The notes under the pieces were generated by a model, which saw nothing but the letters and a program-made list of their open reading frames with translations, was not told the origin of the DNA and ran no database searches. From a bacterium (GTDB lineage: Bacteria > Krumholzibacteriota > Krumholzibacteriia > LZORAL124-64-63): 64,000 nt of DNA. Positions 1-64,000 of this stretch are shown here, one piece after another. How positions within the stretch are numbered: position 1 is the stretch's first letter; the number at the start of each line of letters is the position of its first letter. The stretch is from positions 2,211-66,210 of the forward strand of contig JAHIYU010000072.1 in assembly GCA_018814885.1 (NCBI GenBank), given 5' to 3'. The translations under genes and the position numbers were made by a program.

Positions 1-2
1 TC

Positions 3-1376
3 ACCGTCGAGTTCGTGGTCTCCGACGACGCGGAGGCGTACCAGGCGGAGCTCCACGGCGAGCTGATCGTGGGCGACGTGGATCCCGGCGCGCCCGTCGG
101 CCCCGACGCCTACGGCTACTACGCCCTCGACAGCGCCGACATCGACTACCCGGCGGTGGTGCCGGCGTACCGCTGGACGCACCTTAATCCCGCCTACGGC
201 GGCGCGGGCGTCGAGGTGCCCTTCGCGAGCGACAACGCCTTCGCGGCGGTGGGCCTGCCCTTCGCCTTCCGGTACTACGGCCAGACCTACTCGGGGCAGA
301 TCAGGATCAGCGAGAACGGCTGGATCAGCTTCGACACCAGCGACGAATTCGAGTTCTACAACTGGCCGCTGCCCAGCAGCCACGGCAACCATTCGGTCGT
401 CGCGCCCTTCTGGGACAACTTCGATCCCACGCTGGAGGGCACCGGCGGCGTCTTCACGCGTCACGACGCCGCGGCGGGGACCTTCACTGTGGAGTGGAGC
501 AACATGCTGCACTACCTCTCGACGGTGGACGACGTCGATCCGCCCGTGGACGACGCGCAAACCTTCCAGCTCGTGCTGTTCGACCCCGCCGTCCACGCCA
601 CCCCGACCGGCGACGGCGAGATCGAGTTCCTGTACCGGCAGGTGATCAACGCCGACCATCTGCGCCAGTTCGCGACGGTCGGCCTGGAGAGCCCCGACGA
701 GACGGACGGCCTGGAGCTGACCTACGCGGGCCTCTATGCGCCGGGCGTGGCGCCCATCGGGCCCGGCCTGGCCGTCAAGCTGACCACCAAGCCGCCCGTA
801 TACGATCCCTTCGCGGTAGAGACGTTCACGGCCGAGCGGTCTGCCGCGGGCGCTACCCTCGCCTGGAGCGTCGTCGACACGCGGCCGGTCACGGGCTGGA
901 TCGTGACGCGGCGCGACGCCACCGGCGAGACCGTGCTGACCGCCGAACCGCTGGCGCCGGGCGCGCGCGAGTTCCTCGACGCCGGCGGCACCGGCGAGGG
1001 GGAGACCGCCTACCGGCTGATCTCGCTGCACCCCTACGGGCACCGCACCGACGCCGGCACGACGACCCTCGAGGCCACCGCCGGCGGCGAGGGCCGGGTG
1101 CGCTTCTCGCTGTTCCCGGTACAGCCCAATCCGGCGCGGGGTGACGCGCGCATCGGCTTCGCCCTGCCGCAGGGCGGACCCGTGATGCTGCGCGTATACG
1201 ACGTGGCCGGACGCCTGGTGCGCGTGCTGCTCGACGGCGAGATGCCCTCGGGCCCCTCGCAGCTCACCTGGGACGGCCGCACGGCAGACGGCCAGGAGGC
1301 CGCGGCCGGCGTGTACTTCACCAGGCTCGAGAGCGCCGGACGCGTGCAGACCCAGAAGCTGCTGCTGGTGAGATAG
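3..1376 (+). CDS. Secreted protein with C-terminal FlgD-Ig-like / T9SS-type sorting domain; 5' end lies outside the window
   Basis: ORF is open from the window edge. The C-terminal ~85 aa (FSLFPVQPNPARGD...VYFTRLESAGRVQTQKLLLV) matches the FlgD-like / Por-secretion tail pattern that recurs on three other proteins here. Confidence 0.55.
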   Translation, partial: TVEFVVSDDAEAYQAELHGELIVGDVDPGAPVGPDAYGYYALDSADIDYPAVVPAYRWTHLNPAYGGAGVEVPFASDNAFAAVGLPFAFRYYGQTYSGQIRISENGWISFDTSDEFEFYNWPLPSSHGNHSVVAPFWDNFDPTLEGTGGVFTRHDAAAGTFTVEWSNMLHYLSTVDDVDPPVDDAQTFQLVLFDPAVHATPTGDGEIEFLYRQVINADHLRQFATVGLESPDETDGLELTYAGLYAPGVAPIGPGLAVKLTTKPPVYDPFAVETFTAERSAAGATLAWSVVDTRPVTGWIVTRRDATGETVLTAEPLAPGAREFLDAGGTGEGETAYRLISLHPYGHRTDAGTTTLEATAGGEGRVRFSLFPVQPNPARGDARIGFALPQGGPVMLRVYDVAGRLVRVLLDGEMPSGPSQLTWDGRTADGQEAAAGVYFTRLESAGRVQTQKLLLVR

Positions 1377-1387
1377 GAGCGCGAGAC

Positions 1388-2551
1388 GTGAGGTTCATCC
1401 TGTTCTTGCTGGCCGTGATCACGATCCTCGGGCTGTGGGAGATGGCGCGGCACCGCTACATGCGTCGTCGCATACCCCTGCGCATCCACGTGAACGGCAG
1501 CCGGGGCAAATCCTCCGTTACGCGCCTGATCGCCGCGGGCCTGCATGCTGGAGGACTGCGCACGTGCGCCAAGACCACCGGTTCGGCGGCGCGCTTCATC
1601 CACGTCGACGGCAGCGAATCCCCGATCGTGAGGCACGGTTCGCCCAACATCCGCGAGCAGCTGCGCGTCTTCCGGCAGGCGGTGTCGGAGAAGGCCGAGG
1701 CGCTGGTGATCGAGTGCATGGCGGTCAGGCCGGACCTGCAGTGGACCTGCGAGCACCGCATCGTCGGCAGCACCCACGGCGTGGTCACCAACGTGCGTTC
1801 CGACCACCTGGAAGTGCAGGGCCCCCGGCTCGAGGACGTGGCGCGCGGCCTGGCGGGCACCATCCCATGCAACGCCGCCTTCTTCACGGGGGAGGAGACC
1901 TTTGCGCCCTATCTCGAGCAGCAGGCGCGGCGGCGCGGCTCCCGCTTCCAGCGGACCGTCCCCTCCACGGTGAGCGAGGAGGATCTGGCTCCCTTCACCT
2001 ATGTCGAGTTCGCGGAGAACGTGAGCCTGGCTCTCGACGTCTGCGAGGCGGCCGGCGTGCAGCGGTGCAAGGCGCTGGAGGGCATGTGGAAGGTGCGCCC
2101 CGACGTGGGCGCCCTCGACCGCGTGCGCATCGACGTGCCGGGCAAGGAGGTCCACTTCGTCAACGCCTTCGCGGCCAACGATCCCGAATCCACGGCGCGG
2201 ATCTGGGAGCACCTGGGCCTGTCGAAGAGCCCCGAAGCGGCGATCGTGCTCTACAACAACCGGGCGGACCGCATGCGGCGCGCCCGCGACCTGGCTCCCC
2301 TCTTCGGCGACACGATAACCGCCCGCCGCTACGTGCTGGTGGGCGAATCGACGGCGCAACTCTCCGATCTCTTCGGCCGGCGCGTGCCGCGCGACAGCGT
2401 CGTGGACCTGGGCGGGCTGGACGCGGCCGAGGCCTGGCGCAGACTCGTCGAGATCTGCGGCGAGCGGGCCACCGTGGTGGGCGTCGGGAACATCGGCGGG
2501 GCGGGCATGGCCCTGCTCGATCTGCTGAGGGAGAAGGAGGTGGCGCCGTGA
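1388..2551 (+). CDS. pgsB: Poly-gamma-glutamate synthase PgsB/CapB (Mur-ligase-like amide ligase)
   Basis: Short N-terminal TM helix, then the P-loop NGSRGKSSVTRLI typical of CapB/PgsB; length 387 aa. The stop overlaps the pgsC start (GTGA). Confidence 0.85.
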   Translation: MRFILFLLAVITILGLWEMARHRYMRRRIPLRIHVNGSRGKSSVTRLIAAGLHAGGLRTCAKTTGSAARFIHVDGSESPIVRHGSPNIREQLRVFRQAVSEKAEALVIECMAVRPDLQWTCEHRIVGSTHGVVTNVRSDHLEVQGPRLEDVARGLAGTIPCNAAFFTGEETFAPYLEQQARRRGSRFQRTVPSTVSEEDLAPFTYVEFAENVSLALDVCEAAGVQRCKALEGMWKVRPDVGALDRVRIDVPGKEVHFVNAFAANDPESTARIWEHLGLSKSPEAAIVLYNNRADRMRRARDLAPLFGDTITARRYVLVGESTAQLSDLFGRRVPRDSVVDLGGLDAAEAWRRLVEICGERATVVGVGNIGGAGMALLDLLREKEVAP

Positions 2552-3021
2552 TCATCCAGGCCATCGGCTTGGGGCTCGTGGTCAGCCTCGTCTTCTCTGA
2601 GATCATGGGCGTGGCGGCGGGCGGTCTCATCGTGCCGGGGTACATCGCCCTTCACCTGCACCAGCCGCTGCGCGTGGCGGGCACCATCGTCGCTGCCATG
2701 CTCACCTACGGCACCGTCCAGCTGCTGAGCCGGTTCATCCTGCTCTACGGCCGGCGCACCCTGGTCTTCAGCGTGCTGGTGGGCTTCGTCTTCGGCTATC
2801 TGACGCGCTACGTGCTGGTCTTCAACGCCATGCTCGATACGGGGCTGGACGTGTCGATCGTGCAGTCCATCGGCTACATCATCCCCGGCCTGATCGCCTA
2901 CTGGATGCATCGCCAGGGCGTGATCGAGACGATCAGCACGATGATCATGGCGGCTTTCCTGGTCCGGCTGGCGCTGGTCCTGGCACACGGAGGCAGGCTT
3001 GTTGACATGGCTATCGGCTAG
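2548..3021 (+). CDS. pgsC: Poly-gamma-glutamate biosynthesis membrane protein PgsC/CapC
   Basis: About 157-aa polytopic membrane protein (IQAIGLGLVVSLVFSEIMG...IIPGLIAYWMHRQG) directly coupled to pgsB. Only the 3' part of the long 1435..3021 ORF is taken; its GTG at 2548 is in frame. Confidence 0.8.
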   Translation: MIIQAIGLGLVVSLVFSEIMGVAAGGLIVPGYIALHLHQPLRVAGTIVAAMLTYGTVQLLSRFILLYGRRTLVFSVLVGFVFGYLTRYVLVFNAMLDTGLDVSIVQSIGYIIPGLIAYWMHRQGVIETISTMIMAAFLVRLALVLAHGGRLVDMAIG

Positions 3022-4135
3022 CCGCCGCCCCCTGATCCTGGGCGGCCTCGCGGTGCTGGCGCTCCTGCTGCAGGGGGTGCTCGAAAGGACGCGTACGCCC
3101 GTCAAGCAACGAGACTATGAGCTCAAGATGGCCGCGGCCGAGAAGGCGTATGCGGCCTATCTTGCCGTCAGACGCGACCGGCAGATGGATAACGCGACGG
3201 TGGAGCTGGAAAGCGATCCGGCCGGTACTGGGCTGATTGGCCCCGAGGAAAGCAAAATCACCAACTCGCCAGGTGATCTGGTTGCCAAGCAGACATGCCT
3301 GAATCCTAACTGGGCGGCGGTGATCGTGGACATGTTCCGACACGCCGGCCTGAAGGCGGGCGACTCCGTGGTCATCGCCGTCACGGGCTCGTTTCCCGGC
3401 CTCAACATCGCCGTCTACGCTGCGGTGGAGGCCATGGAGCTCCTGCCGGTCGTCATCACATCGGTGAGCGCGTCCCATTGGGGTGCCAGTGATCCCTTGT
3501 TCACCTGGCTCGACATGGAAAAACTCTTCATCAAGGAGGGGGTCTTTGACGTGCGATCCGCCGCTGCGACACTCGGCGCCAGCGACGACATGGGGCGGGG
3601 CCTCACCCCGACAGGGTGCCAAATGGTCCGCGCCGCCATCGACCGCAACGATATTCCCTTACTTGCCTCGAGAGATATCGAGGATGCTATAACGGTCCGC
3701 ATGGCCTTCATCGAGGAGTGCTTGGATGGACGCCGCTGTCGGGCCTATGTCAACGTGGGTGGCGGTGTGGCAAGCCTGGGTGCCACACGGAACAAGCATC
3801 TTATTAAACGCGGGTTGTCCACGACTCTCGGAGTGAAAAACTGGCCGCGAAAGGGGTGCATGGTCCGGATGTCGGACAAGGGTGTGCCGGTGATTCACCT
3901 ACTGAATATCAGCGACCTGGCCCATGATTATGGACTGCCGCAGCCACCGGACTATGATTACTTGGCGACCCCCGGCGAGGGGGACATATTCAAGCGCGAC
4001 AGCTACCGCTACTCGCTGGTGGCCGTGTTCTTCCTGGTCTATGCCGGACTATGCGCCGTTGTTCTGGCGCCGGAGGTCCGCCGCAAATTGCTTCCCCCCT
4101 TTGGCTTCGTCAGACGTGTAGGAGATGTGAAATGA
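2999..4135 (+). CDS. Membrane-anchored protein of the poly-gamma-glutamate locus; candidate PgsA substitute (poly-gamma-glutamate system protein, TIGR04332-like)
   Basis: TTG start overlaps the pgsC 3' end after a GGAGG RBS. N-terminal TM anchor. It sits where PgsA/CapA normally lies, but no metallophosphatase motifs are visible. Lower GC than its neighbours. Confidence 0.45.
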   Translation: MLTWLSASRRPLILGGLAVLALLLQGVLERTRTPVKQRDYELKMAAAEKAYAAYLAVRRDRQMDNATVELESDPAGTGLIGPEESKITNSPGDLVAKQTCLNPNWAAVIVDMFRHAGLKAGDSVVIAVTGSFPGLNIAVYAAVEAMELLPVVITSVSASHWGASDPLFTWLDMEKLFIKEGVFDVRSAAATLGASDDMGRGLTPTGCQMVRAAIDRNDIPLLASRDIEDAITVRMAFIEECLDGRRCRAYVNVGGGVASLGATRNKHLIKRGLSTTLGVKNWPRKGCMVRMSDKGVPVIHLLNISDLAHDYGLPQPPDYDYLATPGEGDIFKRDSYRYSLVAVFFLVYAGLCAVVLAPEVRRKLLPPFGFVRRVGDVK

Positions 4136-5058
4136 CCTCTCGCCTTGTTATTGCGAGCCGTCTATCCGCCGCCGTGGCTTGCTTTACGCTGCTCTGCCTT
4201 TCGGGACCCGCAACGGCTGCCATGCGTTGGCGCACCTTGGAAACCACGGTCGACCTGGGCGAGACGTGCCTGACAGTGGATGGGCGACAAGTGAACTACA
4301 AGCGTCTGGATCCTGAGGAACCTGTCGTCATTAGAATTCGCGGACCGCGGAAGGTGAAGATCATCTGCCGCTACCTCTTCGAACCGAACGAACAGGGGCG
4401 TCGCGGCTTCACCCTGCACGTGGCGATAGACGGCGCTCAGATATTGAGCAAGGTGTTCCGCGGCTCGCGGCAGAACGATGTGTTCCTTTGCGGCGAGGAA
4501 GCGACCCCCGCCGGCGACTTGCGGCGCGCCTATGTTACGGTTGGCGATGGGTGGCACGAACTGGGGGTCACCGCCATCGCCACGGAGCAACAGGGAGCGG
4601 TCGTCGCGCGGTTCTTTCGCGAGACCAAGACCCCGCCTGCAAAATTGGTCTCGTATGCTCCTGAGCAATACGCCGGCGTGACGCAAATACAGTTCGAAAG
4701 CGGCAACAGCTTCTCCTATTACACCTTCACGCCCGAGCTCCCGCTGACTTGTGAGGTGACTGGCCCCACCAAGCTCACCGTCTGGACGAGGCTCGATTTC
4801 GACCACACCATGCATAAAAGTCAGCCCTACACCTTGGAGGCCGTGATCGACGGTGACCCGTGGCAGACCTTCCACTACAACGCGAAGAAGGAGGAAGCCG
4901 CCGTGTACACGGACCGTCCGGACGTCCTGCCTGGCAAGCGCATGACAATGGAACTGCCGCTGGGCAAGGGCCGGCACCGCGTGGAGATCCGCTGTGTGCG
5001 GCCCGAGGGCTGCTGCGTGACCGCCATGATCCGCATACCCGCGAAGGACGTCAGGTAG
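4132..5058 (+). CDS. Hypothetical secreted protein (signal peptide), Cys-containing
   Basis: ATG at 4132 overlaps the upstream stop (ATGA). Signal peptide MTSRLVIASRLSAAVACFTLLCLSGPATAA. No recognisable domain. Confidence 0.5.
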   Translation: MTSRLVIASRLSAAVACFTLLCLSGPATAAMRWRTLETTVDLGETCLTVDGRQVNYKRLDPEEPVVIRIRGPRKVKIICRYLFEPNEQGRRGFTLHVAIDGAQILSKVFRGSRQNDVFLCGEEATPAGDLRRAYVTVGDGWHELGVTAIATEQQGAVVARFFRETKTPPAKLVSYAPEQYAGVTQIQFESGNSFSYYTFTPELPLTCEVTGPTKLTVWTRLDFDHTMHKSQPYTLEAVIDGDPWQTFHYNAKKEEAAVYTDRPDVLPGKRMTMELPLGKGRHRVEIRCVRPEGCCVTAMIRIPAKDVR

Positions 5059-5065
5059 GATAGAC

Positions 5066-6259
5066 ATGCACTTAATCACCAACAGGGGGATGATCCCGGG
5101 ACTGCTGCTGTTGGCGGTGCTGCTGCTCGAGACGTCCCCGTCCGTCGCCCAACAGCCGCCGGCCGGGACCAGCGCCCGGGGCCAGGGACTGGCCGCCCCC
5201 GAGTCGTTGCAGAAGAGCCCGGGCCGGAAGTCGTCGGGCGAGAAGAAGAAATCCAAGTGGAAGACCAGCGTGACCGTCGGTCTGGAGACGATCTACGACG
5301 ACAACTTCCTGCGCTATTCGGACGACTACCTGGACGACTTCCACGCGGGAACCTACCCCTACAAGTTCCAGATCGACCGCCAGGACACGCACATCCTCGC
5401 GCCCAGCATAGACATGTACGCCCAGCGCAGGCTGATCTCCTGGGGCGACACCCGCTTCCGCTTCAATTTCAAGCGCTGGCAGTACATCCAGGGGCAGATC
5501 AAGTCCAACATGGACTTCGACTACTATGTCCGGCAGTACCTGCCCGGCGGCCGCAGCGTGGAGCTCTGGTACAACTACGCGCCCGAGCAGTACATCCGCG
5601 AACTGTCGTACCGGACGCCGCTGCAGCCCCCCAGCGATCCTCTCGAGTGGGGCGAGTTCCGCTACACGCGCAACGTCTTCGGCCTGATCTGCAGGCAGAA
5701 GGTGCGCAGCAACATGAACCTCAAGCTGCTCCTGAACCGGTCCCTGCGTTATTACAACCAGGCGTTCATGGAGAACGACATCAAGGACCTCGGTCTGCGC
5801 GGCACGCTCTACTGGGACGTGCACAAGGCCTGGCGCGTGACCATGGACTACGGCTTCTCCGACGCGCCCGCCCGCGGCGCCAACGAGGTGGGGGAGACGC
5901 TCGAGACCAGCGACGACTCAGATCCCTCCTACAAGCGCGACCTCTACCAGATCGACGTCGGCTGGGCGCCCAAGTGGGCCGAGCGATACTTCGACAAGGT
6001 CTCCCTGAGCGGCCAGTACCAGATCTACTGGTTCACCTCGGCCAAGAGCCTCGCCGACGACCCCTACCACGTGGGGCGCAAGGACATGGTCTACGCGGTG
6101 CAACTGGATTTCGACCGCGAGCTCAACAAGCAGGTCGATCTTAAAATCGGCGTCAAGTACACGCGGCGGACGGTAGAGTCTCCCTGGAAGGGCGACATCG
6201 CCGAGGACAAGGACTACAACCAGCGCCGGTACTGGATCGGCCTGACGTACAAGTTGTAA
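5066..6259 (+). CDS. Putative outer-membrane beta-barrel protein
   Basis: Signal peptide (MIPGLLLLAVLLL...VAQQ). Alternating amphipathic beta-strand pattern rich in Y/W/F. Ends GLTYKL. Same strand and tight spacing behind the pgs genes. Confidence 0.5.
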   Translation: MHLITNRGMIPGLLLLAVLLLETSPSVAQQPPAGTSARGQGLAAPESLQKSPGRKSSGEKKKSKWKTSVTVGLETIYDDNFLRYSDDYLDDFHAGTYPYKFQIDRQDTHILAPSIDMYAQRRLISWGDTRFRFNFKRWQYIQGQIKSNMDFDYYVRQYLPGGRSVELWYNYAPEQYIRELSYRTPLQPPSDPLEWGEFRYTRNVFGLICRQKVRSNMNLKLLLNRSLRYYNQAFMENDIKDLGLRGTLYWDVHKAWRVTMDYGFSDAPARGANEVGETLETSDDSDPSYKRDLYQIDVGWAPKWAERYFDKVSLSGQYQIYWFTSAKSLADDPYHVGRKDMVYAVQLDFDRELNKQVDLKIGVKYTRRTVESPWKGDIAEDKDYNQRRYWIGLTYKL

Positions 6260-6268
6260 GGAGCCGGA

Positions 6269-8659
6269 ATGACGAAGCGCGACATGATGAGGTTTCCCGT
6301 GCTGGTGGCGATCGCGGCGTTGCTGGGAGGTTGCGGCGCGGCCGACCTCTACGTGGCGCCCGAGTCCCCCTTCCACATCGTCGGCAGGGTGCCCCTGCCC
6401 AGCGCCAACGAAGGCGTCGCCGCCCTCGGACAGTACGCCTACGTGGCCGGCGGGCAGGCCGGGCTGCACGTGATCGACATCTCCGATCCCGGCGACCCGC
6501 GGCTGATCGATACCATCAACACCACCAAGTACGCGGGCAGCATCGAGTTGATCCGCACCTTCGCCGACCAGACCCTGCTGGACATCGCGCTGGTCGTCGA
6601 GGGCACCGAGGGCATCACGACCTACGACGTGACCGATCCGTTCGACGTGGTCTCCTTCAACCAGGGCACCACGGCCGTGGACGGCAACCGCATCTTCGTC
6701 GAGGAAACGGACGATCCCGACGAGCCCTTCGTCGTCTACCTGGCCGAGAGCTGGAAGGGCGTGCGCATCTTCGAGTCGACGCCCGATTTCCCCGGCGTGC
6801 TGGCGTACAACGGCGTCTTCGCGGGCACGCAGGGCTACGCCATGGGCATCGCCGCCAAGGACGGCTACGCCTACGTTGCCGACGACGAGATGGGCCTGGC
6901 GGTTCTCGACGTGCGCGAGCGCGTGCTGGGCGCCGTGCGGCTCGTGAGCTGGTGCGACTCGCCGGGCAACGCCCTCGACGTGGCCGTCGACGGCGACTAC
7001 GCCTACGTGGCCGACGGCACCGAGGGCATCGCGATCTACCGCATCGACGGCGGCGAGACGCCGGTCAAGCTCGCCCAGCTCGACCTGACCGCCTACAGCC
7101 GCTCGATCGTGGTCGCCCGCGGCTACGCGCTGCTCTGCGCCGCCGACGGCGGCGTGCACGTGGTGGACGTGCGCGACCCGGAAAACCCCGCCTACGCCGG
7201 GACCGTCGAGACGGGCTACGCCTCCGATCTCTGCATCGCCCCCTCCGGTCACGTGCTCGTGGCCGACCGCCAGCAGGGCATCCTGGTGCTGGCGGGACCC
7301 GACCTGTCCAGCGACACCCGCGCACCAGCCCCCGTGACGACACTCGCCGGCGCGTTCCTGAGCTCATCCTCGGTCCGCCTCACCTGGCAGGCCACCGGCG
7401 ACGACGGCTACTACGGCACCGCCAGCGCCTACGAGATGCGCTACGCCCAGACCGCCATCCTGGACGAGGCCGACTGGGAAGCGGCGCAGCCCGTCGCCGG
7501 ACTGCCCGCCCCGACGGACGCGGGCAGCGAGCAATCGGCCGACGTGACGGGCCTGCTGCAGGAGACCACCTGGCACTTCGCCCTGAAGGTCCTCGACGAG
7601 GAAGGACACGTGTCCGACCTGTCCAACGACGCGGCCGTGACCACCCCCTCCGGCACCTTCCTGAGCGGCGCCGGCGTCGAGCCCGACTTCGGGACCCTCG
7701 CCACGGAATTCACCTTCGAGGTGACCTACTTCGACGACGACGGCGACGAACCGGTCACCCGCGACGCTGAGATCGACGGCCTGGTCTCGGCGATGGCCTA
7801 CGTGTCGGGCGAGCCCGAGACCGGCTCCCTGTATCGCCTGGCGACAACTCTCGCCGCCGGCGTCCACAGCTACCGCTTCCTCTTCGACGACGGTCAGGGC
7901 AACCTCGCGACCGCCGAGCCGGCGGACCGGCCCGTGGTCGGCACGGCCGCTTTCGTCATGGGCAGCCCGGGCGGCGAGACCGGTCGGCGCTACGACGAGG
8001 TCCAGTTCGAGGTCGCGCTGACCCGCGAAATCGTGGTCGCGCCCGTGGAGGTGACCCAGCTCGCCTGGAACGCGCTCATGCCCGTGAATCCCTCGACCTT
8101 CGTGGGCGACGATCTGCCGGTGCACAACGTCAGCTGGTTCGACGCCATCGACTACTGCAACGCCCTGTCCGACCAGGACGGCCTCGTCCTCGCCTACACC
8201 GTGGACGGTCCCTACGTGACCTGGCATCGCGGCGCCGACGGCTGGCGCCTGCCCACCGAGGCCGAGTGGGAGTACCACTGCCGCGCCGGCACCGCGACCG
8301 GCCTCTACAACGGCGAGCTCACGGAGGTCCACTGCGGCGCCGACGCCCTCCTGGACGCCGCCGGCTGGTACTGTGGCAACGCCGACGCGCCCCGAGCGAA
8401 GCAGCAGAAGGCCGCCAACGCGTTTGGCATGTACGACATGCTGGGCAACGTCCGCGAGTGGTGCTGGGACTGGTACGGCCCCTATCCCGAGGGACCGGTC
8501 CTGGACCCCGAGGGCCCCGCCGACGGCGAGCAGCGCGTAGTGCGCGGCGGCAGCTGGCACTACTACGCCCGCGACTGCCGCAGCGCGGCCCGCGGCACCT
8601 TCTATCCGACCTCGGCGGACGACTTCGTGGGCTTCCGCGTGGTGCGGACCCCGGATTAA
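6269..8659 (+). CDS. Lipoprotein with LVIVD beta-propeller repeats and a C-terminal FGE-sulfatase (formylglycine-generating-enzyme-like) domain
   Basis: Lipobox LLGGC. Repeated LHVIDISDP / YAYVADDEMGLAVLDV / YAYVADGTEGIAIY blocks (LVIVD repeat). C-terminus WRLPTEAEWEY...GNVREWCWDWY...RGGSWHYYARDCRSAARG matches SUMF1/FGE domain signatures. Confidence 0.7.
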   Translation: MTKRDMMRFPVLVAIAALLGGCGAADLYVAPESPFHIVGRVPLPSANEGVAALGQYAYVAGGQAGLHVIDISDPGDPRLIDTINTTKYAGSIELIRTFADQTLLDIALVVEGTEGITTYDVTDPFDVVSFNQGTTAVDGNRIFVEETDDPDEPFVVYLAESWKGVRIFESTPDFPGVLAYNGVFAGTQGYAMGIAAKDGYAYVADDEMGLAVLDVRERVLGAVRLVSWCDSPGNALDVAVDGDYAYVADGTEGIAIYRIDGGETPVKLAQLDLTAYSRSIVVARGYALLCAADGGVHVVDVRDPENPAYAGTVETGYASDLCIAPSGHVLVADRQQGILVLAGPDLSSDTRAPAPVTTLAGAFLSSSSVRLTWQATGDDGYYGTASAYEMRYAQTAILDEADWEAAQPVAGLPAPTDAGSEQSADVTGLLQETTWHFALKVLDEEGHVSDLSNDAAVTTPSGTFLSGAGVEPDFGTLATEFTFEVTYFDDDGDEPVTRDAEIDGLVSAMAYVSGEPETGSLYRLATTLAAGVHSYRFLFDDGQGNLATAEPADRPVVGTAAFVMGSPGGETGRRYDEVQFEVALTREIVVAPVEVTQLAWNALMPVNPSTFVGDDLPVHNVSWFDAIDYCNALSDQDGLVLAYTVDGPYVTWHRGADGWRLPTEAEWEYHCRAGTATGLYNGELTEVHCGADALLDAAGWYCGNADAPRAKQQKAANAFGMYDMLGNVREWCWDWYGPYPEGPVLDPEGPADGEQRVVRGGSWHYYARDCRSAARGTFYPTSADDFVGFRVVRTPD

Positions 8660-8673
8660 CGAGAGGAAGGCGC

Positions 8674-9771
8674 GTGGCAGAGAAGCAGCGCTTCGAGTTC
8701 ATCGACCAGTTCCGCGGGCTCGTCGGCGTCATGATGGCCCTCGGTCACAGCAACTACTACTTCAACTCGGTGTGGCTCAGCCTCGATCCGCTGGACCCGT
8801 TCTTCGGCACCGCCGGTCAGTTCTGGCTGCGCTACATGGGATACCTCTGCGCGCCGGGATTCCTGATGATGAACGGCGCGATGGTCTACTACGCCTACTG
8901 GCGCCGCATCAAGAACGGCGTCCGGGACGGGCGCGCCCGCTGGGACTTCGTGCAGCGCGGGCTCTTCCTGATCGCCGTGCAGCTCGTGTGGGTCAACGCC
9001 AGCTGGAGCGGCTTCACCCGGCTGCGCCTGGACCACTTCGGGATCATCGCCACCATCGGCGCCTCGATGCTGCTGCTGATCCTGATGGTGCGCTGGCGCT
9101 GGCAATGGCGCCTGGCGGCGGCGGCCGCGCTGTTCGCGGTCCATTTGCTGCTGCTGCGCATCCCCTACGATCACGCCTCCTGGACCCACATCCCCATGCA
9201 GCTCTTCGTGGACGCCGGCGACTACAACAAGTACCCGATCATCCCCTGGTTCGCCCTGGCGGTCGGGGGCAGCGTCATGGCCCACTTCTGGTTCGAGGCC
9301 TGGCGCGACAATGCCACCCGCGCAAACCGCAGCATGCTCATCGGCGCGGTCCTGGTGCTGGCGGCCTGGGGCGTGCGCTGGTGGGGCGGCGGCTACGGCA
9401 ACATCTTCCCCCACGGCGAATTCCTGAGCTGGGCCTTCCTGCTGGTCCAGAAATACCCGCCCAGCCTGGCGCACCAGCTGTGGTTCGCGGGCGCGGTCAT
9501 CTTCATGGTGGGCCTGTTCTGCCGCATGGGCATGTACACGAAGCTCCTGCGGCCTTTCGCCATCGTCGGGCGCGTGCCCATGTTCTTCTACGCCGTGCAC
9601 ATCCCGCTGCTGGCCATCTTCACGCGTCGCTTCGGCGTCTACTACCGCGAGGGGGAGGTGCTGGCTTCCTTCGTCGGACTGGTGGGGTTGCTGGCGGTCA
9701 TGATGCCTCTTGCGATCTGGTTCGGGGGGGTCAAGCGGCGGTCGCGGAACTGGTTCATACGCATGATTTGA
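8674..9771 (+). CDS. Polytopic membrane acyltransferase-like protein (DUF1624 / heparan-alpha-glucosaminide N-acetyltransferase-like)
   Basis: GTG start at 8674 after a GAGGAAGG RBS, 15 nt past the upstream stop. N-terminus RFEFIDQFRGLVGVMMAL resembles the DUF1624 family start. About 10 predicted TM helices. Confidence 0.55.
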   Translation: MAEKQRFEFIDQFRGLVGVMMALGHSNYYFNSVWLSLDPLDPFFGTAGQFWLRYMGYLCAPGFLMMNGAMVYYAYWRRIKNGVRDGRARWDFVQRGLFLIAVQLVWVNASWSGFTRLRLDHFGIIATIGASMLLLILMVRWRWQWRLAAAAALFAVHLLLLRIPYDHASWTHIPMQLFVDAGDYNKYPIIPWFALAVGGSVMAHFWFEAWRDNATRANRSMLIGAVLVLAAWGVRWWGGGYGNIFPHGEFLSWAFLLVQKYPPSLAHQLWFAGAVIFMVGLFCRMGMYTKLLRPFAIVGRVPMFFYAVHIPLLAIFTRRFGVYYREGEVLASFVGLVGLLAVMMPLAIWFGGVKRRSRNWFIRMI

Positions 9772-9898
9772 GCCCTCACGCCCTTGCCGGGGACGCGCGC
9801 CGGTCACCTCCTGTGACCGGCGCGCTCGACTTTCGGGGCGCTCCGCCCTCCATGGTTCCGCGCCCCCTTCAGACGTCCCGGCAAGGGCGTGAGGGCTC
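9770..9898. repeat. Nested inverted-repeat element: 22-bp perfect outer arms (9770..9791 / 9877..9898) flanking an 85-bp core that contains an 8-bp-stem hairpin (about 9800..9820)
   Basis: Read directly: GAGCCCTCACGCCCTTGCCGGG ... CCCGGCAAGGGCGTGAGGGCTC. Inner CCGGTCAC-ctcct-GTGACCGG. Begins right at the stop of the 8674..9771 gene. Confidence 0.5.
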
Positions 9899-10067
9899 GA
9901 ATCATCCATATGAACAGATCCGGGCCCCACCAAACGTCCCGGCCGGCCGGCACGGGATCAGAGCGTATCCACGCGCCGTGCCCTCATTCCACACCCGGCC
10001 CTTCGGCGGGCTTGTCACATGCAATTTATGAGTACAGTATCGTCGGACACCCGAACGAGGAGCCGAG

Positions 10068-10568
10068 ATGCGCATCCTGATCACACTCGCCCTGCTCGCG
10101 GCGCCGCTGTGGGTGGCGGCCGCCGACCTCTCAGACCTCGCCTGGCTGGAAGGCGAATGGCAGGGCTATTCGCTCATGGGCGAGACGTCCAACGTCAACC
10201 ACAAGGAGTTCCGCTTCGCGCAGGCGGGCCGCTACCTCGTCGAGCGGACGCTGGCCATGTTCCCGCCCGCCGAGCCGTCGACCGACTACGAGACGCACCA
10301 GGACATGACCGTGTTCTATGCGATCGGCGGTGAGCTGCGGTCCAAGGGGTTCTTCGCGGAGGGCTTAGTGCAGTCGTCCGCGGTGACGGTGGACGGACCC
10401 AGGGTGATCATCGAGAGCACCGAGGTCGAGGGCGGACCCCCCGGCATGCGTGCCCGCCTGGTCTACGAACGCGCGGGCTACGATCGCTTCACCGGCGTCT
10501 TCGAGGTGGACTGGTCCGGCGGCGGCTACGAGTGTTATCAGACCTACGAATTCTCGCGCCTGCGCTGA
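10068..10568 (+). CDS. Small secreted protein of unknown function
   Basis: Signal peptide MRILITLALLAAPLWVAAA. 166 aa, no known motif. Confidence 0.55.
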   Translation: MRILITLALLAAPLWVAAADLSDLAWLEGEWQGYSLMGETSNVNHKEFRFAQAGRYLVERTLAMFPPAEPSTDYETHQDMTVFYAIGGELRSKGFFAEGLVQSSAVTVDGPRVIIESTEVEGGPPGMRARLVYERAGYDRFTGVFEVDWSGGGYECYQTYEFSRLR

Positions 10569-10572
10569 CGAC

Positions 10573-11601
10573 TCAGCGGTACAGCCGCTTGACATCGCCC
10601 CAGGCGCTGCGCTCGTCTCCCGCGTCGCAGTCCGTGTCGTCGTAGGTGATGACGCCAGTGCCGGTCATGGCCGTGCGGTCCAGGACGCAGCACTGCAGCA
10701 GTACGGTGCTGCTGCCCGTCACCAGCCCCGCCTTGCCGTCGGGAGCCGCGTTGCCTTCGAACAGGACGTCCGTGGCGACGACTAGCGCGCCGAAATCCAG
10801 GTAGAGACCGCCGCCGGCCCCGGTGGCGTCGTTGTAGACCAGCTCGCAATCGCCGAGACGCGTCAGCGTACCCTTGCAGGCGATGGCGCCGCCGACTCCG
10901 GCGCGGTTGCCCGTAAAAACGCACTTGTCGAGCAGCGGCGCGTTGTCGCCGCCCGTGGCGTGGAAGCCGCCGCCCCAGCCGCCGGCGCGGTTGTTCGTGA
11001 AGATGCAGCCGCGCAGCACCGGATCCGCGAGGCGGCTGCAGAAGCCGCCGCCGGACCCCGCGTCGGCCACGTTGCCGGCGAAGACGCACCGCTCCAGCAG
11101 GGGCGCCGATTCGTTGCAGTAGAAGCCCGCGCCGTCGAGGCCCGTGATGCAGCCGATGAAGACGCAGTCGCGGAAGGCCACGTCGGCGTGGTTGCAGAAG
11201 ACGGCGCCCGCGGCCGCATCCATCCCGTTGGCGAAGGTGAGGCCTTCGACCGCCGTGGCGGCGGAGAGCCCCTCGCAGGAGAGGATGCGTCCCCGCCAGA
11301 CGGCATCCACGGTCACGCAGTCCGCCTCGCCGGTCGTGCTGCGCAGCACGACGCCTTCGGTCATCTCGAGTCCGGGTTCGGGGTAGACGCCGCAGGAGAC
11401 CAGGACGGTGTCGCCGGCGGCCGCGGCGGCGAGACCGGCCCCGATGGTGGGCAGCTCGTCCGGCACGCGCCAGGTGCGGGCGGTGGACGGTGCGGCGGCG
11501 GCGCATACGATCATCCAGATCGACAGCAGCGGCCACGCCTGTGCCGGCACGGCCAATAACCGGTTGCGATCGCTTCCGTCTTGCCTTTTTCTGGATGTCA
11601 T
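10573..11601 (-). CDS. Secreted right-handed beta-helix repeat protein carrying the conserved C-terminal WGxVKxLY tag
   Basis: Repeated GxxFxxCxFxxN-type beta-helix rungs (CVFIGC, CVFAGN, CIFTNN, CVFTGN). C-terminus ...DERSAWGDVKRLYR-stop. Start taken at the Met preceding the long hydrophobic signal region (MTSRKR...), so the start is uncertain. Confidence 0.55.
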   Translation of the reverse strand: MTSRKRQDGSDRNRLLAVPAQAWPLLSIWMIVCAAAAPSTARTWRVPDELPTIGAGLAAAAAGDTVLVSCGVYPEPGLEMTEGVVLRSTTGEADCVTVDAVWRGRILSCEGLSAATAVEGLTFANGMDAAAGAVFCNHADVAFRDCVFIGCITGLDGAGFYCNESAPLLERCVFAGNVADAGSGGGFCSRLADPVLRGCIFTNNRAGGWGGGFHATGGDNAPLLDKCVFTGNRAGVGGAIACKGTLTRLGDCELVYNDATGAGGGLYLDFGALVVATDVLFEGNAAPDGKAGLVTGSSTVLLQCCVLDRTAMTGTGVITYDDTDCDAGDERSAWGDVKRLYR

Positions 11602-11629
11602 ACCACGACCCTTACCCGGGAGACCGACG

Positions 11630-12319
11630 ATGCCCGCGATTACCAGCATGCCTCCGGAGATGCTCGCCTTCCTGTCCGACCTCGAGCGGAACAACCGGCG
11701 CGAGTGGTTCCAGTCCCAGAAGTCGCGTTACGAGATGACCGTGAAGGAACCGGCTCTGGGATTCGTCGCGGACTTCGCCCCGCGCCTGGCCAGGATCAGT
11801 CCCCACTTCGAGGCCGATCCCCGCCCGGTCGGCGGCTCGCTGTTCCGCATCTACCGCGACACGCGGTTCAGCCGCGACAAGACACCCTACAAGACCCACG
11901 TGGGCATCCAGTTCCGTCACGCGCGGGGCAAGTCGGTCCACGCCCCGGGCTTCTACCTCCACGTGGACCCCTACCGGCCCTTCGCCGGTCTCGGCGTCTG
12001 GCATCCCGACGGACCCACGCTCGCGTCGATCCGCGACGCCATCGTAGCAGATCCAGACGGTTGGCGGAAAGCCGCACACGGCAAGGCGCTGCGCCGGGTC
12101 TGGGACGTCACGGGCGATACCCTCAAGCGCCCCCCGCGCGGCTACCCGCAGGATCATCCCTTCGTCGAGGATCTCAAGCTCAAGGACTTCACCGCGATCG
12201 CCGCCCTGACGCCCGACGACCTGACCGCGCCGGATTTCGCGCGCGACCTGGCGGCTCTGTTCCGCAAGGGCGCCCCGCTGATGGGCTTCCTCTGCCGGGC
12301 CGTGGGCGTGGCGTACTGA
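11630..12319 (+). CDS. DUF2461 (TIGR02453) family protein
   Basis: N-terminus MPAITSMPPEMLAFLSDLERNNRREWF and the conserved FRIYRDTRFSRDKTPYKTH block. Confidence 0.7.
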   Translation: MPAITSMPPEMLAFLSDLERNNRREWFQSQKSRYEMTVKEPALGFVADFAPRLARISPHFEADPRPVGGSLFRIYRDTRFSRDKTPYKTHVGIQFRHARGKSVHAPGFYLHVDPYRPFAGLGVWHPDGPTLASIRDAIVADPDGWRKAAHGKALRRVWDVTGDTLKRPPRGYPQDHPFVEDLKLKDFTAIAALTPDDLTAPDFARDLAALFRKGAPLMGFLCRAVGVAY

Positions 12320-12332
12320 TCCGCGCCGGATC

Positions 12333-15179
12333 TCACTTCATGAGGGTCACGCGCCGGGTGGCCGTCCCGCCGGCGACGTCGCGGAACCGGATAAGGTAGA
12401 CGCCGCTGGGCGCCCGGTGTCCCGCGTCGTCCTCTCCCCGCCAGGTCATCGCGCCGTGGAGCGCCCGGGTGTCGCGGTCGTAGAGCCTGCGCACGAGGCG
12501 TCCGCGCGTGTCGAAGACGGTCAAGGCGACCGGGCCGGGGCGCGTCGCGCGCCAGGTGATGCGGGTCTGGGGATTGAAGGGATTGGGATAGACGGTCAAC
12601 TCGGGTCCCGCTCCCGCGTCGGGAAGCTGCGGCTCCATTTCCACGGCGACGGCATGCCTGTCGTCGGCGAAGGCGATGTCGTCGACAAAGAAGCCCTCCC
12701 CGCGCACCGCGGCATCGGAGGCGAAGACGAAGCGGAAGGTGACCGCGTCCTTGTCCCGGTCCGAGAGGTCGAACACGGCGCCCCGCCAGTCGCGGATCAC
12801 CCCGGACCAGCCGGGCCGGGAGCCCAGGGCCGAGACGCTGTCGTGGGTGTAGCCCGTCATCGGCTCCAGCAGGACCCATTCATCGTCGACCAGCAGTTCC
12901 AGGTTCACGCCGTCGAAACTCGATTCCGTGGAACACCAGTAGTGGAAGCTGAGGCGGAGCAGGTCCGTGTCCGGGTACGTGTAGGTGGCGGATGTGAGGG
13001 TGGCGTAGGCGTTGTTCAGGTATTGACCATCCAGGCCCACGGCCCAGCACCTGTGGGGCGAGAAGGCGGACTCGGGTCCCTGCGTCGGTACGCCCCAGGC
13101 CCAGTGGAGGCCGAAGGCCTGGTACCCGCCGGACATCGTGAACGACTCCACGGCGGGGGGTACGCGCACGTATTTCGTGTTGAAGCCGGTCTCGGTCGCC
13201 ACGGGCGTGATGATCTCGGCGTGCGCACCGTGCCAGGGCTTGTGGTCGTAGAGGATCGTGACTTCCTTGCCCGCGGCCAGGCCGGGCATGTCGTACGCCC
13301 CGTTCTCGCGCGTATAGGCGGGCAGGATCGGCTTGCCGGGCACCCAGACGCGGATGCCGGCGAGCTGGAGCGTGTCCATCCCGGCCACGAGCCCGGACAG
13401 GGTGACGTGTGGCAACCTGTTCAGGGAGATGTCCCGCGTCTGGTCGACGCCTGGCGTCACGTACGTCTCGATCGAGGCCATCTCGTAGAAATACTCGTCG
13501 AACTCGAGGGTCATCGGTCCGGCCGGCAGGTTGATGCTGTACAGACCGTCGGCGCCGGTGGTGATCCTCCGTTCGTGTTCCGGGAGAACGATGATTGCGT
13601 AGGGGATCGGCAGGCTCGATGTGCTGTCGGTGACCCGTCCGTTGAGGTTGCCGACGGAAATCGAGGCGAGCGACCAGGCGGCTGCGATGTCGGGGCGCGG
13701 GCCCACGTGTTGGGTGTCCGGCAGGTAGGGAGTGCCTGTCACGGTGAGCACTTCCCGCATGACTTGGGGATTCAGCGAGAAGCCGAGTTGCGCCCTGGCC
13801 ATGCCCTGCATGTCGGCCACGGCGCCGGCGATGATGGCGGACGCGCTCGAGGTGCCGCTGAACGAATCGGTGTACCACTGCTCTTCGGGGAACCCCTCGA
13901 CGGCTCCCTGCAGGTCGCCGTAGGCGCAGGTCGCGACCTCGCGGCCCCAGCAGTGTAGATCCAGGCGTTGTCCGTAGTTGGAGAACCACTCCGGTTCCAG
14001 GTCGGGGCGGGCGGCGCCGCACATGATGGCCCCGGAATTGCGATAATCGGGATCGAAGAGCGGACGGTATGCGGGGCCGTCCAGATCCTGCTGCCCGTTG
14101 CCGCCGGCCTCGCAGACGATCCGTCCGGAGGCGGTGGCGATGAGAATGGCGTCGAAGTTGTCCTGCCAGTACTCGACGGGCACGTAGCCGTATTCGCCGA
14201 TGCCGGTGGCGTTCGGTCCCGGCGCGTGCAGCTCGATCAGGATGATGTCGCCGCCGGCGATGATCTGGGCGGCCTTCAGGATGGCTTCGGGCAGGGATTG
14301 CGAGAAGATGGACGCGCCGCCGATCTGGCACGACGGAGCCACGCCCCGCACGCCGGAACCGTTGTCGGCGCCCCTGATCACTCCCTGCACGGCCGTGCCG
14401 TGATTGCGCCAGCTCTGGTCGTCGAACGGCGTGCCGCTGGTGTAGAAGGGGCTCGTCAGATCCTCGTGGTTCCACAGCCAGGACAGCTCGACGTCCACGA
14501 CCTTGACGTTCTCGCCCCGGCCGCCCGGCGTCTGCGCCACCGCGAGGGCGCCGATCCCCTCGGGCGGCGCGCCCAGATAGCCCTGCAGGAGCGAGTAATC
14601 CTGCGAATCGACGGCGTCCGGGGCGGCGTAATGGGAGTCGTCGTGATCATCATCGGAAGCGGGAGGCGTGTAGATTCCCGTGAACGCGTCGAAGCCGAGC
14701 GTGGCCGGCACGTAAGATGGTTCCAGGTAGGCCGTCTCCACGGACGGGTCCGCGAGCAGCCTCTCCACTATCCGCAGCAGGGAGGCGCGGTCCCTCGCGT
14801 CCGGCTCGATCACGCCGTAGGTGTTCAGGTCCGGCAGGTCGAGGCCGGAGCGGGCCTCCGCCGCGGCTCGCAGGGCATCGATGTCCGCCGGCTCCGTCCG
14901 GAAACGACGGCGCAACGTGCTGCCCGGCGCAGCGTTCTCGATCAGGCGCGCGATCCTGCCGGCGGAAGTCTTGTCCGTGGCGGCGACGCCGTCGCCGGTG
15001 ACTGTGATTCGCGCGGTGTCACTGAATTTCACGATCACGCGGCCGCTGGGCGCGGCCGTCTGCATGCCGGGTATTCTCTGCTTGGGCACGGCCCTGCGCG
15101 CCAGCGGCGCCGCCGCCACGGACGCAGCGGCGAGCGTCACCGCCAGCAGGAGGGTGATCGGTGCTGTGCGCAGGGTCAT
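12333..15179 (-). CDS. Secreted S8-family serine peptidase with C-terminal FlgD-Ig-like / T9SS-type sorting domain
   Basis: Signal peptide MTLRTAPITLLLAVTLAAASVAAAP. His motif HGTAVQGVI, Ser motif SGTSSASAIIAGAVADM. C-terminal tail LTVYPNPFNPQTRITW...VYLIRFRDVAGGTATRRVTLMK. Start placed at an in-frame ATG with RBS. Confidence 0.7.
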   Translation of the reverse strand: MTLRTAPITLLLAVTLAAASVAAAPLARRAVPKQRIPGMQTAAPSGRVIVKFSDTARITVTGDGVAATDKTSAGRIARLIENAAPGSTLRRRFRTEPADIDALRAAAEARSGLDLPDLNTYGVIEPDARDRASLLRIVERLLADPSVETAYLEPSYVPATLGFDAFTGIYTPPASDDDHDDSHYAAPDAVDSQDYSLLQGYLGAPPEGIGALAVAQTPGGRGENVKVVDVELSWLWNHEDLTSPFYTSGTPFDDQSWRNHGTAVQGVIRGADNGSGVRGVAPSCQIGGASIFSQSLPEAILKAAQIIAGGDIILIELHAPGPNATGIGEYGYVPVEYWQDNFDAILIATASGRIVCEAGGNGQQDLDGPAYRPLFDPDYRNSGAIMCGAARPDLEPEWFSNYGQRLDLHCWGREVATCAYGDLQGAVEGFPEEQWYTDSFSGTSSASAIIAGAVADMQGMARAQLGFSLNPQVMREVLTVTGTPYLPDTQHVGPRPDIAAAWSLASISVGNLNGRVTDSTSSLPIPYAIIVLPEHERRITTGADGLYSINLPAGPMTLEFDEYFYEMASIETYVTPGVDQTRDISLNRLPHVTLSGLVAGMDTLQLAGIRVWVPGKPILPAYTRENGAYDMPGLAAGKEVTILYDHKPWHGAHAEIITPVATETGFNTKYVRVPPAVESFTMSGGYQAFGLHWAWGVPTQGPESAFSPHRCWAVGLDGQYLNNAYATLTSATYTYPDTDLLRLSFHYWCSTESSFDGVNLELLVDDEWVLLEPMTGYTHDSVSALGSRPGWSGVIRDWRGAVFDLSDRDKDAVTFRFVFASDAAVRGEGFFVDDIAFADDRHAVAVEMEPQLPDAGAGPELTVYPNPFNPQTRITWRATRPGPVALTVFDTRGRLVRRLYDRDTRALHGAMTWRGEDDAGHRAPSGVYLIRFRDVAGGTATRRVTLMK

Positions 15180-15412
15180 CGTTTCTCCGGGCGTAGCGGT
15201 CCGTAAATCGACCGCTGGAAACAACCTCCGCTTGTGGTGATCTCGGCAGCGGTGTTATCACTATACTGACAAACGGGCACGCTTGGCAAACCTGTTGGGG
15301 CCCCTGCCGGGCCGGTTCCCGGGGTCGCTCGACTCGGTTGCGTGTCGCGGAACCCGCTCTTTGTTACGTATCTGGTCCTGTCTTCGTTACACGACTCGGG
15401 AGGTTGCATCGC

Positions 15413-17200
15413 ATGCAGAACCGCCAGAAGCTGCCCGCCCTCAGGGCGTTGATGAAAAAGCACGGCGCCGACGCCTACTACGTGCCCAGCGTGGATCCCC
15501 ACCAGAGCGAATACGTGCCGGCCTGCTGGCAGCGACGTGTCTGGCTGTCGGGCTTCACGGGATCGGCCGGCGATCTGCTGGTCACCGCCCGCAAGGCCGG
15601 CCTGTGGACCGATTCACGCTACTTCCTGCAGGCCGAGGCGCAACTGGCCGGCAGCGGCATCGAGCTGTTCCGGATAGGGCTGCCCGGCGTGCCGACGCTG
15701 CTGGCCCACGCCTGCCGGGTGCTGAAGAAGGGCCAGACCCTCGCCGTCGATCCGCAGGTGATGTCCCTGGATGCCGCCGACAGCTTCGCGGGCGCCCTGT
15801 CCGAGCGCGGCATCGAGGTCAAGTACCTGGCGCGAAACCTCGGGGACGCCCTCTGGACCGGCCGGCCCGCGCCCTCGGACGCGCCGGTCAAGCTTCACGG
15901 CCCGCGGTACAGCGGCGAGAGCACCGCCTGCAAGCTCGATCGCCTGCGCGCCGCCATGAAGGAGCACGGCGCCCGGGCCCACGTGATCGGTGCGCTGGAC
16001 GTGATCGCCTGGCTCTTCAACATCCGCAGCCGCGACATCGAGTTCACGCCCGTGGTCATCGCCTACGCGATCGTCACCGAGCGGGGCGCCACCCTCTACC
16101 TGGATCAGCGCAAGGTGGGCAAGTCCGTGCGCAAGGGGCTCGGCCGCAGCGTGAGGATCAAGTCCTACGAAGCGGTGGCCGACGATCTGCGCGCTCTCGG
16201 GCGCAGGAAGCTGCCGGTGCTCGTGGATCCCGCCACGACCAGCAAGTGGGTCTGCGACCTGCTCAAGAGCTGCGACCTGGTACGCGCGACCTCGCCGATC
16301 GTCGCCATGAAAGCCATCAAGAACGAGGTGCAGATGGGCGGCATCCGCGCAGCCCACGTCCGCGACGGCGCCGCCATGGTCAAGTTCCTCGGGTGGCTCG
16401 AGACCGCCGTGCCGTCTGGCGGCGTGACGGAGATCTCGGCCAGCGATCGCCTGACCGAGTTCCGCGCCGAGCAGCCCGGCTTCCAGGACAACAGCTTCGG
16501 CCCCATCAGCGGCTACGCGGCCCACGGCGCCATCGTGCACTACAGCGCCACGCCCGAGAGCGACGTGCCCCTGAAGCCCCGCGGCGTCTACCTGATCGAC
16601 TCGGGCGCCCAGTACCTCGACGGCACCACCGACATCACGCGGACCGTGGCCCTCGGCCCGGTGCCCAGGCGGGCGAAGACCATGTTCACCCTGGTGCTCA
16701 AGGGCAACATCAACATCACCCGCACGCCCTTCCCCCAGGGCCTGTCCGGCCAGCGGCTGGAGATCCTGGCCCGCCAGGCGCTCTTGCTGCACGGCCAGAA
16801 CTACGGCCACGGGACCGGCCACGGCGTGGGCCACTACCTGGGCGTGCATGAGGGGCCCATGAGCGTCTCGCCCCGCGACACGGCCAACGTGCCGCTGGCG
16901 CCCGGCCAGCTGCTGAGCATCGAGCCCGGCCACTACGAGGCGGGCAAGTTCGGCATCCGCATCGAGAACCTCTGCCTGGTGGTGCCCGACCCGAAGCACA
17001 CCACCGAGGAGACGGCATGGTATCGGTGGGAGCCGGTCACGCTCTGCCCCATCGATCTGTCGATGATCGACAAGGATCTGCTTGATCCCGTCGAAGTCGA
17101 CTGGCTCAACGCTTATCACAAGCGGGTCTACAAGAAGCTGGCGCCGCTGCTGGATGGATCACACCGCAAGTGGCTCAAGAGGGCCACCCGGTCCATCTGA
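15413..17200 (+). CDS. pepP: Xaa-Pro aminopeptidase (aminopeptidase P, M24B family; long eukaryote-like form)
   Basis: GGGAGG RBS before the ATG. Creatinase-like N-terminal domains and the C-terminal M24 signature HGTGHGVGHYLGVHEGP...GHYE. Confidence 0.8.
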   Translation: MQNRQKLPALRALMKKHGADAYYVPSVDPHQSEYVPACWQRRVWLSGFTGSAGDLLVTARKAGLWTDSRYFLQAEAQLAGSGIELFRIGLPGVPTLLAHACRVLKKGQTLAVDPQVMSLDAADSFAGALSERGIEVKYLARNLGDALWTGRPAPSDAPVKLHGPRYSGESTACKLDRLRAAMKEHGARAHVIGALDVIAWLFNIRSRDIEFTPVVIAYAIVTERGATLYLDQRKVGKSVRKGLGRSVRIKSYEAVADDLRALGRRKLPVLVDPATTSKWVCDLLKSCDLVRATSPIVAMKAIKNEVQMGGIRAAHVRDGAAMVKFLGWLETAVPSGGVTEISASDRLTEFRAEQPGFQDNSFGPISGYAAHGAIVHYSATPESDVPLKPRGVYLIDSGAQYLDGTTDITRTVALGPVPRRAKTMFTLVLKGNINITRTPFPQGLSGQRLEILARQALLLHGQNYGHGTGHGVGHYLGVHEGPMSVSPRDTANVPLAPGQLLSIEPGHYEAGKFGIRIENLCLVVPDPKHTTEETAWYRWEPVTLCPIDLSMIDKDLLDPVEVDWLNAYHKRVYKKLAPLLDGSHRKWLKRATRSI

Positions 17201-17309
17201 TGGGCGGGCACCGAAGAGTGTGTGTGGCGCCTGATGCGTCGAAAGGCATTCACGCCGGATTAGGCGCCCCACACACCCTTCGGTGCGGCATAGATGAAAC
17301 GAGGGCTGC

Positions 17310-18215
17310 TTGAGCCACTTGGGCGAGTTGCTTGCTGTAACGGCGGCCATCTTGTGGGCGTTTGGTGGGACGTTGTTCGGGATGGCGGGGAGGCGTAGCA
17401 GTGCGCTTCTCGTCAATGCCATTCGGTTGCCTTGCGGGGCGTTGCTGCTGTGGCTCACCTGGGTCTTGATGACCGGGACCTTGTGGCCCGAGGGTGTCGG
17501 GTGGCGGCAGCACCTGTGGCTGGGGTTGAGCGGGGCGATCGGTCTGGCGATCGGCGATTCGTTCTACTACAAGGGCATCATGCTGGCCGGGCCGCGGCGC
17601 GCATCTTTGATGCTGGCCGCTACGCCGGTGGGGGCCTCGTTGATGGCTTGGCCCGTGCTGGGCGAGACGCTGGACGTGCTGGCGGTGGCGGGCATCGCGG
17701 TGGTTATCGGAGGTATATCCCTGTCGGTGCTGGGCAAGGATACCGGCGCGGGCGAGCACCGCGACCTGCCCCGCGGGCAGATCTACCGGGGCCTGGCCTG
17801 CGCCCTGGTCTGCGCGGTCTGCACGGCGATCGGCAACGTGCTGGCCAAGCTCGGCATGCCCGGCGACACGCCGCCGCTGGCGGCGACGCTGGTGCGCGGC
17901 CTGTGGGCGGTGGCGGGCATGGCGCTTTTCGTGGCGGGACGACCCTCGGTGTGGTCCGGCCTGCGCGGTCTGCGCGAGAGCCGCGCGTGGCGACCGCTGT
18001 CGGTGGCGATCCTCATCGGCCCGTTCATCGGCATGTGGGTGGCGGTGTCGGCGCTCAAGTACACCGAGGCCGGCGTGGCGTCGGTGCTGATGAACACGGT
18101 GCCGATCACCGTGCTGCTGCCGGCCTGGATGTTCCACCGCGACAAGCCGTCGCCGGTGTCGTTGCTGGGCGTGGTGGTGGCGTTGGCGGGGGGGGCGATG
18201 CTGTTCTTGCGGTGA
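17310..18215 (+). CDS. DMT superfamily (EamA-like) transporter
   Basis: Ten TM helices arranged as two duplicated EamA halves. TTG start; true start could be slightly downstream. Confidence 0.65.
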   Translation: MSHLGELLAVTAAILWAFGGTLFGMAGRRSSALLVNAIRLPCGALLLWLTWVLMTGTLWPEGVGWRQHLWLGLSGAIGLAIGDSFYYKGIMLAGPRRASLMLAATPVGASLMAWPVLGETLDVLAVAGIAVVIGGISLSVLGKDTGAGEHRDLPRGQIYRGLACALVCAVCTAIGNVLAKLGMPGDTPPLAATLVRGLWAVAGMALFVAGRPSVWSGLRGLRESRAWRPLSVAILIGPFIGMWVAVSALKYTEAGVASVLMNTVPITVLLPAWMFHRDKPSPVSLLGVVVALAGGAMLFLR

Positions 18216-18290
18216 TGTCCGGAATGCCGAACCGGCAAGGTGGACGGGGTTATCGCGAAGGAGAATCGTCCAGGAGGGGACAGGAATATC

Positions 18291-18917
18291 ATGGACACCT
18301 CGCGCTGGGAGATCGCGTTCGTCCTGTTGACCGGCCTGGGCCATTATCTGCTGGCCGGCTGGCTGCATTTGCAGCTGGTATACATCGTCGGGGCCTGTGT
18401 TTTCTGGACAGGGTTCGTGGCGGTGCGAGCGGCCGCGGCCCCTGCGGTTCTCGCAGAGTGGGGATTCACCACCCGGAATCTCGGCCGAAGCCTCGCGCTG
18501 CTGATGCCGGTCACGCTGCTGACGGTGTCCGGCTTCGCCGTCTACGGGATGTTCACCGGGAGCATGGTGATGCATTGGCATATCGTGTTGATCTGCCTGC
18601 TCTATCCCGTCTGGGGGCTCGTCCAGCAGTTCCTTGTCGTAGCCCTGCTGGCCGGCAACATCAAAAAGCATACCCGGATCCCGGAGCGGGGAATCGTCCT
18701 CTTGACGGCTCTGGTCTTCGCCGGGGCACATGTTCCGTCCCTTCCTCTCGTCGCCGCCGCGTTCTTCTTGGCTGCGGTCACCACGACCGTCTATTTCCGC
18801 ACCAGAAACCTGTGGGCCTTGGGCCTCTTTCACGGCTGGTTCGCCACGGGCCTGTACTTCTTCGCTCTCGGTCAGGATCCCTGGAAGGAGGTGGTATTCG
18901 CTCGCCTGTGGCCGTAA
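18291..18917 (+). CDS. CPBP-family intramembrane metalloprotease (CAAX protease / Abi-like)
   Basis: Motifs LTALVFAGAHVP (motif 2, EExxxR-like context) and GLFHGWFATGLYF (motif 3, FxxxH-like). AGGAGGGGA RBS before ATG 18291. Confidence 0.7.
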   Translation: MDTSRWEIAFVLLTGLGHYLLAGWLHLQLVYIVGACVFWTGFVAVRAAAAPAVLAEWGFTTRNLGRSLALLMPVTLLTVSGFAVYGMFTGSMVMHWHIVLICLLYPVWGLVQQFLVVALLAGNIKKHTRIPERGIVLLTALVFAGAHVPSLPLVAAAFFLAAVTTTVYFRTRNLWALGLFHGWFATGLYFFALGQDPWKEVVFARLWP

Positions 18918-18960
18918 CCTTTCGCAATGGTCCCCTGTCCCGGCTGGTGTGGATACCGAG

Positions 18961-20253
18961 ATGCAAAGAGACGACTACCAACAGGAATGGCTCACTCTCG
19001 ACAACGCGGCCAGGATTTACCCCGCGTCCCTCTCTGAGTGGTCTCCGGACGTGTACCGGATCTCCGTGACGTTCGGGGCGCCCATTCGGGTCTCCGCGCT
19101 CGATTCGGCCCTGCGGACGGTGTTTCCGAGGTTTCCCTACTTTCAGGTCCATCTCCGGCGGGGTCTGTTCTGGTATTACCTGCAGCGTGACGACGAGATC
19201 CCGGAGCTGTGTCCCATGAGCGGCGTTCCTGTCTCCGTGATGCCCATGCAAAGAGGAAGCTGCCACCTTCTCCGGGTGCAGGCCAGGGGGGCGACGATAG
19301 CGGTCGATTTCTCGCACGTCCTGACCGACGGTGCGGGAGCGCTGCGTTTCCTCGGAACCCTGGCGACCCAGTATCTTCGTCTGCGGGGCGTTCGTGTCAC
19401 GCGCTGGGAGCCATTCCTCGATCCCGATGAACCGCCATCGCCGGGTGAATACGAGGATGCCTACAACAAGTATTTCGACAGGGGCTTGCCCGGGCCGTCG
19501 AGACTGTCAGCGGCCTATCATCTTCCCGGGGAGGCCCAGTCGCGTTTCCGCGTCATCACCGGACGAATGCCGGTCGGTGACATGCTCGCCCTGGCCCGCG
19601 GACACCGGGTCAGCCTGACCACCTATCTGGTCGCTCTGTACATGCACTCGCTGGCGCAGGTCCGCGATTCCGGCACGGACAAGGAGGGGAAGACCGGAAG
19701 CGGGATTCTGCGTGTCGAGGTGCCCGTCGATATGCGCCGACTCTATCCCTCCGAAACCATGCGCAACTTCTCGCTGTTCGTCTCCCCGGAGATCGACATG
19801 GGTCTTGGCGCCTACAGCTTCGATGAAATCGTCCAGAGGGTTCACCACAGCATGAGCATGCAGGTGGACCGGAAGGAGCTGGCCCGGCAGATCGCCCGCA
19901 ACGTGCGCGCCGAGCGGAATCCGTTCATTCGGATCATGCCGCTCTTTCTCAAGGACCTGCTGTTCTCGTACGTGCGGGAGCGGATCGGCGAGAGTCCGTA
20001 TTCCGGCGTGATCACGAATCTCGGCCGGATCGCGGTGCCCGAGGGCATCGATACGCACGTCGAGTCATTCGGTGTCATGCTGGGGCCGAATCCGCGGATG
20101 AAGAAGAACTGTGCGGTGCTCAGCTTCCGGGACGATCTGTACATCAACTTCGGAAGCGTGATCGAGAGCCGGGATCTGGAGAGGTTGTTCTTCGCGCATA
20201 TGGCTCGGGCTGGCGTGCGTGTGATCGTGGCCGAAAGGAGCAGTGACACATGA
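18961..20253 (+). CDS. Condensation-domain-like / WS-DGAT-like acyltransferase (HxxxDG active-site motif)
   Basis: SHVLTDGAGALRF matches the HxxxDG catalytic motif of the condensation / alcohol-acyltransferase superfamily. About 430 aa. Stop overlaps the next start (ATGA). Confidence 0.5.
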   Translation: MQRDDYQQEWLTLDNAARIYPASLSEWSPDVYRISVTFGAPIRVSALDSALRTVFPRFPYFQVHLRRGLFWYYLQRDDEIPELCPMSGVPVSVMPMQRGSCHLLRVQARGATIAVDFSHVLTDGAGALRFLGTLATQYLRLRGVRVTRWEPFLDPDEPPSPGEYEDAYNKYFDRGLPGPSRLSAAYHLPGEAQSRFRVITGRMPVGDMLALARGHRVSLTTYLVALYMHSLAQVRDSGTDKEGKTGSGILRVEVPVDMRRLYPSETMRNFSLFVSPEIDMGLGAYSFDEIVQRVHHSMSMQVDRKELARQIARNVRAERNPFIRIMPLFLKDLLFSYVRERIGESPYSGVITNLGRIAVPEGIDTHVESFGVMLGPNPRMKKNCAVLSFRDDLYINFGSVIESRDLERLFFAHMARAGVRVIVAERSSDT

Positions 20254-20951
20254 ATCTCTGCAAGCACTGCGGTGTGGAGGTCGAGGAGGATGCGCGCTAC
20301 TGTCCCCTGTGCCGCAATCCGTTCCGGCCCGGGATGGACGGCGAGAAGAAGGAACCGGCGCCACCTTCGCGCGATCCGCAGAAGGCGAATCGGCGCATCC
20401 GCCGCTGGCTGCTGGAGGTTCTCTCCCTGCTGGCCGTGACCGGCGCCCTCGTGGTGTTCGCGGCGGACTTCATCTCCGGCATGTCTCTCTCCTGGGCACA
20501 CTACCCGCTGGCCTCGATCGCGTTCCTGTGGCTTTCGGCCGTCCTGCTGATACTCTGCTCATCCCGCGCATGGATCTACCTGCCGGCCGAGATCGTTGCC
20601 GCCGGCCTGTTCATCTTCATGCTGGACCGGTTCACGCCGGGACCGGCCTGGTTTCTTCCCCTGGCCCTGCCTGTTCTGCTCCTGATCGGGACGGTTCTCG
20701 CACTCACTCTCACGATCGTACGGAAACTCGATCTCTCACCCTTCGCGACCATCGCGACGGCGATGCTGGCCGCCGGGGCATTCGCCGTGGGGCTCGAACT
20801 GCTGCTCAACCGCTACTTCGATCACCGCTGGTTCGTCAGCTGGTCTGCCTTGGCATGCGTGTGCATGTTGCCCCTCGTGCTGCTCCTGCTTTACCTGCGG
20901 AAGTGGCTCAAGGAGAGACAGGCGGAGATCCGGAAGATGCTTCATATGTAG
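20250..20951 (+). CDS. Zinc-ribbon domain membrane protein
   Basis: N-terminal CKHCG...CPLCRN (CxxC-x13-CxxC) followed by about five TM helices. Translationally coupled to the acyltransferase. Confidence 0.55.
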   Translation: MNLCKHCGVEVEEDARYCPLCRNPFRPGMDGEKKEPAPPSRDPQKANRRIRRWLLEVLSLLAVTGALVVFAADFISGMSLSWAHYPLASIAFLWLSAVLLILCSSRAWIYLPAEIVAAGLFIFMLDRFTPGPAWFLPLALPVLLLIGTVLALTLTIVRKLDLSPFATIATAMLAAGAFAVGLELLLNRYFDHRWFVSWSALACVCMLPLVLLLLYLRKWLKERQAEIRKMLHM

Positions 20952-21089
20952 GGCGCGTGAATCGACCCTCCTGGACATCCCGGATGTGCTATGCCCAGTA
21001 GAGGTGTTGGGATGATCCGCGCGAGTGACGGAAAGAGAATCGACCCCGTCCTCGCCAGGAGAACGGGGCCATGATCAAACTCGAGCCGC

Positions 21090-21105
21090 CGGGCCGTCAG
21101 GCCCG
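21090..21105 (-). terminator. Possible intrinsic terminator hairpin after the RRM gene
   Basis: CGGGCC-gtca-GGCCCG stem-loop 12 nt past the stop. Only a weak T-tract on the transcribed strand. Confidence 0.25.
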
Positions 21106-21116
21106 ATCGACCGCGT

Positions 21117-21386
21117 TTACCATTGGGAACCGCTGCGCGGTTCGCGCGGGCGCGCCTCGTTGACGTTCAACGCGCGACCTTCGACTTCCTTGCCGTTGAG
21201 GGCCTGGATGGCCTGCATGGCGGCGTTGTCGTCGGTCATCTCCACGAAGCCGAAGCCCCGGGAGCGATCGGTGTCGCGGTCCATGACTACCTTGGCGCTC
21301 ATGACTTCACCGTGCGGGGCGAAGACGGCGGCAAGATCGCGGTCGTTGCTGTTGAAGCTGAGGTTACCCACATAGATCTTCTTCAC
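21117..21386 (-). CDS. RRM-type RNA-binding protein (glycine-rich Rbp-like)
   Basis: RNP-2 IYVGNL and RNP-1 RGFGFVEM motifs. 89 aa. Preceded by a long AT-richer leader. Confidence 0.85.
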   Translation of the reverse strand: MKKIYVGNLSFNSNDRDLAAVFAPHGEVMSAKVVMDRDTDRSRGFGFVEMTDDNAAMQAIQALNGKEVEGRALNVNEARPREPRSGSQW

Positions 21387-21623
21387 AAAACACTTCCTTG
21401 GAACGTGCGGGGATCGGCTTCGTATCCATTATCGGTTCTTTGGGCCGTATCCCAACAAAAAGGGACTGGCGGGGTCGCCAGTCCACAGGCCCAAGTTAAG
21501 GGATCTTCCAGGCGGCGCAAGGCGTATCTTATTTATTTTCAAACAATTTTACGAGACGCCCGCCCGTTGCGGAGCTAACGTGTTGGTGTCAAGCAAGACC
21601 GGCGATCCAGATCGGAGCCTACC

Positions 21624-23096
21624 TTGAACATCCTGCTGGTGGAGCCCCGCACACCGGAAACCTTCTGGAGCCTGCGCCACGCGCTGCGCTTCGTGGGCAA
21701 GCGAGCGGCCAATCCCCCCCTCGGGCTGCTGACTGTGGCCGGTCTGCTGCCGCGCGACTGGTCGTACCGGCTCGTGGACCAGAACACCAACGACCTCGCC
21801 GACGCGGACATCCGCTGGGCCGACTACGTGCTCGTCAGCGCCATGGTGATCCATCGCGACGAGGTGAGCGAACTCGTCCGGCGCTGCCGCGCTGCCGGCA
21901 GGCCGCTGATCGGCGGCGGCCCGTTGTTCCATGCCGAGGCCGATGACGATCTGGGTGTCGAGCACGTGGTGGTGGGAGAGGCCGAGGAGTTGGCCGCCGA
22001 GCTGGCCGCCGACATGGACGGTGGCCGAGTCAAGTCGCTCTACCGGGCGCCGCGGTTCCCCGACCTCGCGCTCACGCCGCCGCCGCGGTGGGATCTGGTC
22101 GATCTGCGCCACTACGCCACTCTGTCCGTGCAGTCGTGTCGCGGCTGTCCATACGATTGCGAGTTTTGCGACGTGGTGGCGCTCAACGGCCACAAGCCGC
22201 GCCACAAGTCGGCGGTCCAATTCATCGCCGAATTGGAATGCTTGCGTACCAAGGGGTGGCGCGGACCCGTGTTCATCGTGGACGACAACTTCATCGGCGA
22301 CAAGCGGCGTTGCCGCGAACTACTGCACGCCCTTGTCGACTGGCGGACGCGCACGGGTGCACGCATGACTTTCCTTACCGAGGCCTCGGTCAACATGGCC
22401 GGCGAACCCGAGTTGCTGGAGCTCATGGTCGCCGCCGGCTTCAAGAAGGTCTTTCTGGGCCTGGAGACGCCCAGCACCGAGAGCCTGCGCGAGTGCCGAA
22501 AGCTGCAGAACCTGCGCGGCGACCTCGCCGAGAGCGTGCGGACCATCCAAGAGGCCGGCCTGGAGGTCATGAGCGGCTTCATCGTGGGCTTCGACAGCGA
22601 CGAGACGGACATCTTTCAGCGCCAGTTCGAGTTCATCCAGAACGCCGGTGTCGTTACCGCCATGGTGGGTCTGCTGCAGGCGCTGCCACGCAGCCGCCTT
22701 TATCGGCGGCTGGCCGGCGAAGGGCGGTTGCGCAGCGTCAGCCGGGGCGACAATACGAGCGCCGTCTTCAATTTCGCGCCGCGACTTGATCCCGAATTCC
22801 TGGTGGAGAATTACCGGCGTCTCATGTGCCGGCTCTACGAGCCGCGCAACTATTATCGGCGCATTCGCACTTTTCTCGCCGCGCATCGCATGCGCGGACC
22901 GCCTGAAGTGCTGACGTGGCGGGATGTAGGAGCGATCTTCAAGTCGTTCTGGATCATAGGCGTCATCCACCGCGGCCGCCGCGCCTACTGGCACTTCCTG
23001 GCTGCGACGCTCGTGCGTCACCCCGGTCAGATCGGCGTGGCCATCACGCTCGCCATCACGGGCCATCACTTTCGCCTGGTGGCTGCGGGGCTTTAG
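21624..23096 (+). CDS. B12-binding domain radical SAM protein (DUF4070-containing)
   Basis: N-terminal cobalamin-binding Rossmann-like region. CRGCPYDCEFC supplies the CxxxCxxC 4Fe-4S motif. Conserved C-terminal extension. TTG start. Confidence 0.75.
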   Translation: MNILLVEPRTPETFWSLRHALRFVGKRAANPPLGLLTVAGLLPRDWSYRLVDQNTNDLADADIRWADYVLVSAMVIHRDEVSELVRRCRAAGRPLIGGGPLFHAEADDDLGVEHVVVGEAEELAAELAADMDGGRVKSLYRAPRFPDLALTPPPRWDLVDLRHYATLSVQSCRGCPYDCEFCDVVALNGHKPRHKSAVQFIAELECLRTKGWRGPVFIVDDNFIGDKRRCRELLHALVDWRTRTGARMTFLTEASVNMAGEPELLELMVAAGFKKVFLGLETPSTESLRECRKLQNLRGDLAESVRTIQEAGLEVMSGFIVGFDSDETDIFQRQFEFIQNAGVVTAMVGLLQALPRSRLYRRLAGEGRLRSVSRGDNTSAVFNFAPRLDPEFLVENYRRLMCRLYEPRNYYRRIRTFLAAHRMRGPPEVLTWRDVGAIFKSFWIIGVIHRGRRAYWHFLAATLVRHPGQIGVAITLAITGHHFRLVAAGL

Positions 23097-23552
23097 GTCG
23101 CATTTGCGTGATCATGATCCTCGTGGCAATCACGGCGCTCGCGTGTCCATACGCTCCATGGTATTCCGACCGGCTGGGGCGTCGGCAGTTACCTGAGCCG
23201 GGCATTCTGGCGTCCGTTCTTAACACCATCTCAGATCCGGGTTCTATGTGCGTCCCACCCGTGGAGAGTGCTAAAACCCGACTCGTGGATCCAAGGCAGT
23301 CTTGAAATCGAAGAGGGTCTGCCCGGGCGTCTCGGCAAGTACGATCTGGCTTTGCATCCGGACAAGGCCTGGCTGGTGGACTTCCTGCGACATGACCGGG
23401 GAAACCCGGCAATAACGATCACAGCAACGACTGGACTAACAGTGGTGGCCCGACCACAGGGGAACGCCCTCTGCGCGGGGAGAATGATCCCCAGGGTGTG
23501 CTATACTGTCGCCGAAACCAGATCAGTCGCTACGAACCGGTTCACGGTCTGA

Positions 23553-24803
23553 GTGCAGAAAATGGAAGCCATGGCGTCGGTCGGAAACTCGCATGTTGCC
23601 AAGCTGAGCCGGAAAAAGCGTTTCCTTTATTCCGTTACCTTGGTCGTCATTCCCGTGCTTGCGCTGGAACTGGGATTGAGAGCTGTATTCGCCTATCACG
23701 AGGGGTCCAGCATCCTGTTCTACGGCACCAGCTTCTATCGCAATCAGATGAACGGGGATCCACATTTGGAAACCATGAACCACCGGGAAGCTTACTGGAA
23801 GTATTATCCTCACCAGCAAAGATATACACGAGACAAGGAGACCGGGAAGCGCATATCCATCACGATTAATAATCATGGCTTCCGGGGTGAGGATTTCTCC
23901 GTTCAGAAACCGCCTCACACGATACGCATCATCACCCTGGGGGCCTCGTCAACGTTCGGTTTTTCCGATCGGGATGAAGAGACTTACCCTTGTTACATGG
24001 AACAGATGTTGAATAGTCAATGTGATGGAGCCGATCGCTACGAGGTCATAAACCTCGGCATACCTCACCTGAAGTCCGATCAGATCCTGGCGCTGTTCCT
24101 GGGCGAGGGACTGGCGCTACAGCCTGACGTGGTCACGTTTTACGAGGGGGTGAATGACAGTTGGGACAGCCCGGTCAGGTGGAGGGTTTTGAAGAACTCG
24201 GTCCCAGGTATCCGAAATCGTGCGCGGCGTTTCCCCATCCCGCATCGTTTCTACCTTGTCTTGCGGGATCATTTCATGGTCATCCTGCTCGCGGATCAGC
24301 TGTTCAGGAACCGTGACATGCGATTCACCGATGATGATTTCGAGGCACACGCCAAGGGTAAGAGTGATTACTTCGTGCAGAATCTAGCCGGGATCCGCAA
24401 GGCGTGCCTGCAGAACGACATTCTCTTCATCGTCGCGAGCCAGCAGGCGAAATCGTTCATCGTCGATCGGGATGACATACGCGGAATGACCTACGAGCAG
24501 GAAGGGGGAATAGTGGGGAGAAAGCTCGCCCGGGAGCACCACATCACGGACCATGAACTCTACTTCTTGACCCACACGAAAATCATGCAGGCTGAAGCGG
24601 AATGGGCTCGAGCCAACGCCGTGCATTACGTCGACATCATCAGGACCCTGGATCAACGCCGGGATGTGCTGCTGAGCTGGGTGCATCTCAGCGCCGAGGG
24701 CAATCGTCTCGTCGCGGAAGCCCTCACGTCCGAAATCATGGAGCTCATGTGCCAGGAAGCCGACACGCTGAACCGAAAGACGCATGGCAGCCAGCTTCCA
24801 TGA
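23553..24803 (+). CDS. SGNH/GDSL-family hydrolase (predicted membrane-anchored); low-GC gene
   Basis: N-terminal TM helix. Block I ITLGASSTFG (GDS-like Ser). Late HLSAEGN block (DxxH-like). GC about 50% against about 70% background. Confidence 0.55.
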   Translation: MQKMEAMASVGNSHVAKLSRKKRFLYSVTLVVIPVLALELGLRAVFAYHEGSSILFYGTSFYRNQMNGDPHLETMNHREAYWKYYPHQQRYTRDKETGKRISITINNHGFRGEDFSVQKPPHTIRIITLGASSTFGFSDRDEETYPCYMEQMLNSQCDGADRYEVINLGIPHLKSDQILALFLGEGLALQPDVVTFYEGVNDSWDSPVRWRVLKNSVPGIRNRARRFPIPHRFYLVLRDHFMVILLADQLFRNRDMRFTDDDFEAHAKGKSDYFVQNLAGIRKACLQNDILFIVASQQAKSFIVDRDDIRGMTYEQEGGIVGRKLAREHHITDHELYFLTHTKIMQAEAEWARANAVHYVDIIRTLDQRRDVLLSWVHLSAEGNRLVAEALTSEIMELMCQEADTLNRKTHGSQLP

Positions 24804-24885
24804 TGTCCCGGTCGAATTGAACATGCCCTGGCTTCGCGGACACCAGACCGCGCCGGGTTCTGATCCGCTTGACGATGCGCGGCCG

Positions 24886-25365
24886 TCACTGCCGATGCAG
24901 ATGCTCCGTGTCGTAGTGGACGCTCAGGGCGTCGAGCGCCGTCCGCAGGGCCGCCACGTAATCCAGGCTCGTATTCTGCTTCGTCTTCATGGCGGCGGCC
25001 ATAACCGCGTGGTGGTCGGCCAGCCCGGCCAGGTAGGCGTCGCGGCCCTCCTGCCCGGCGGCCACGGGCTTGACCTTCTGGGTCAGGAAGTACTCGGACA
25101 CGACGGAGATGATGTTCGACGCGTGCTCCTCCTTGGTGGCGACCCAGCGGGCGAGCTGGTTGGCGCTCTGGACTTCGATATTTCCCGCCAACTCCGCCAT
25201 CTGGGCCATGGCCTTCTCGATGGTCGCGGCGTCCTCGTACATGCGGGCGATGCGCGCGGCGTCGTCGTAGATGCCGCAGGGCACCTGGCAGTGCGCGCTC
25301 GCGAGGCCGGGGGCGGCGGCGAGCAGGACGAGGGCGAGCAGGATCGTCACGGTCGTTCTGGACAT
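24886..25365 (-). CDS. sodN: Nickel-containing superoxide dismutase (NiSOD) with Sec-type signal peptide
   Basis: Ni-hook HCQVPCGIYDD (compare HCDLPCGVYDP of Streptomyces SodN) immediately after an AxA signal-peptidase site (LASA|HC). Start chosen at the Met with an AAGGAGAAG RBS. Confidence 0.85.
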   Translation of the reverse strand: MSRTTVTILLALVLLAAAPGLASAHCQVPCGIYDDAARIARMYEDAATIEKAMAQMAELAGNIEVQSANQLARWVATKEEHASNIISVVSEYFLTQKVKPVAAGQEGRDAYLAGLADHHAVMAAAMKTKQNTSLDYVAALRTALDALSVHYDTEHLHRQ

Positions 25366-25471
25366 ATTCTTCTCCTTCATCTCGGAATTGCGCCGGATGG
25401 TACGGTGGCGGTCACAATGTAGGCCCAAGCCGGTTTCCGGCCAGGGATCGTCGTGCGGGGTCGTCGCTGCC

Positions 25472-25490
25472 GCGCGCGCCGGGCGCGCGC
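25472..25490. promoter_or_regulatory. 19-bp perfect GC palindrome (GCGCGCGCC-G-GGCGCGCGC) in the sodN / porin divergent intergenic region
   Basis: Read directly from the sequence. About 107 bp upstream of the sodN start and about 134 bp upstream of the divergent porin-like gene. Confidence 0.3.
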
Positions 25491-25623
25491 CAGTTGCGCC
25501 GGCGGGTATGACGGTGCTTCTTTGCAGCTGATCTTCCAGCCGCGCAGGGATTCACGGTCTCGCGGGTACAGAGACGTGCCGCTTCCTGCTCGGACCCGGC
25601 TCCCCGATTCCGGAGTAACGATC

Positions 25624-26349
25624 ATGTCGAGAACCAGCCTCACGATCGCCCTGCTGACCGCCCTCGGTCACGCCGGCGGCGCGGCCCGGGCCCAGATCGA
25701 GTTCGACTTCGGCTTCCTGGCCGGGGCCAGCCTGAGCACCATCTCCGGCGACACCGGTCTGATCTTCGCGGGACCGGAGTTCGACGACTTCGACAACCTG
25801 ACCGGCGATCTCGACGGGGCCAAGCTGGGGATGACCATGGGTGTCTTCATGGCCGCGAACATCGACCGTGATGTGAGCGTCCGCATCGAAGCCCTCTACA
25901 ACGAGCTGGGCGGCAAGGGCTCGTACGCGGGCTCGACATTCATCGACGGGCTGGGCGACACCGATCTCTCGGGCAACGTGTCGATGAAGACGGCCTACCT
26001 GGAGTTCCCCGCGCTGGTACTCTTCCCGCTGCCCGTCCTGCCGCCGCAGCAGTGGCGGGGGATGCTGGGCATGGCGATCTGTTTCGCGGCGACTTCCGAG
26101 CTGCGGGTCGATTCGGCGATCAACGGCTACGCCTACTCGGATCCGCTGTCCTACGACGACCGCGTCCAGGACGTGACGTATCACGGAATCGTGGGGCTCG
26201 AGTACACCGCCTACGTGAAGGAAACCCCCTTCCTGCTGGGCTTGCGCTACGAGATCGGACTCAGGAGGTTCGACACCGGCATCGGCGGCGACCCCGACCA
26301 GGAGTACATGCATCGGAGCTTCGTCGCGACGCTGGGGATCCCCTTCTGA
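25624..26349 (+). CDS. Outer-membrane beta-barrel protein (OmpW/OmpA-like barrel family)
   Basis: Signal peptide MSRTSLTIALLTALGHAGGAARAQ. Alternating-strand pattern. C-terminal ...FVATLGIPF ending in Phe. Confidence 0.6.
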   Translation: MSRTSLTIALLTALGHAGGAARAQIEFDFGFLAGASLSTISGDTGLIFAGPEFDDFDNLTGDLDGAKLGMTMGVFMAANIDRDVSVRIEALYNELGGKGSYAGSTFIDGLGDTDLSGNVSMKTAYLEFPALVLFPLPVLPPQQWRGMLGMAICFAATSELRVDSAINGYAYSDPLSYDDRVQDVTYHGIVGLEYTAYVKETPFLLGLRYEIGLRRFDTGIGGDPDQEYMHRSFVATLGIPF

Positions 26350-26414
26350 GTCGCCGGCGGTTCGCCGCTCCCGCCCCGACGTCCGGTTTGCCATGATCCC
26401 GTCCGCTTGCTAGG

Positions 26415-29000
26415 ATGGTGGCCGCCATCACTCGCGGTCGAGACGAGCCACCACCCTCCGGAGCGACGAAGCGCATGCCATCCCAGAGCAGGACCGGGAC
26501 CGCCGCGGCCCGGACCGTCATCTTCCTGGCCGGTTTCACCTTCCTGCTCTACGAGGTCAGCTGGCACCGCCTGCTGTCTCTGGTGCTGGGCGCGACCGTC
26601 ACCGCCGCCACCATCGTCCTGGCCGCCTTCATGGCCGGCTTCGGGGCGGGAGCCTACATCCTGGGCCGCGCCGCCGACCGCCGGCCCGGCCAGGGACGGA
26701 TGCTCGCCGTCCTCCTCGCAGGCCTCGGCCTCTTCAACGCGCTCGACTACGTCCTGATCACCCGGACGATCCCCCGGCTCTACGCGTCGCTCGCGGGCGG
26801 CGGCCTGTCCCCCGGCGCGACAGAAACGCTGGTCTTCGCCTTCGCGGCGCTGCTGCTTTTCGTGCCGGCGTTCCTGATGGGCGGGGTCTTTCCGCTGATC
26901 AGCAAGGCCGCGCTCGGCGGCGGCGGGTCGATCACGACGATCCTGGGCCGGCTCTACGCCCTGGAGACACTGGGCAGCGCCGTCGGCGGGCTGGTGACGG
27001 GCTTCGTGCTGCTGGGCGTGCTCGGCCAGCGCGACACGATCTTCCTGGCGGTCGCCGCCAACCTGGCGCTGGGATCCTGGGTGCTCGCCTCCGGCGCGTT
27101 CGGCCGGGCGGCCGAGCCGGCGCCGTAGACCGAACCGCACAAGACCGGCCGCAAGGCGCGCAAGACGGTCAAGGCCGATCCCGCGGCGCTCAGGGCCACG
27201 GCCCTGGTCGGCGCCTTCGCCTGCGGTTTCTGCATCCTGGCCCTGCAGGTGCTCTGGCTGCGCATGTTCCGCATCTACCTGACCAACACCAGCTACACCT
27301 TCGCCCTGATCACGTCGCTGGTCATCCTGGGCATGTGCGCCGGCAGTTCGATTTTCGCTCGGCGCGGCCGGGGCATCGTGGATCGCCAGAGGTCCATGTA
27401 CCGGGTCCTGCTGCTGCTGTGCGTCGCGACGGGACTGGGCCTGCTGCTGCTGGTCAAGCTGCCGGAAGTCCTGATGTTCCCCTTCCAGTCCGTGCTGGGC
27501 AGCCCGCTGGCGCGGGTGCTGCTGCTGCCCTGCGTCGCCGCCCTGCTGATCGTCTTCCCGCCCGCGGTCTGCTCCGGCTTCGCGTTCCCCCTGGCCTGCC
27601 GCATGTACACCGCGGGCCGCGGCAGCATCGGCGGGGACGTCGGCGTCGTGCTGATGGTCAACACGGCCGGCGCGGTGCTCGGTCCGGTCGCCGCCGCCTT
27701 CGTCCTGCTGCCGACCCTCGGCGCCGGCCTGTCGGTGCTGCTGGTCGTCGCACTGCTGGCCGGCGCGGCCCTGTACTCGCTCCATCGCCGCAAGCCCACC
27801 CGCGGCGCGGACATCGCAAGGCCCGCGCTGGTCACCGTGCTGGCCGTGCTGGTCGTGGTGATCGTGGTGGGCCCGGACATCCGCATCCTGCCGCCCTCGT
27901 TCAGCCGCTTCGACCGCGACGTGCTGTTCTACCGGGAATCGGTCGAGGGCACGCTATCGGTGGGGCGGGACCGGGGCGCGCGCACGGAATCGAAGTACAC
28001 CTTCGTCAACAACAGCGCCGTGATCGGATCGACCTACGACGCCATCAAGGTCGTCAAGATGGTCGGCCACTTCCCGTTCCTGCTGGGGCTCGACTGCCGG
28101 GACGTGCTGGTGATCGGCTTCGGCATCGGAGTGACCACCTCGGCCATCGCCTCGCATCCCGAGGTGGCGTCGATCACCTGCGTGGAGCTGGTGACGGGGC
28201 TGAAGGACGCGGCGGTCTACTATCGCGACCTGAACCGGAACGTGACGGCCGACCCGCGCCTGGAGATCGTCTCCGGCGACGGGCGGCATTACCTGCAGCG
28301 GACGCCCGACACGTACGACCTGATCTCCTGCGACCCGACCCACCCCATCCTGGGCTCGGGCAACCTCTACACGCGGGAGTACTTCGCCCTGTGCCGCGCG
28401 CACCTCAACCCCGGCGGCATGGTGTCGCAGTACCTGCCCCTGCACAAGCTGCGCACCGAGGAGCTGATGGGCCTGATCGCCACCTTCCGCGACGTCTTCC
28501 CCCACAGCACGGTCTGGCTCGGCCACTACCACGCCGTCCTGCTGGGCGCGCTCGATCCCCTCGCGGTGGATTTCGCGGCGTGGTCGCAACGGGTCGCGGC
28601 GCTCGGCCAGGACGCGCATTTCTACGTCGATCCCCATCACCTCGCGGCGACCCTAGTGCTGGACGGCGCCAGGATCGCCGAGCTGACACCCGGGCCCTGG
28701 CTCAACACGGACGACCGCTCCTACACCGAGTTCTTCGCGCCGGCGTGCCTGGACGAGGGGAACGTCGCCCGCAACCTGCGCTACCTGCTGGACAACCGCT
28801 GCGGCGTCGACGCGGTCTTCCGCGGGATCGGCGACTCCGGCCGCATGGAACGCTTCGTCGAGGGCAACCGTCTGCTGGGGGAGAGTCTCTACCTGAAGTT
28901 CGCCGGCGACGTCCGGGGCAGCCTGCAGGCCTTGCAGCGCGCCTGCGAAGCGAATCCGGAGGACCAGGAGTATCCGTTCCTGATCAAGCTGGATTACTGA
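26415..29000 (+). pseudogene. Fused MFS / spermidine-synthase family membrane protein (polyamine aminopropyltransferase-like) interrupted by a single in-frame TAG at 27126..27128
   Basis: ORFs 26415..27128 and 27249..29000 are in the same frame (834 nt apart). The 120 nt between them also read open, and a TM helix (ALVGAFACGFCILALQVLWL) runs across the second ORF's Met. N-terminus FLLYEVSWHRLLSLVLGAT is the family hallmark. The C-terminal Spermine_synth fold carries a GxG(xG)-type SAM-binding motif (DVLVIGFGIG) and DLISCDPTHP. Confidence 0.55.
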
Positions 29001-29007
29001 GCGGGAT

Positions 29008-30351
29008 CTACTTCACCAGGGAGATGAGCGCGGCGGACGACCCGGCGCGCGTCACCGCCCGCGCGAGATAGCTCCCGGACGGCGCCGTCCCGCCGCCGCC
29101 GATGTCACCGTCCCACACCAGGTCGATGGTTCCGGTGGTCGATACGTCGTCCCACAAGCACCGGATCATGCGTCCGTGCAGATCGTAGATGGCCACTTTC
29201 ACGCGCGCCGGCGCGTCGATCCGCACCGGGATCGTCACCCGCGGATTCCCCGGGTTAGGGAACGGCGGCAGCAGGTTCACCATGCCCGCGACCGGCGGCG
29301 CGTCGCCGGCCCCCACGCTCGGATCGTCCCACCGCCCGACGTGCCGGCTGGGCAGACCCCCCGCGTACCCGAACGCGCCGCCGGCGAAGACGGCGCCGCC
29401 CAGGCCCGCCACCGCGCGCACCATGTCGTTCACGCCGTCGCCCAGGGGTCCCCAGCCGCCGCCGTCCAGCAGGCCGATGCGGTTCATCAGCGTGCCGCCG
29501 GAGCCGGTGATGTCGCCGCCGGCGACCAGGCGGCCGCTCCACTCGTCCAGGGCGATCACGAACGCCCCGTCCAGGCCGCCGCCGGGGGCGTACCAGGCGG
29601 CGCCGGTCCAGCCCGCGACCAGATGGCCCGGGGAGGAGAAGACGCCGCCCGCGACCAGGTCGTCGCCGTGGGGTGACAGGGCGTAGACGGTGCCGTTGGT
29701 CCCGGAACCGACGGGCGCCCACGCGACCCCCTCCCAGCACGCGAGGTTGGCGGCCGCGACGGCGCCGCCGCCGGGGTTGGTGATCGACGCGAAGGCGCCG
29801 CCCGCGTAGAGCGCGCCGCCGCAGGAAACCAGGGCGAAGACGTCGCCCGCGAACCCCGCGCCGGTGACCGCCGACCAGGCCAGCCCGTCCCACCGTGCCA
29901 CGTAGCCGCTGCCGCCCGCGTAGAGGTCGCCGTCGTGCTCGGCGAGGGACAGGACGTATCCCCACGTCCAGGCCGCGGGCAGGCCCACCGGCGACCACTG
30001 CTGTCCGTCCCAGCTCGCGACGTACTCCACGGTAACGCCGCCAGCTTCGGTGAAGCGTCCGCCGGCGATCAGTTCATCCTTGTGGGAGCAGAGGGCGTCG
30101 ACGCGGTTGTTCGTGCCCGTGTCCAGGTCGTGCCAGGCGGTGCTGTCCCAGCGCGCCACGTACCGGGCCGCGACGCCGCCCGCGTCGTTGAAGCTGCCGC
30201 CGGCGAAGAGGTCGCCGTCGTGCACGTGCAGGACGCGCACCACATCGTCGACGCCCTGTCCGGCCGGGGGGGCGGCGAACCCCTCCCACCAGCCGCACCG
30301 CGCGGCCGGGGCGTACAGGATGAGGGCGAGCAGTGCGACGGCGAATCTCAT
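29008..30351 (-). CDS. Secreted repeat (beta-propeller-like, W-D-G-x-x-W repeats) protein with C-terminal FlgD-Ig-like / T9SS-type sorting domain
   Basis: Signal peptide MRFAVALLALILYAPAARC. Seven or more roughly 45-aa repeats (YVARWDSTAWH, YVASWDGQQWSPVG, YVARWDGLAWSAV...). Tail LLPPFPNPGNPRVTIPV...YLARAVTRAGSSAALISLVK. Confidence 0.6.
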   Translation of the reverse strand: MRFAVALLALILYAPAARCGWWEGFAAPPAGQGVDDVVRVLHVHDGDLFAGGSFNDAGGVAARYVARWDSTAWHDLDTGTNNRVDALCSHKDELIAGGRFTEAGGVTVEYVASWDGQQWSPVGLPAAWTWGYVLSLAEHDGDLYAGGSGYVARWDGLAWSAVTGAGFAGDVFALVSCGGALYAGGAFASITNPGGGAVAAANLACWEGVAWAPVGSGTNGTVYALSPHGDDLVAGGVFSSPGHLVAGWTGAAWYAPGGGLDGAFVIALDEWSGRLVAGGDITGSGGTLMNRIGLLDGGGWGPLGDGVNDMVRAVAGLGGAVFAGGAFGYAGGLPSRHVGRWDDPSVGAGDAPPVAGMVNLLPPFPNPGNPRVTIPVRIDAPARVKVAIYDLHGRMIRCLWDDVSTTGTIDLVWDGDIGGGGTAPSGSYLARAVTRAGSSAALISLVK

Positions 30352-30431
30352 GGGGCTCCGTTTCGGGATCGCGTCGGGAGAGGATAGCATAGACCAGAGG
30401 CGCCGGGAGACGAAGGAAGGAAAGGGCGGGG

Positions 30432-32177
30432 TCAAATGTACGCGTTGCAGCGGGCGAGCAGTTCGCGCGCCGTGGCGAGCAGGGCCGCCCTCTCCTCCGG
30501 GGCCAGCCCGACGGCCGTCCTTATCCGGTTCAAGAAGTCGCCCGCGTTGCGCCGCAGGGCTTCGGGGGACGCCGGCAGCTGGGTCTCGTCGAACACGAAG
30601 GCCATGGTGCGGCGGGAATTGCGCATGCCCCGAGCGAGATGTCCGACCGCCTCGTCGTGGCGCCCATGGGCGATCTCGGTCAGCGTCTGGTAGATGAAGG
30701 CCTGCGGCACGGGCCCCCAGAAGAGCAGTCGGGGTCCCGCGTCGGCGAAGACCAGGGCGTCCAGGGGGACGTCCTCCAGGCGGCGTACCCAGGCCACGCC
30801 CCGCTCGCCGGCGCCGAAGACCTCGAGTCCGAGTTCACCGGCGAGCGCTGCGTACAGGACCGTCGGCAAGGGCAGATCGTCCGGCGCGGCGAGGCGGTCG
30901 CGCCTGCGGCCGGCGTCCTCGACCTGCAGGATGACGATCCGCCGGGACCGGTCGGCGTCGAACGAATCGAGGAGACGCAGCGCCTCGTGGGAGACGGCCG
31001 TGTGCAGGACCAGCGGGTCGGTGGGGTGCCCGTCGACGCCCCGGGCGGAGAGTCGGGCCTCGAACGCCGTCCAGCCCGCGGCCGCGGCGACGACCGCCAG
31101 GCACGCCGCCACGAGCGGGCGGAGTCGGCGGCGGACGCCCAGCAAGAGCTGGCCCAGCAGCAGAGCGACCGGCGCGAAGGCCAGGTAGGCCAACCGGGGT
31201 TCGACGCGGAATTCCACGGTCAGGACCGGGGCCAGGGACAGCAGGGCGGCCGCCAGCCAGGCGGCGGGACGCCTGTCGCCGGCGCGCCACCGATGCCGGG
31301 ACCAGAACATCCAGAGGGTCCACACCAGCAGGCCGGCCGCGAGCGCGGGCAGGTTGCCGTCCGGCACGAAGAAGGGCCACGGCGTCGCCAGCCACCAGCC
31401 GAAGGTGACCAGGTTCATCGGCAAAGCGGACAGGGGGTCCAGCACGTAGCCCGTGCCCGCGCCGTGGGGGAAGCCGCGCCACAGCAGCAGGGACTCGCCC
31501 GCGGCGGCGGCCGCCAGCACGACCGCGACGACCAGACGCCGGCGACGGCGGTCCCGCGCCCCCCCCCAGGCGAGCGGCCCCGCGAACAGGGGCAGGCACA
31601 GCGCGTTCTCCTTGGCGAAGATCGCCAGCACACCGGCGAGGGCACCGATGAAGAGGGCCCCCTTGCCGCCGGCCAGCAGGCGCTCGACCGCCAGCAGCAC
31701 CAGCGTGGCGCCCAGCAGTTCCTGCACGCCGGCGGCCCAGTAGAGGGGGGCGAACGCGAGGGGTGTGGCCGCGAACAGGAGTCCGGCCAGCAGGGCGGCC
31801 GGAGCGGACAGGCCGCAACGCCGGGCGATGCGTCTCACCAGGACGGCGGCGGCGGCGTGCAGCAGCAGCCGGGTCCAGGCCCAGGGGTCCGTCGCCAGGC
31901 CGAAGACGGGGTACAGCAATCGCCAGTACAGGACCTGGCTGACCGCGCGCGCGGGGAAGCCGTCGCCCCCGAGCAGGCCGGAGGCGCGGGCGAGCAGGGT
32001 CCAGTCGTCGCGGTTCCAGAAGGCGCCGAGGGCGGGCAGACGGCCCAGGACGGCGGCGGCCAGCACCAGCAGCGCGTCGCGTTGGGAGTCTGCGGCGACC
32101 GCGGTGCCGGTCTGGCGCGAATCCTGGATTCCGAAGCTGTCCGGCTTCTCCGGCAAGGTCACCTCCGACCATGACAA
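30432..32177 (-). CDS. Polytopic membrane protein, possibly a GT-C-fold glycosyltransferase (ArnT/PMT-like), with a C-terminal soluble domain
   Basis: About 11 TM helices in the first ~330 aa with an early NRDDW loop motif, then a ~230-aa soluble domain. Family assignment is tentative. Confidence 0.35.
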   Translation of the reverse strand: MSWSEVTLPEKPDSFGIQDSRQTGTAVAADSQRDALLVLAAAVLGRLPALGAFWNRDDWTLLARASGLLGGDGFPARAVSQVLYWRLLYPVFGLATDPWAWTRLLLHAAAAVLVRRIARRCGLSAPAALLAGLLFAATPLAFAPLYWAAGVQELLGATLVLLAVERLLAGGKGALFIGALAGVLAIFAKENALCLPLFAGPLAWGGARDRRRRRLVVAVVLAAAAAGESLLLWRGFPHGAGTGYVLDPLSALPMNLVTFGWWLATPWPFFVPDGNLPALAAGLLVWTLWMFWSRHRWRAGDRRPAAWLAAALLSLAPVLTVEFRVEPRLAYLAFAPVALLLGQLLLGVRRRLRPLVAACLAVVAAAAGWTAFEARLSARGVDGHPTDPLVLHTAVSHEALRLLDSFDADRSRRIVILQVEDAGRRRDRLAAPDDLPLPTVLYAALAGELGLEVFGAGERGVAWVRRLEDVPLDALVFADAGPRLLFWGPVPQAFIYQTLTEIAHGRHDEAVGHLARGMRNSRRTMAFVFDETQLPASPEALRRNAGDFLNRIRTAVGLAPEERAALLATARELLARCNAYI

Positions 32178-32305
32178 ACCCGTGCGGTGTATGCTATCTT
32201 GTCGCCTCGGTCGTATCCGCTCGCACAGAGCGGGAATCTAACCCGGATCAATGACGAAGGGAAGCGGCGGTCGCGCGCGTTTCCCGTCGACGAGGTGAAC
32301 CAGAA

Positions 32306-32959
32306 ATGAAGCGTACCCACGCTCTTTGGACGATCGCGTGCCTCTGCAGCCTGGCCGTCGTGGGCGGTTGCGGCGAACGGGCGCCCGGACCGGTGACCAT
32401 GGACGACGCGGAGCAGGAAGCCTGGGAGATCCGTCTGGTCGAGATGCGCATCGACAAGAACGAGCGCTTCACCGACCCGGAACAGACCCCGTTGATGGAG
32501 CAGGACCTGCCCGGCTTCGAGGGGCTCAACTACTACTACCCCGTGCCCGAATTGCGTTTCCGCGTGCCCTTCGTGGAGACGGCCGCCGCCGACACGGTGA
32601 CGCTGGTCAAGCGCCAGGGCGAATCGGTGAGATACCTGCGCAAGGGCCACGTCGCTTTCAAGCACGAAGGGTCCGTCTACAAGCTCCAGGCCTTCGGCCC
32701 GGTGGGCGCCGCGCCGGACGGCGATTATCTCTGGCTGCCCTTCTACGACGAGACGTCGGGGGAGGAGACCTTCGGCGGCGGTCGCTACCTGGACCTCGAG
32801 GTCGACGACGAGGGCATCGCGGAACTGGACTTCAACTTCGCCTACAACCCCCTCTGCGACTACAACCACGAACGCTACAACTGCACCCTGCCGCCCGAGG
32901 AGAACCGCCTGGAGATCCCCGTGCGCGCCGGCGAGAAGCTCTTCCGCCTGGAGGAATGA
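32306..32959 (+). CDS. DUF1684 domain lipoprotein
   Basis: Lipobox VVGGC. Motifs ETFGGGRYLDL and FNFAYNPLCDYN...YNCTLPP are characteristic of DUF1684. Confidence 0.75.
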   Translation: MKRTHALWTIACLCSLAVVGGCGERAPGPVTMDDAEQEAWEIRLVEMRIDKNERFTDPEQTPLMEQDLPGFEGLNYYYPVPELRFRVPFVETAAADTVTLVKRQGESVRYLRKGHVAFKHEGSVYKLQAFGPVGAAPDGDYLWLPFYDETSGEETFGGGRYLDLEVDDEGIAELDFNFAYNPLCDYNHERYNCTLPPEENRLEIPVRAGEKLFRLEE

Positions 32960-32969
32960 CAAGGACGCC

Positions 32970-33515
32970 GTGGAGGCCGTGCTGGACACGTTGGGCGACA
33001 TCGGCGTCTGGATCGCCTTCGGGGTCTGGACGATGCTGCTGCTCTGCGGCGCGCTGATGACGATCCTCGGCCTGAGCGGCAACTTCATCATCGTCGGTCT
33101 GGGGCTCGTCCACGCGCTGGTGACCGGCTTCGATCCCATCTCCTGGCAACTGCTGCTGCTGCTGCTCGGCCTGGCCATCGTCGGCGAGGTGGTCGAATCC
33201 GTGCTCGGGGTCGTCTACGTGGCGCGCAAGGGCGCCACGCGTTACGGCGTGCTGGGGGCGTTCCTGGGCGGTCTGGCGGGCGCGGCGCTGGGCAGCGGCG
33301 TCGTGCCGGTGATCGGCACGGTCGTCGGCAGCTTCGTCGGCGCTTTTGCCGGGGCGGTGGCGGGGGAGTACCTGCGGGAGCGGCGGACCGACGCCAGCGT
33401 GCGCATCGGCTGGCACGCCTTCGCCGGCAAGATGCTGGCCAGCGGCTTCAAGTTCGCCCTGGCTTTGGCCATGATCGCGCTGCTGCTGCAGCGGGCGTGG
33501 CCGGGCTCGGCCTGA
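32970..33515 (+). CDS. DUF456 family membrane protein
   Basis: Four TM helices. Gly-rich GAFLGGLAGAALGSG...GSFVGAFAGAVAGE pattern typical of DUF456. Confidence 0.7.
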   Translation: MEAVLDTLGDIGVWIAFGVWTMLLLCGALMTILGLSGNFIIVGLGLVHALVTGFDPISWQLLLLLLGLAIVGEVVESVLGVVYVARKGATRYGVLGAFLGGLAGAALGSGVVPVIGTVVGSFVGAFAGAVAGEYLRERRTDASVRIGWHAFAGKMLASGFKFALALAMIALLLQRAWPGSA

Positions 33516-34589
33516 TCACTCCGACGACACGCCCGCCGCCCCGTAGGCCATCTGCTCGGTGGCCGCGACGCCCCAGCCTTCCCTTCCCACGGCGATCAGC
33601 CCCAGCGACCAGTCCTCCGGGAAATTCGCCACACCCCTCTCGACCGCCTCCCGCGCCGACAGGCCGTCGGCCAGCCAGCCGTAGACCGTGCGGGCCATGG
33701 CCGCGCGGATGATCTCCTCGCCGTGCCCCGTGCAGGCCACCGCGCCCGCGGGGCCGGCGAAGCAGCCGCAGCCGTAGATGGGCACGTCGCCCACGCGTCC
33801 GTTCAGGGTGATCGAGGTGCCGCCGGTGGACAGGGTGGCCGCGAAGGAGCCGTCGGCGGCGCGGGTCACCGTGCCGACGGTGTCGAAGATGTCGCGGGGG
33901 GTCAGGGGCAGGCCGGTATCGGGGTCGGCCTCTTCGGCGGGCAGCGACGGCGGGGGGCCGGGGAAATTCCAGGCCCGCCGCCAGTCGAAGGTGTCGTAGC
34001 CGCCGCCCGCCTCGCCGCGCAGCAGCCTGGCGATGCGCTGGCGATACTTGGCTGCGGCCTGTTCGCAGGTGGGCGTCTCGTCGGCGAAGCCCATGGCGTG
34101 GGCGAAGCGCGTGGCGCCGTCGCCGGCCAGCAGGCGGTGCGGCGTGTCGAGCACCGCCCGCGCCACCAGGATGGGATTGCGCACGTGTTCGATCACCGCC
34201 ACCGCCGCGAACGCGCCGTCGGAGGTCATCAGGGCCGCGTCCATCTGGATGGTGCGCCCGTCGAGGCGGATGTTGGCGCCGGTGCCGGCGTTCAGCAGCG
34301 GGTTGTCCTCCAGGACCAGGGTGCCGACCAGGGCGCCGGCTAGCGCGTCGCCGGTCGCCGCGGTCTCGGCCAGGGCGGCTCCCGCGGCCGACTGGATGTC
34401 CTCGGTCCAGGTCGAAGGCGACCCGACGCCGCCGTGGGTCACGGCGAGGGGGCCGTCGCGATCCTGCCCTCCGGCGAGCAGGACCACCTCGCGGCCGCCC
34501 GGATACCGGTCATCGTGGGAGTCGCCGCAGCCGCACAGCGACGCGGCGGTCGCCAGCAACAGCGAGAAGACGAACGGGCGGGGTCTCAT
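33516..34589 (-). CDS. Isoaspartyl peptidase / L-asparaginase (Ntn-hydrolase, plant-type asparaginase family) lipoprotein
   Basis: Lipobox SLCGCG. Autoproteolysis / active-site block DTVGTV (Thr nucleophile). GRVGDVPIYGCG block. AGGAGA RBS before ATG 34589. Confidence 0.8.
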   Translation of the reverse strand: MRPRPFVFSLLLATAASLCGCGDSHDDRYPGGREVVLLAGGQDRDGPLAVTHGGVGSPSTWTEDIQSAAGAALAETAATGDALAGALVGTLVLEDNPLLNAGTGANIRLDGRTIQMDAALMTSDGAFAAVAVIEHVRNPILVARAVLDTPHRLLAGDGATRFAHAMGFADETPTCEQAAAKYRQRIARLLRGEAGGGYDTFDWRRAWNFPGPPPSLPAEEADPDTGLPLTPRDIFDTVGTVTRAADGSFAATLSTGGTSITLNGRVGDVPIYGCGCFAGPAGAVACTGHGEEIIRAAMARTVYGWLADGLSAREAVERGVANFPEDWSLGLIAVGREGWGVAATEQMAYGAAGVSSE

Positions 34590-34597
34590 GGGGTCTC

Positions 34598-35200
34598 CTA
34601 CGGTTCGATGTTCAGGGCGAGGGTCAGGCTGGTCAGCGAGGCCCAAACTTCCAGGTCGCGCGTGGCGAAGGCGGCGTGCGAGATCTGAGGCGACAGCGAA
34701 AGCGCGCCGCCGAGGTGCAGTTCGTAGCCGCAGGCCAGCAGGTAACAGGTGCCGGTGTCGTGCATGATCTCCTGGCGGCCGCGTTCCAGGTAGTCGAGGC
34801 GGGCCGAGCCCAGGCCGTAACCCAGGCGTGCGAACAGGCCGCCTCGCCAGGGATGCCAGGTGACGGCCACGGCCGCGGTGATCAGATCGAGACGCGCCGA
34901 GGCGAGATCGTCGTCGGCCCGTCGCGACCAGGCGAGCAGCTCGACGCCGACGGTCAGATCGTCGAGCAGCCTGCAGCCGGCGCCCAGCTGCAGGGACGTG
35001 CCCGCCTCCCGGTCGTCCAGCCGCGGGATGCGGGCGTAATCGTCGTAGAGGCGCAGCACGTTGTCGGCCGTCCGACCCCAGCCCACGCCGGCTCCCAGCA
35101 CGAACAGCACGCCGGGGCCGCCGTCCGCCTCGATCGGCGCGGGCGCGCTCCGGGCGAAGGACGCGATCGACAGCAAGATCATCAGCAGGCACGTGCGCAT
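34598..35200 (-). CDS. Small secreted beta-rich protein, possibly an 8-strand outer-membrane barrel
   Basis: Signal peptide MRTCLLMILLSIASFARSAPA. About 180 aa with an alternating hydrophobic pattern. Stop lies 9 nt upstream of the asparaginase start. Confidence 0.4.
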   Translation of the reverse strand: MRTCLLMILLSIASFARSAPAPIEADGGPGVLFVLGAGVGWGRTADNVLRLYDDYARIPRLDDREAGTSLQLGAGCRLLDDLTVGVELLAWSRRADDDLASARLDLITAAVAVTWHPWRGGLFARLGYGLGSARLDYLERGRQEIMHDTGTCYLLACGYELHLGGALSLSPQISHAAFATRDLEVWASLTSLTLALNIEP

Positions 35201-35249
35201 CGGCCGATGCTAGGCGGTGGGGCGGGGCGCGTCAATCGGCGCGGTCGAC

Positions 35250-38200
35250 TCAGCGCCAGTTCCCGATGAGGATGAACGGCGCCCAGTAGTAAGGATGGGC
35301 GTAGTCGTCGCTGTTGCGCAGGGCGAGCTGGGCCTGCCGGAGCGCCTCGACCTTGGTCGTGCCGCCCTCGTGCAGGATGCGGTAGAGGTGCGTCATGAGC
35401 TGCGACGTGCTCTCGTCGTTGACCATCCACAGGCTGGCGATGACCGCCGCCGCGCCCGTCTGCTCGAAGTTGTAGGCCAGGCCGGCGATCTCCTTGCCCT
35501 CGCCGTGGTCGCCGACGGCCGTCTCGCAGGCCGAGAGCACGGCCAGGTCCACGTCGAAGAGTTCGAGCAGGACGATGTCGCGGAAGGTGAGGCGGGCGCT
35601 GTCGTCCTCGCCGGCCAGCACCAGGTAGGAAGCTTCGGGGCGATCGTTGAGCAGGACGCCGTGGGTGGCCAGGTGCAGGATGTTGTGGGTGCCGACCTCG
35701 TCGCGCAGCCGCGCCTTGGTGGCGTCCTCGCCGTAGACGGCCGTGACGGGCGCCGGCTGCCAGATCTCCTCCAGCTCGTTCACCTCGAGCTCGGCCCCGG
35801 CGAGCGTGCTGTCGGGGTTGCCGAAGGCGAGCAGGGCCGCGTCGGTCGGGACCGGCCGGCGCGATGTCAGCGTACCGGCCTGGGTCAGCACGCAGAGGCG
35901 ATAGCGTTCCAGCAGGTAGCGCTCGCCGTCGTAGAGGGCGGCGAAGGGGATGTAGCGCAGGCGCCCGCTCGGGCTGACGATCAGGGTCTCCACGCCGATC
36001 AGGTCGCCGGCCAGGGGGTCGATCAGCAGGGCGTGCAGCTCCCGCGCCGGTATGCTGGGATCGATACGCTCGGCTGGCGGCGCAGGCATGCCGGCCAGGC
36101 GCGCCGTGCGCGCGGTCTCCCAGTCGTCGTCGGGATGCTCCAGCCCGGCGCGCATCTCGCGGATCAGCTCGTCGACGCGAGCCTGTGCCACGGGCACCTC
36201 GCGGTAGATCAGCGGATCCTCGTCCCCGCGCACCACGAAGACGACGATCCGGTCGGGCAGGACCACCGGCTCCACGAAGGCCTCGGTCACGAGCAGGCCG
36301 CGCCGGAGCTGGTTGAAGGACACCGGCTCCACCTCCAGACGCTCGTAGGCCTGCGGGTGGTCGCGGCGCAGGGAGCGCGTGAAGTCGTGGAAGTGCAGCT
36401 TCAGGGAATCGATCTCCGTCTGCCAGACCGTGACGAGCTCCGGGCGCTGCTGCTCAACGGGCCGGGCCAGCTCCTCGCGCAGGAGGCGCACGAGGCGGGT
36501 CTCGTGGGAGCGCAGGCCCGCGGCCTCGTCCACCAGTGCCTGGTCGTCGTCGTTGAGGCGGGGGCCGCCGGCGCCCATCTCCCTGGCCTCCGAGGACTTC
36601 ATCAGGCCCAGGATCTCCCAGGCCTCCTCCTCGCGGCCGAGCTCCATCAGCACGTCGACCAGCTCGCGGTACACGTCCCCGTGCTTCTCCTGGAAGCCGC
36701 TGGCCACGTCCTCGTCTTCGATGCCCTGGCGCACCTGCTCCAGCGTGTCGATGGCCTCGCGGAAGGCGTCGACGGCGGGCTCGGGTTCGCCCCGGTCGCG
36801 CTGGATCCGGCCCAGGTAGAACAGGGGCTCCCACAGGAGGATCGGGTTGCGCATCTCGCGCAGCTGGGGGATGACCTCGCGCAGTCGCGACTCGGCTTCG
36901 GCGTGGCGGCCGCGCTTCCAGTCCACGGCGCCCAGCTTCGCGCCCATCTTCATGGTGGCCACGGTGGTGCCCATGGGTGCGGCGATCGTCAGGCCCTCCC
37001 GGATGGCCGTCGCCGCCTCGTCCAGCTCGTCCAGCTCGAAGAGCAGGTCCGCCCGGAAGATGTGCATGTCGATGATGCGCGGCGGCACGCCCACGCTCCG
37101 GGCCAGTTCCAGGCCGCGGTCGATCAGGTCCAGTGCCTCGTCGGTGCGGCCCAGTTCGTGGTAGCAGCGGGCCAGGTTGCCGGCGGTGATGGTCATGACG
37201 TCCACGTAGCCGATCCGCTCGCCGATCTCCAGGGCCTCGCGGAAGTGCTCCACGGCGGTTTCGCAGTCGCCCAGCTGGCGGTAGACGTCGCCCATGTTGT
37301 TGTGGGAGGCGGCCATGCCGTAGGGGTCGCCCCAGGCCTCGCGGATCTCCAGGGACAGGCGGTACAGGCCGAGGGAGTCTTCGTACAGGCCCTGGCCCCC
37401 GCGCGCCGAGCCCAGGGTGTTGTAGAGGTCGGCCAGCGCCCAGTCGTTGTCCTGTTCCTTGTAGATGTCGTAGGCGTCCTTGGCGGTCTGGAAGGCTATC
37501 TCCTCCTCCCCGTACAGGTGCTGCAACCAGGCCATGGCGCTCAGGATGCCCGCGACGCTGCCCTGCAGGTCGGCGGCCTCGGCGACGGCCATGGCCTCGG
37601 AGTAGGCGGCGACGGCCTCGTCGTAATCGCCGCGGGCGGCGTGGAGGCGCCCGAGTGCGGTCTGCGAGTCGGCGATGCCCGCCTGGTCCCCGGTCTCCCG
37701 GAAGAGGTCCAGGGCCGCGCGCATCCGCGCGAAGGCGTCGTCGATCCGGCCCGCATTGAACAGGCCCGTGGCGAGCATGGTCAGGGCCTGGGCCTCGTGC
37801 TGCTTGCTCGGCATGCTGCGGGCGATCTCCAGGGAGCGACCGGCGGCGGCGATGCCCGCCTCGTGGTCGCCGTCGAGACCGGTGTAGAGGTTGCTCAGGA
37901 CGCGCCAGATGTCCGCCTGGCCGCCGAGATTGCCGGCAGCCTCGCTCAGGGCCAGCGCGGTTTCGAGTTTGTCGCGGGCGGCAGCGGTCTCCTTGCGGCC
38001 GATGAGGCTGTAGCCCCACCACTCCAGCACCTTGGCCTCGCCGCCGGTGTCGCCCGCGCGGTGGTAGTCCGCCAGGGCCAGGGCGTAGACGCTGTCCGAC
38101 CGGGCGGGGTGCCCCATGCCCTCGTAGACCTCGGCGATCTCCAGCTCGGTCGCCGCGGCGTCCGCCGTCCAGTCGTCCCGGGCGAAGGTCTCCAGGGCCG

Positions 38201-39986
38201 AGCCGAGCAGCTCCAGGGCCCGGGGGTGGTTGCCCTTCTGGCGTTCGTCCTTGCCCATGCGCTTCAGCACGTCGGCCACGTCCCACCACTCCTCGCGGGC
38301 CTCGTGCACGGCCAGGGCCGACTGGTAGCGCTCCCGGGCGCTCGCGGCGTCCCCGAGCTGCCAGTAGATGGACCCGAGGTTGGTGTTGGCGATGGCGAGA
38401 TCGCGGTCGGCGCCCAGTTCCGTGTAGATGCGGACCGACTCCAGGCGCTCGTCAACGGCTTTCTGCAGCTCGCCCAGGTTCCAGAAGCCGTCGCTCATGT
38501 CGTCGTGGGCCGCGGCGACCGTCGCCGCCCAGTCGAGTTCCTCGGCCACGTACAGCTCGAGGGTCCAGGCGTCGATGGCCTCGCGGTAACGGCCGACCGC
38601 TTCGTAGGCGTCGCCCAGCTCGGAGAAGGTGCCGCACCGGCGCTGGATGTCCATCAGGCCGCCGCGACGGGCGAAGAGCTCGGCGGCCGCCGTCAGGGCC
38701 GCCGCCGCGGGTTCGGTCCGGCCCAGCCGGGTGAGGCACTGGCCCGCGCCGCGCCAGGATTCGGCGGCCTCCGGGTCGACGAGGGTGTCCTGCAGGGCAC
38801 CGTAGTGGTCCAGGGAGGCCTCGTAGCTGGCCAGGGCCTCCTCGTATTGCCCGTCGCTCTGCAGGACGTTGCCCAGGTTGTTGTGGGAGACGGCGCGGGA
38901 AACGGAGCCCGGCTCCGCGGCGGCGATCGCTTCCCGCCAGCAGCTTATGGACGCGCTCCATTCCTCGCGTCTCTGGTGCAGGTTCGCCTTGGCGCTCCAG
39001 TAGAGGTCCCAGAATCTTGGCACGTCGACGGCCTCGGCCAGCACGCCCATGGCGTCGATCACGGCCTCCTGTTCTTCCTCGCGCCACTCGGACTGGAAGC
39101 GCAGCGCTTCGGTGTACCACTCGTCGACGATCATCAAGTCGAGGGTGAAGTCGCGCTGCGCCGCCAGGTAGGCCAGGGCGTCCCCGCGCGCCATGTTCCG
39201 GGTCGCGTCCAGCAGTTCCAGCGACGAGGGGGGGGCCTCCGACAGGACCCAGTCGGCGAAGCTCTCCTCGACATACACGTTCCGCGCCGTGTACCAGCCG
39301 AAGTAGGAGGCCACGTACAAGAAGAAGATGCGGATGTCCTCGGGCGCGGTTTCGCCCATGACCTGTTGCGTGGTCTTGCCGGCGTAACGCCCCTGCTGGA
39401 GGGCCGCGTAGGCGTTCGGGTACTCCTCGACGGTCAGCCGCGCAGCCAGTTCCCGCACCGCGCGCGCGCAGGTGTCGAAGGTGCGCGCGTCGGGATCGTC
39501 ACCGGTGTCGGCGATCACGTCGTGATAGTCGAAGAGCACGTTCTGGTCAAGATCGTGGAACACGATGGCCTTGCGGGCTATCTGCCAGGTCAGGTAGTCC
39601 CGCTCGGGGCGGGGGCGCTCGAGACGCATCTCCACCACGTCGCCCAGGCGGATGGTGTCGCCCTCGGCGGGAAAGAGCAGGACGACGGAGACCGTGTCGG
39701 CGACGGCGGTCAGCTCCGCCTTGCCCACCACGCGGGAGCCCGTGTCGGCGGCGCCCCGGTAGACGTCGCGCAGGCCGCCGAGGACCACGCCGTGGATTTC
39801 GCCGACCTCGATCAGGCCGAACAGGCCTTGCTCGTCTGGCTCCAGGTAGGTGATGGGGATCATGATGTCGATCTCGAAGGTCGCGACATCGTCCCCGGCG
39901 ACGAGGCCGGCAGCCGGCAGGCAGGTGGCGAGGGCGACGAGCCAGGCAGCTGCACGTTTCCGGAGATCTCGTCCGCCAGCGATCAT
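35250..39986 (-). CDS. Giant TPR-repeat protein with C-terminal CHAT (caspase-HetF-associated) protease domain and N-terminal signal peptide
   Basis: Start at the Met of MIAGGRDLRKRAAAWLVALATCLPAAGLVAG; ATGA overlap with the upstream caspase gene. More than 15 TPR-like units (...NNLGNVLQSDGQYEEALASYEASL...). C-terminal CHAT blocks HLATHG, LAVLSACETAVGD, HPYYWAPFILIGNW. Confidence 0.8.
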   Translation of the reverse strand: MIAGGRDLRKRAAAWLVALATCLPAAGLVAGDDVATFEIDIMIPITYLEPDEQGLFGLIEVGEIHGVVLGGLRDVYRGAADTGSRVVGKAELTAVADTVSVVLLFPAEGDTIRLGDVVEMRLERPRPERDYLTWQIARKAIVFHDLDQNVLFDYHDVIADTGDDPDARTFDTCARAVRELAARLTVEEYPNAYAALQQGRYAGKTTQQVMGETAPEDIRIFFLYVASYFGWYTARNVYVEESFADWVLSEAPPSSLELLDATRNMARGDALAYLAAQRDFTLDLMIVDEWYTEALRFQSEWREEEQEAVIDAMGVLAEAVDVPRFWDLYWSAKANLHQRREEWSASISCWREAIAAAEPGSVSRAVSHNNLGNVLQSDGQYEEALASYEASLDHYGALQDTLVDPEAAESWRGAGQCLTRLGRTEPAAAALTAAAELFARRGGLMDIQRRCGTFSELGDAYEAVGRYREAIDAWTLELYVAEELDWAATVAAAHDDMSDGFWNLGELQKAVDERLESVRIYTELGADRDLAIANTNLGSIYWQLGDAASARERYQSALAVHEAREEWWDVADVLKRMGKDERQKGNHPRALELLGSALETFARDDWTADAAATELEIAEVYEGMGHPARSDSVYALALADYHRAGDTGGEAKVLEWWGYSLIGRKETAAARDKLETALALSEAAGNLGGQADIWRVLSNLYTGLDGDHEAGIAAAGRSLEIARSMPSKQHEAQALTMLATGLFNAGRIDDAFARMRAALDLFRETGDQAGIADSQTALGRLHAARGDYDEAVAAYSEAMAVAEAADLQGSVAGILSAMAWLQHLYGEEEIAFQTAKDAYDIYKEQDNDWALADLYNTLGSARGGQGLYEDSLGLYRLSLEIREAWGDPYGMAASHNNMGDVYRQLGDCETAVEHFREALEIGERIGYVDVMTITAGNLARCYHELGRTDEALDLIDRGLELARSVGVPPRIIDMHIFRADLLFELDELDEAATAIREGLTIAAPMGTTVATMKMGAKLGAVDWKRGRHAEAESRLREVIPQLREMRNPILLWEPLFYLGRIQRDRGEPEPAVDAFREAIDTLEQVRQGIEDEDVASGFQEKHGDVYRELVDVLMELGREEEAWEILGLMKSSEAREMGAGGPRLNDDDQALVDEAAGLRSHETRLVRLLREELARPVEQQRPELVTVWQTEIDSLKLHFHDFTRSLRRDHPQAYERLEVEPVSFNQLRRGLLVTEAFVEPVVLPDRIVVFVVRGDEDPLIYREVPVAQARVDELIREMRAGLEHPDDDWETARTARLAGMPAPPAERIDPSIPARELHALLIDPLAGDLIGVETLIVSPSGRLRYIPFAALYDGERYLLERYRLCVLTQAGTLTSRRPVPTDAALLAFGNPDSTLAGAELEVNELEEIWQPAPVTAVYGEDATKARLRDEVGTHNILHLATHGVLLNDRPEASYLVLAGEDDSARLTFRDIVLLELFDVDLAVLSACETAVGDHGEGKEIAGLAYNFEQTGAAAVIASLWMVNDESTSQLMTHLYRILHEGGTTKVEALRQAQLALRNSDDYAHPYYWAPFILIGNWR

Positions 39987-42052
39987 CGGTCCTCCTGTGC
40001 AGGTCCGTCGGTCACGATGAAGCTCACCGTGGCGGTGGCCCACTTGCCCGGCGCGACGCTCGTCGTGCTGCGTTCGCCCAGGGTAGCCGCTCGCAGCAGC
40101 TGTCCCAAGGGGGATTCGTCGTCGCGCGGCCCGGCGCTGCGGTTTCGTTCCAGGTCGCGGATGGCGTCGCGGTCCAGCAGCGGGCTGAAATCGGCGGGCT
40201 CGGCCGTGGCGATGGCCTTGAACATCTCGGCGCCGCTGGGTCCGTCGATGCGGAAGATGAACGGCGCCGGGATGCGCACCCACTGTCCGTCGGCGACGAT
40301 GCGGTTGTCCTGGACCCGCAGTCCGGGATAGGGCCACAACGGCCCGATCTCGCCCTCGCCGCGCAGGTCCAGCACCGTCACGTAGGCGTCCAGGAAGCCG
40401 GTGTTGCGCAGCTCGAGCATGACGTGGGTGCCGGCCGGTATCTCCCGGAGGCCGCCGTCGCCCGGAGGCAGGTCCAGGTCGCCGAGCACCTCCTGGGCGT
40501 AACCGGCGGCGGCGAGGCGCACTTCCACCGGCGCCAGGCGCAGCTCGATGTCCACCTGGGCGTAGGGATCGTCGTTCTCGAGGCCGCTGACGAACCGCCA
40601 GCGCGATTCGCCCTCCAGGGCGCGCGCGATCCTTGCGGACAGCTCCGGGCCCACCGGTGCGGCCGCCAGCTCCGATCCGTCCCGCCGCTCGAGGCGGATG
40701 GCGTCGCCCGTGGGGGCGTCGAGGCGCACGTCCCAGCGCTCGGCGGCGCCGGGTCCCGTGTCCAGCAGGGGCAGGTCGGAGAGGGTCTCGCGCAGGCCGT
40801 CCCAGGACGCGCTCGCGTCTAGGGCCGACAGGTCCACCTTGAGCCGATTGTCGCCGTAGCTGTGCTCGACCTCGATGGCCCGCGCGGCGCGCAGATCCTC
40901 GATCGATACGGTCGCCTCCGGCGCCAGGGCGAGCTGAGCGTAGCTGAGATCGACCCGCGAGACGACGGCCTCGGCCAGCGGCGCGGCCGAGGCGAAGTCG
41001 CGGGTGCCGGCGGGGAAGAGGGCGTAGCGCGAGTCGCGGGTGATCCCCTGCAGGGAGCCGGCCTCCAGGAAGACGCCGCCGCCGGGGTCGCCGGTGACTG
41101 GGATGTAGGCCGGCGGCGTCACGCCCGCGCCGGCGAAGAGCAGCCGGTCGAGCTCGCCTTCGACCTGGGGCGTCTGTCGCCGGTTGCGACGCAGCATGAG
41201 GTCGCCCATGCGCTCGTAGAGGTCGCGGTAGGTGGTCGCGGCGTCAGCCTCCTGCGCGGCGGCGATCAGGGCGTAGGTGAACAGGCCCATCACGTTCCCG
41301 TCGTCGTCCTCCGTCTCCGCGGCGAGCTGTCCCTGGCTGGTGGCCGATATCACGACGTAGCCCCTGGCCGCGGGGTGGCTGGCCGGGGCGATGCCGCTGC
41401 CGCCGTCCGGGACGCCATCTGTCACGGGCGGCCGCCGCGACCCGCCGTCGTCCCCGGGCCACGACTGGCCCCTGACGAGCATGCGCCCGGCGCGCGTGGC
41501 GGTGCCCGAGTAGCAGCAGTCGAAGGTCAGGGTGACGTTGCCCGGATGCTTCTCGCTCAGGTCCTCCAGCAGCCGGGCGATCTCGTCGTCGCGGATGTTG
41601 CGCGAGCCGTCCCGCTTGGACACGTAGTCCGACGGGACCAGCGACTCGTCCAGGCCGTCCAGCTCGTCGCCGTCGTCGTCGGGCACGGTGGTGCCGTGGC
41701 CGGAATAGTGGAAGTAGACGATGTCGTCCACGCCCGTCGGCGCGATCAGCCACGCGCGGAAGGCGCCGACGATCGCTTCGTGGGTGGTTTTCTCGGGCGC
41801 GGACAGGATCTTCACGTCGTCGGGGGAAAAACCGAAGCGCCGGGTGAGCATGGTGGCGATCGCCGCCACGTCGGCGCCGCTGTGCAGGTCGGCCATGTCG
41901 TCTGGCCCGCCCCGCTTGTACTGGGAGATGCCAACGAGCAGGGCGCGCTTGCCCGGCTCGGCGGCGGCGTGCGGGGGGAAGCCCCGCGCGACGGCGGCAG
42001 AGGCCGCCGTCGCGCAGGCCAGCAGGAAGATCGAGAGGCGACGCGTCTTCAT
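39983..42052 (-). CDS. Caspase-family (peptidase C14) domain protein with signal peptide and a ~400-aa C-terminal extension
   Basis: Signal peptide MKTRRLSIFLLACATAASAAVA. Catalytic dyad context YFHYSGHG (His) and FDCCYSG (Cys), as in caspases / metacaspases. Confidence 0.75.
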   Translation of the reverse strand: MKTRRLSIFLLACATAASAAVARGFPPHAAAEPGKRALLVGISQYKRGGPDDMADLHSGADVAAIATMLTRRFGFSPDDVKILSAPEKTTHEAIVGAFRAWLIAPTGVDDIVYFHYSGHGTTVPDDDGDELDGLDESLVPSDYVSKRDGSRNIRDDEIARLLEDLSEKHPGNVTLTFDCCYSGTATRAGRMLVRGQSWPGDDGGSRRPPVTDGVPDGGSGIAPASHPAARGYVVISATSQGQLAAETEDDDGNVMGLFTYALIAAAQEADAATTYRDLYERMGDLMLRRNRRQTPQVEGELDRLLFAGAGVTPPAYIPVTGDPGGGVFLEAGSLQGITRDSRYALFPAGTRDFASAAPLAEAVVSRVDLSYAQLALAPEATVSIEDLRAARAIEVEHSYGDNRLKVDLSALDASASWDGLRETLSDLPLLDTGPGAAERWDVRLDAPTGDAIRLERRDGSELAAAPVGPELSARIARALEGESRWRFVSGLENDDPYAQVDIELRLAPVEVRLAAAGYAQEVLGDLDLPPGDGGLREIPAGTHVMLELRNTGFLDAYVTVLDLRGEGEIGPLWPYPGLRVQDNRIVADGQWVRIPAPFIFRIDGPSGAEMFKAIATAEPADFSPLLDRDAIRDLERNRSAGPRDDESPLGQLLRAATLGERSTTSVAPGKWATATVSFIVTDGPAQEDR

Positions 42053-42066
42053 GACTGCGGCGATCC

Positions 42067-44226
42067 CTACGGCGACGGGGTCGCCCTGAGGGCCGCCTCG
42101 GGGTTCACCTTGCCGTGGCCCCACAGCTCGTTGGGCACCGCGCCGGTCTGCCGGTCGGAGGTGGCCGAACGAACGAGGATCTCTTTCACCGCCGCAGCGT
42201 CCAGTCCGGGATTCTTGTCCAGCATCAGCGCGACCAGCCCCGACACATAGGGCGCCGAGGCGCTAGTGCCCTCCCAGGCCAGGTGGAGGCCGTCGGAGGT
42301 GGTGTGCTCGCTGCCACCGGAAAGAGCCATCTCGCTGGCGGCGGCCTTGGCCGAGATGGCGAACCGGCCCGGCGCGACCAGATCGGGCTTGATCACGCCG
42401 TCGATGCGGTAGCCCGGGCTGCTGTAGTCCGAGATGCCGCCCAGTTCCAGGTTGTAACGGGTGGACGTGTCGCTCCAGTTGGTCCACTCGTTGCGGAAGT
42501 CGTAGGAGCCGACCGTGATCACGCCGTCGGCGTTGCCGGGCGAGCCGACCATCCGCGTGTGGACGGCGCCTCGCCCGAAGCTCGCCTGGAAGTACAGGGG
42601 CAGGTAGAAGTCGAAACTGCCGTCGACCACGTCCCAGGTGGTGCCGAAGGCACAGACCTGATAGCTGCCGGGCAGCACGGGCACGGCGACGACCTCGCGC
42701 TCGTTGCTGGCGTCGGCGAAGGTGATGGCGGCGAACCACTCGCTCAGATCGGTGGTCGCCAGGTTGTCGCTGACGACCATGCTCAGGGAGTCGTCGACGT
42801 TCTTCAGGTAGACCACGCCCGGATTGCCGTACTCGTCGGTCAGGAAGTTGTTCAGGCCGGCGATGGCGAAGCCCCAGTCGTCCTCGGCGTCGAAGTAGGC
42901 GTGGAGCTGTGTGGTTTCGCTGACGAAGAGCTCCACCGGGGCGCTCTCCACGTCCATCTGTCCCTCGGCGCGGGGGCCGAAGCGCCCGCTGGTGTGGAAG
43001 CTCATGCGGCCTTCGTTGCCTGCGGAGACGCAGATCACCACGCCGGGCTGCCGCACCAGTTCGTTGAAGAGTTGCTCCTCGGCGGCGTTGCCGTCGTGGG
43101 CGCTGCCGTGCCCGCCCAGGCTCAGGTTGATGACGCAGGGACGGCCCAGACCGCGCGCGGTCTCGGCGATCCACTCCACGGCCTTCACGTATTCGCTCTC
43201 GAAGGAGCCGTCGCCCGCGCGACAGATCATCAGGTCGGCCTCGGGCGCCAGACCCGCCCAGGTGCCGGCCGGCACGCCGTAGGCGGTGGCCAGTCCGTTG
43301 CCCGCGGCGATCGACGCGCAGGCCGTGCCGTGGCCCACCACGTCGACCGAGTTGCAGACGCCGCTGCCGGCGAGGGCGGCGTTCAGTTGATCCCGTGTGT
43401 AGAGGGTGCCCTGCTTGATATCGAGGTCCAGGCCCATGTATTCGATGCCCACCGGCGCCTCGTTGCCGATGGTGCCGCCGCTGTCGTCGTAGCTCGAATC
43501 CAGCATGTCCCAGAGGTACATGATGCGCGATTCGCCGTCCTCGTTCACGAAATCGCCGTGACGCCAGTCGATGCCGGAATCGACCACGCCGACGATGACG
43601 CCCTCGCCCGTCAGGCCCTGGTGGTCGAATCCGCCCTCGCCGCGCATGCCGAGCACCTTGTCGGCGAAGCTCGCCTTGGCGCGGGTCGGCGGTTCGGGAA
43701 TGCGCGTGGGCTTGACGACGTCGACGTCCTGGACGGCCTCGATGCGGGCCAGCCGCAGCAGACCCGCCACCGGCACGTCCGCCATCACACGGTTCCCGTG
43801 CACGCTGTACACGGCGATGCCGGCGTTGGCCAGGGCGGAAACGTCGTGCCCGTCCGCCAGGGCGATGGAGACCCGCACCAGCGGCTGGGGATCGTCGCCC
43901 GCGATGCCGAAGATGAGGTCCAGCTGCTCGTCGCTGTACGCGAAATCCGAAGGATTGCGCCTGTCCCCGGTGAACTGCGCGTAAAGATTGCGCAGCTCCG
44001 GCGCGAGCTTGTCCAGTTCCGACTCGCCGCGGGTCAGGAAGGGGGTGGTCTTCAGGGTGTCGGTGGGGTAGGGGAACCTGTCCAGCCCCTTCGCTCCCCC
44101 GGCGCAAGCGCTGTCGAGGGACGGCGACACCAGGGCGGCGATCGTCAGGACGGCCGCCGCGGCGAAGATCAATCCGCGCCTCCCGCCGGACGAACGATGA
44201 TGATTCGGCCTCATTGTCAACGACAT
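42067..44226 (-). CDS. Secreted S8-family subtilisin-like serine peptidase
   Basis: Asp motif VGVVDSGID, His motif VGHGTACASIAAG, Ser motif GTSASAPYVSGLVALM. AAGGAGAA RBS before ATG 44226. N-terminal signal-like hydrophobic segment. Confidence 0.85.
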   Translation of the reverse strand: MSLTMRPNHHRSSGGRRGLIFAAAAVLTIAALVSPSLDSACAGGAKGLDRFPYPTDTLKTTPFLTRGESELDKLAPELRNLYAQFTGDRRNPSDFAYSDEQLDLIFGIAGDDPQPLVRVSIALADGHDVSALANAGIAVYSVHGNRVMADVPVAGLLRLARIEAVQDVDVVKPTRIPEPPTRAKASFADKVLGMRGEGGFDHQGLTGEGVIVGVVDSGIDWRHGDFVNEDGESRIMYLWDMLDSSYDDSGGTIGNEAPVGIEYMGLDLDIKQGTLYTRDQLNAALAGSGVCNSVDVVGHGTACASIAAGNGLATAYGVPAGTWAGLAPEADLMICRAGDGSFESEYVKAVEWIAETARGLGRPCVINLSLGGHGSAHDGNAAEEQLFNELVRQPGVVICVSAGNEGRMSFHTSGRFGPRAEGQMDVESAPVELFVSETTQLHAYFDAEDDWGFAIAGLNNFLTDEYGNPGVVYLKNVDDSLSMVVSDNLATTDLSEWFAAITFADASNEREVVAVPVLPGSYQVCAFGTTWDVVDGSFDFYLPLYFQASFGRGAVHTRMVGSPGNADGVITVGSYDFRNEWTNWSDTSTRYNLELGGISDYSSPGYRIDGVIKPDLVAPGRFAISAKAAASEMALSGGSEHTTSDGLHLAWEGTSASAPYVSGLVALMLDKNPGLDAAAVKEILVRSATSDRQTGAVPNELWGHGKVNPEAALRATPSP

Positions 44227-44372
44227 GGTCTTCTCCTTAGCGATGTTCCAGGATCGATGGTTTCTGTCAGGCTAGCCGGAATCCAACATTTTGTCGTCCA
44301 TTTCTGTCGAACTGAGTGTTTAGCTCGTTTCCTTTCCGGCACTCGCGGGCGCGGGGCGGGTCTGGGACCGTC

Positions 44373-44389
44373 GATAAATTTGATTTATC
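44373..44389. promoter_or_regulatory. AT-rich perfect inverted repeat GATAAAT-ttg-ATTTATC in the divergent intergenic region between the S8 peptidase and the MFS transporter
   Basis: Read directly. An AT palindrome stands out in about 70% GC DNA. Candidate operator site. Confidence 0.3.
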
Positions 44390-44469
44390 ATGAACATGGC
44401 CGGTAAACAGGCCGGCCGTTGCCGAGTTCCCGCGTTGTGGACGGTCCGGCGGGATGCCATCTTACGGTC

Positions 44470-45798
44470 ATGCGCGACGAAGTGTCCCGGGAATCGCGCG
44501 AGGATGCGGTCCTCGCCAGCCTCACGACCCGCCGTTACCTGCTGGGCATGGTTTTCCAGGGGGTGTGGTGGGCCGGCTACCTGCTGTTCCCCTTCGTCCT
44601 CGCCAAGTCCCTGCACGCGCCCGGAGCCCTGGTCACCCTGGCGGTGACCATGGACACCGCCGGCATGCTGTTGGCCCTGTACTGGGGACACCTGATGGCC
44701 CGCCGCGGCCGGCGGCGCTGGCTCCTGCGGGGCGGTCTCGGCGGCCGCCTGATCCTGCTGCTGACGCCCCTGGCGACCACTCCCGTCGCCTTCGTGGCGC
44801 TCCTGGCGGTCGTGCATTTCTTCGGCTCGCTGGTCTATCCCGCCGTCAACGGCATCCTGCAGGCCAACCTGCCCGCGGACAGGCGGGGGCGGGTCTTCGG
44901 CCAGGGCGCCCTGATCCAGAACCTCACGACGGCGGCGATCAGCCTCGCGGTGGGCGCCCTGCTGGAGCGGGATGCCGGGCTGTACCGCGCGATCTTCCCC
45001 GTCATGGGCACGTCGGGCTTCGTCTACCTCTGGATCCTCAGCCGCCTGCCGCGGCCCGCGGGAGATACCGCCGTGGATCCGCCGGCGGGCTTCGCCGACA
45101 TCTTCACGGTGCCACGCCTGCCCCTGGGACCGGTCCGCTGGCGGAGGCTGGCGGCCGCGCTGGCGACTCCCTTCCGCCAGGCGCTGCAGACCTACCGGGA
45201 GGACCGGGCCTATCTCTGGTACGAGATCAACTTCATGATCTACGGCACGGCCTTCATGATGCTCAATCCCGTGGTGCCGCTGTACTTCACCGAACGCCTG
45301 GATCTGGGCTACGCGCAGATCACCAACGCCCGCGTCCTGATCGCCTCGCTGGGTGTGGCGGTACTGGGCCCGCTGACCGGACGCCTCATGGACCGCTTCC
45401 ACCCGGTGCGTCTCTGCACGATCGCCTTCGCGGTGCTGGTCCTGTATCCGGCGGCCCTGGCCCTCGCGGGCCGGTTCTCCGTCCTGTCGCCGGCGGCGGC
45501 GGCCTATCTCGCCTTCGGCGTCTACGCCCTAGGCATGTCGGGGGTCAACGTCGCCTGGCACGTCGGATCGATCTCCTTCGCGCCGCCCGGTCAGGGGGGA
45601 TACTACCAGGGCATACACGTGACCATGGTGGGCGTGCGCGGCGTGGTCGGACCGCTGGCCGGGTACGCCGTGCTGAGGCTGCTGGGCTACCTGGAGGTCT
45701 TCGTCGCGGCGGCTATCTTCTTCCTGCTGGCGTCGTTCTCGTCGGTTTTCCTGTGGCGGTGGATGAAACGAGCGGCGGACGCGTCCGGCGAGGTCTGA
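44470..45798 (+). CDS. MFS transporter
   Basis: Twelve predicted TM helices. MFS-like loop motif GHLMARRGRRRW between TM2 and TM3. Confidence 0.7.
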   Translation: MRDEVSRESREDAVLASLTTRRYLLGMVFQGVWWAGYLLFPFVLAKSLHAPGALVTLAVTMDTAGMLLALYWGHLMARRGRRRWLLRGGLGGRLILLLTPLATTPVAFVALLAVVHFFGSLVYPAVNGILQANLPADRRGRVFGQGALIQNLTTAAISLAVGALLERDAGLYRAIFPVMGTSGFVYLWILSRLPRPAGDTAVDPPAGFADIFTVPRLPLGPVRWRRLAAALATPFRQALQTYREDRAYLWYEINFMIYGTAFMMLNPVVPLYFTERLDLGYAQITNARVLIASLGVAVLGPLTGRLMDRFHPVRLCTIAFAVLVLYPAALALAGRFSVLSPAAAAYLAFGVYALGMSGVNVAWHVGSISFAPPGQGGYYQGIHVTMVGVRGVVGPLAGYAVLRLLGYLEVFVAAAIFFLLASFSSVFLWRWMKRAADASGEV

Positions 45799-45808
45799 CG
45801 GGTCCCGG

Positions 45809-47338
45809 TCATTCGTAGTCGAGGCGGCTGGGATCGTCGGCCGGCCGCTGCCGCGAGGACGTCCAGAGGTCCAGGAAGAGCCGATACACCCCCTGTCGAT
45901 ACAGGATCGATTCCGCGTAACGCACGGACATGTCGCCGCGATAATAGCCGTGCCGCGCCTGCGGATAGTGGATGCGCTCGCGCTTGCGCTTGAGCCCCAC
46001 CTCCACGTTGTCGCGCCACTTGTTGGGATCGAGTTCGGCGTCCATGGCCAGCCGGCGCGCGTCGTTCATGTGCCCGAAACCGGCGTGGTACGTGGCCAGG
46101 GTGAAGTACCAGCGGTCCTCTTCGTCCAGGTATTGGTAGCTGCGGTGGATCTCGGCCAGATGGGCCACGCCCGCGCGTATGTTCGTCTCCGGGTCGAGGA
46201 GGGCGGCCGAGTCGGCGTCGGAGAACCTGGGCAGCAGCTGCATCAGGCCCACCGCGCCGGCGCCGCTGTGGGCGTCGGGGTCGAACCGCGATTCCTGAAA
46301 GATCAGCGAGGCCACGAGAATCCAGTCCAGCCCGTGGCTCGCGCTGACCTCGCGGATCACGTCGTCCCAGGGAGAGAGCCTTCCCGTGCGGTCGGGCCGG
46401 AGCTCGTCCTGACGATAGTAGCGCACCTGGCGCGGGTCGTTGAAATACCTGTCTTCGAGCACGCCGTAGGCCTGGCTGCGCTTGGCGCCGTCGGGCGACG
46501 GCCGGTAGTGACGTCTCAGGAAACGATCCAGCGCGGCCTTCAGGTCGGGGCTGTTGCGTCTGACGACCCAGCACTGGGCCACTTCCCCGGTCAGGGCCGG
46601 GCCCAACCGCAGGTCAGGATGCATGATGCGCGCGGCCTCCACCGCCCTGGCGCTGGCCACGGTGGCGGTGATCTGTCCGCTGGCGACCCGGCGCAGGAGT
46701 TCTTCCTCGCTCCACCTGGGCCTGGCCGTCACGATGCGCAGTTCGAGCCCCCGCTCGTCCCGGATTTTGCGGAGCAGGTCCACCATCGGGGAGCGGGGCT
46801 GCACGTGGATGACGAGTCCGTTCAGGTCGTCGAGCGACGTCATCTCGCCCGCCGACGCGTTGAGCACGACGTGCTCCCGGGTATGGGCATAGGCTCTGGT
46901 CAGATCGCCGCGCCGCTTGAGATCGTTGCTGGCGGTGAAGCCGCCGGACACCAGGTCGCCCCGACCCTCGTTGAGCAGTGTGAACGGCCCCTCGCCGGGA
47001 CCGGGCGTGACGACCTCCAGCCTCAGGTTCCACTCGCGGGCGAAGATCGCCGCCAGTTCGTATTCGAAGCCGGTCTCCTCGCCGTTGAGCACGAGGTACG
47101 AGGGGGGGCCGGGAAAGGTGATGATCCTCAGCACGCCCTCGGCCTGGATGTTCGACAGGTCCCTGTTCAGCTGCGGCGTCCAGACGCGCTTCACGACGTC
47201 GCCCGCGGCGGGCAGAGTGCGCGCGTCATCGACGGGCTGCTGGCAACCGGCCACGGCCAGGCTCAGCACGGCCACGATCCCCGCTCGACGGGCGAGGGAT
47301 CGACCGGCGCAGGTATGTTTCGTCGCGATGGTCTTCAT
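45809..47338 (-). CDS. mltF: Membrane-bound lytic murein transglycosylase F (solute-binding domain + SLT domain lipoprotein)
   Basis: Lipobox LAVAGC. N-terminal SBP_bac_3-like domain. C-terminal SLT block ESRFDPDAHSGAGAVGLMQLLP. Confidence 0.8.
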   Translation of the reverse strand: MKTIATKHTCAGRSLARRAGIVAVLSLAVAGCQQPVDDARTLPAAGDVVKRVWTPQLNRDLSNIQAEGVLRIITFPGPPSYLVLNGEETGFEYELAAIFAREWNLRLEVVTPGPGEGPFTLLNEGRGDLVSGGFTASNDLKRRGDLTRAYAHTREHVVLNASAGEMTSLDDLNGLVIHVQPRSPMVDLLRKIRDERGLELRIVTARPRWSEEELLRRVASGQITATVASARAVEAARIMHPDLRLGPALTGEVAQCWVVRRNSPDLKAALDRFLRRHYRPSPDGAKRSQAYGVLEDRYFNDPRQVRYYRQDELRPDRTGRLSPWDDVIREVSASHGLDWILVASLIFQESRFDPDAHSGAGAVGLMQLLPRFSDADSAALLDPETNIRAGVAHLAEIHRSYQYLDEEDRWYFTLATYHAGFGHMNDARRLAMDAELDPNKWRDNVEVGLKRKRERIHYPQARHGYYRGDMSVRYAESILYRQGVYRLFLDLWTSSRQRPADDPSRLDYE

Positions 47339-47537
47339 GGCCCGATGTTAACGGCAGCGCCGAGCGCGGGGAAGGCCGGAAGTCGTTGAAATCCGTGATC
47401 AAATCGGGACAAATGTACGGTATTATATATACTGGTGAAGATTGGTCATGTGCTCGCATGGTCGCCGCGGCGGCATCCCATTGGTGTGCCCGGGGAAGGC
47501 TGCGGGCTGTAAGGTGTCAATTTGCAGGAGGTTGAAA

Positions 47538-50500
47538 ATGCACCGCAGGTTCCTCACACTCGTACTCTTGAGCGCGGCTCTCGTCGTATCCGGCTCTTCT
47601 TTCGCCGGGGGCCACGAAGGTTACGCCTTCCTGGATCGTCTGGATGAAGCCCGTGAATCCGGCGCCCTCTCGGCGGACGAGGCTCTGCTCTACAAGTTCT
47701 ATTACGTGTTCGATCAGGACAAGCTGCCTGTCGACTACCGCCCGGACAGCTTTCCGCCCCTGAAGTGCGCCACGCCCCTGATCCAGGAATTCGAGCAGTC
47801 CCGCGGCTCACTGCAGGACGCCACGGTCGCCTCGGTGGAAGCCATGCTGGCGCCCAAGGGCGGCGACAAGGCCACGTACATCAGTCCGTCCGGGATCTTC
47901 CGCTTCACCTACCTGACGACCGGCGGCGACGCCGTGCCGTCGACCGACACCAATCCCGCCAACGGCATCCCGGATTTCGTGGAGTGGTGTGCCGGCTATA
48001 TGGATTATTCCTGGGATTTCGAGATCACCACGATGGGCTTCACCGCGCCCCCGCTGAGCCCCTACTACGAGATGAACTTCGAGAGCATGGGCGCCTACGG
48101 CTACACGCAAGTCGTCACCGGCACGAGAACGCGGATCACGCTCCACAACACCTTCCTGGGCTTCCCGGCCAATGACGACCCCGAGGGCAACCAGAAGGGC
48201 GCCGCCAAGGTCACCTGCGCCCACGAGTTCAAGCACGCCTCCCAGCGCGCCCAGTCCGGCTGGTCCGAGGGCGGCTGGGTCGAGCTGGATGCGACCTGGA
48301 TGGAGGACATCGCCTACGACGTGGTCAACGACTACTACAACTACCTCTGGTCGGGCTGCGGCATCACCTCCCCGCAGCTGTCCCTCGACGACGGGGGCAG
48401 CGGCTCCTACGAGGACTGCATCTGGCAGCACTGGATGAGCGAGACCTTCGGCAACCAGATCATCATCGACTTCTGGAACTGGCGTTCGTCGCATACGTCC
48501 CAGTTGGTGCTGTCCTCGTACAACGCCATCCTGGCCACGTACGGCTCCTCGCTGGCGGAGGGCTACGGTCTATTCAGCGGCTGGAACTTCCCCACCAACA
48601 TCCGTGCCCTGCCCGGGATCGGCTACGAGGAGGCCGCCGACTTCCCGAACAGCTCGGTAACCTCGCACGCCTCCTATCCCTACACCACGAACGGCACGCT
48701 GGACCACCTGGCCGCCAAGATGCTCTATCTCGGCGGGTTCCAGGCCGGCGAGCCGGGAACGCTGCACATCGCGTTCGACGGCGACGACGCCACTTCCATG
48801 CGGCTGGTCGCCGTGATCAGGAAACGGGATGGTACGGGCGTGTTCGAGCCGATTCCCCTGGACTTCTTCATGGACGCCGACGTGGAACTCAGCGTCCCCT
48901 TAGCCGAGATCTACACGGTCGGCATCGTCGCCTCCAACACAGCCCAAACGGGAACGGCCCGCCCCTGGTCGATCACCATCAGCAAGAACCTGCCCGACCC
49001 CCTGGTCGACCTGAGCAGCCCGACCCTCGACGCGGAGCTGGACATCGACGCGACCGGCATGCAGGGCCTGACCATCACCAACGTCGGCGCTGCGGGCTCG
49101 ATCCTCGCCTACGACGTCGTCCTGATGCAGGATTCGCCCGTGGCCAAGACCGCCGCTCCCCGCAGCCTGTCCGTGCCCAGCCGCGAGCAGACCCGCGCCA
49201 TGCCCGAACTGCAGCGGGGAGGCGAGCTCGCGCCCTCGCGCTACGCCGGCGACTGCGAGTTCGGCAACACCGACCTGGGCAGCGTCCAGGGCTATTACGG
49301 TACGTGGTGGTACGGCAACGAGGTCTATGCCTACCGCATCAACCCGGCGGACTACGACTGCAGCATCTGCGACGCCGGCTTCAACGTGCGGGCCATGCAC
49401 ATGGTGCTCTACCTCGAGCCGACCTCGACGCCCGGCATGGTGGCCCACCTGATGGAGGCCTCCGGCGACTGCACCACGCCCGGCGCGATCATCGACAGCT
49501 CCGCTCCGATGACCGTCTCCGGCATCGCGGCGGCGGGACTGTACATCATCGAGATCCCCTGCGATTTCGTCTGCTCCGACATGGGCGCCGAGTACTTCCT
49601 GGCCGTGGAGTTCACCGACACCAACGGCCCGGTGGGCATCGCCATCGACACCACGCCGCAGAGCTGCGTCTGCTACAACGACTGGGGTTCCGGCTGGGTG
49701 GACGTCGTGTCCCAGTACAGCTTCGCCGGCGACTTCTTCATCTATGCCGACGTGGACTGCTGCGGCGAACCCGACCCCGAGGTCACGGTGATCCAGCCCA
49801 ACGGCGGCGAGTTCGTGGCCGTGGGCGCGTCGCTCGACATGAGCTGGACCGCCACGCTCCTGACCGACGTCAAGATCGACCTGAGCCGCAACAACGGCGG
49901 CGTCTGGGAGACGGTGCTGGCCACGACGCCCAACGACGGCGCCCAGTCCGACATCGCCACCGGACCCACCTCGAACCAGTGCCTGCTCCGCGTCAGCAGC
50001 CTCGACGACCTGTACACCGACGTCAGCGACGCGGTCTTCACCATCTACGACACGGTCCCCTGGCTGTCCGTGGACATCGACAACGGCGACCTGGGCCTGG
50101 GCGAGAACGACCTGCTGACCTTCACCTTCGACGCGACGGGACTGGCCGAAGGCGTCTACACCGGCTACGCGGTGTTCTTCAGCAACGCCGCGTCCTCGCC
50201 GGACGTGGTCACCGCCACCCTGACCGTCAACGACCCGGGCACCGCCGTGGGCGACTCGCCCCACGTCTTCGCCCTGAAGGGCAACTATCCCAACCCGTTC
50301 AACCCGTCCACCAAGGTGAGCTTCGCCATCCCGGAGGCCGGGCAGGTCACCATCGACGTGCTCGACCTGCAGGGCCGCGTCGTGCGTACGCTGCATTCCG
50401 GACACCTCGACGCCGGCTTCGCCAGTGTGGTCTGGGACGGTACCGACGTCGACGGCCGCCAGATGGCGTCCGGCACCTACATGGCGCGCCTGAGCGCCGC

Positions 50501-50540
50501 CGGCCGCACGGCCACCCACAAGATGACCCTGGCCAAGTAG
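47538..50540 (+). CDS. Secreted ~1000-aa putative zinc metalloprotease (HExxH) with C-terminal FlgD-Ig-like / T9SS-type sorting domain
   Basis: AGGAGG RBS before ATG 47538. Signal peptide MHRRFLTLVLLSAALVVSGSSFAGG. CAHEFKHASQ supplies HExxH. Tail LKGNYPNPFNPSTKVSFAIP...YMARLSAAGRTATHKMTLAK. Confidence 0.6.
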   Translation: MHRRFLTLVLLSAALVVSGSSFAGGHEGYAFLDRLDEARESGALSADEALLYKFYYVFDQDKLPVDYRPDSFPPLKCATPLIQEFEQSRGSLQDATVASVEAMLAPKGGDKATYISPSGIFRFTYLTTGGDAVPSTDTNPANGIPDFVEWCAGYMDYSWDFEITTMGFTAPPLSPYYEMNFESMGAYGYTQVVTGTRTRITLHNTFLGFPANDDPEGNQKGAAKVTCAHEFKHASQRAQSGWSEGGWVELDATWMEDIAYDVVNDYYNYLWSGCGITSPQLSLDDGGSGSYEDCIWQHWMSETFGNQIIIDFWNWRSSHTSQLVLSSYNAILATYGSSLAEGYGLFSGWNFPTNIRALPGIGYEEAADFPNSSVTSHASYPYTTNGTLDHLAAKMLYLGGFQAGEPGTLHIAFDGDDATSMRLVAVIRKRDGTGVFEPIPLDFFMDADVELSVPLAEIYTVGIVASNTAQTGTARPWSITISKNLPDPLVDLSSPTLDAELDIDATGMQGLTITNVGAAGSILAYDVVLMQDSPVAKTAAPRSLSVPSREQTRAMPELQRGGELAPSRYAGDCEFGNTDLGSVQGYYGTWWYGNEVYAYRINPADYDCSICDAGFNVRAMHMVLYLEPTSTPGMVAHLMEASGDCTTPGAIIDSSAPMTVSGIAAAGLYIIEIPCDFVCSDMGAEYFLAVEFTDTNGPVGIAIDTTPQSCVCYNDWGSGWVDVVSQYSFAGDFFIYADVDCCGEPDPEVTVIQPNGGEFVAVGASLDMSWTATLLTDVKIDLSRNNGGVWETVLATTPNDGAQSDIATGPTSNQCLLRVSSLDDLYTDVSDAVFTIYDTVPWLSVDIDNGDLGLGENDLLTFTFDATGLAEGVYTGYAVFFSNAASSPDVVTATLTVNDPGTAVGDSPHVFALKGNYPNPFNPSTKVSFAIPEAGQVTIDVLDLQGRVVRTLHSGHLDAGFASVVWDGTDVDGRQMASGTYMARLSAAGRTATHKMTLAK

Positions 50541-50670
50541 ACGGCCCCGGCCATCGCATCGGACGGCGCCCCCCGCGGGGGGCGCCGTTTTCGGTGACGC
50601 CCGGGCGTGCAGGATGTATCCTGTGGACCGTCCGACGCCAGTCCGGATCATTCACGGGGGGCCGCGCGAC

Positions 50671-50985
50671 ATGGAGGACATCCGCGCCTACACGGGCACG
50701 CTGGTGCTGGATCTGTCCCTGCCGCACGCCGCGAGCCTGAAGGACCGGCGCAAGAGCCTGCGTTCGCTGATCGACCGTCTGCTCCAGATGGATTTCGCGG
50801 TGGCCCAGATCGGCCCCGCGGACCTCGCGCAGCGCGCCTTCGTGGCCGTGAGCGCCGTCACCGGCAACGCCTCGAGGCTGGACGAGCGCCTCGACGAGGC
50901 GGAGCGCATCGTCTTCCAGTCGGAGTTCGACGTCCGCGTCCGGTACCGTGACACCGCGAGCTGGTCGGATTCGTCCCGCAGCTAG
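50671..50985 (+). CDS. DUF503 (YlxP-like) family protein
   Basis: About 104 aa. GTLVLDLSLPHAASLKDRRKSLRSLIDRL matches the DUF503 N-terminal pattern. Start chosen at the internal Met of the longer ORF. Confidence 0.55.
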   Translation: MEDIRAYTGTLVLDLSLPHAASLKDRRKSLRSLIDRLLQMDFAVAQIGPADLAQRAFVAVSAVTGNASRLDERLDEAERIVFQSEFDVRVRYRDTASWSDSSRS

Positions 50986-51014
50986 CCGTCCATTCCCGAC
51001 ACAGAAAGCCGAGC

Positions 51015-51632
51015 ATGAAAGCGATCGATCTCAGCCATACCCTGTTTGCCGGCATGGACGTCTATCCCGGCGACGAGACCGTGCCCGCCATCGACCGCCT
51101 GTCCGATCACGGGGACGGGCAGCACCGCAGCTCTGCGTTCGGCATGGGGTGCCACACCGGTACGCACATCGACCTGCCGCTCCATTTCAAGGCGGGGGAG
51201 CCGGCGCTCGAGTCCTTTCCCCTGGAGGGCTGCTTCGGCCGGGCGCGCGTCTTCGCGGCGCCGCCGGGCCGGATCACGGCCGCCGCCCTCGACGGCGCCG
51301 ACCTCTCCGGCCTCGACTTCGTGCTGCTGCGCACCGGCTGGGAACGGCACTGGGGCACGCCCCGCTACTACCGGGACTGGCCGTGGCTGGATCCCGGTCT
51401 GGCCGACCTGCTCGCCGGCGCCGGGTTGCGCGGCGTGGGCCTGGACAGCCCCAGCGTCGATCCGCTCGGGGCACGGGCCTCCCACGAGAGGCTCGCCGCG
51501 GCGGGGCTGGTCAACGTCGAGAACCTGGCGAATCTCGACCGCCTGCCGGATGAGGGTTTCCTGTTCGCGGCGTTGCCACTTAGACTCGAGGGGGCCGAGG
51601 CGTCGCCGGTACGCGCCGTGGCCCTGATCTGA
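51015..51632 (+). CDS. Cyclase-family protein (kynurenine formamidase-like, PF04199)
   Basis: Metal-binding block CHTGTHIDLPLHF typical of the putative cyclase / arylformamidase family. Confidence 0.7.
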   Translation: MKAIDLSHTLFAGMDVYPGDETVPAIDRLSDHGDGQHRSSAFGMGCHTGTHIDLPLHFKAGEPALESFPLEGCFGRARVFAAPPGRITAAALDGADLSGLDFVLLRTGWERHWGTPRYYRDWPWLDPGLADLLAGAGLRGVGLDSPSVDPLGARASHERLAAAGLVNVENLANLDRLPDEGFLFAALPLRLEGAEASPVRAVALI

Positions 51633-51647
51633 ACGACGGGAGAGGCC

Positions 51648-52589
51648 TTGCTGCTCGGACTGCTCCATTCGGCGCTCGGTATCGTCCTGCTGGTGGGCGG
51701 CGCCACGCTGCTGGTCAAGGGCAGTTCCAAGCTCGCCGACCTGCTGGGCGTGCCGCCGGTGCTGATCGGCCTGACGGTGGTCGCCTGGGGAACCTCGGTC
51801 CCGGAACTGGTCGTCGCCCTGGCGGCGGCGGCGCAAGGCAGCTCGGGGATCGTGCTGGGCAACGTGGTCGGCTCCAATCTCGCCAACACGGGCCTGATCC
51901 TGGGCCTGGCCGCCATGCTCATGGCGCCCCGGGTGGAGCGCCGCCTGTGGACCTTCGACGTGCCGGCGCTGCTGGCCTCGACGGCTCTGTTCGTCATCTT
52001 CCTGGCCGACGGCGACATCGACGGTCTGGAAGGGGGCGTGTTGATGGCGGTGTTCGGATTCGTGACCTTCATGACCGTGCGCAAAGCGTTCCTCCACCCC
52101 CGCGCGATCGAGCTTCCGGAGGAGCCGAAGCCCCTGGCCAAGGGCGTGACGGTCAATCTCCTGATCGCGGTGCTGGGCGTGGCGGGACTGGTGGTCGGCG
52201 GTCAGCTGCTCGTCAAGGCGGCGATCCGGCTCGCCGAGGCCCTGGGCGTCTCCGACATGGTGATCGGACTGACTCTGGTGGCCGTGGGTACGAGCCTGCC
52301 CGAACTGGCCACGACGCTGGTTGCCGCCGTGCGCCGCGAATGCGGTATCGCCCTGGGCAACGTGATAGGTTCCAACATCTTCAACCTGCTGGCCGTGTCC
52401 GGTCCGGCCGCCCTGATCCGGCCCATCGTCCTCGGCGAGGGCGGCGTGTGGCGCGAGACGGGGGGCCTGATCGCGATCACGCTGCTCCTGCCGCTCCTGC
52501 TGGTCGGACGCGAGCGGATGACCCGCGCCGGCGGTCTGGCCCTGCTGCTGCTCTACTGTGCGTTCATCACCTGGCGCATCGTCGCTTGA
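51648..52589 (+). CDS. Calcium/sodium antiporter (CaCA family, YrbG-like)
   Basis: Two alpha-repeat motifs GTSVPEL and GTSLPEL. Ten TM helices. TTG start. Confidence 0.8.
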   Translation: MLLGLLHSALGIVLLVGGATLLVKGSSKLADLLGVPPVLIGLTVVAWGTSVPELVVALAAAAQGSSGIVLGNVVGSNLANTGLILGLAAMLMAPRVERRLWTFDVPALLASTALFVIFLADGDIDGLEGGVLMAVFGFVTFMTVRKAFLHPRAIELPEEPKPLAKGVTVNLLIAVLGVAGLVVGGQLLVKAAIRLAEALGVSDMVIGLTLVAVGTSLPELATTLVAAVRRECGIALGNVIGSNIFNLLAVSGPAALIRPIVLGEGGVWRETGGLIAITLLLPLLLVGRERMTRAGGLALLLLYCAFITWRIVA

Positions 52590-52603
52590 ATCCGGGAGAA
52601 GGC

Positions 52604-53389
52604 ATGCCGTCAAACAAGAATGACAAGCGGGGCGAACCGGTCGTCGCCAAGGCAGGCGATGCCAAGCCGGATTCCCGGGGGCTGGCCCGCAGGATCGCCA
52701 AGGCCGGCTACGCGACGCGCCGGCAGGCCGAGGAGATGGTACGCTCGGGCCGCGTGCGCGTGGACGGCAAGCGGCGTCTGGATCCCTACATGTCCATCGC
52801 GCAGGACCAGGAAATCCTGATCGATGGCGTGCCCATGGCCGAGGTCATCCGTTCGTACTTCGCCTTCTACAAGCCCGACGACATGTCCACCAATCCCACG
52901 GCAGGACATCGCACCCGCCTTCTGGGCGAGTTCATCCCGCGGGACGTGCCCGGTATCCGGGCGGCCGGACGTCTGGACGCCGGCACCACGGGTCTGCTGC
53001 TGCTCTCGAACGACAGCGCCTGGAACGCCGCGGCCGCCAGCGGCCACGGCTTCGACAAGGAGTTCCTGGTGACGGTGACCGGCGCCATCTCTGACGACCA
53101 GATCGAGGTCATGGCCGCGGGCGTGCAGCTGCCGCGCGTGGGCCACCTGCACCCGTCGCTGGTGCGCGTCGAGAGTCGTTTCGACCACAATACGGTCTTC
53201 CGCATCGCCCTGGGCGGCGGCAAGGTCCGCCAGATCCGGGCGCTGTGCGCGGCGATGCACCTGAAGATCGAGAAGATACACCGCGTGCGCATCGGTCCCG
53301 TCAAGCTGGGCCTGCTCAAGCCGGGCCGCTATCGCCCGCTGTCGAAGGCCGAGATCGAGGGGATCCGGGAGGGGGCGGGTAGTCGATGA
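52604..53389 (+). CDS. Pseudouridine synthase (RsuA/RluB family, S4 RNA-binding domain)
   Basis: GGGAGAAGG RBS. S4 domain region, then catalytic block GRLDAGTTGLLLLSND with the conserved Asp. Confidence 0.8.
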   Translation: MPSNKNDKRGEPVVAKAGDAKPDSRGLARRIAKAGYATRRQAEEMVRSGRVRVDGKRRLDPYMSIAQDQEILIDGVPMAEVIRSYFAFYKPDDMSTNPTAGHRTRLLGEFIPRDVPGIRAAGRLDAGTTGLLLLSNDSAWNAAAASGHGFDKEFLVTVTGAISDDQIEVMAAGVQLPRVGHLHPSLVRVESRFDHNTVFRIALGGGKVRQIRALCAAMHLKIEKIHRVRIGPVKLGLLKPGRYRPLSKAEIEGIREGAGSR

Positions 53390-54135
53390 GGGCGCATGGT
53401 AATAGCGTCCGCTCCGTCGCACCCGGTAAACCTGCCGAAACCGGTGACTTCCTCTTGAAGCGCAGATATAGACTCGTTTCGTCTTGGCTACCCGGTGATA
53501 TCGATACGATGCTAGATTTCGGTTGTGGCAATGGCGCGCAGACGATCCTGTTTGCTGACCACGCCAGGAAAATCTATGGTCTGGATGTTTCTGAAAGTTA
53601 TCTAAATGACTTCCGCAAGCATGCTCGTGAGTTGGGATTGGAGAACAGCCTGGAGGCAGTGCATTATGATGGTCGGAACATACCTGTTTCAGATGGCTCC
53701 ATCGATTGTCTGACGACCTTCGAGGTGCTCGAGCACGTACCGGATGAAATGCATGCGTTATCTGAAATCTATAGAGTTCTTGCGCCCGGAGGCCTGCTTT
53801 TCATCACCGTTCCCAACCGATGGTGGATCTTCGAAACCCATGGCGCCGACCTTCCGCTTCTGCCCTGGAATCGTGTCCCATTCTTCAGCTGGCTACCCAA
53901 GCGAATTCATGATCGATATGCAAGAGCAAGAATCTATGGGCGCGATGAGATCGTGAGGGAACTGGTCGAAGCGGGGTTTCTGATCCGGGACGTCATGTAC
54001 ATCACCGCTCCAATGGATGTCGTCAAATGGCGCAGGCTCAGGGATTTTCTCAGAAAAACGGTTTTCAGGGGAGATACGACGAGAGTTCCCATCTTGGCGA
54101 CAGCTATACTTGCTGTAGCCATGAAGCCCGAATAG
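53386..54135 (+). CDS. Class I SAM-dependent methyltransferase; low-GC gene
   Basis: Motif I LDFGCGNG and motif post-I IYGLDVS. ATGA overlap with the upstream gene. GC about 48%. Confidence 0.7.
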   Translation: MRAHGNSVRSVAPGKPAETGDFLLKRRYRLVSSWLPGDIDTMLDFGCGNGAQTILFADHARKIYGLDVSESYLNDFRKHARELGLENSLEAVHYDGRNIPVSDGSIDCLTTFEVLEHVPDEMHALSEIYRVLAPGGLLFITVPNRWWIFETHGADLPLLPWNRVPFFSWLPKRIHDRYARARIYGRDEIVRELVEAGFLIRDVMYITAPMDVVKWRRLRDFLRKTVFRGDTTRVPILATAILAVAMKPE

Positions 54136-54221
54136 GGTTTATTGTTGAAAATGTATCTCTAATAGGGTATTCTAATCACGATTGATCCTCGCCCATATTT
54201 ATTGTCAGAAAGGAAAGCACT

Positions 54222-55319
54222 ATGCGTACGATCATCTCGATCGGTCTTATGGTTTTCTTGCTCCCGGTTTTCACGGCGAGTGCCCTGCTGGCGACTACCA
54301 TCGTCGTTGATCATGCTGGCAGCGGCGACTACACGACCATCGGTGAGGCGGTGACAGCCGCTCCCTCCGGTGCGGAGATCGTCATCATGCCAGGCACATA
54401 TCCGGAGTTCGTGATCGTCGCGAAGTCGCTGACGTTCACAGCCAATGGCCTACCGGGCTCTGTCATCTGGGATGGTGAGAACAGCCACCGCATCCTCAAG
54501 GTGCGCACGCCGATCGCGGTCTCGTTCACTGGTATCGAATTCCGTGATGGCTTCGACCCGATCGAGGATGGATGCGGAGTCGCCATTCACATCGACACCG
54601 GAGCGGTTGTGACGATCGACCAGTGCCGTTTCATCAATAATCACGCGAGCTGGGATGGCGCCGTGTTTGCGGGCCTGAGTGGTACATCGGTCACGATCAC
54701 CAACAGCCACTTCGAGGATAATTATGCCTATCATAATTGCCCCGCGGCCGGCGTGCTTCTCGATGCGGAAATGGTGATCGACAACTGCACATTCATCGAC
54801 AATATCTGTTCAAACATCTCGGGAGCCGTCGCATCATGGCAAGCCGATCTCTCGGTTCAGCATTGTCTATTCGCGGGGAATACGGGTGGAACTGCGGGTG
54901 CAATCCTCGTGAGTGGTGGCGGTGGGGATATCTACAACAACACATTTCACGACAACCACGGCGGTAATGTCGTCCTCATCTCGACCTCCTCTCCTTATTC
55001 GTACCATCACAATATCATGACCATCAACACCTCGGGTGGGGGACTTTACATGTCCAGCGGTATAACCCACGGCTGCAACCTGTTCTATGAAATCGCTGGA
55101 GACGAGGTGTCCGGAGGCCTGGCACCCGACGAGATCGTCGCCGATCCGTTGTATTGCGATTATACCGTCGGGGATTTCAACCTGTGCTACATGTCTCCGG
55201 CCCTGCCGGAGAACAACGGTTGTGGCATGATGGGGGCGTTCTCCATGGGATGTACGACATGTGGGCCTATCGCCAACGAAGATAGGGCCTGGGGTGACGT
55301 CAAGAAGATGTACGACTGA
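54222..55319 (+). CDS. Secreted right-handed beta-helix repeat protein carrying the conserved C-terminal WGxVKxLY tag (paralog of 10573..11601)
   Basis: Signal peptide MRTIISIGLMVFLLPVFTASA. Beta-helix rungs (CRFINN, SHFEDN, CTFIDN, CLFAGN, NTFHDN). C-terminus ...NEDRAWGDVKKMYD-stop. AT-rich promoter-like leader 54136..54221. Confidence 0.6.
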   Translation: MRTIISIGLMVFLLPVFTASALLATTIVVDHAGSGDYTTIGEAVTAAPSGAEIVIMPGTYPEFVIVAKSLTFTANGLPGSVIWDGENSHRILKVRTPIAVSFTGIEFRDGFDPIEDGCGVAIHIDTGAVVTIDQCRFINNHASWDGAVFAGLSGTSVTITNSHFEDNYAYHNCPAAGVLLDAEMVIDNCTFIDNICSNISGAVASWQADLSVQHCLFAGNTGGTAGAILVSGGGGDIYNNTFHDNHGGNVVLISTSSPYSYHHNIMTINTSGGGLYMSSGITHGCNLFYEIAGDEVSGGLAPDEIVADPLYCDYTVGDFNLCYMSPALPENNGCGMMGAFSMGCTTCGPIANEDRAWGDVKKMYD

Positions 55320-55382
55320 TCTCCGGTGCAATGGGATCGATAAAGGCGGCCGATATCTGGCCGCCTTTTCCTTGGCAGCTGC

Positions 55383-56837
55383 CTACAACCCCACCATCCC
55401 GTTGAACTCCCTGATCCGCTCGTCCCAGCCCTCGGCCTCGGCGAACATCTCCGGCCAGAAGTCGCGGTCCCAGAGCCGGCGCAGATCGTCCACGTCGCGC
55501 TGCTGTTGCTCGACCCAGGTGAAGTACTTGAAGTTGTGGAGCTGCTTGCGGTCCTGGTAGCTCAGCTCGCGCACGTGATCGGGCGTGACCCCGACGAGCC
55601 AGCGCTCCCGGTGGCGCAGGGCGTCCTCGCGCGCGTAGGGTCCGTGCGCGTCGTTCAGCTCGGCCAGGCGCGACGCGTAGAGCTCGGTGGAGTCGGTCAG
55701 CGGCGTGAAGATCACGTCACGCCCGTCCATTTCGTAGTGGCGGGCGGTCTTGATCGCCGAGACCAGGTTGCCGATGGACGAGATGCCCAGAAGGTGGAGC
55801 TGGTCGACCAGGTCGATGGGCACACCCTCGCGCTCGAGGGTCGCGCGGCCCGCGGGCTCGTTGAACAGGCGCAGCAGGTCCATGCACTGCTGGTCGTCGA
55901 CGGCGACCACGAAGTCGGTGTTGCGCACGTTGTGGATCCAGGGCACGTGCTTGTCGCCGATGCCCTCGATGCGGTGGCCGCCGAAGCCGCAGCGCAGCAG
56001 GGTCGGGCACTGCAGCGCCTCGCTGGCGGCGATCAGGGCGCCGGGATGGCGGTCCTTCAGGTAGTCGCCGGCGGCCAGCGTCCCGGCCGAGCCGGTGGCC
56101 GAGACCCAGGCGGCGAAGCGGTCGCGCGGGCCCGCGAGGCGCGCGAAGATCTCGTCGACGATGCCGCCGGTCAGGTGGTAGTGCCACTGGGCGTTGCCCC
56201 ACTCCTCGAACTGGTTGAAGATCACGCATTCGGGGCGCGTGCGTCGGATCTCCCAGCACTTGTCGTAGATCTCCTTGACGTTCGACTCGCAGCCGGGCGT
56301 GGCGATGACCTCGGTGGCCACGTCCTGGAGCCATTCGAAGCGCTCGCGGCTCATCTCCTCGGGCAGGATGGCCACCGAATCGCAGGCCAGCAGCTTCGAG
56401 TCGAAGGCGCCGCCGCGGCAGTAGTTGCCGGTGCTCGGCCACACGGCCTTCTGCGCGGTGGGATCGAAGGCGCCGGTCACCAGGCGCGGCACCAGGCAGC
56501 CGTAGGCCGCGCCCACCTTGTGCGCGCCGGTGGGGAAGTACCTGCCCACCAGGCCGACGATGCGCGCCGGGACGCCCGTCAACTCGGGCGGGAATTCGAG
56601 CCAGTTGCCATCGTTGAACAGCCCGCTCTGCGGGTCGTTCTTCCAGGTGATGCGGAAGAGGTTGACCGGGTCGATGTCCCACAGTCCCACCTCGCGCAGC
56701 CGCTCCTTGATCCGGCCGGGGACCAGCGACGGGTCCTTCATCTCCGCCAGGGTGGGCAGGACGATGTTGCGCTCGCGCGCGCGCGCGGCGGCCTTGTCCA
56801 GGACGGCGGGGTCCACGATATCGAGTGTGTGCGGCAT
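55383..56837 (-). CDS. Pyridoxal-phosphate-dependent enzyme, fold type II (Trp-synthase-beta / cysteine-synthase superfamily), 484 aa
   Basis: PLP-lysine block FPTGAHKVGAAYG. Overall fold-II pattern. GAGGA RBS before ATG 56837. Only the 3' 1455 nt of the long 55383..59174 ORF are used. Confidence 0.55.
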   Translation of the reverse strand: MPHTLDIVDPAVLDKAAARARERNIVLPTLAEMKDPSLVPGRIKERLREVGLWDIDPVNLFRITWKNDPQSGLFNDGNWLEFPPELTGVPARIVGLVGRYFPTGAHKVGAAYGCLVPRLVTGAFDPTAQKAVWPSTGNYCRGGAFDSKLLACDSVAILPEEMSRERFEWLQDVATEVIATPGCESNVKEIYDKCWEIRRTRPECVIFNQFEEWGNAQWHYHLTGGIVDEIFARLAGPRDRFAAWVSATGSAGTLAAGDYLKDRHPGALIAASEALQCPTLLRCGFGGHRIEGIGDKHVPWIHNVRNTDFVVAVDDQQCMDLLRLFNEPAGRATLEREGVPIDLVDQLHLLGISSIGNLVSAIKTARHYEMDGRDVIFTPLTDSTELYASRLAELNDAHGPYAREDALRHRERWLVGVTPDHVRELSYQDRKQLHNFKYFTWVEQQQRDVDDLRRLWDRDFWPEMFAEAEGWDERIREFNGMVGL

Positions 56838-56981
56838 GGATTTGTCCTCGGCTGGTCCAGGGGCTTTATTATCCGTCGGGCAACTGATAGACTGCCATCG
56901 CTTCGTTTCGACTAGAATGCGAGACCAGACGCTTCCGGTCAACCCGGCTGTTGCCGGCCCACGCCTCCGAAGGATGAGATC

Positions 56982-59246
56982 ATGGTCATCGAGACGACAC
57001 GCGAGATGGTGCAGCAGGTTTACGAGAAGTCCCGCGCACGGCTGGCGGTCGTCCGCGCCAGGCTGGGCCGGCCGCTGACCCTGGCCGAGAAGATCCTCTT
57101 CGGCCACCTGGACGATCCGGCCGGTCAGGAGCTGGCCCGCGGCGAGGCCACGCTGGCCCTGCGTCCCGATCGCGTCGCCATGCAGGACGCCACCGCGCAG
57201 ATGGCCATCCTGCAGTTCATGCAGGCCGGGCGCGACGAGACCGCCGTGCCGACCACCGTCCACTGCGACCATCTGCTGCTGGCCCACAAGGGCGCCGCGT
57301 ACGACAAGGCCCACGCCCTGGACGCGAACAGGGAGGTCTACGACTTCCTGAGCTCCGCGGCCGACCGCTACGGCATGGGCTTCTGGAAGCCCGGCAGCGG
57401 CATCATCCACCAGATCGTCCTGGAGAATTACGCGCTGCCCGGCGGCCTGATCATCGGTACCGACAGCCACACGCCCAACGGCGGCGGCCTGGGCATGGTG
57501 GCCTGCGGCGTGGGCGGCGCCGACGCCGTCGACGTGATGGTGGGCATGCCCTGGGAGGTCAAGCACCCGAAGCTGATCGGCGTCAAGCTGACCGGGGCGC
57601 CGAGCGGCTGGACCGCCCCCAAGGACGTCATCCTCAAGCTCTGCGGCATCCTCACGGTCAAGGGCGGCACCAACGCCATCGTGGAGTACTTCGGCGACGG
57701 CTGCGCCGCGCTGAGCTGCACCGGCAAGGCGACGATCACCAACATGGGCGCCGAGCTGGGCGCGACGACCAGCGTCTTCCCCTACGACGAGCGCATGGCG
57801 ACCTATCTGCGGGCCACCCGGCGCGCCGACCTGGCGGATCTGGCCGACGCCAACACTGACCTGCTGACCGCCGACCCCGAGGTCGCCGTGGACCCCGGGA
57901 CGTTCTACGACCGGATCGTCGAGATCGACCTGACGACCCTCGAGCCGCACCTGGTCGGCCCCCACTCGCCCGACATCGCCCATCCCGTGGGGCGCATGGC
58001 CGCCGACACGGAGCGCGAGGGCTATCCCGAGAAGCTGACGGCCGCGCTGATCGGCAGCTGCACCAACTCGTCCTACGAGGACATCTGCCGCACCGCCGAC
58101 GTGGCCCGGCAGGCCCTCGACAAGGGTCTGAGGATGAGGACCAGCCTGTGGGTCTCGCCGGGCAGCGACCAGATCTACGAGACGATCAAGCGCGACGGCC
58201 AGCTCGCAGTCCTGGAGGAGGTGGGCGCCACGGTGCTGACCAACGCCTGCGGCCCCTGCATCGGCCAGTGGAAGCGCGACGACATCGCCGAGGGCGAGGC
58301 CAACAGCATCGTCACCTCCTTCAACCGCAACTTCGCCAAGCGCAACGACGGCAATCCCCGGACCCACGCCTTCATCGGCAGCCCGGAGGTGGTCATGGCC
58401 TACGGCCTGGCCGGCACCCTGAAGTTCAATCCGTTGAGCGATACCCTGGTCAACGCAGAGGGCGAACGGGTGAGGCTCGATCCGCCCGCGGTCGCCGACG
58501 AGTTGCCGCCCGACGGCTTCGTCGTCGCGACCGGCGGCTACCAGGCGCCGGGCGCCGGCGCCGGGGGGGAGGTCGTGGTCGATCCCGGCAGCGAGCGCCT
58601 GGCCCTGCTGGAGCCGTTCTCGCGGTGGCACGGCGGCGACTACGAGGAGCTGCCCCTGCTGATCAAGGCCCTGGGCAAGTGCACCACCGACCACATCTCC
58701 ATGGCCGGCCCGTGGCTGAAGTACCGCGGCCACCTGGACAACATCAGCGACAACATGCTCATCGGCGCGGTCAACGCCTTCACCGGGCAGACCAACAGCG
58801 TCAAGAATCTGGTGACGGGCGAATACGGCGCCGTGCCGGCCACCGCGCGCGACTACAAGGCCCGCGGCCTGCGCTGGGTAGTGGTCGGCGACGAGAACTA
58901 CGGGGAGGGATCGTCCCGCGAGCACGCGGCCATGGAGCCGCGGCACCTGGGCTGCGCCGCGGTGCTCGTGCGCAGCTTCGCCCGCATCCACGAGACGAAC
59001 CTGAAGAAGCAGGGCGTCCTGCCGCTGACCTTCGCCGACCCCGCCGACTACGACAAGGTCCGCGAAGACGACCGTGTCTCGATCCGCGGCCTGGCCTCGC
59101 TCGCGCCGGGCGAGCCGTTGCAGGTGGAGTTGAAGCACGCCGACGGGACGGCGGATGCTTTCGCCGTGAACCACACGTTCACGGCGGAGCAGATCGGGTG
59201 GTTCGCGGCGGGCTCGGCCCTGAACAGGATCAAGGCGGGCGTCTAG
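56982..59246 (+). CDS. Aconitate hydratase (754 aa, mitochondrial-type / short aconitase)
   Basis: Fe-S ligand contexts, including [32 protein letters not shown] and the CGPCIGQW / SCTNSSYED cysteine motifs. SREHAA near the C-terminal swivel domain. Confidence 0.85.
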
Positions 59247-59321
59247 CCGGATCGATCATCGGCAACAAGCAGCCCCGCCGCTCGGCGAGCGGCGGGGCTG
59301 TTCCGTGCGGCGCGGTCCGGC

Positions 59322-59936
59322 TTACTTGTACAGGCTCTTCACGCCGCCCCAGTTCGCGTTTTCGCCGACCACGGGATTCTGGTTGGGGAACCAGATCCCG
59401 GCGTGGTCCGGGGCGGTGACGATGACGTCGTCGCACCAGTAGCCGTCCTCGACGGCAACGCTGTACATGCGGAACTCCACCATCAGGCCCAGGTGATTAG
59501 GGTCCGTGCCGTCGAAAGTCCACGTCCAGGTCAGCTGCTCCCAGCCGGTCCCGGCCGAGTAGGTCCCGCTGCCGCCTGCCGACCCCGTGTAGTTCAAGTG
59601 GTCGTTGTCGGTGTAGTGGCCCCAGATCCGGGAACTCGGCGACACGCCCGCGGAGGTGTCGTACGTCCAGAAGCTGGCCGTGACCACGTCGCCGTTCTGC
59701 AGGTCCGAGATCCAGGCGACGTACATCTGGGGCGTGCCGCCGAGGGGATCCTCGTAACCGAAGAGGGCGCTTGCGCCGGTGTGGACGACATCGGTCACGT
59801 TCGCCCCCCCGCCGACGTTGCCGTCGGTGCCGAAGACCGTCGAGTACCCGTCTTCCCATCCGAAGGAGCGGGTGTGCTGGGCCACCGCGCCGGTGGCCAT
59901 CGCGGCGATCAGCGCCGCGATCGTCAATAACTTCAT
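59322..59936 (-). CDS. Small secreted protein, tandem paralog A, with the C-terminal WGxVKxLY tag
   Basis: GGAGGA RBS before ATG 59936. Signal peptide MKLLTIAALIAAMATGAVA. Conserved YGWEDG and LGGTPQ.Y.AWI blocks shared with the neighbour. C-terminus ...ENANWGGVKSLYK-stop. Confidence 0.6.
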   Translation of the reverse strand: MKLLTIAALIAAMATGAVAQHTRSFGWEDGYSTVFGTDGNVGGGANVTDVVHTGASALFGYEDPLGGTPQMYVAWISDLQNGDVVTASFWTYDTSAGVSPSSRIWGHYTDNDHLNYTGSAGGSGTYSAGTGWEQLTWTWTFDGTDPNHLGLMVEFRMYSVAVEDGYWCDDVIVTAPDHAGIWFPNQNPVVGENANWGGVKSLYK

Positions 59937-60103
59937 GCCATCTATCCTCCTCGCCTCGCACTTTGGAAGCCGGTTGATCACGTCCCTATTATTTTGACAT
60001 ATAATCATGGATTTGGCAAGTTCTCGTCTGGCTTGGCGGGCAAGTGGAAGCCCCGCCGCTTTAGGAGCGACGGGGCCTTCGTGATACCAGCGAAACTTTC
60101 CGC

Positions 60104-60748
60104 TTACCTGAACAGGTTCTTCACAGCGCCCCAGGAGGAGTCCTCGTTGCCGACGGGCTCGCGGTCGGGGAAGTAGATCGTCGCATTATCGGGAGCGGTG
60201 ATGGTGATGTCATCCACCCAGGTATCGGTGTCGCCGGGCGGCGTGACACCGGTGCCGCTGTAGATGCGGAACTCGATCACCAGCGCGGTCGCGTCGGGGT
60301 CGGGAGTGCCGGAGACGCCGTAGGTCCAGCTGTCGGCGATGTTCTCCCAGCCGATGCCGGTCGTGTAGGGGCCGAGGCCGCTGGCCGTGCCGGCATAGTC
60401 GTTGATGTCATTGGTGCTGTAGTGGCCCCACAGGCGGAAGCGGGGGTAGTAGTCGGGGTCTGGCGTGTCGTCGAAGACCCAGCAGTCCACATTGACCACG
60501 TCGTTGAGCTGCAGGCCCGTGATCCAGGCCAGATAGACCTGGGGCGTGCCGCCCAGGGGCTCTTCCCACGTGTACAGGGACCGGTCGCCGCTGTGGGAGA
60601 AGTCCCCCACGTTCACGGTACCACCCACGTTGCCGTAGATGCCATGAGCTGTGCCGACACCGTCTTCCCAGCCGTAGCTGAGAGTCTGATCCGCCATCGC
60701 GCCGGTGGCCGCCACGGTGAGAACCAGCATAATTGTCAATAGCCTCAT
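60104..60748 (-). CDS. Small secreted protein, tandem paralog B, with the C-terminal WGxVKxLY tag
   Basis: GAGGAGGA RBS about 9 nt before ATG 60748. Signal peptide MRLLTIMLVLTVAATGAMA. C-terminus ...NEDSSWGAVKNLFR-stop. Preceded by a roughly 340-bp AT-rich leader / promoter region. Confidence 0.6.
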   Translation of the reverse strand: MRLLTIMLVLTVAATGAMADQTLSYGWEDGVGTAHGIYGNVGGTVNVGDFSHSGDRSLYTWEEPLGGTPQVYLAWITGLQLNDVVNVDCWVFDDTPDPDYYPRFRLWGHYSTNDINDYAGTASGLGPYTTGIGWENIADSWTYGVSGTPDPDATALVIEFRIYSGTGVTPPGDTDTWVDDITITAPDNATIYFPDREPVGNEDSSWGAVKNLFR

Positions 60749-61203
60749 GTTTCTCATCCTCCTCATTGCTCGAGTGGACTCGGGTGTAAGTGGGAGCTCC
60801 TCGGTGTCTCGCCACCTGTTGTGTTGCTTCTGAATGCACAGAAGCGGCAGCCGCACGCGACGGCCACCAGGACCAGAAACGAAGTCTCTTGTTCAGAATC
60901 CCGTAGATCACTCACGATTACAAACTTATATCCAGGATTCTTCAAGAGGACCTAAGTGTATCACGAAATACTACATTATTCAACATTCTAACTCCCGAAA
61001 ACGAAAATTTAATATATAAGCCGTGCTGATCGATCCGTCGCAGCGCAAAATCACCTGGGGGAGCCGCACGCCGCATAAAGCACCAGGAAAATCAACCGAT
61101 TGCAACAGGATGGAATGAGTTGATGCGCCTGCGGCCGCGTCGTGACACTATGGGACGCGGCGACATATCGCCGCGATCGCTCACCGCTGGAGGGGACGGA
61201 GCG

Positions 61204-61743
61204 ATGCCGGTCTTAAGATCGATCATCCTGGTTGCCCTGCTGGCCGTGCTGGCCGGCTGCGCCGGCGGGCGTCCGTCGCGCGATCGGGCTCCGGTGGTCC
61301 ATGACGACGTTCCCGCCACTCCGGGGGCTTTGCCTCGCGCCGCCGGCTGGTTCGGCGATTCCGCCGATGACGTCTCGGGGAAAGCCGCCCGCTGCCACAT
61401 GCTGCGCACCGCCCTGGCCGACACCACCCATTCCTGGCTGTGGCTCGAACTGGACCTGTCCGGGGACGCGTCGGTGCGGGTCTCCGGTCCTGGCGCGCTG
61501 GTCTTCGTCCTCGCGACCGGCGATGTCGTCCGCGAGGTCCGGGACGCCGGGTTGTTCGTCGCCCTCAGCCTCGACGCGAACACCTTCCTCAACTCCACGA
61601 GCGGGCCCATCACCATCCGGTCCGGCCACGCGACCGCCGGCTCCGGCTGCGTGAGGCTTCTCGCCAGGTTGCCGGCGGTAGACACCAGGCGGACCGTGGT
61701 CGATCATGTGAGTCCGGTACCGGGGCGCTGGATCCAGAAATAA
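61204..61743 (+). CDS. Hypothetical lipoprotein
   Basis: Lipobox LLAVLAGC after MPVLRSIILVA. The antisense ORF 61092..61685 has no such features. Confidence 0.5.
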   Translation: MPVLRSIILVALLAVLAGCAGGRPSRDRAPVVHDDVPATPGALPRAAGWFGDSADDVSGKAARCHMLRTALADTTHSWLWLELDLSGDASVRVSGPGALVFVLATGDVVREVRDAGLFVALSLDANTFLNSTSGPITIRSGHATAGSGCVRLLARLPAVDTRRTVVDHVSPVPGRWIQK

Positions 61744-61755
61744 TAGGGGAACGCC

Positions 61756-63054
61756 ATGGCGTTGAACTGGGAAGACATCCGCTATCGCGGCGATATCCGC
61801 GATGTCCAGGAACTCTACGACAGCTACCGTATCGAGGATTACCTCGAGGCCTTCGAGGCGAACCGCCACCACCAGGACGAGGGGGTGCGCGAGAACCTGC
61901 TGAAGCACGGCATCCGCCTGACCGGGCAGCTCTCGCCCCGCATCTTCCGCCTGCACGCCGAAACCGCGGCGGCGCTCGAGGTAGCGGGCGACGCCGAGAT
62001 CTTCTGCCTGCCCGACAGCGACATGAACGCCTTCGCCGTGCTCGACATCCGCGAGGACAGGACACATTCGCTGATCGGCATCACCGCCGGCGCCCTCGAA
62101 CATCTGGAGGACGCGGAGATCAAGTTCATCCTGGGCCACGAGATGGGCCACTTCCTCTGCGGCCACAACCGCCTCAACGCGGTCTTCTCCACGGACGAGC
62201 GGAACCCCAAGGCCACCGTGCTGCCGCCCTTCGGCGAGAGCCTGTTCCTGCGCTGGCGCAAGAAGGCCGAGGTGAGCGCGGACCGGGCGGGCCTGCTGGT
62301 GTGCCGCGACTTCCACGCCGCCGCGCGCGCGCTGCTGAAGATCACCTTCGGCCTGACCGAGAAGAACCTCAACCTGGAGATCGACGCCCTGGTCGCCCAG
62401 ATCGACGAGATCAGCGGCTCGACGGAGATGATCGAGGAGGCCTTCGCCTCGCATCCGCTGCTGCCGGTGCGCCTGAAGGCCCTCGAGCTTTTCGCGGGCA
62501 GCGAGCGGGCCAAGCGCAACGGCTGCGACGTCCTGCCGGGCACGCTCGCCGACGACGCGCTCGAGGACGGCGTGGACCGCCTGGTCGTCCTCAGCCGACG
62601 CTACCCGACCAAGCCCCTCGACGTGGCCATGATGCACGTCCTGGCCATGGCCGGCGTGCTGGTCCTGGGCGCCGACGCCGACGTGAGCGACGAGGAGGTC
62701 AAGCTGCTGGTGCAGCAGCTGCACACCGTGTTCACCGACGAGCCCGAGGATGTCATCGTCACCGACCGCGAGGAGATCGCGCGCCGCCTGCCCGAGGCGT
62801 GCCGGGTGATCGTCGAGCAGGGGGACGACGACGCCAAGCAGTTCCTGCTGTCGCGGATCGCGGAGATCGCCCTGGCCGACGGGGCGCTCATGGACAGCGA
62901 GGCCGAGCAGATCCACGAGGTGGCCAAGATGCTCGAGGTGCCCGAGAAGGTGACCTACGCCGTCATCGTCGGCGCGGCGCAGTCGGTGGGTTTCCGGGCC
63001 GACGCCAAGCTCAACCGCATCGCCGCGCAGCTGCGGCGGTCGCTGTCCCCGTGA
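61756..63054 (+). CDS. M48-family zinc metallopeptidase fused to a C-terminal TerB-like domain
   Basis: HEXXH as ILGHEMGHFLCGH. C-terminal ~140 aa with a TerB-like acidic helical pattern (DEEVKLLVQQL...AKQFLLSRIAEIALADGALMDSEAEQI). Confidence 0.65.
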   Translation: MALNWEDIRYRGDIRDVQELYDSYRIEDYLEAFEANRHHQDEGVRENLLKHGIRLTGQLSPRIFRLHAETAAALEVAGDAEIFCLPDSDMNAFAVLDIREDRTHSLIGITAGALEHLEDAEIKFILGHEMGHFLCGHNRLNAVFSTDERNPKATVLPPFGESLFLRWRKKAEVSADRAGLLVCRDFHAAARALLKITFGLTEKNLNLEIDALVAQIDEISGSTEMIEEAFASHPLLPVRLKALELFAGSERAKRNGCDVLPGTLADDALEDGVDRLVVLSRRYPTKPLDVAMMHVLAMAGVLVLGADADVSDEEVKLLVQQLHTVFTDEPEDVIVTDREEIARRLPEACRVIVEQGDDDAKQFLLSRIAEIALADGALMDSEAEQIHEVAKMLEVPEKVTYAVIVGAAQSVGFRADAKLNRIAAQLRRSLSP

Positions 63055-63064
63055 AGGATCCGGG

Positions 63065-64000
63065 CTAGGCGGGCAGGGCGGCCAGCAGGGCCTCGTTGTC
63101 GGGGTACTTCTCCAGCGTGGTGATCAGCGAGCCCAGGGCGTCGCGGGGGCTGCGCTCGGCCAGCATGCCGCGCATGCGGTTTATGCGGCTCACCGTGGCC
63201 TCGTCGTAGAGACGGTCCTCGCGGCGGGTGCCGCTCTCGGTGATGCTGATGGCGGGGAAGAGGCGCAGGTCCGCCAGCTGGCGGTCCAGCACGATCTCGC
63301 TGTTGCCCGTCCCCTTGAACTCCTGGAAGATCAGCTCGTCCATGCGCGACCCGGTGTCCACCAGGGCGGTGGCCAGGATCGTCACCGAGCCGCCGTTCTC
63401 GATGTTGCGCGCCATGCCGAAGAAGCGCCGCGGCGTCTCCAGGGCGCCGACCTCCATGCCGCCGGACATGACCCGCCCCTTGCCGCTGCCCATCAGGTTG
63501 AAGGCGCGCCCGATGCGCGTGAGGCTGTCGACGACCACCACCACGTCGTGCCCGCATTCGAGCTCCACCTGGACGTGGGCCATCATCATGCGCGTCAGCT
63601 CCACGTGCTCCTGGTACGGCTGGTCGTTGGTGCTGGCGAAGACGTCGGCCTGCACGTTGCGCCGGAAGTGGGTGACCTCCTCGGGACGCTCGTCCACCAG
63701 CAGCGCCAGCACGCGCGTGCCGGGTTCGGCGGCGCTGATGGCGTTGCAGAGCTTCTCCAGGATGGTGGTCTTGCCGGCCTTCGGCGGCGAGACGATCAGG
63801 CCGCGGGTGCCCTTGCCGATGGGCGCGATCAGGTCGACGATGCGCATGGTCATGTCGCCGCTGTCGGCCAGCCGCAGCCGTTCGTCGGGGCTGATCACGA
63901 CCAGGTCGCGCATGGGCGTGCGGCGCGCGAAGTCCTCCGTCGTCAGGCCGCAGACCTCCATGATCGTGTCCATCACGTACCCGTTGCGCGTCTTCGTCAG
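63065..64000 (-). CDS. rho: Transcription termination factor Rho (C-terminal ATPase portion; N-terminus beyond window end)
   Basis: Walker A GKGTRGLIVSPPKAGKTT, VLALLVDERPEEV and the C-terminal ...LLAALPA. ORF is open to the window edge. Confidence 0.9.
   Translation of the reverse strand: MTKTRNGYVMDTIMEVCGLTTEDFARRTPMRDLVVISPDERLRLADSGDMTMRIVDLIAPIGKGTRGLIVSPPKAGKTTILEKLCNAISAAEPGTRVLALLVDERPEEVTHFRRNVQADVFASTNDQPYQEHVELTRMMMAHVQVELECGHDVVVVVDSLTRIGRAFNLMGSGKGRVMSGGMEVGALETPRRFFGMARNIENGGSVTILATALVDTGSRMDELIFQEFKGTGNSEIVLDRQLADLRLFPAISITESGTRREDRLYDEATVSRINRMRGMLAERSPRDALGSLITTLEKYPDNEALLAALPA

Follow-up and report, generated by a model that had tools for sequence, protein, structure and literature searches.

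Genes A and B, which lie next to each other on the minus strand of the window (the whole stretch of DNA that was analysed, 64 kb in length), appear to encode surface-displayed ligand-binding modules that are old paralogues and that end in a short, undescribed sorting or anchoring tag of Eisenbacteria-like bacteria, a reading to which we assign a probability of slightly less than 60%. According to the proposed mechanism, transcription of gene A would start at a promoter within the divergent AT-rich region and that of gene B, independently, at one in the A-B spacer. Both products would be exported by the Sec pathway and cleaved by signal peptidase I, and the C-terminal tag would then direct them to, or hold them at, the cell envelope or surface. 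The tag would represent a lineage-specific modular signal: in Eisenbacteria-like bacteria, many small secreted proteins that are unrelated to one another end in it. Most likely it would form an amphipathic helix of 2.5 turns, one face of which consists of W, V, L and Y/F, flanked by K and R; beside the free carboxyl end, this helix would be read by a putative receptor or processing enzyme. At the surface, the modules of A and B would probably bind polymeric ligands with different specificities.

Genes A and B and their expression signals

The two genes and their export signals are located as follows:

60104..60748, minus strand: gene A, YGWEDG-domain secreted protein (A-type paralogue), 214 aa; open reading frame and translation, stop codon included
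59322..59936, minus strand: gene B, YGWEDG-domain secreted protein (B-type paralogue), 204 aa; open reading frame and translation, stop codon included
60692..60748, minus strand: gene A signal peptide, residues 1-19, MRLLTIMLVLTVAATGAMA followed by DQ; read from the sequence, AxA rule
59880..59936, minus strand: gene B signal peptide, residues 1-19, MKLLTIAALIAAMATGAVA followed by QH; read from the sequence

Both minus-strand open reading frames of the original prediction are present; the start of gene B had to be moved from 59939 to the ATG at 59936, which yields 204 aa and with which public gene calls concur. The product of gene A is identical to NCBI MBU1073598.1. In BLASTP, A and B share 98 of 214 identical residues (46%, E 5e-65), in agreement with the 45-50% that had been estimated, and the common blocks noted earlier are real, as YGWEDG, GGTPQ.Y.AWI and WGHY are columns conserved throughout the family. 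The expected signal peptides were found in both proteins, with AxA sites reading AMA/DQ in A and AVA/QH in B; the cleavage site of A is the one predicted by the AxA rule. In the AF2 models, the N-termini form predicted helices spanning residues 2-14 (A) and 2-16 (B). Each gene also has the strong ribosome-binding site that had been claimed, GAGGAGGA, located 8-9 nt 5' of the ATG. The proposal that A and B are secreted or surface proteins is supported by the signal peptides, by a C-terminal tag at the anchor position of homologues and by an adhesin/CBM-like fold, and a location at the surface appears likely on these grounds. A tblastn search identified no third paralogue within the 64-kb window. 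GC3 values of 0.87 for A and 0.93 for B are usual for this genome, and recent horizontal acquisition was therefore rejected.

The regions flanking both genes contain the following elements:

60749..61203, no strand assigned: AT-rich divergent intergenic region between gene A and a lipoprotein gene, 455 bp; GC profile
61204..61743, plus strand: divergent neighbour, 179-aa lipoprotein with LAGC lipobox, conserved and bordering the variable slot; open reading frame
60955..60983, minus strand: promoter-like element of gene A, TTGAAT, 17 nt, TACACT with TGA before it; conservation in relatives
60826..60845, minus strand: palindrome/hairpin GCTTCTG-N6-CAGAAGC in the putative 5'UTR of gene A; comparison with relatives
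60757..60764, minus strand: ribosome-binding site of gene A, GAGGAGGA; sequence
60050..60076, minus strand: terminator-like hairpin 3' of gene A, GCCCCGTCGC...GCGGCGGGGC; conservation
59991..60019, minus strand: promoter-like element of gene B, TTGCCA, 17 nt, CAAAAT with upstream TG; consensus scan
59945..59952, minus strand: ribosome-binding site of gene B, GAGGAGGA; sequence
59262..59298, minus strand: intrinsic terminator 3' of gene B; terminator scan and sequence

The AT-rich leader of gene A is indeed AT-rich, with GC decreasing to 0.36-0.49 around 60900-61060, but it is not a mere leader, as it constitutes a divergent promoter region. The dip in GC (to 0.34-0.39) recurs in all five syntenic relatives profiled (L045, L005, L006, L007 and L009), independent of which gene comes next. 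For the 179-aa lipoprotein on the other side, Pfam gave no significant family. The sigma-70-like element of gene A was missed by a stricter consensus scan and is kept 5' of A-type genes in the window, in L005 and L049 and in the non-syntenic L050; a promoter at 60983..60955 would result in a 5'UTR of about 200 nt. Within this putative 5'UTR, the hairpin has an identical stem and a differing loop in the window, L005 and L050, and is missing from L049. A search of 59000..62000 against Rfam at E up to 1 returned zero matches, indicating that no known riboswitch or leader RNA is located there. The terminator-like hairpin 3' of gene A is kept in six of six relatives, 3' of whichever gene fills the slot, and the CTTGC and TG(T/G)CAAAAT parts of the gene B element are unchanged across six relatives. 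A and B are each predicted to have a separate promoter and terminator, with transcription start sites expected near 60948 (A) and 59984 (B).

Paralogy, selection and the variable slot

In a neighbour-joining (NJ) tree, A and B fall into distinct clades, and both clades include orthologues from other genomes: the A-type clade consists of window A, P0002 and P0003, the B-type clade of window B, P0010, P0011, P0012, L005-L007 and L009. The identity of 46% therefore reflects an old duplication. Orthologues of gene B occupy the syntenic position in L045, L005, L006, L007, L009 and L049. NG86 dN/dS was 0.26-0.42 among the orthologues of B and, when A was paired with the orthologue in L049, 0.34; housekeeping neighbours gave 0.15-0.42 (mostly 0.15-0.31) and the adjacent lipoprotein 0.40-0.53. 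Gene-wide positive selection on A and B was rejected, as omega stayed below 0.45 in orthologue pairs. The dN of B orthologues is about twice that of the housekeeping neighbours, yet the genes are under purifying selection. Sixty alignment columns are identical in the A and B clades together, and in 16 each clade has its own fixed residue, which fits two stable subtypes.

The original prediction had interpreted the divergence as diversification after duplication, and this is not supported by the dN/dS values or by the separate, orthologue-bearing clades. It is very improbable that A and B are recent duplicates under diversifying (positive) selection, e.g., variable surface antigens: as much as the low identity of direct neighbours, the doubled dN and the differing content of the slot upstream of B among close relatives might point to such a pair, the assignment of A and B to two distinct, orthologue-containing clades, the gene-wide dN/dS of 0.26-0.42, the conservation of 12 invariant and 23 nearly invariant family columns across phyla and the native composition (GC3 as given above) all speak against it. 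At the gene level, recent diversification is largely refuted. What the locus does show is gene turnover: a constant junction (tag end, terminator, next promoter) surrounds a slot that is filled differently in genomes sharing 81-88% identity in the flanking genes.

The YGWEDG domain

The AF2 models of A and B reached a pLDDT of 87.3 and 89.0, respectively, and that of A comprises an all-beta sandwich at residues 20-192. The predicted fold of both proteins is a beta-jelly-roll of the CBM22 or galactose-binding-like kind. In Foldseek, the best matches were CBM22 (E 6.5e-7), CBM16 and an alginate-binding CBM for A, and CBM22 (E 9.6e-8) and gingipain Kgp adhesin domains for B; CBM27, CBM4 and the K1/K3 adhesin domains of Kgp were also among the top matches. 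Superposition on CBM22 gave a probability of 1.00 and a target-normalised TM of 0.62-0.65 for A and B, and the fold matches as a whole are limited to 6-19% identity and a TM of 0.4-0.65. When a family HMM was run against PDB sequences, the CBM22 of Xyn10C was the sole match below E 0.01 (E 0.0087, 18.6 bits). Pfam hmmscan (E up to 10) and NCBIfam searches with whole A and B yielded no match, including to PF02018. We refer to this rare family, for which neither Pfam nor NCBIfam holds a model, as the YGWEDG domain.

The family matches 334 clusters among 1.84 billion representatives, which is not the distribution of a ubiquitous housekeeping protein; the genome-collection scan was queried with 14 closer family sequences. 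Many of the clusters are multidomain, and the domain occurs in up to 5 copies. Among the nine multidomain members examined, eight contain a Lamin-Tail domain (LTD), accompanied by PKD, EEP nuclease or DUF5689 domains; the YGWEDG domain is N-terminal in seven, four end in a Por_Secre_tail or dockerin, and none has a glycoside hydrolase. In L009, a tagged stand-alone LTD gene adjoins the gene B orthologue. Based on the fold similarity, the A and B modules probably have polymers as ligands, with glycans as the likeliest class, and probably differ in specificity.

A small enzyme, e.g., a jelly-roll polysaccharide lyase or hydrolase, is an improbable alternative to a binding module. The conserved residues E28, D29, Q70, R105, W107, H109, Y128, R161, Y163, D179 and D180 are charged or aromatic and could make up an active site, and the jelly-roll cyclases HpiC1 and Stig cyclases occur among the fold matches; the closest matches in both fold and sequence profile, however, are non-catalytic CBMs and adhesin domains, and the arrangement in up to five tandem copies as well as a tip position at the N-terminus of surface proteins with several domains are typical of binding modules.

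For the binding module that we favour, the closest known counterparts are CBM22 and CBM4-9 domains (Paenibacillus barcinonensis Xyn10C CBM22, PDB 4xup, 4xuo and 4xun), which likewise are beta-jelly-rolls of about 160-180 residues and repeated modules of larger proteins. The YGWEDG domain differs from these in lacking a PF02018 match, in its low identity (14-19%) and in its partners, since CBM22 is usually appended to a glycoside hydrolase and the YGWEDG domain instead occurs with LTD, PKD, EEP or DUF5689; unlike CBM22, A and B are also stand-alone proteins, bounded by a signal peptide at one end and the tag at the other. The same fold class is found in the adhesin domains K1-K3 of the Porphyromonas gingivalis Lys-gingipain (PDB 4itc, 3m1h and 3km5), which are cleaved, surface-displayed adhesin (haemagglutinin) domains of a bacterium within the FCB group. 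The gingipain domains, however, are parts of a large T9SS-secreted polyprotein, and a sequence relationship to A and B is undetectable.

The C-terminal tag and known sorting signals

The tag occurs on four open reading frames of the window:

60107..60157 (core 60107..60133), minus strand: gene A C-terminal tag, PVGNEDSS-WGAVKNLFR; motif scan and alignment against PEP-CTERM tails
59325..59375 (core 59325..59351), minus strand: gene B C-terminal tag, PVVGENAN-WGGVKSLYK; motif scan
54222..55319, plus strand: unrelated secreted right-handed beta-helix protein, tail ..CGPIANEDRAWGDVKKMYD; motif scan, PF13229
10573..11604, minus strand: second unrelated beta-helix/PMP-repeat protein, tail ..DERSAWGDVKRLYR; motif scan, start codon uncertain

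That A and B end in a common tail had been seen before and was confirmed; that this tail is the main point of the locus had gone unnoticed. Its consensus reads P-[VI]-x-N-E-x-x-[ST]-W-G-x-[VI]-K-x-[LM]-[YF]-[RK]-COOH, with about four hydrophobic residues, one terminal basic residue and no transmembrane segment. The tag is strictly terminal and modular. In the window, the motif lies one residue from the stop in all four open reading frames, and throughout the window and the related loci scanned every occurrence is 0-1 residue from the stop. A metagenome scan was queried with DNA encoding W-G-x-V-K-x-L-[YF]-R, the stop being left unspecified; the stop followed the motif directly in 72 of 83 cases and after one residue in 7 more (79/83). 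Positions outside the search motif are conserved as well: T/S is found at -10 in 62 of 66 tails, [TV]-[PA] is conserved at -16/-15, and a Cys occurs at -20 to -18 in 44 of 66. By a crude rule, 43 of 52 complete tagged open reading frames have signal-peptide-like N-termini. After removal of the tag, the tagged open reading frames of all loci (n=84) fall into 31 unrelated clusters, among them beta-helix, LTD and YGWEDG proteins, and L170 harbours five tagged genes in one 7-kb array. The tail of the beta-helix protein at 54222..55319 is retained in its orthologues, and the tag-bearing YGWEDG members are monophyletic in the NJ tree. An origin of the tail at the DNA level, as a repeat or terminator element, was rejected because the x positions vary freely but flanking residues that the search left unspecified are conserved at the protein level.

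The tagged contigs sampled are high in GC, stem from soil, sediment and groundwater and belong to uncultured FCB-group bacteria; the source organism of A and B is uncultured, too. Searching a soil tagged family against a set of 5.8 billion proteins returned Candidatus Eisenbacteria as the sole taxon name, and the labels of relatives disagree between 'Candidatus Eisenbacteria' and 'uncultured Fibrobacteraceae'. A variant, W-x-x-I-K-x-x-F, occurs in Aegiribacteria-like contigs. Pfam and NCBIfam searches with 10 isolated tails gave nothing beyond noise, and no description of the tail was found in the literature on its motif, on sorting, type IX or secretion in Eisenbacteria, or on choice-of-anchor proteins.

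We tentatively propose, at somewhat less than even odds, that the tail [ST]-W-G-x-[VI]-K-x-[LM]-[YF]-[RK]-COOH, together with its upstream T/V-P-x-E/N stretch and frequent Cys, marks a previously unrecognised sorting or anchoring system of Eisenbacteria-like and related FCB-group bacteria. Such a system would act after Sec and operate with neither a transmembrane segment nor the Ig-like domain of the T9SS; a dedicated receptor or enzyme would read the terminal amphipathic helix. If true, about 100 small binding proteins per genome would be tagged, often in tandem arrays with fast turnover, a number obtained by extrapolation, as about 62 kb of the window contain two further tagged genes. Neighbourhood clustering of 94 loci (581 open reading frames) revealed no recurrent non-tagged family near tagged genes except syntenic housekeeping genes, and no candidate receptor or enzyme for the tag. 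The AF2 models place a helix at residues 207-212 of A, with low confidence, and 194-202 of B; the tail was modelled at a pLDDT of about 55, and the helix is thus weakly supported.

The tail might instead be a terminal docking or anchoring peptide and not a sorting signal, which we consider distinctly unlikely. It could be an in-plane amphipathic helix on the periplasmic membrane leaflet, comparable to the helix at the C-terminus of E. coli PBP5, or a peptide plugging into a scaffold protein, as in cohesin-dockerin assembly. A helical wheel of the consensus groups W1, V4, L7 and Y8 on a single side, next to which lie K5 and R9, the modelled helix covers the tag in both proteins, and dockerin-like repeats occupy the same position in planctomycete homologues; nine residues are short for a stable membrane anchor, however, and no recurring scaffold gene was found near tagged genes in the 94 loci. 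In addition, the near-absolute distance of 0-1 residue to the carboxyl end suggests that the terminus is recognised, as opposed to membrane partitioning. In E. coli PBP5 and PBP6, a soluble domain exported via Sec is anchored by an amphipathic helix at its C-terminus and has no transmembrane segment. The tag resembles this architecture, its helix being predicted; the PBP5 anchor, by comparison, is about twice as long, has no motif common to unrelated proteins and does not require an exact distance to the terminus.

Returning to the tag as a sorting signal, the homologues of A and B carry different C-terminal anchors. YGWEDG proteins end in PEP-CTERM in Zoogloeaceae, Phycisphaerae and others, in T9SS-like CTDs in Cloacimonadota, in dockerin-like repeats in some Phycisphaerales and, in Eisenbacteria-like MAGs, in the WGxVKxLFR tail at the anchor position. 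The beta-helix family similarly exchanges the tag for a FlgD_ig CTD (P0056) or dockerin-like repeats. Judged from these sequences, the tag is interchangeable with known sorting signals among homologues. The PEP-CTERM/exosortase signal (PF07589, TIGR02595), present in the homologues P0022, P0025 and P0028 at the position of the A/B tail, is likewise a short C-terminal module on many unrelated secreted proteins. A (..SSWGAVKNLFR) and B (..ANWGGVKSLYK), however, have no PF07589 match and lack the PEP motif, the transmembrane helix and the Arg cluster. Signals of the sortase, exosortase, rhombosortase and myxosortase type combine a motif, a TM helix and an Arg cluster (Haft preprint). LPXTG, GlyGly-CTERM, MYXO-CTERM and PGF-CTERM accordingly show a signature motif, a transmembrane-length hydrophobic segment and a basic cluster, an architecture to which the tag does not conform.

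The tag could also feed the known T9SS and not a new system, because the same genome has proteins with T9SS-type CTDs. Here, the tail would be a miniature T9SS signal that mimics the last strand (motif E) of the type A CTD and is recognised by the lineage's own T9SS; these small proteins would thereby cross the outer membrane and might be cleaved N-terminally to the W in a PorU-like manner. We regard this as unlikely. In its favour, T9SS-type CTD cargo is encoded both in the window and in its relatives; it includes an S8 peptidase ending in ..RRVTLMK, a 653-aa protein of L045 and the FlgD_ig proteins located at 15..1376 and at 47442..50540. A C25 peptidase that carries FlgD_ig adjoins the tagged-gene array of L170. 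In type A CTDs, the conserved motif E lysines and the last 13 residues are reported to be essential, and PorU cleaves between T/E/D/N and G/A/S (review PMC10202324); in the tag, position -5 is always K and position -1 is basic, and N-E-D-S or E-N-A-N lies shortly before the tag. The type A CTD (PF18962/TIGR04183; FlgD_ig-like PF13860) and the tag further occupy the same position on homologous domains, and a C-terminal K...[KR] is important in both. The CTD, however, is an Ig-like domain that comprises seven strands, motifs A-E and about 70-80 residues, whereas the tag has about 10-20 residues and lacks motifs A-D, and past the last domain strand of the A and B models only about 22 residues remain. 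Moreover, the invariant W-G has no counterpart in motif E, Pfam detected no PF18962 or PF13860 signal in tagged proteins, and neither the whole A and B proteins nor their tails matched PF18962, PF13860 or TIGR04183. Full CTDs and the short tag are found on different proteins of the same genome, indicating distinct classes.

LPXTG, PEP-CTERM, GlyGly-CTERM, MYXO-CTERM and the T9SS CTDs have in each case pointed the way to a dedicated machinery and to the surface proteins of a whole lineage. The tail shows the usual bioinformatic marks of such a signal, as it is terminal, modular, multi-copy, located on proteins with signal peptides and swappable with known anchors; at the same time it departs from the tripartite design and has no Pfam or NCBIfam model. 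Recognising it would flag the envelope or surface proteome of soil-abundant, unstudied bacteria, provide a handle on the machinery via phylogenetic profiling and introduce a new CBM-like family (YGWEDG) tied to bacterial Lamin-Tail-domain proteins.

The 'choice-of-anchor' families of NCBIfam (D. Haft) combine a conserved extracytoplasmic domain with C-terminal anchors that differ by lineage. Although no NCBIfam model matches it and one of its anchors is undescribed, the YGWEDG domain follows this same concept.

Two secreted paralogues and their intergenic region

The original prediction placed two diverged paralogues, each with a signal peptide, its own ribosome binding site and a common C-terminus, next to each other on the minus strand. 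Both open reading frames are present, gene B being one codon shorter than estimated.

60104..60748, minus strand: gene A, 214 aa from the most plausible start
59322..59936, minus strand: gene B, 204 aa, start in agreement with public gene calls
61204..61743, plus strand: lipoprotein gene, 179 aa, divergent from A
60983..60955, minus strand: promoter-like element of A, TTGAAT, 17 nt, (TGA)TACACT
60845..60826, minus strand: palindrome GCTTCTG-N6-CAGAAGC, 83-97 nt upstream of A-type start codons
60076..60050, minus strand: GC-rich hairpin 3' of gene A, kept in six relatives
60019..59991, minus strand: promoter-like element 5' of gene B, TTGCCA, 17 nt, (TGT)CAAAAT, kept in six relatives

The proteins share 98/214 identities (46%; BLASTP, E 5e-65), within the 45-50% proposed, and the other common features were likewise recovered: Sec-type signal peptides (ending AMA|DQ in A and AVA|QH in B), GAGGAGGA 8-9 nt from both ATGs, and the tail, ..EPVGNEDSSWGAVKNLFR in A and ..NPVVGENANWGGVKSLYK in B. 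No third gene copy was found in the window by tblastn, the remaining weak matches being confined to the C-terminal tails that two unrelated genes encode. The GC3 values (A, 0.87; B, 0.93) are typical of the window, indicating that both genes are native. Elsewhere the window encodes a very large TPR-repeat protein of at least 1695 aa with a C-terminal CHAT (caspase-like) domain (35250..40337, minus strand), a lipoprotein that combines LVIVD repeats with a fused FGE-sulfatase domain (6269..8659, plus strand) and a B12-binding, DUF4070-containing radical SAM protein (21624..23096, plus strand).

The low-GC stretch ahead of gene A is real (GC down to 0.36-0.49 around 60900-61060), but rather than a leader it is a divergent intergenic region of 455 bp between gene A and the lipoprotein gene, and an equivalent dip (0.34-0.39) occupies the same position in all five syntenic relatives profiled, regardless of the gene next to it. 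The promoter-like element of A is conserved ahead of the A-type gene at four loci, including a non-syntenic one, and predicts a 5'UTR some 200 nt long. The palindrome, a possible RNA hairpin or operator, occurs with identical stem and differing loops in three of the four A-type loci (window, L005, L050) and is missing from L049. A-type genes also have a conserved TCCAC box some 20 nt ahead of the ribosome binding site. No Rfam match was obtained for the region around A and B. The hairpin after A and the promoter element before B indicate two separate transcription units instead of an operon.

Diversification after duplication, as originally proposed, was not supported. In a neighbor-joining tree A-type and B-type proteins form separate clades, each with orthologues; the clades share 60 identical alignment columns, and at 16 others each clade has its own fixed residue. 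NG86 estimates of dN/dS, meaningful only as relative values since this codon bias probably causes dS to be underestimated, were 0.26-0.42 for B orthologues and 0.34 for A against its L049 orthologue, with 0.15-0.42 (mostly 0.15-0.31) for aconitase, M48, PALP and Rho and 0.40-0.53 for the adjoining lipoprotein. These comparisons argue for an old pair with stable subtypes and against a recent diversifying duplication.

The YGWEDG domain

Neither A nor B matched a Pfam or NCBIfam family. A word-indexed search of 5.8 billion proteins returned 43 relatives. The YGWEDG family is rare, with 334 matching clusters, 279 of them at E up to 1e-10, when 1.84 billion representatives were searched exhaustively by HMM. 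AlphaFold models, confident across the domain (pLDDT 87.3 for A and 89.0 for B, pTM 0.82), displayed a beta-sandwich of 11-12 strands. The top Foldseek match in the PDB was for both the CBM22 of Xyn10C, followed by CBM16, CBM27, CBM4, CBM15, an alginate-binding CBM and Eph ligand-binding domains and, for B, the K1/K3 adhesin domains of gingipain Kgp; the family HMM independently picked CBM22 among PDB sequences (E 0.0087). Across phyla, twelve columns never vary (W27, L58, T68, P69, R105, W107, G120, Y128, W134, R161, Y163, D179) and another 23 almost never do. The module is new and CBM22-like, and A and B are two old paralogues of it.

Many relatives are multidomain proteins with up to five YGWEDG copies. 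Among nine examined, eight carry a Lamin-Tail domain (LTD) together with PKD, DUF5689 or EEP nuclease domains, seven have the YGWEDG domain at the N-terminus with only the signal peptide ahead of it, and a T9SS tail or dockerin closes four. Fold and architecture suggest that the domain is most likely a distal ligand-binding head, the ligand most likely being a glycan. In one relative (L047:10817-19386), the YGWEDG gene precedes a cluster encoding a T9SS-CTD-like 656-aa protein, an NHL-repeat protein and a TonB-dependent-type outer-membrane protein (CarboxypepD_reg + Plug + OMP_b-brl_3), with an FGE-sulfatase gene upstream.

A C-terminal tail shared by unrelated proteins

Of more interest than the gene pair is the shared tail, which recurred across the sampled environmental contigs, these coming from Eisenbacteria-like bacteria. 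In the family alignment, PEP-CTERM occupies the tail position in other members, and across 40 genome loci the C-terminus of the domain varied with the public lineage label.

C-termini of YGWEDG proteins by lineage label
Zoogloeaceae, Pseudomonadales, Phycisphaerae, a Chlamydiae MAG: PEP-CTERM
Cloacimonadota: long T9SS-type ends (..KMILIK)
Some Phycisphaerales: dockerin-like repeats
MAGs labelled Candidatus Eisenbacteria or 'uncultured Fibrobacteraceae': W-G-x-V-K-x-L-F-R-stop

Tagged YGWEDG members were monophyletic in the neighbor-joining tree, and the tail is not limited to this family. Besides A and B, the window has two more tagged ORFs, which encode unrelated secreted beta-helix proteins; in all four the motif lies one residue short of the stop.

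54222..55319, plus strand: tagged right-handed beta-helix protein, PF13229 match
10573..11604, minus strand: tagged right-handed beta-helix protein, PF13229 match

One of these contains Chlamydia PMP repeats. Their tail form, W-G-x-V-K-x-[LM]-Y-[DR], is kept by orthologues in other contigs, and among homologues of one of them the tail alternates with a FlgD_ig T9SS domain and with dockerin-like repeats.

For an unbiased test, DNA coding for W-G-x-V-K-x-L-[YF]-R was sought in metagenome contigs, the stop left unspecified, and at least 80 loci were obtained. Among the matches listed, a stop followed directly in 72 of 83 occurrences (chance expectation about 5%), after one residue in seven and after four in one; three seemed unrelated. 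Also among the listed matches, positions unspecified in the scan were conserved, namely T/S at -10 (62/66 tails), T/V at -16, P/A at -15 and E/R/Q at -13, and Cys occurred at -20..-18 in 44/66; the proteins were small, with a median length of about 250 aa, and a signal-peptide-like start was present in 43 of 52 complete ORFs. With the tail removed, the 84 tagged ORFs from all loci collected fell into 31 unrelated clusters. Tandem arrays recur: at L170:10001-16807 (GCA_038231135.1) five of eight small genes in a row are tagged, all Cys-rich paralogues ending in ..TWGQVKSLYR. Two rotamase genes and a 1382-aa, possibly PorU-like C25 peptidase with a weak FlgD_ig match follow this array.

The closest relatives (L045, L005, L006, L007, L009, L049) are syntenic with the window, with flanking DNA 81-88% identical and the order Rho, M48/TerB peptidase, lipoprotein, slot, B orthologue, aconitase, PALP enzyme. 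The variable slot, whose occupants are small, secreted and tagged, corresponds to window 60084..61384 and to its equivalents in L045, L006, L007, L009 and L049.

Content of the slot
Window: gene A (YGWEDG, A-type)
L049: A orthologue and a second tagged protein, 219 aa
L045, L006, L007: unrelated tagged 247-aa protein, 'ILASDDF' family
L009: tagged LTD protein
L005: empty

In L009 the stand-alone LTD gene lies beside the B orthologue, an arrangement that mirrors the YGWEDG-LTD fusion. DNA homology between genomes restarts within the last ~10, tag-coding codons (window 60135 / 60156), marking tag end, terminator and next promoter as a fixed junction. The single YGWEDG gene of L005 (L005:7620-8698 versus window 59322..61203) is chimeric, with A-type promoter, 5'UTR hairpin and signal peptide and a B-type mature part, as expected from recombination inside an ancestral A-B pair, and suggests that such a pair collapsed.

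Comparison with known sorting signals

By the usual bioinformatic criteria, the tail qualifies as a modular C-terminal sorting or anchoring signal, its function, localisation and machinery being inferences. Clustering of 94 neighbourhoods revealed no candidate partner gene recurring beside tagged genes. Neither whole proteins nor ten isolated tails matched Pfam or NCBIfam, and text searches of the literature retrieved no description of the tail, whose design is unrepresented in curated libraries. Variants without the final basic residue (..SWGAIKTSF, ..TWAEIKAAF, ..TWADIKASF) occur in low-GC Aegiribacteria-like contigs, at L022:8364-8954 and in P0026, P0029 and P0037 (Candidatus Aegiribacteria), and the signal may extend past Eisenbacteria-like lineages. 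AF2 drew a low-confidence helix over the tails of A and B; on a helical wheel W1, V4, L7 and Y8 share one face, with K5 and R9 beside it.

Sortase, exosortase, rhombosortase and myxosortase signals share a design of motif, transmembrane segment and Arg-cluster (Haft preprint). The tail falls outside this design, as it lacks any transmembrane segment and has just one terminal basic residue. It is also far shorter than the seven-strand T9SS CTD (PMC10202324). The lineage uses full CTDs beside the short tail, as indicated by three T9SS-type CTD proteins in the window.

15..1376, plus strand: T9SS-type CTD protein, FlgD_ig match
47442..50540, plus strand: T9SS-type CTD protein, FlgD_ig match
12333..15224, minus strand: S8 peptidase with CarboxypepD_reg, no FlgD_ig/Por_Secre_tail match, C-terminus ..RRVTLMK resembling the end of a T9SS-type CTD

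The T9SS is still a plausible route for tagged proteins, because type A CTDs rely on their last 13 residues and on the lysines of motif E (PMC10202324).
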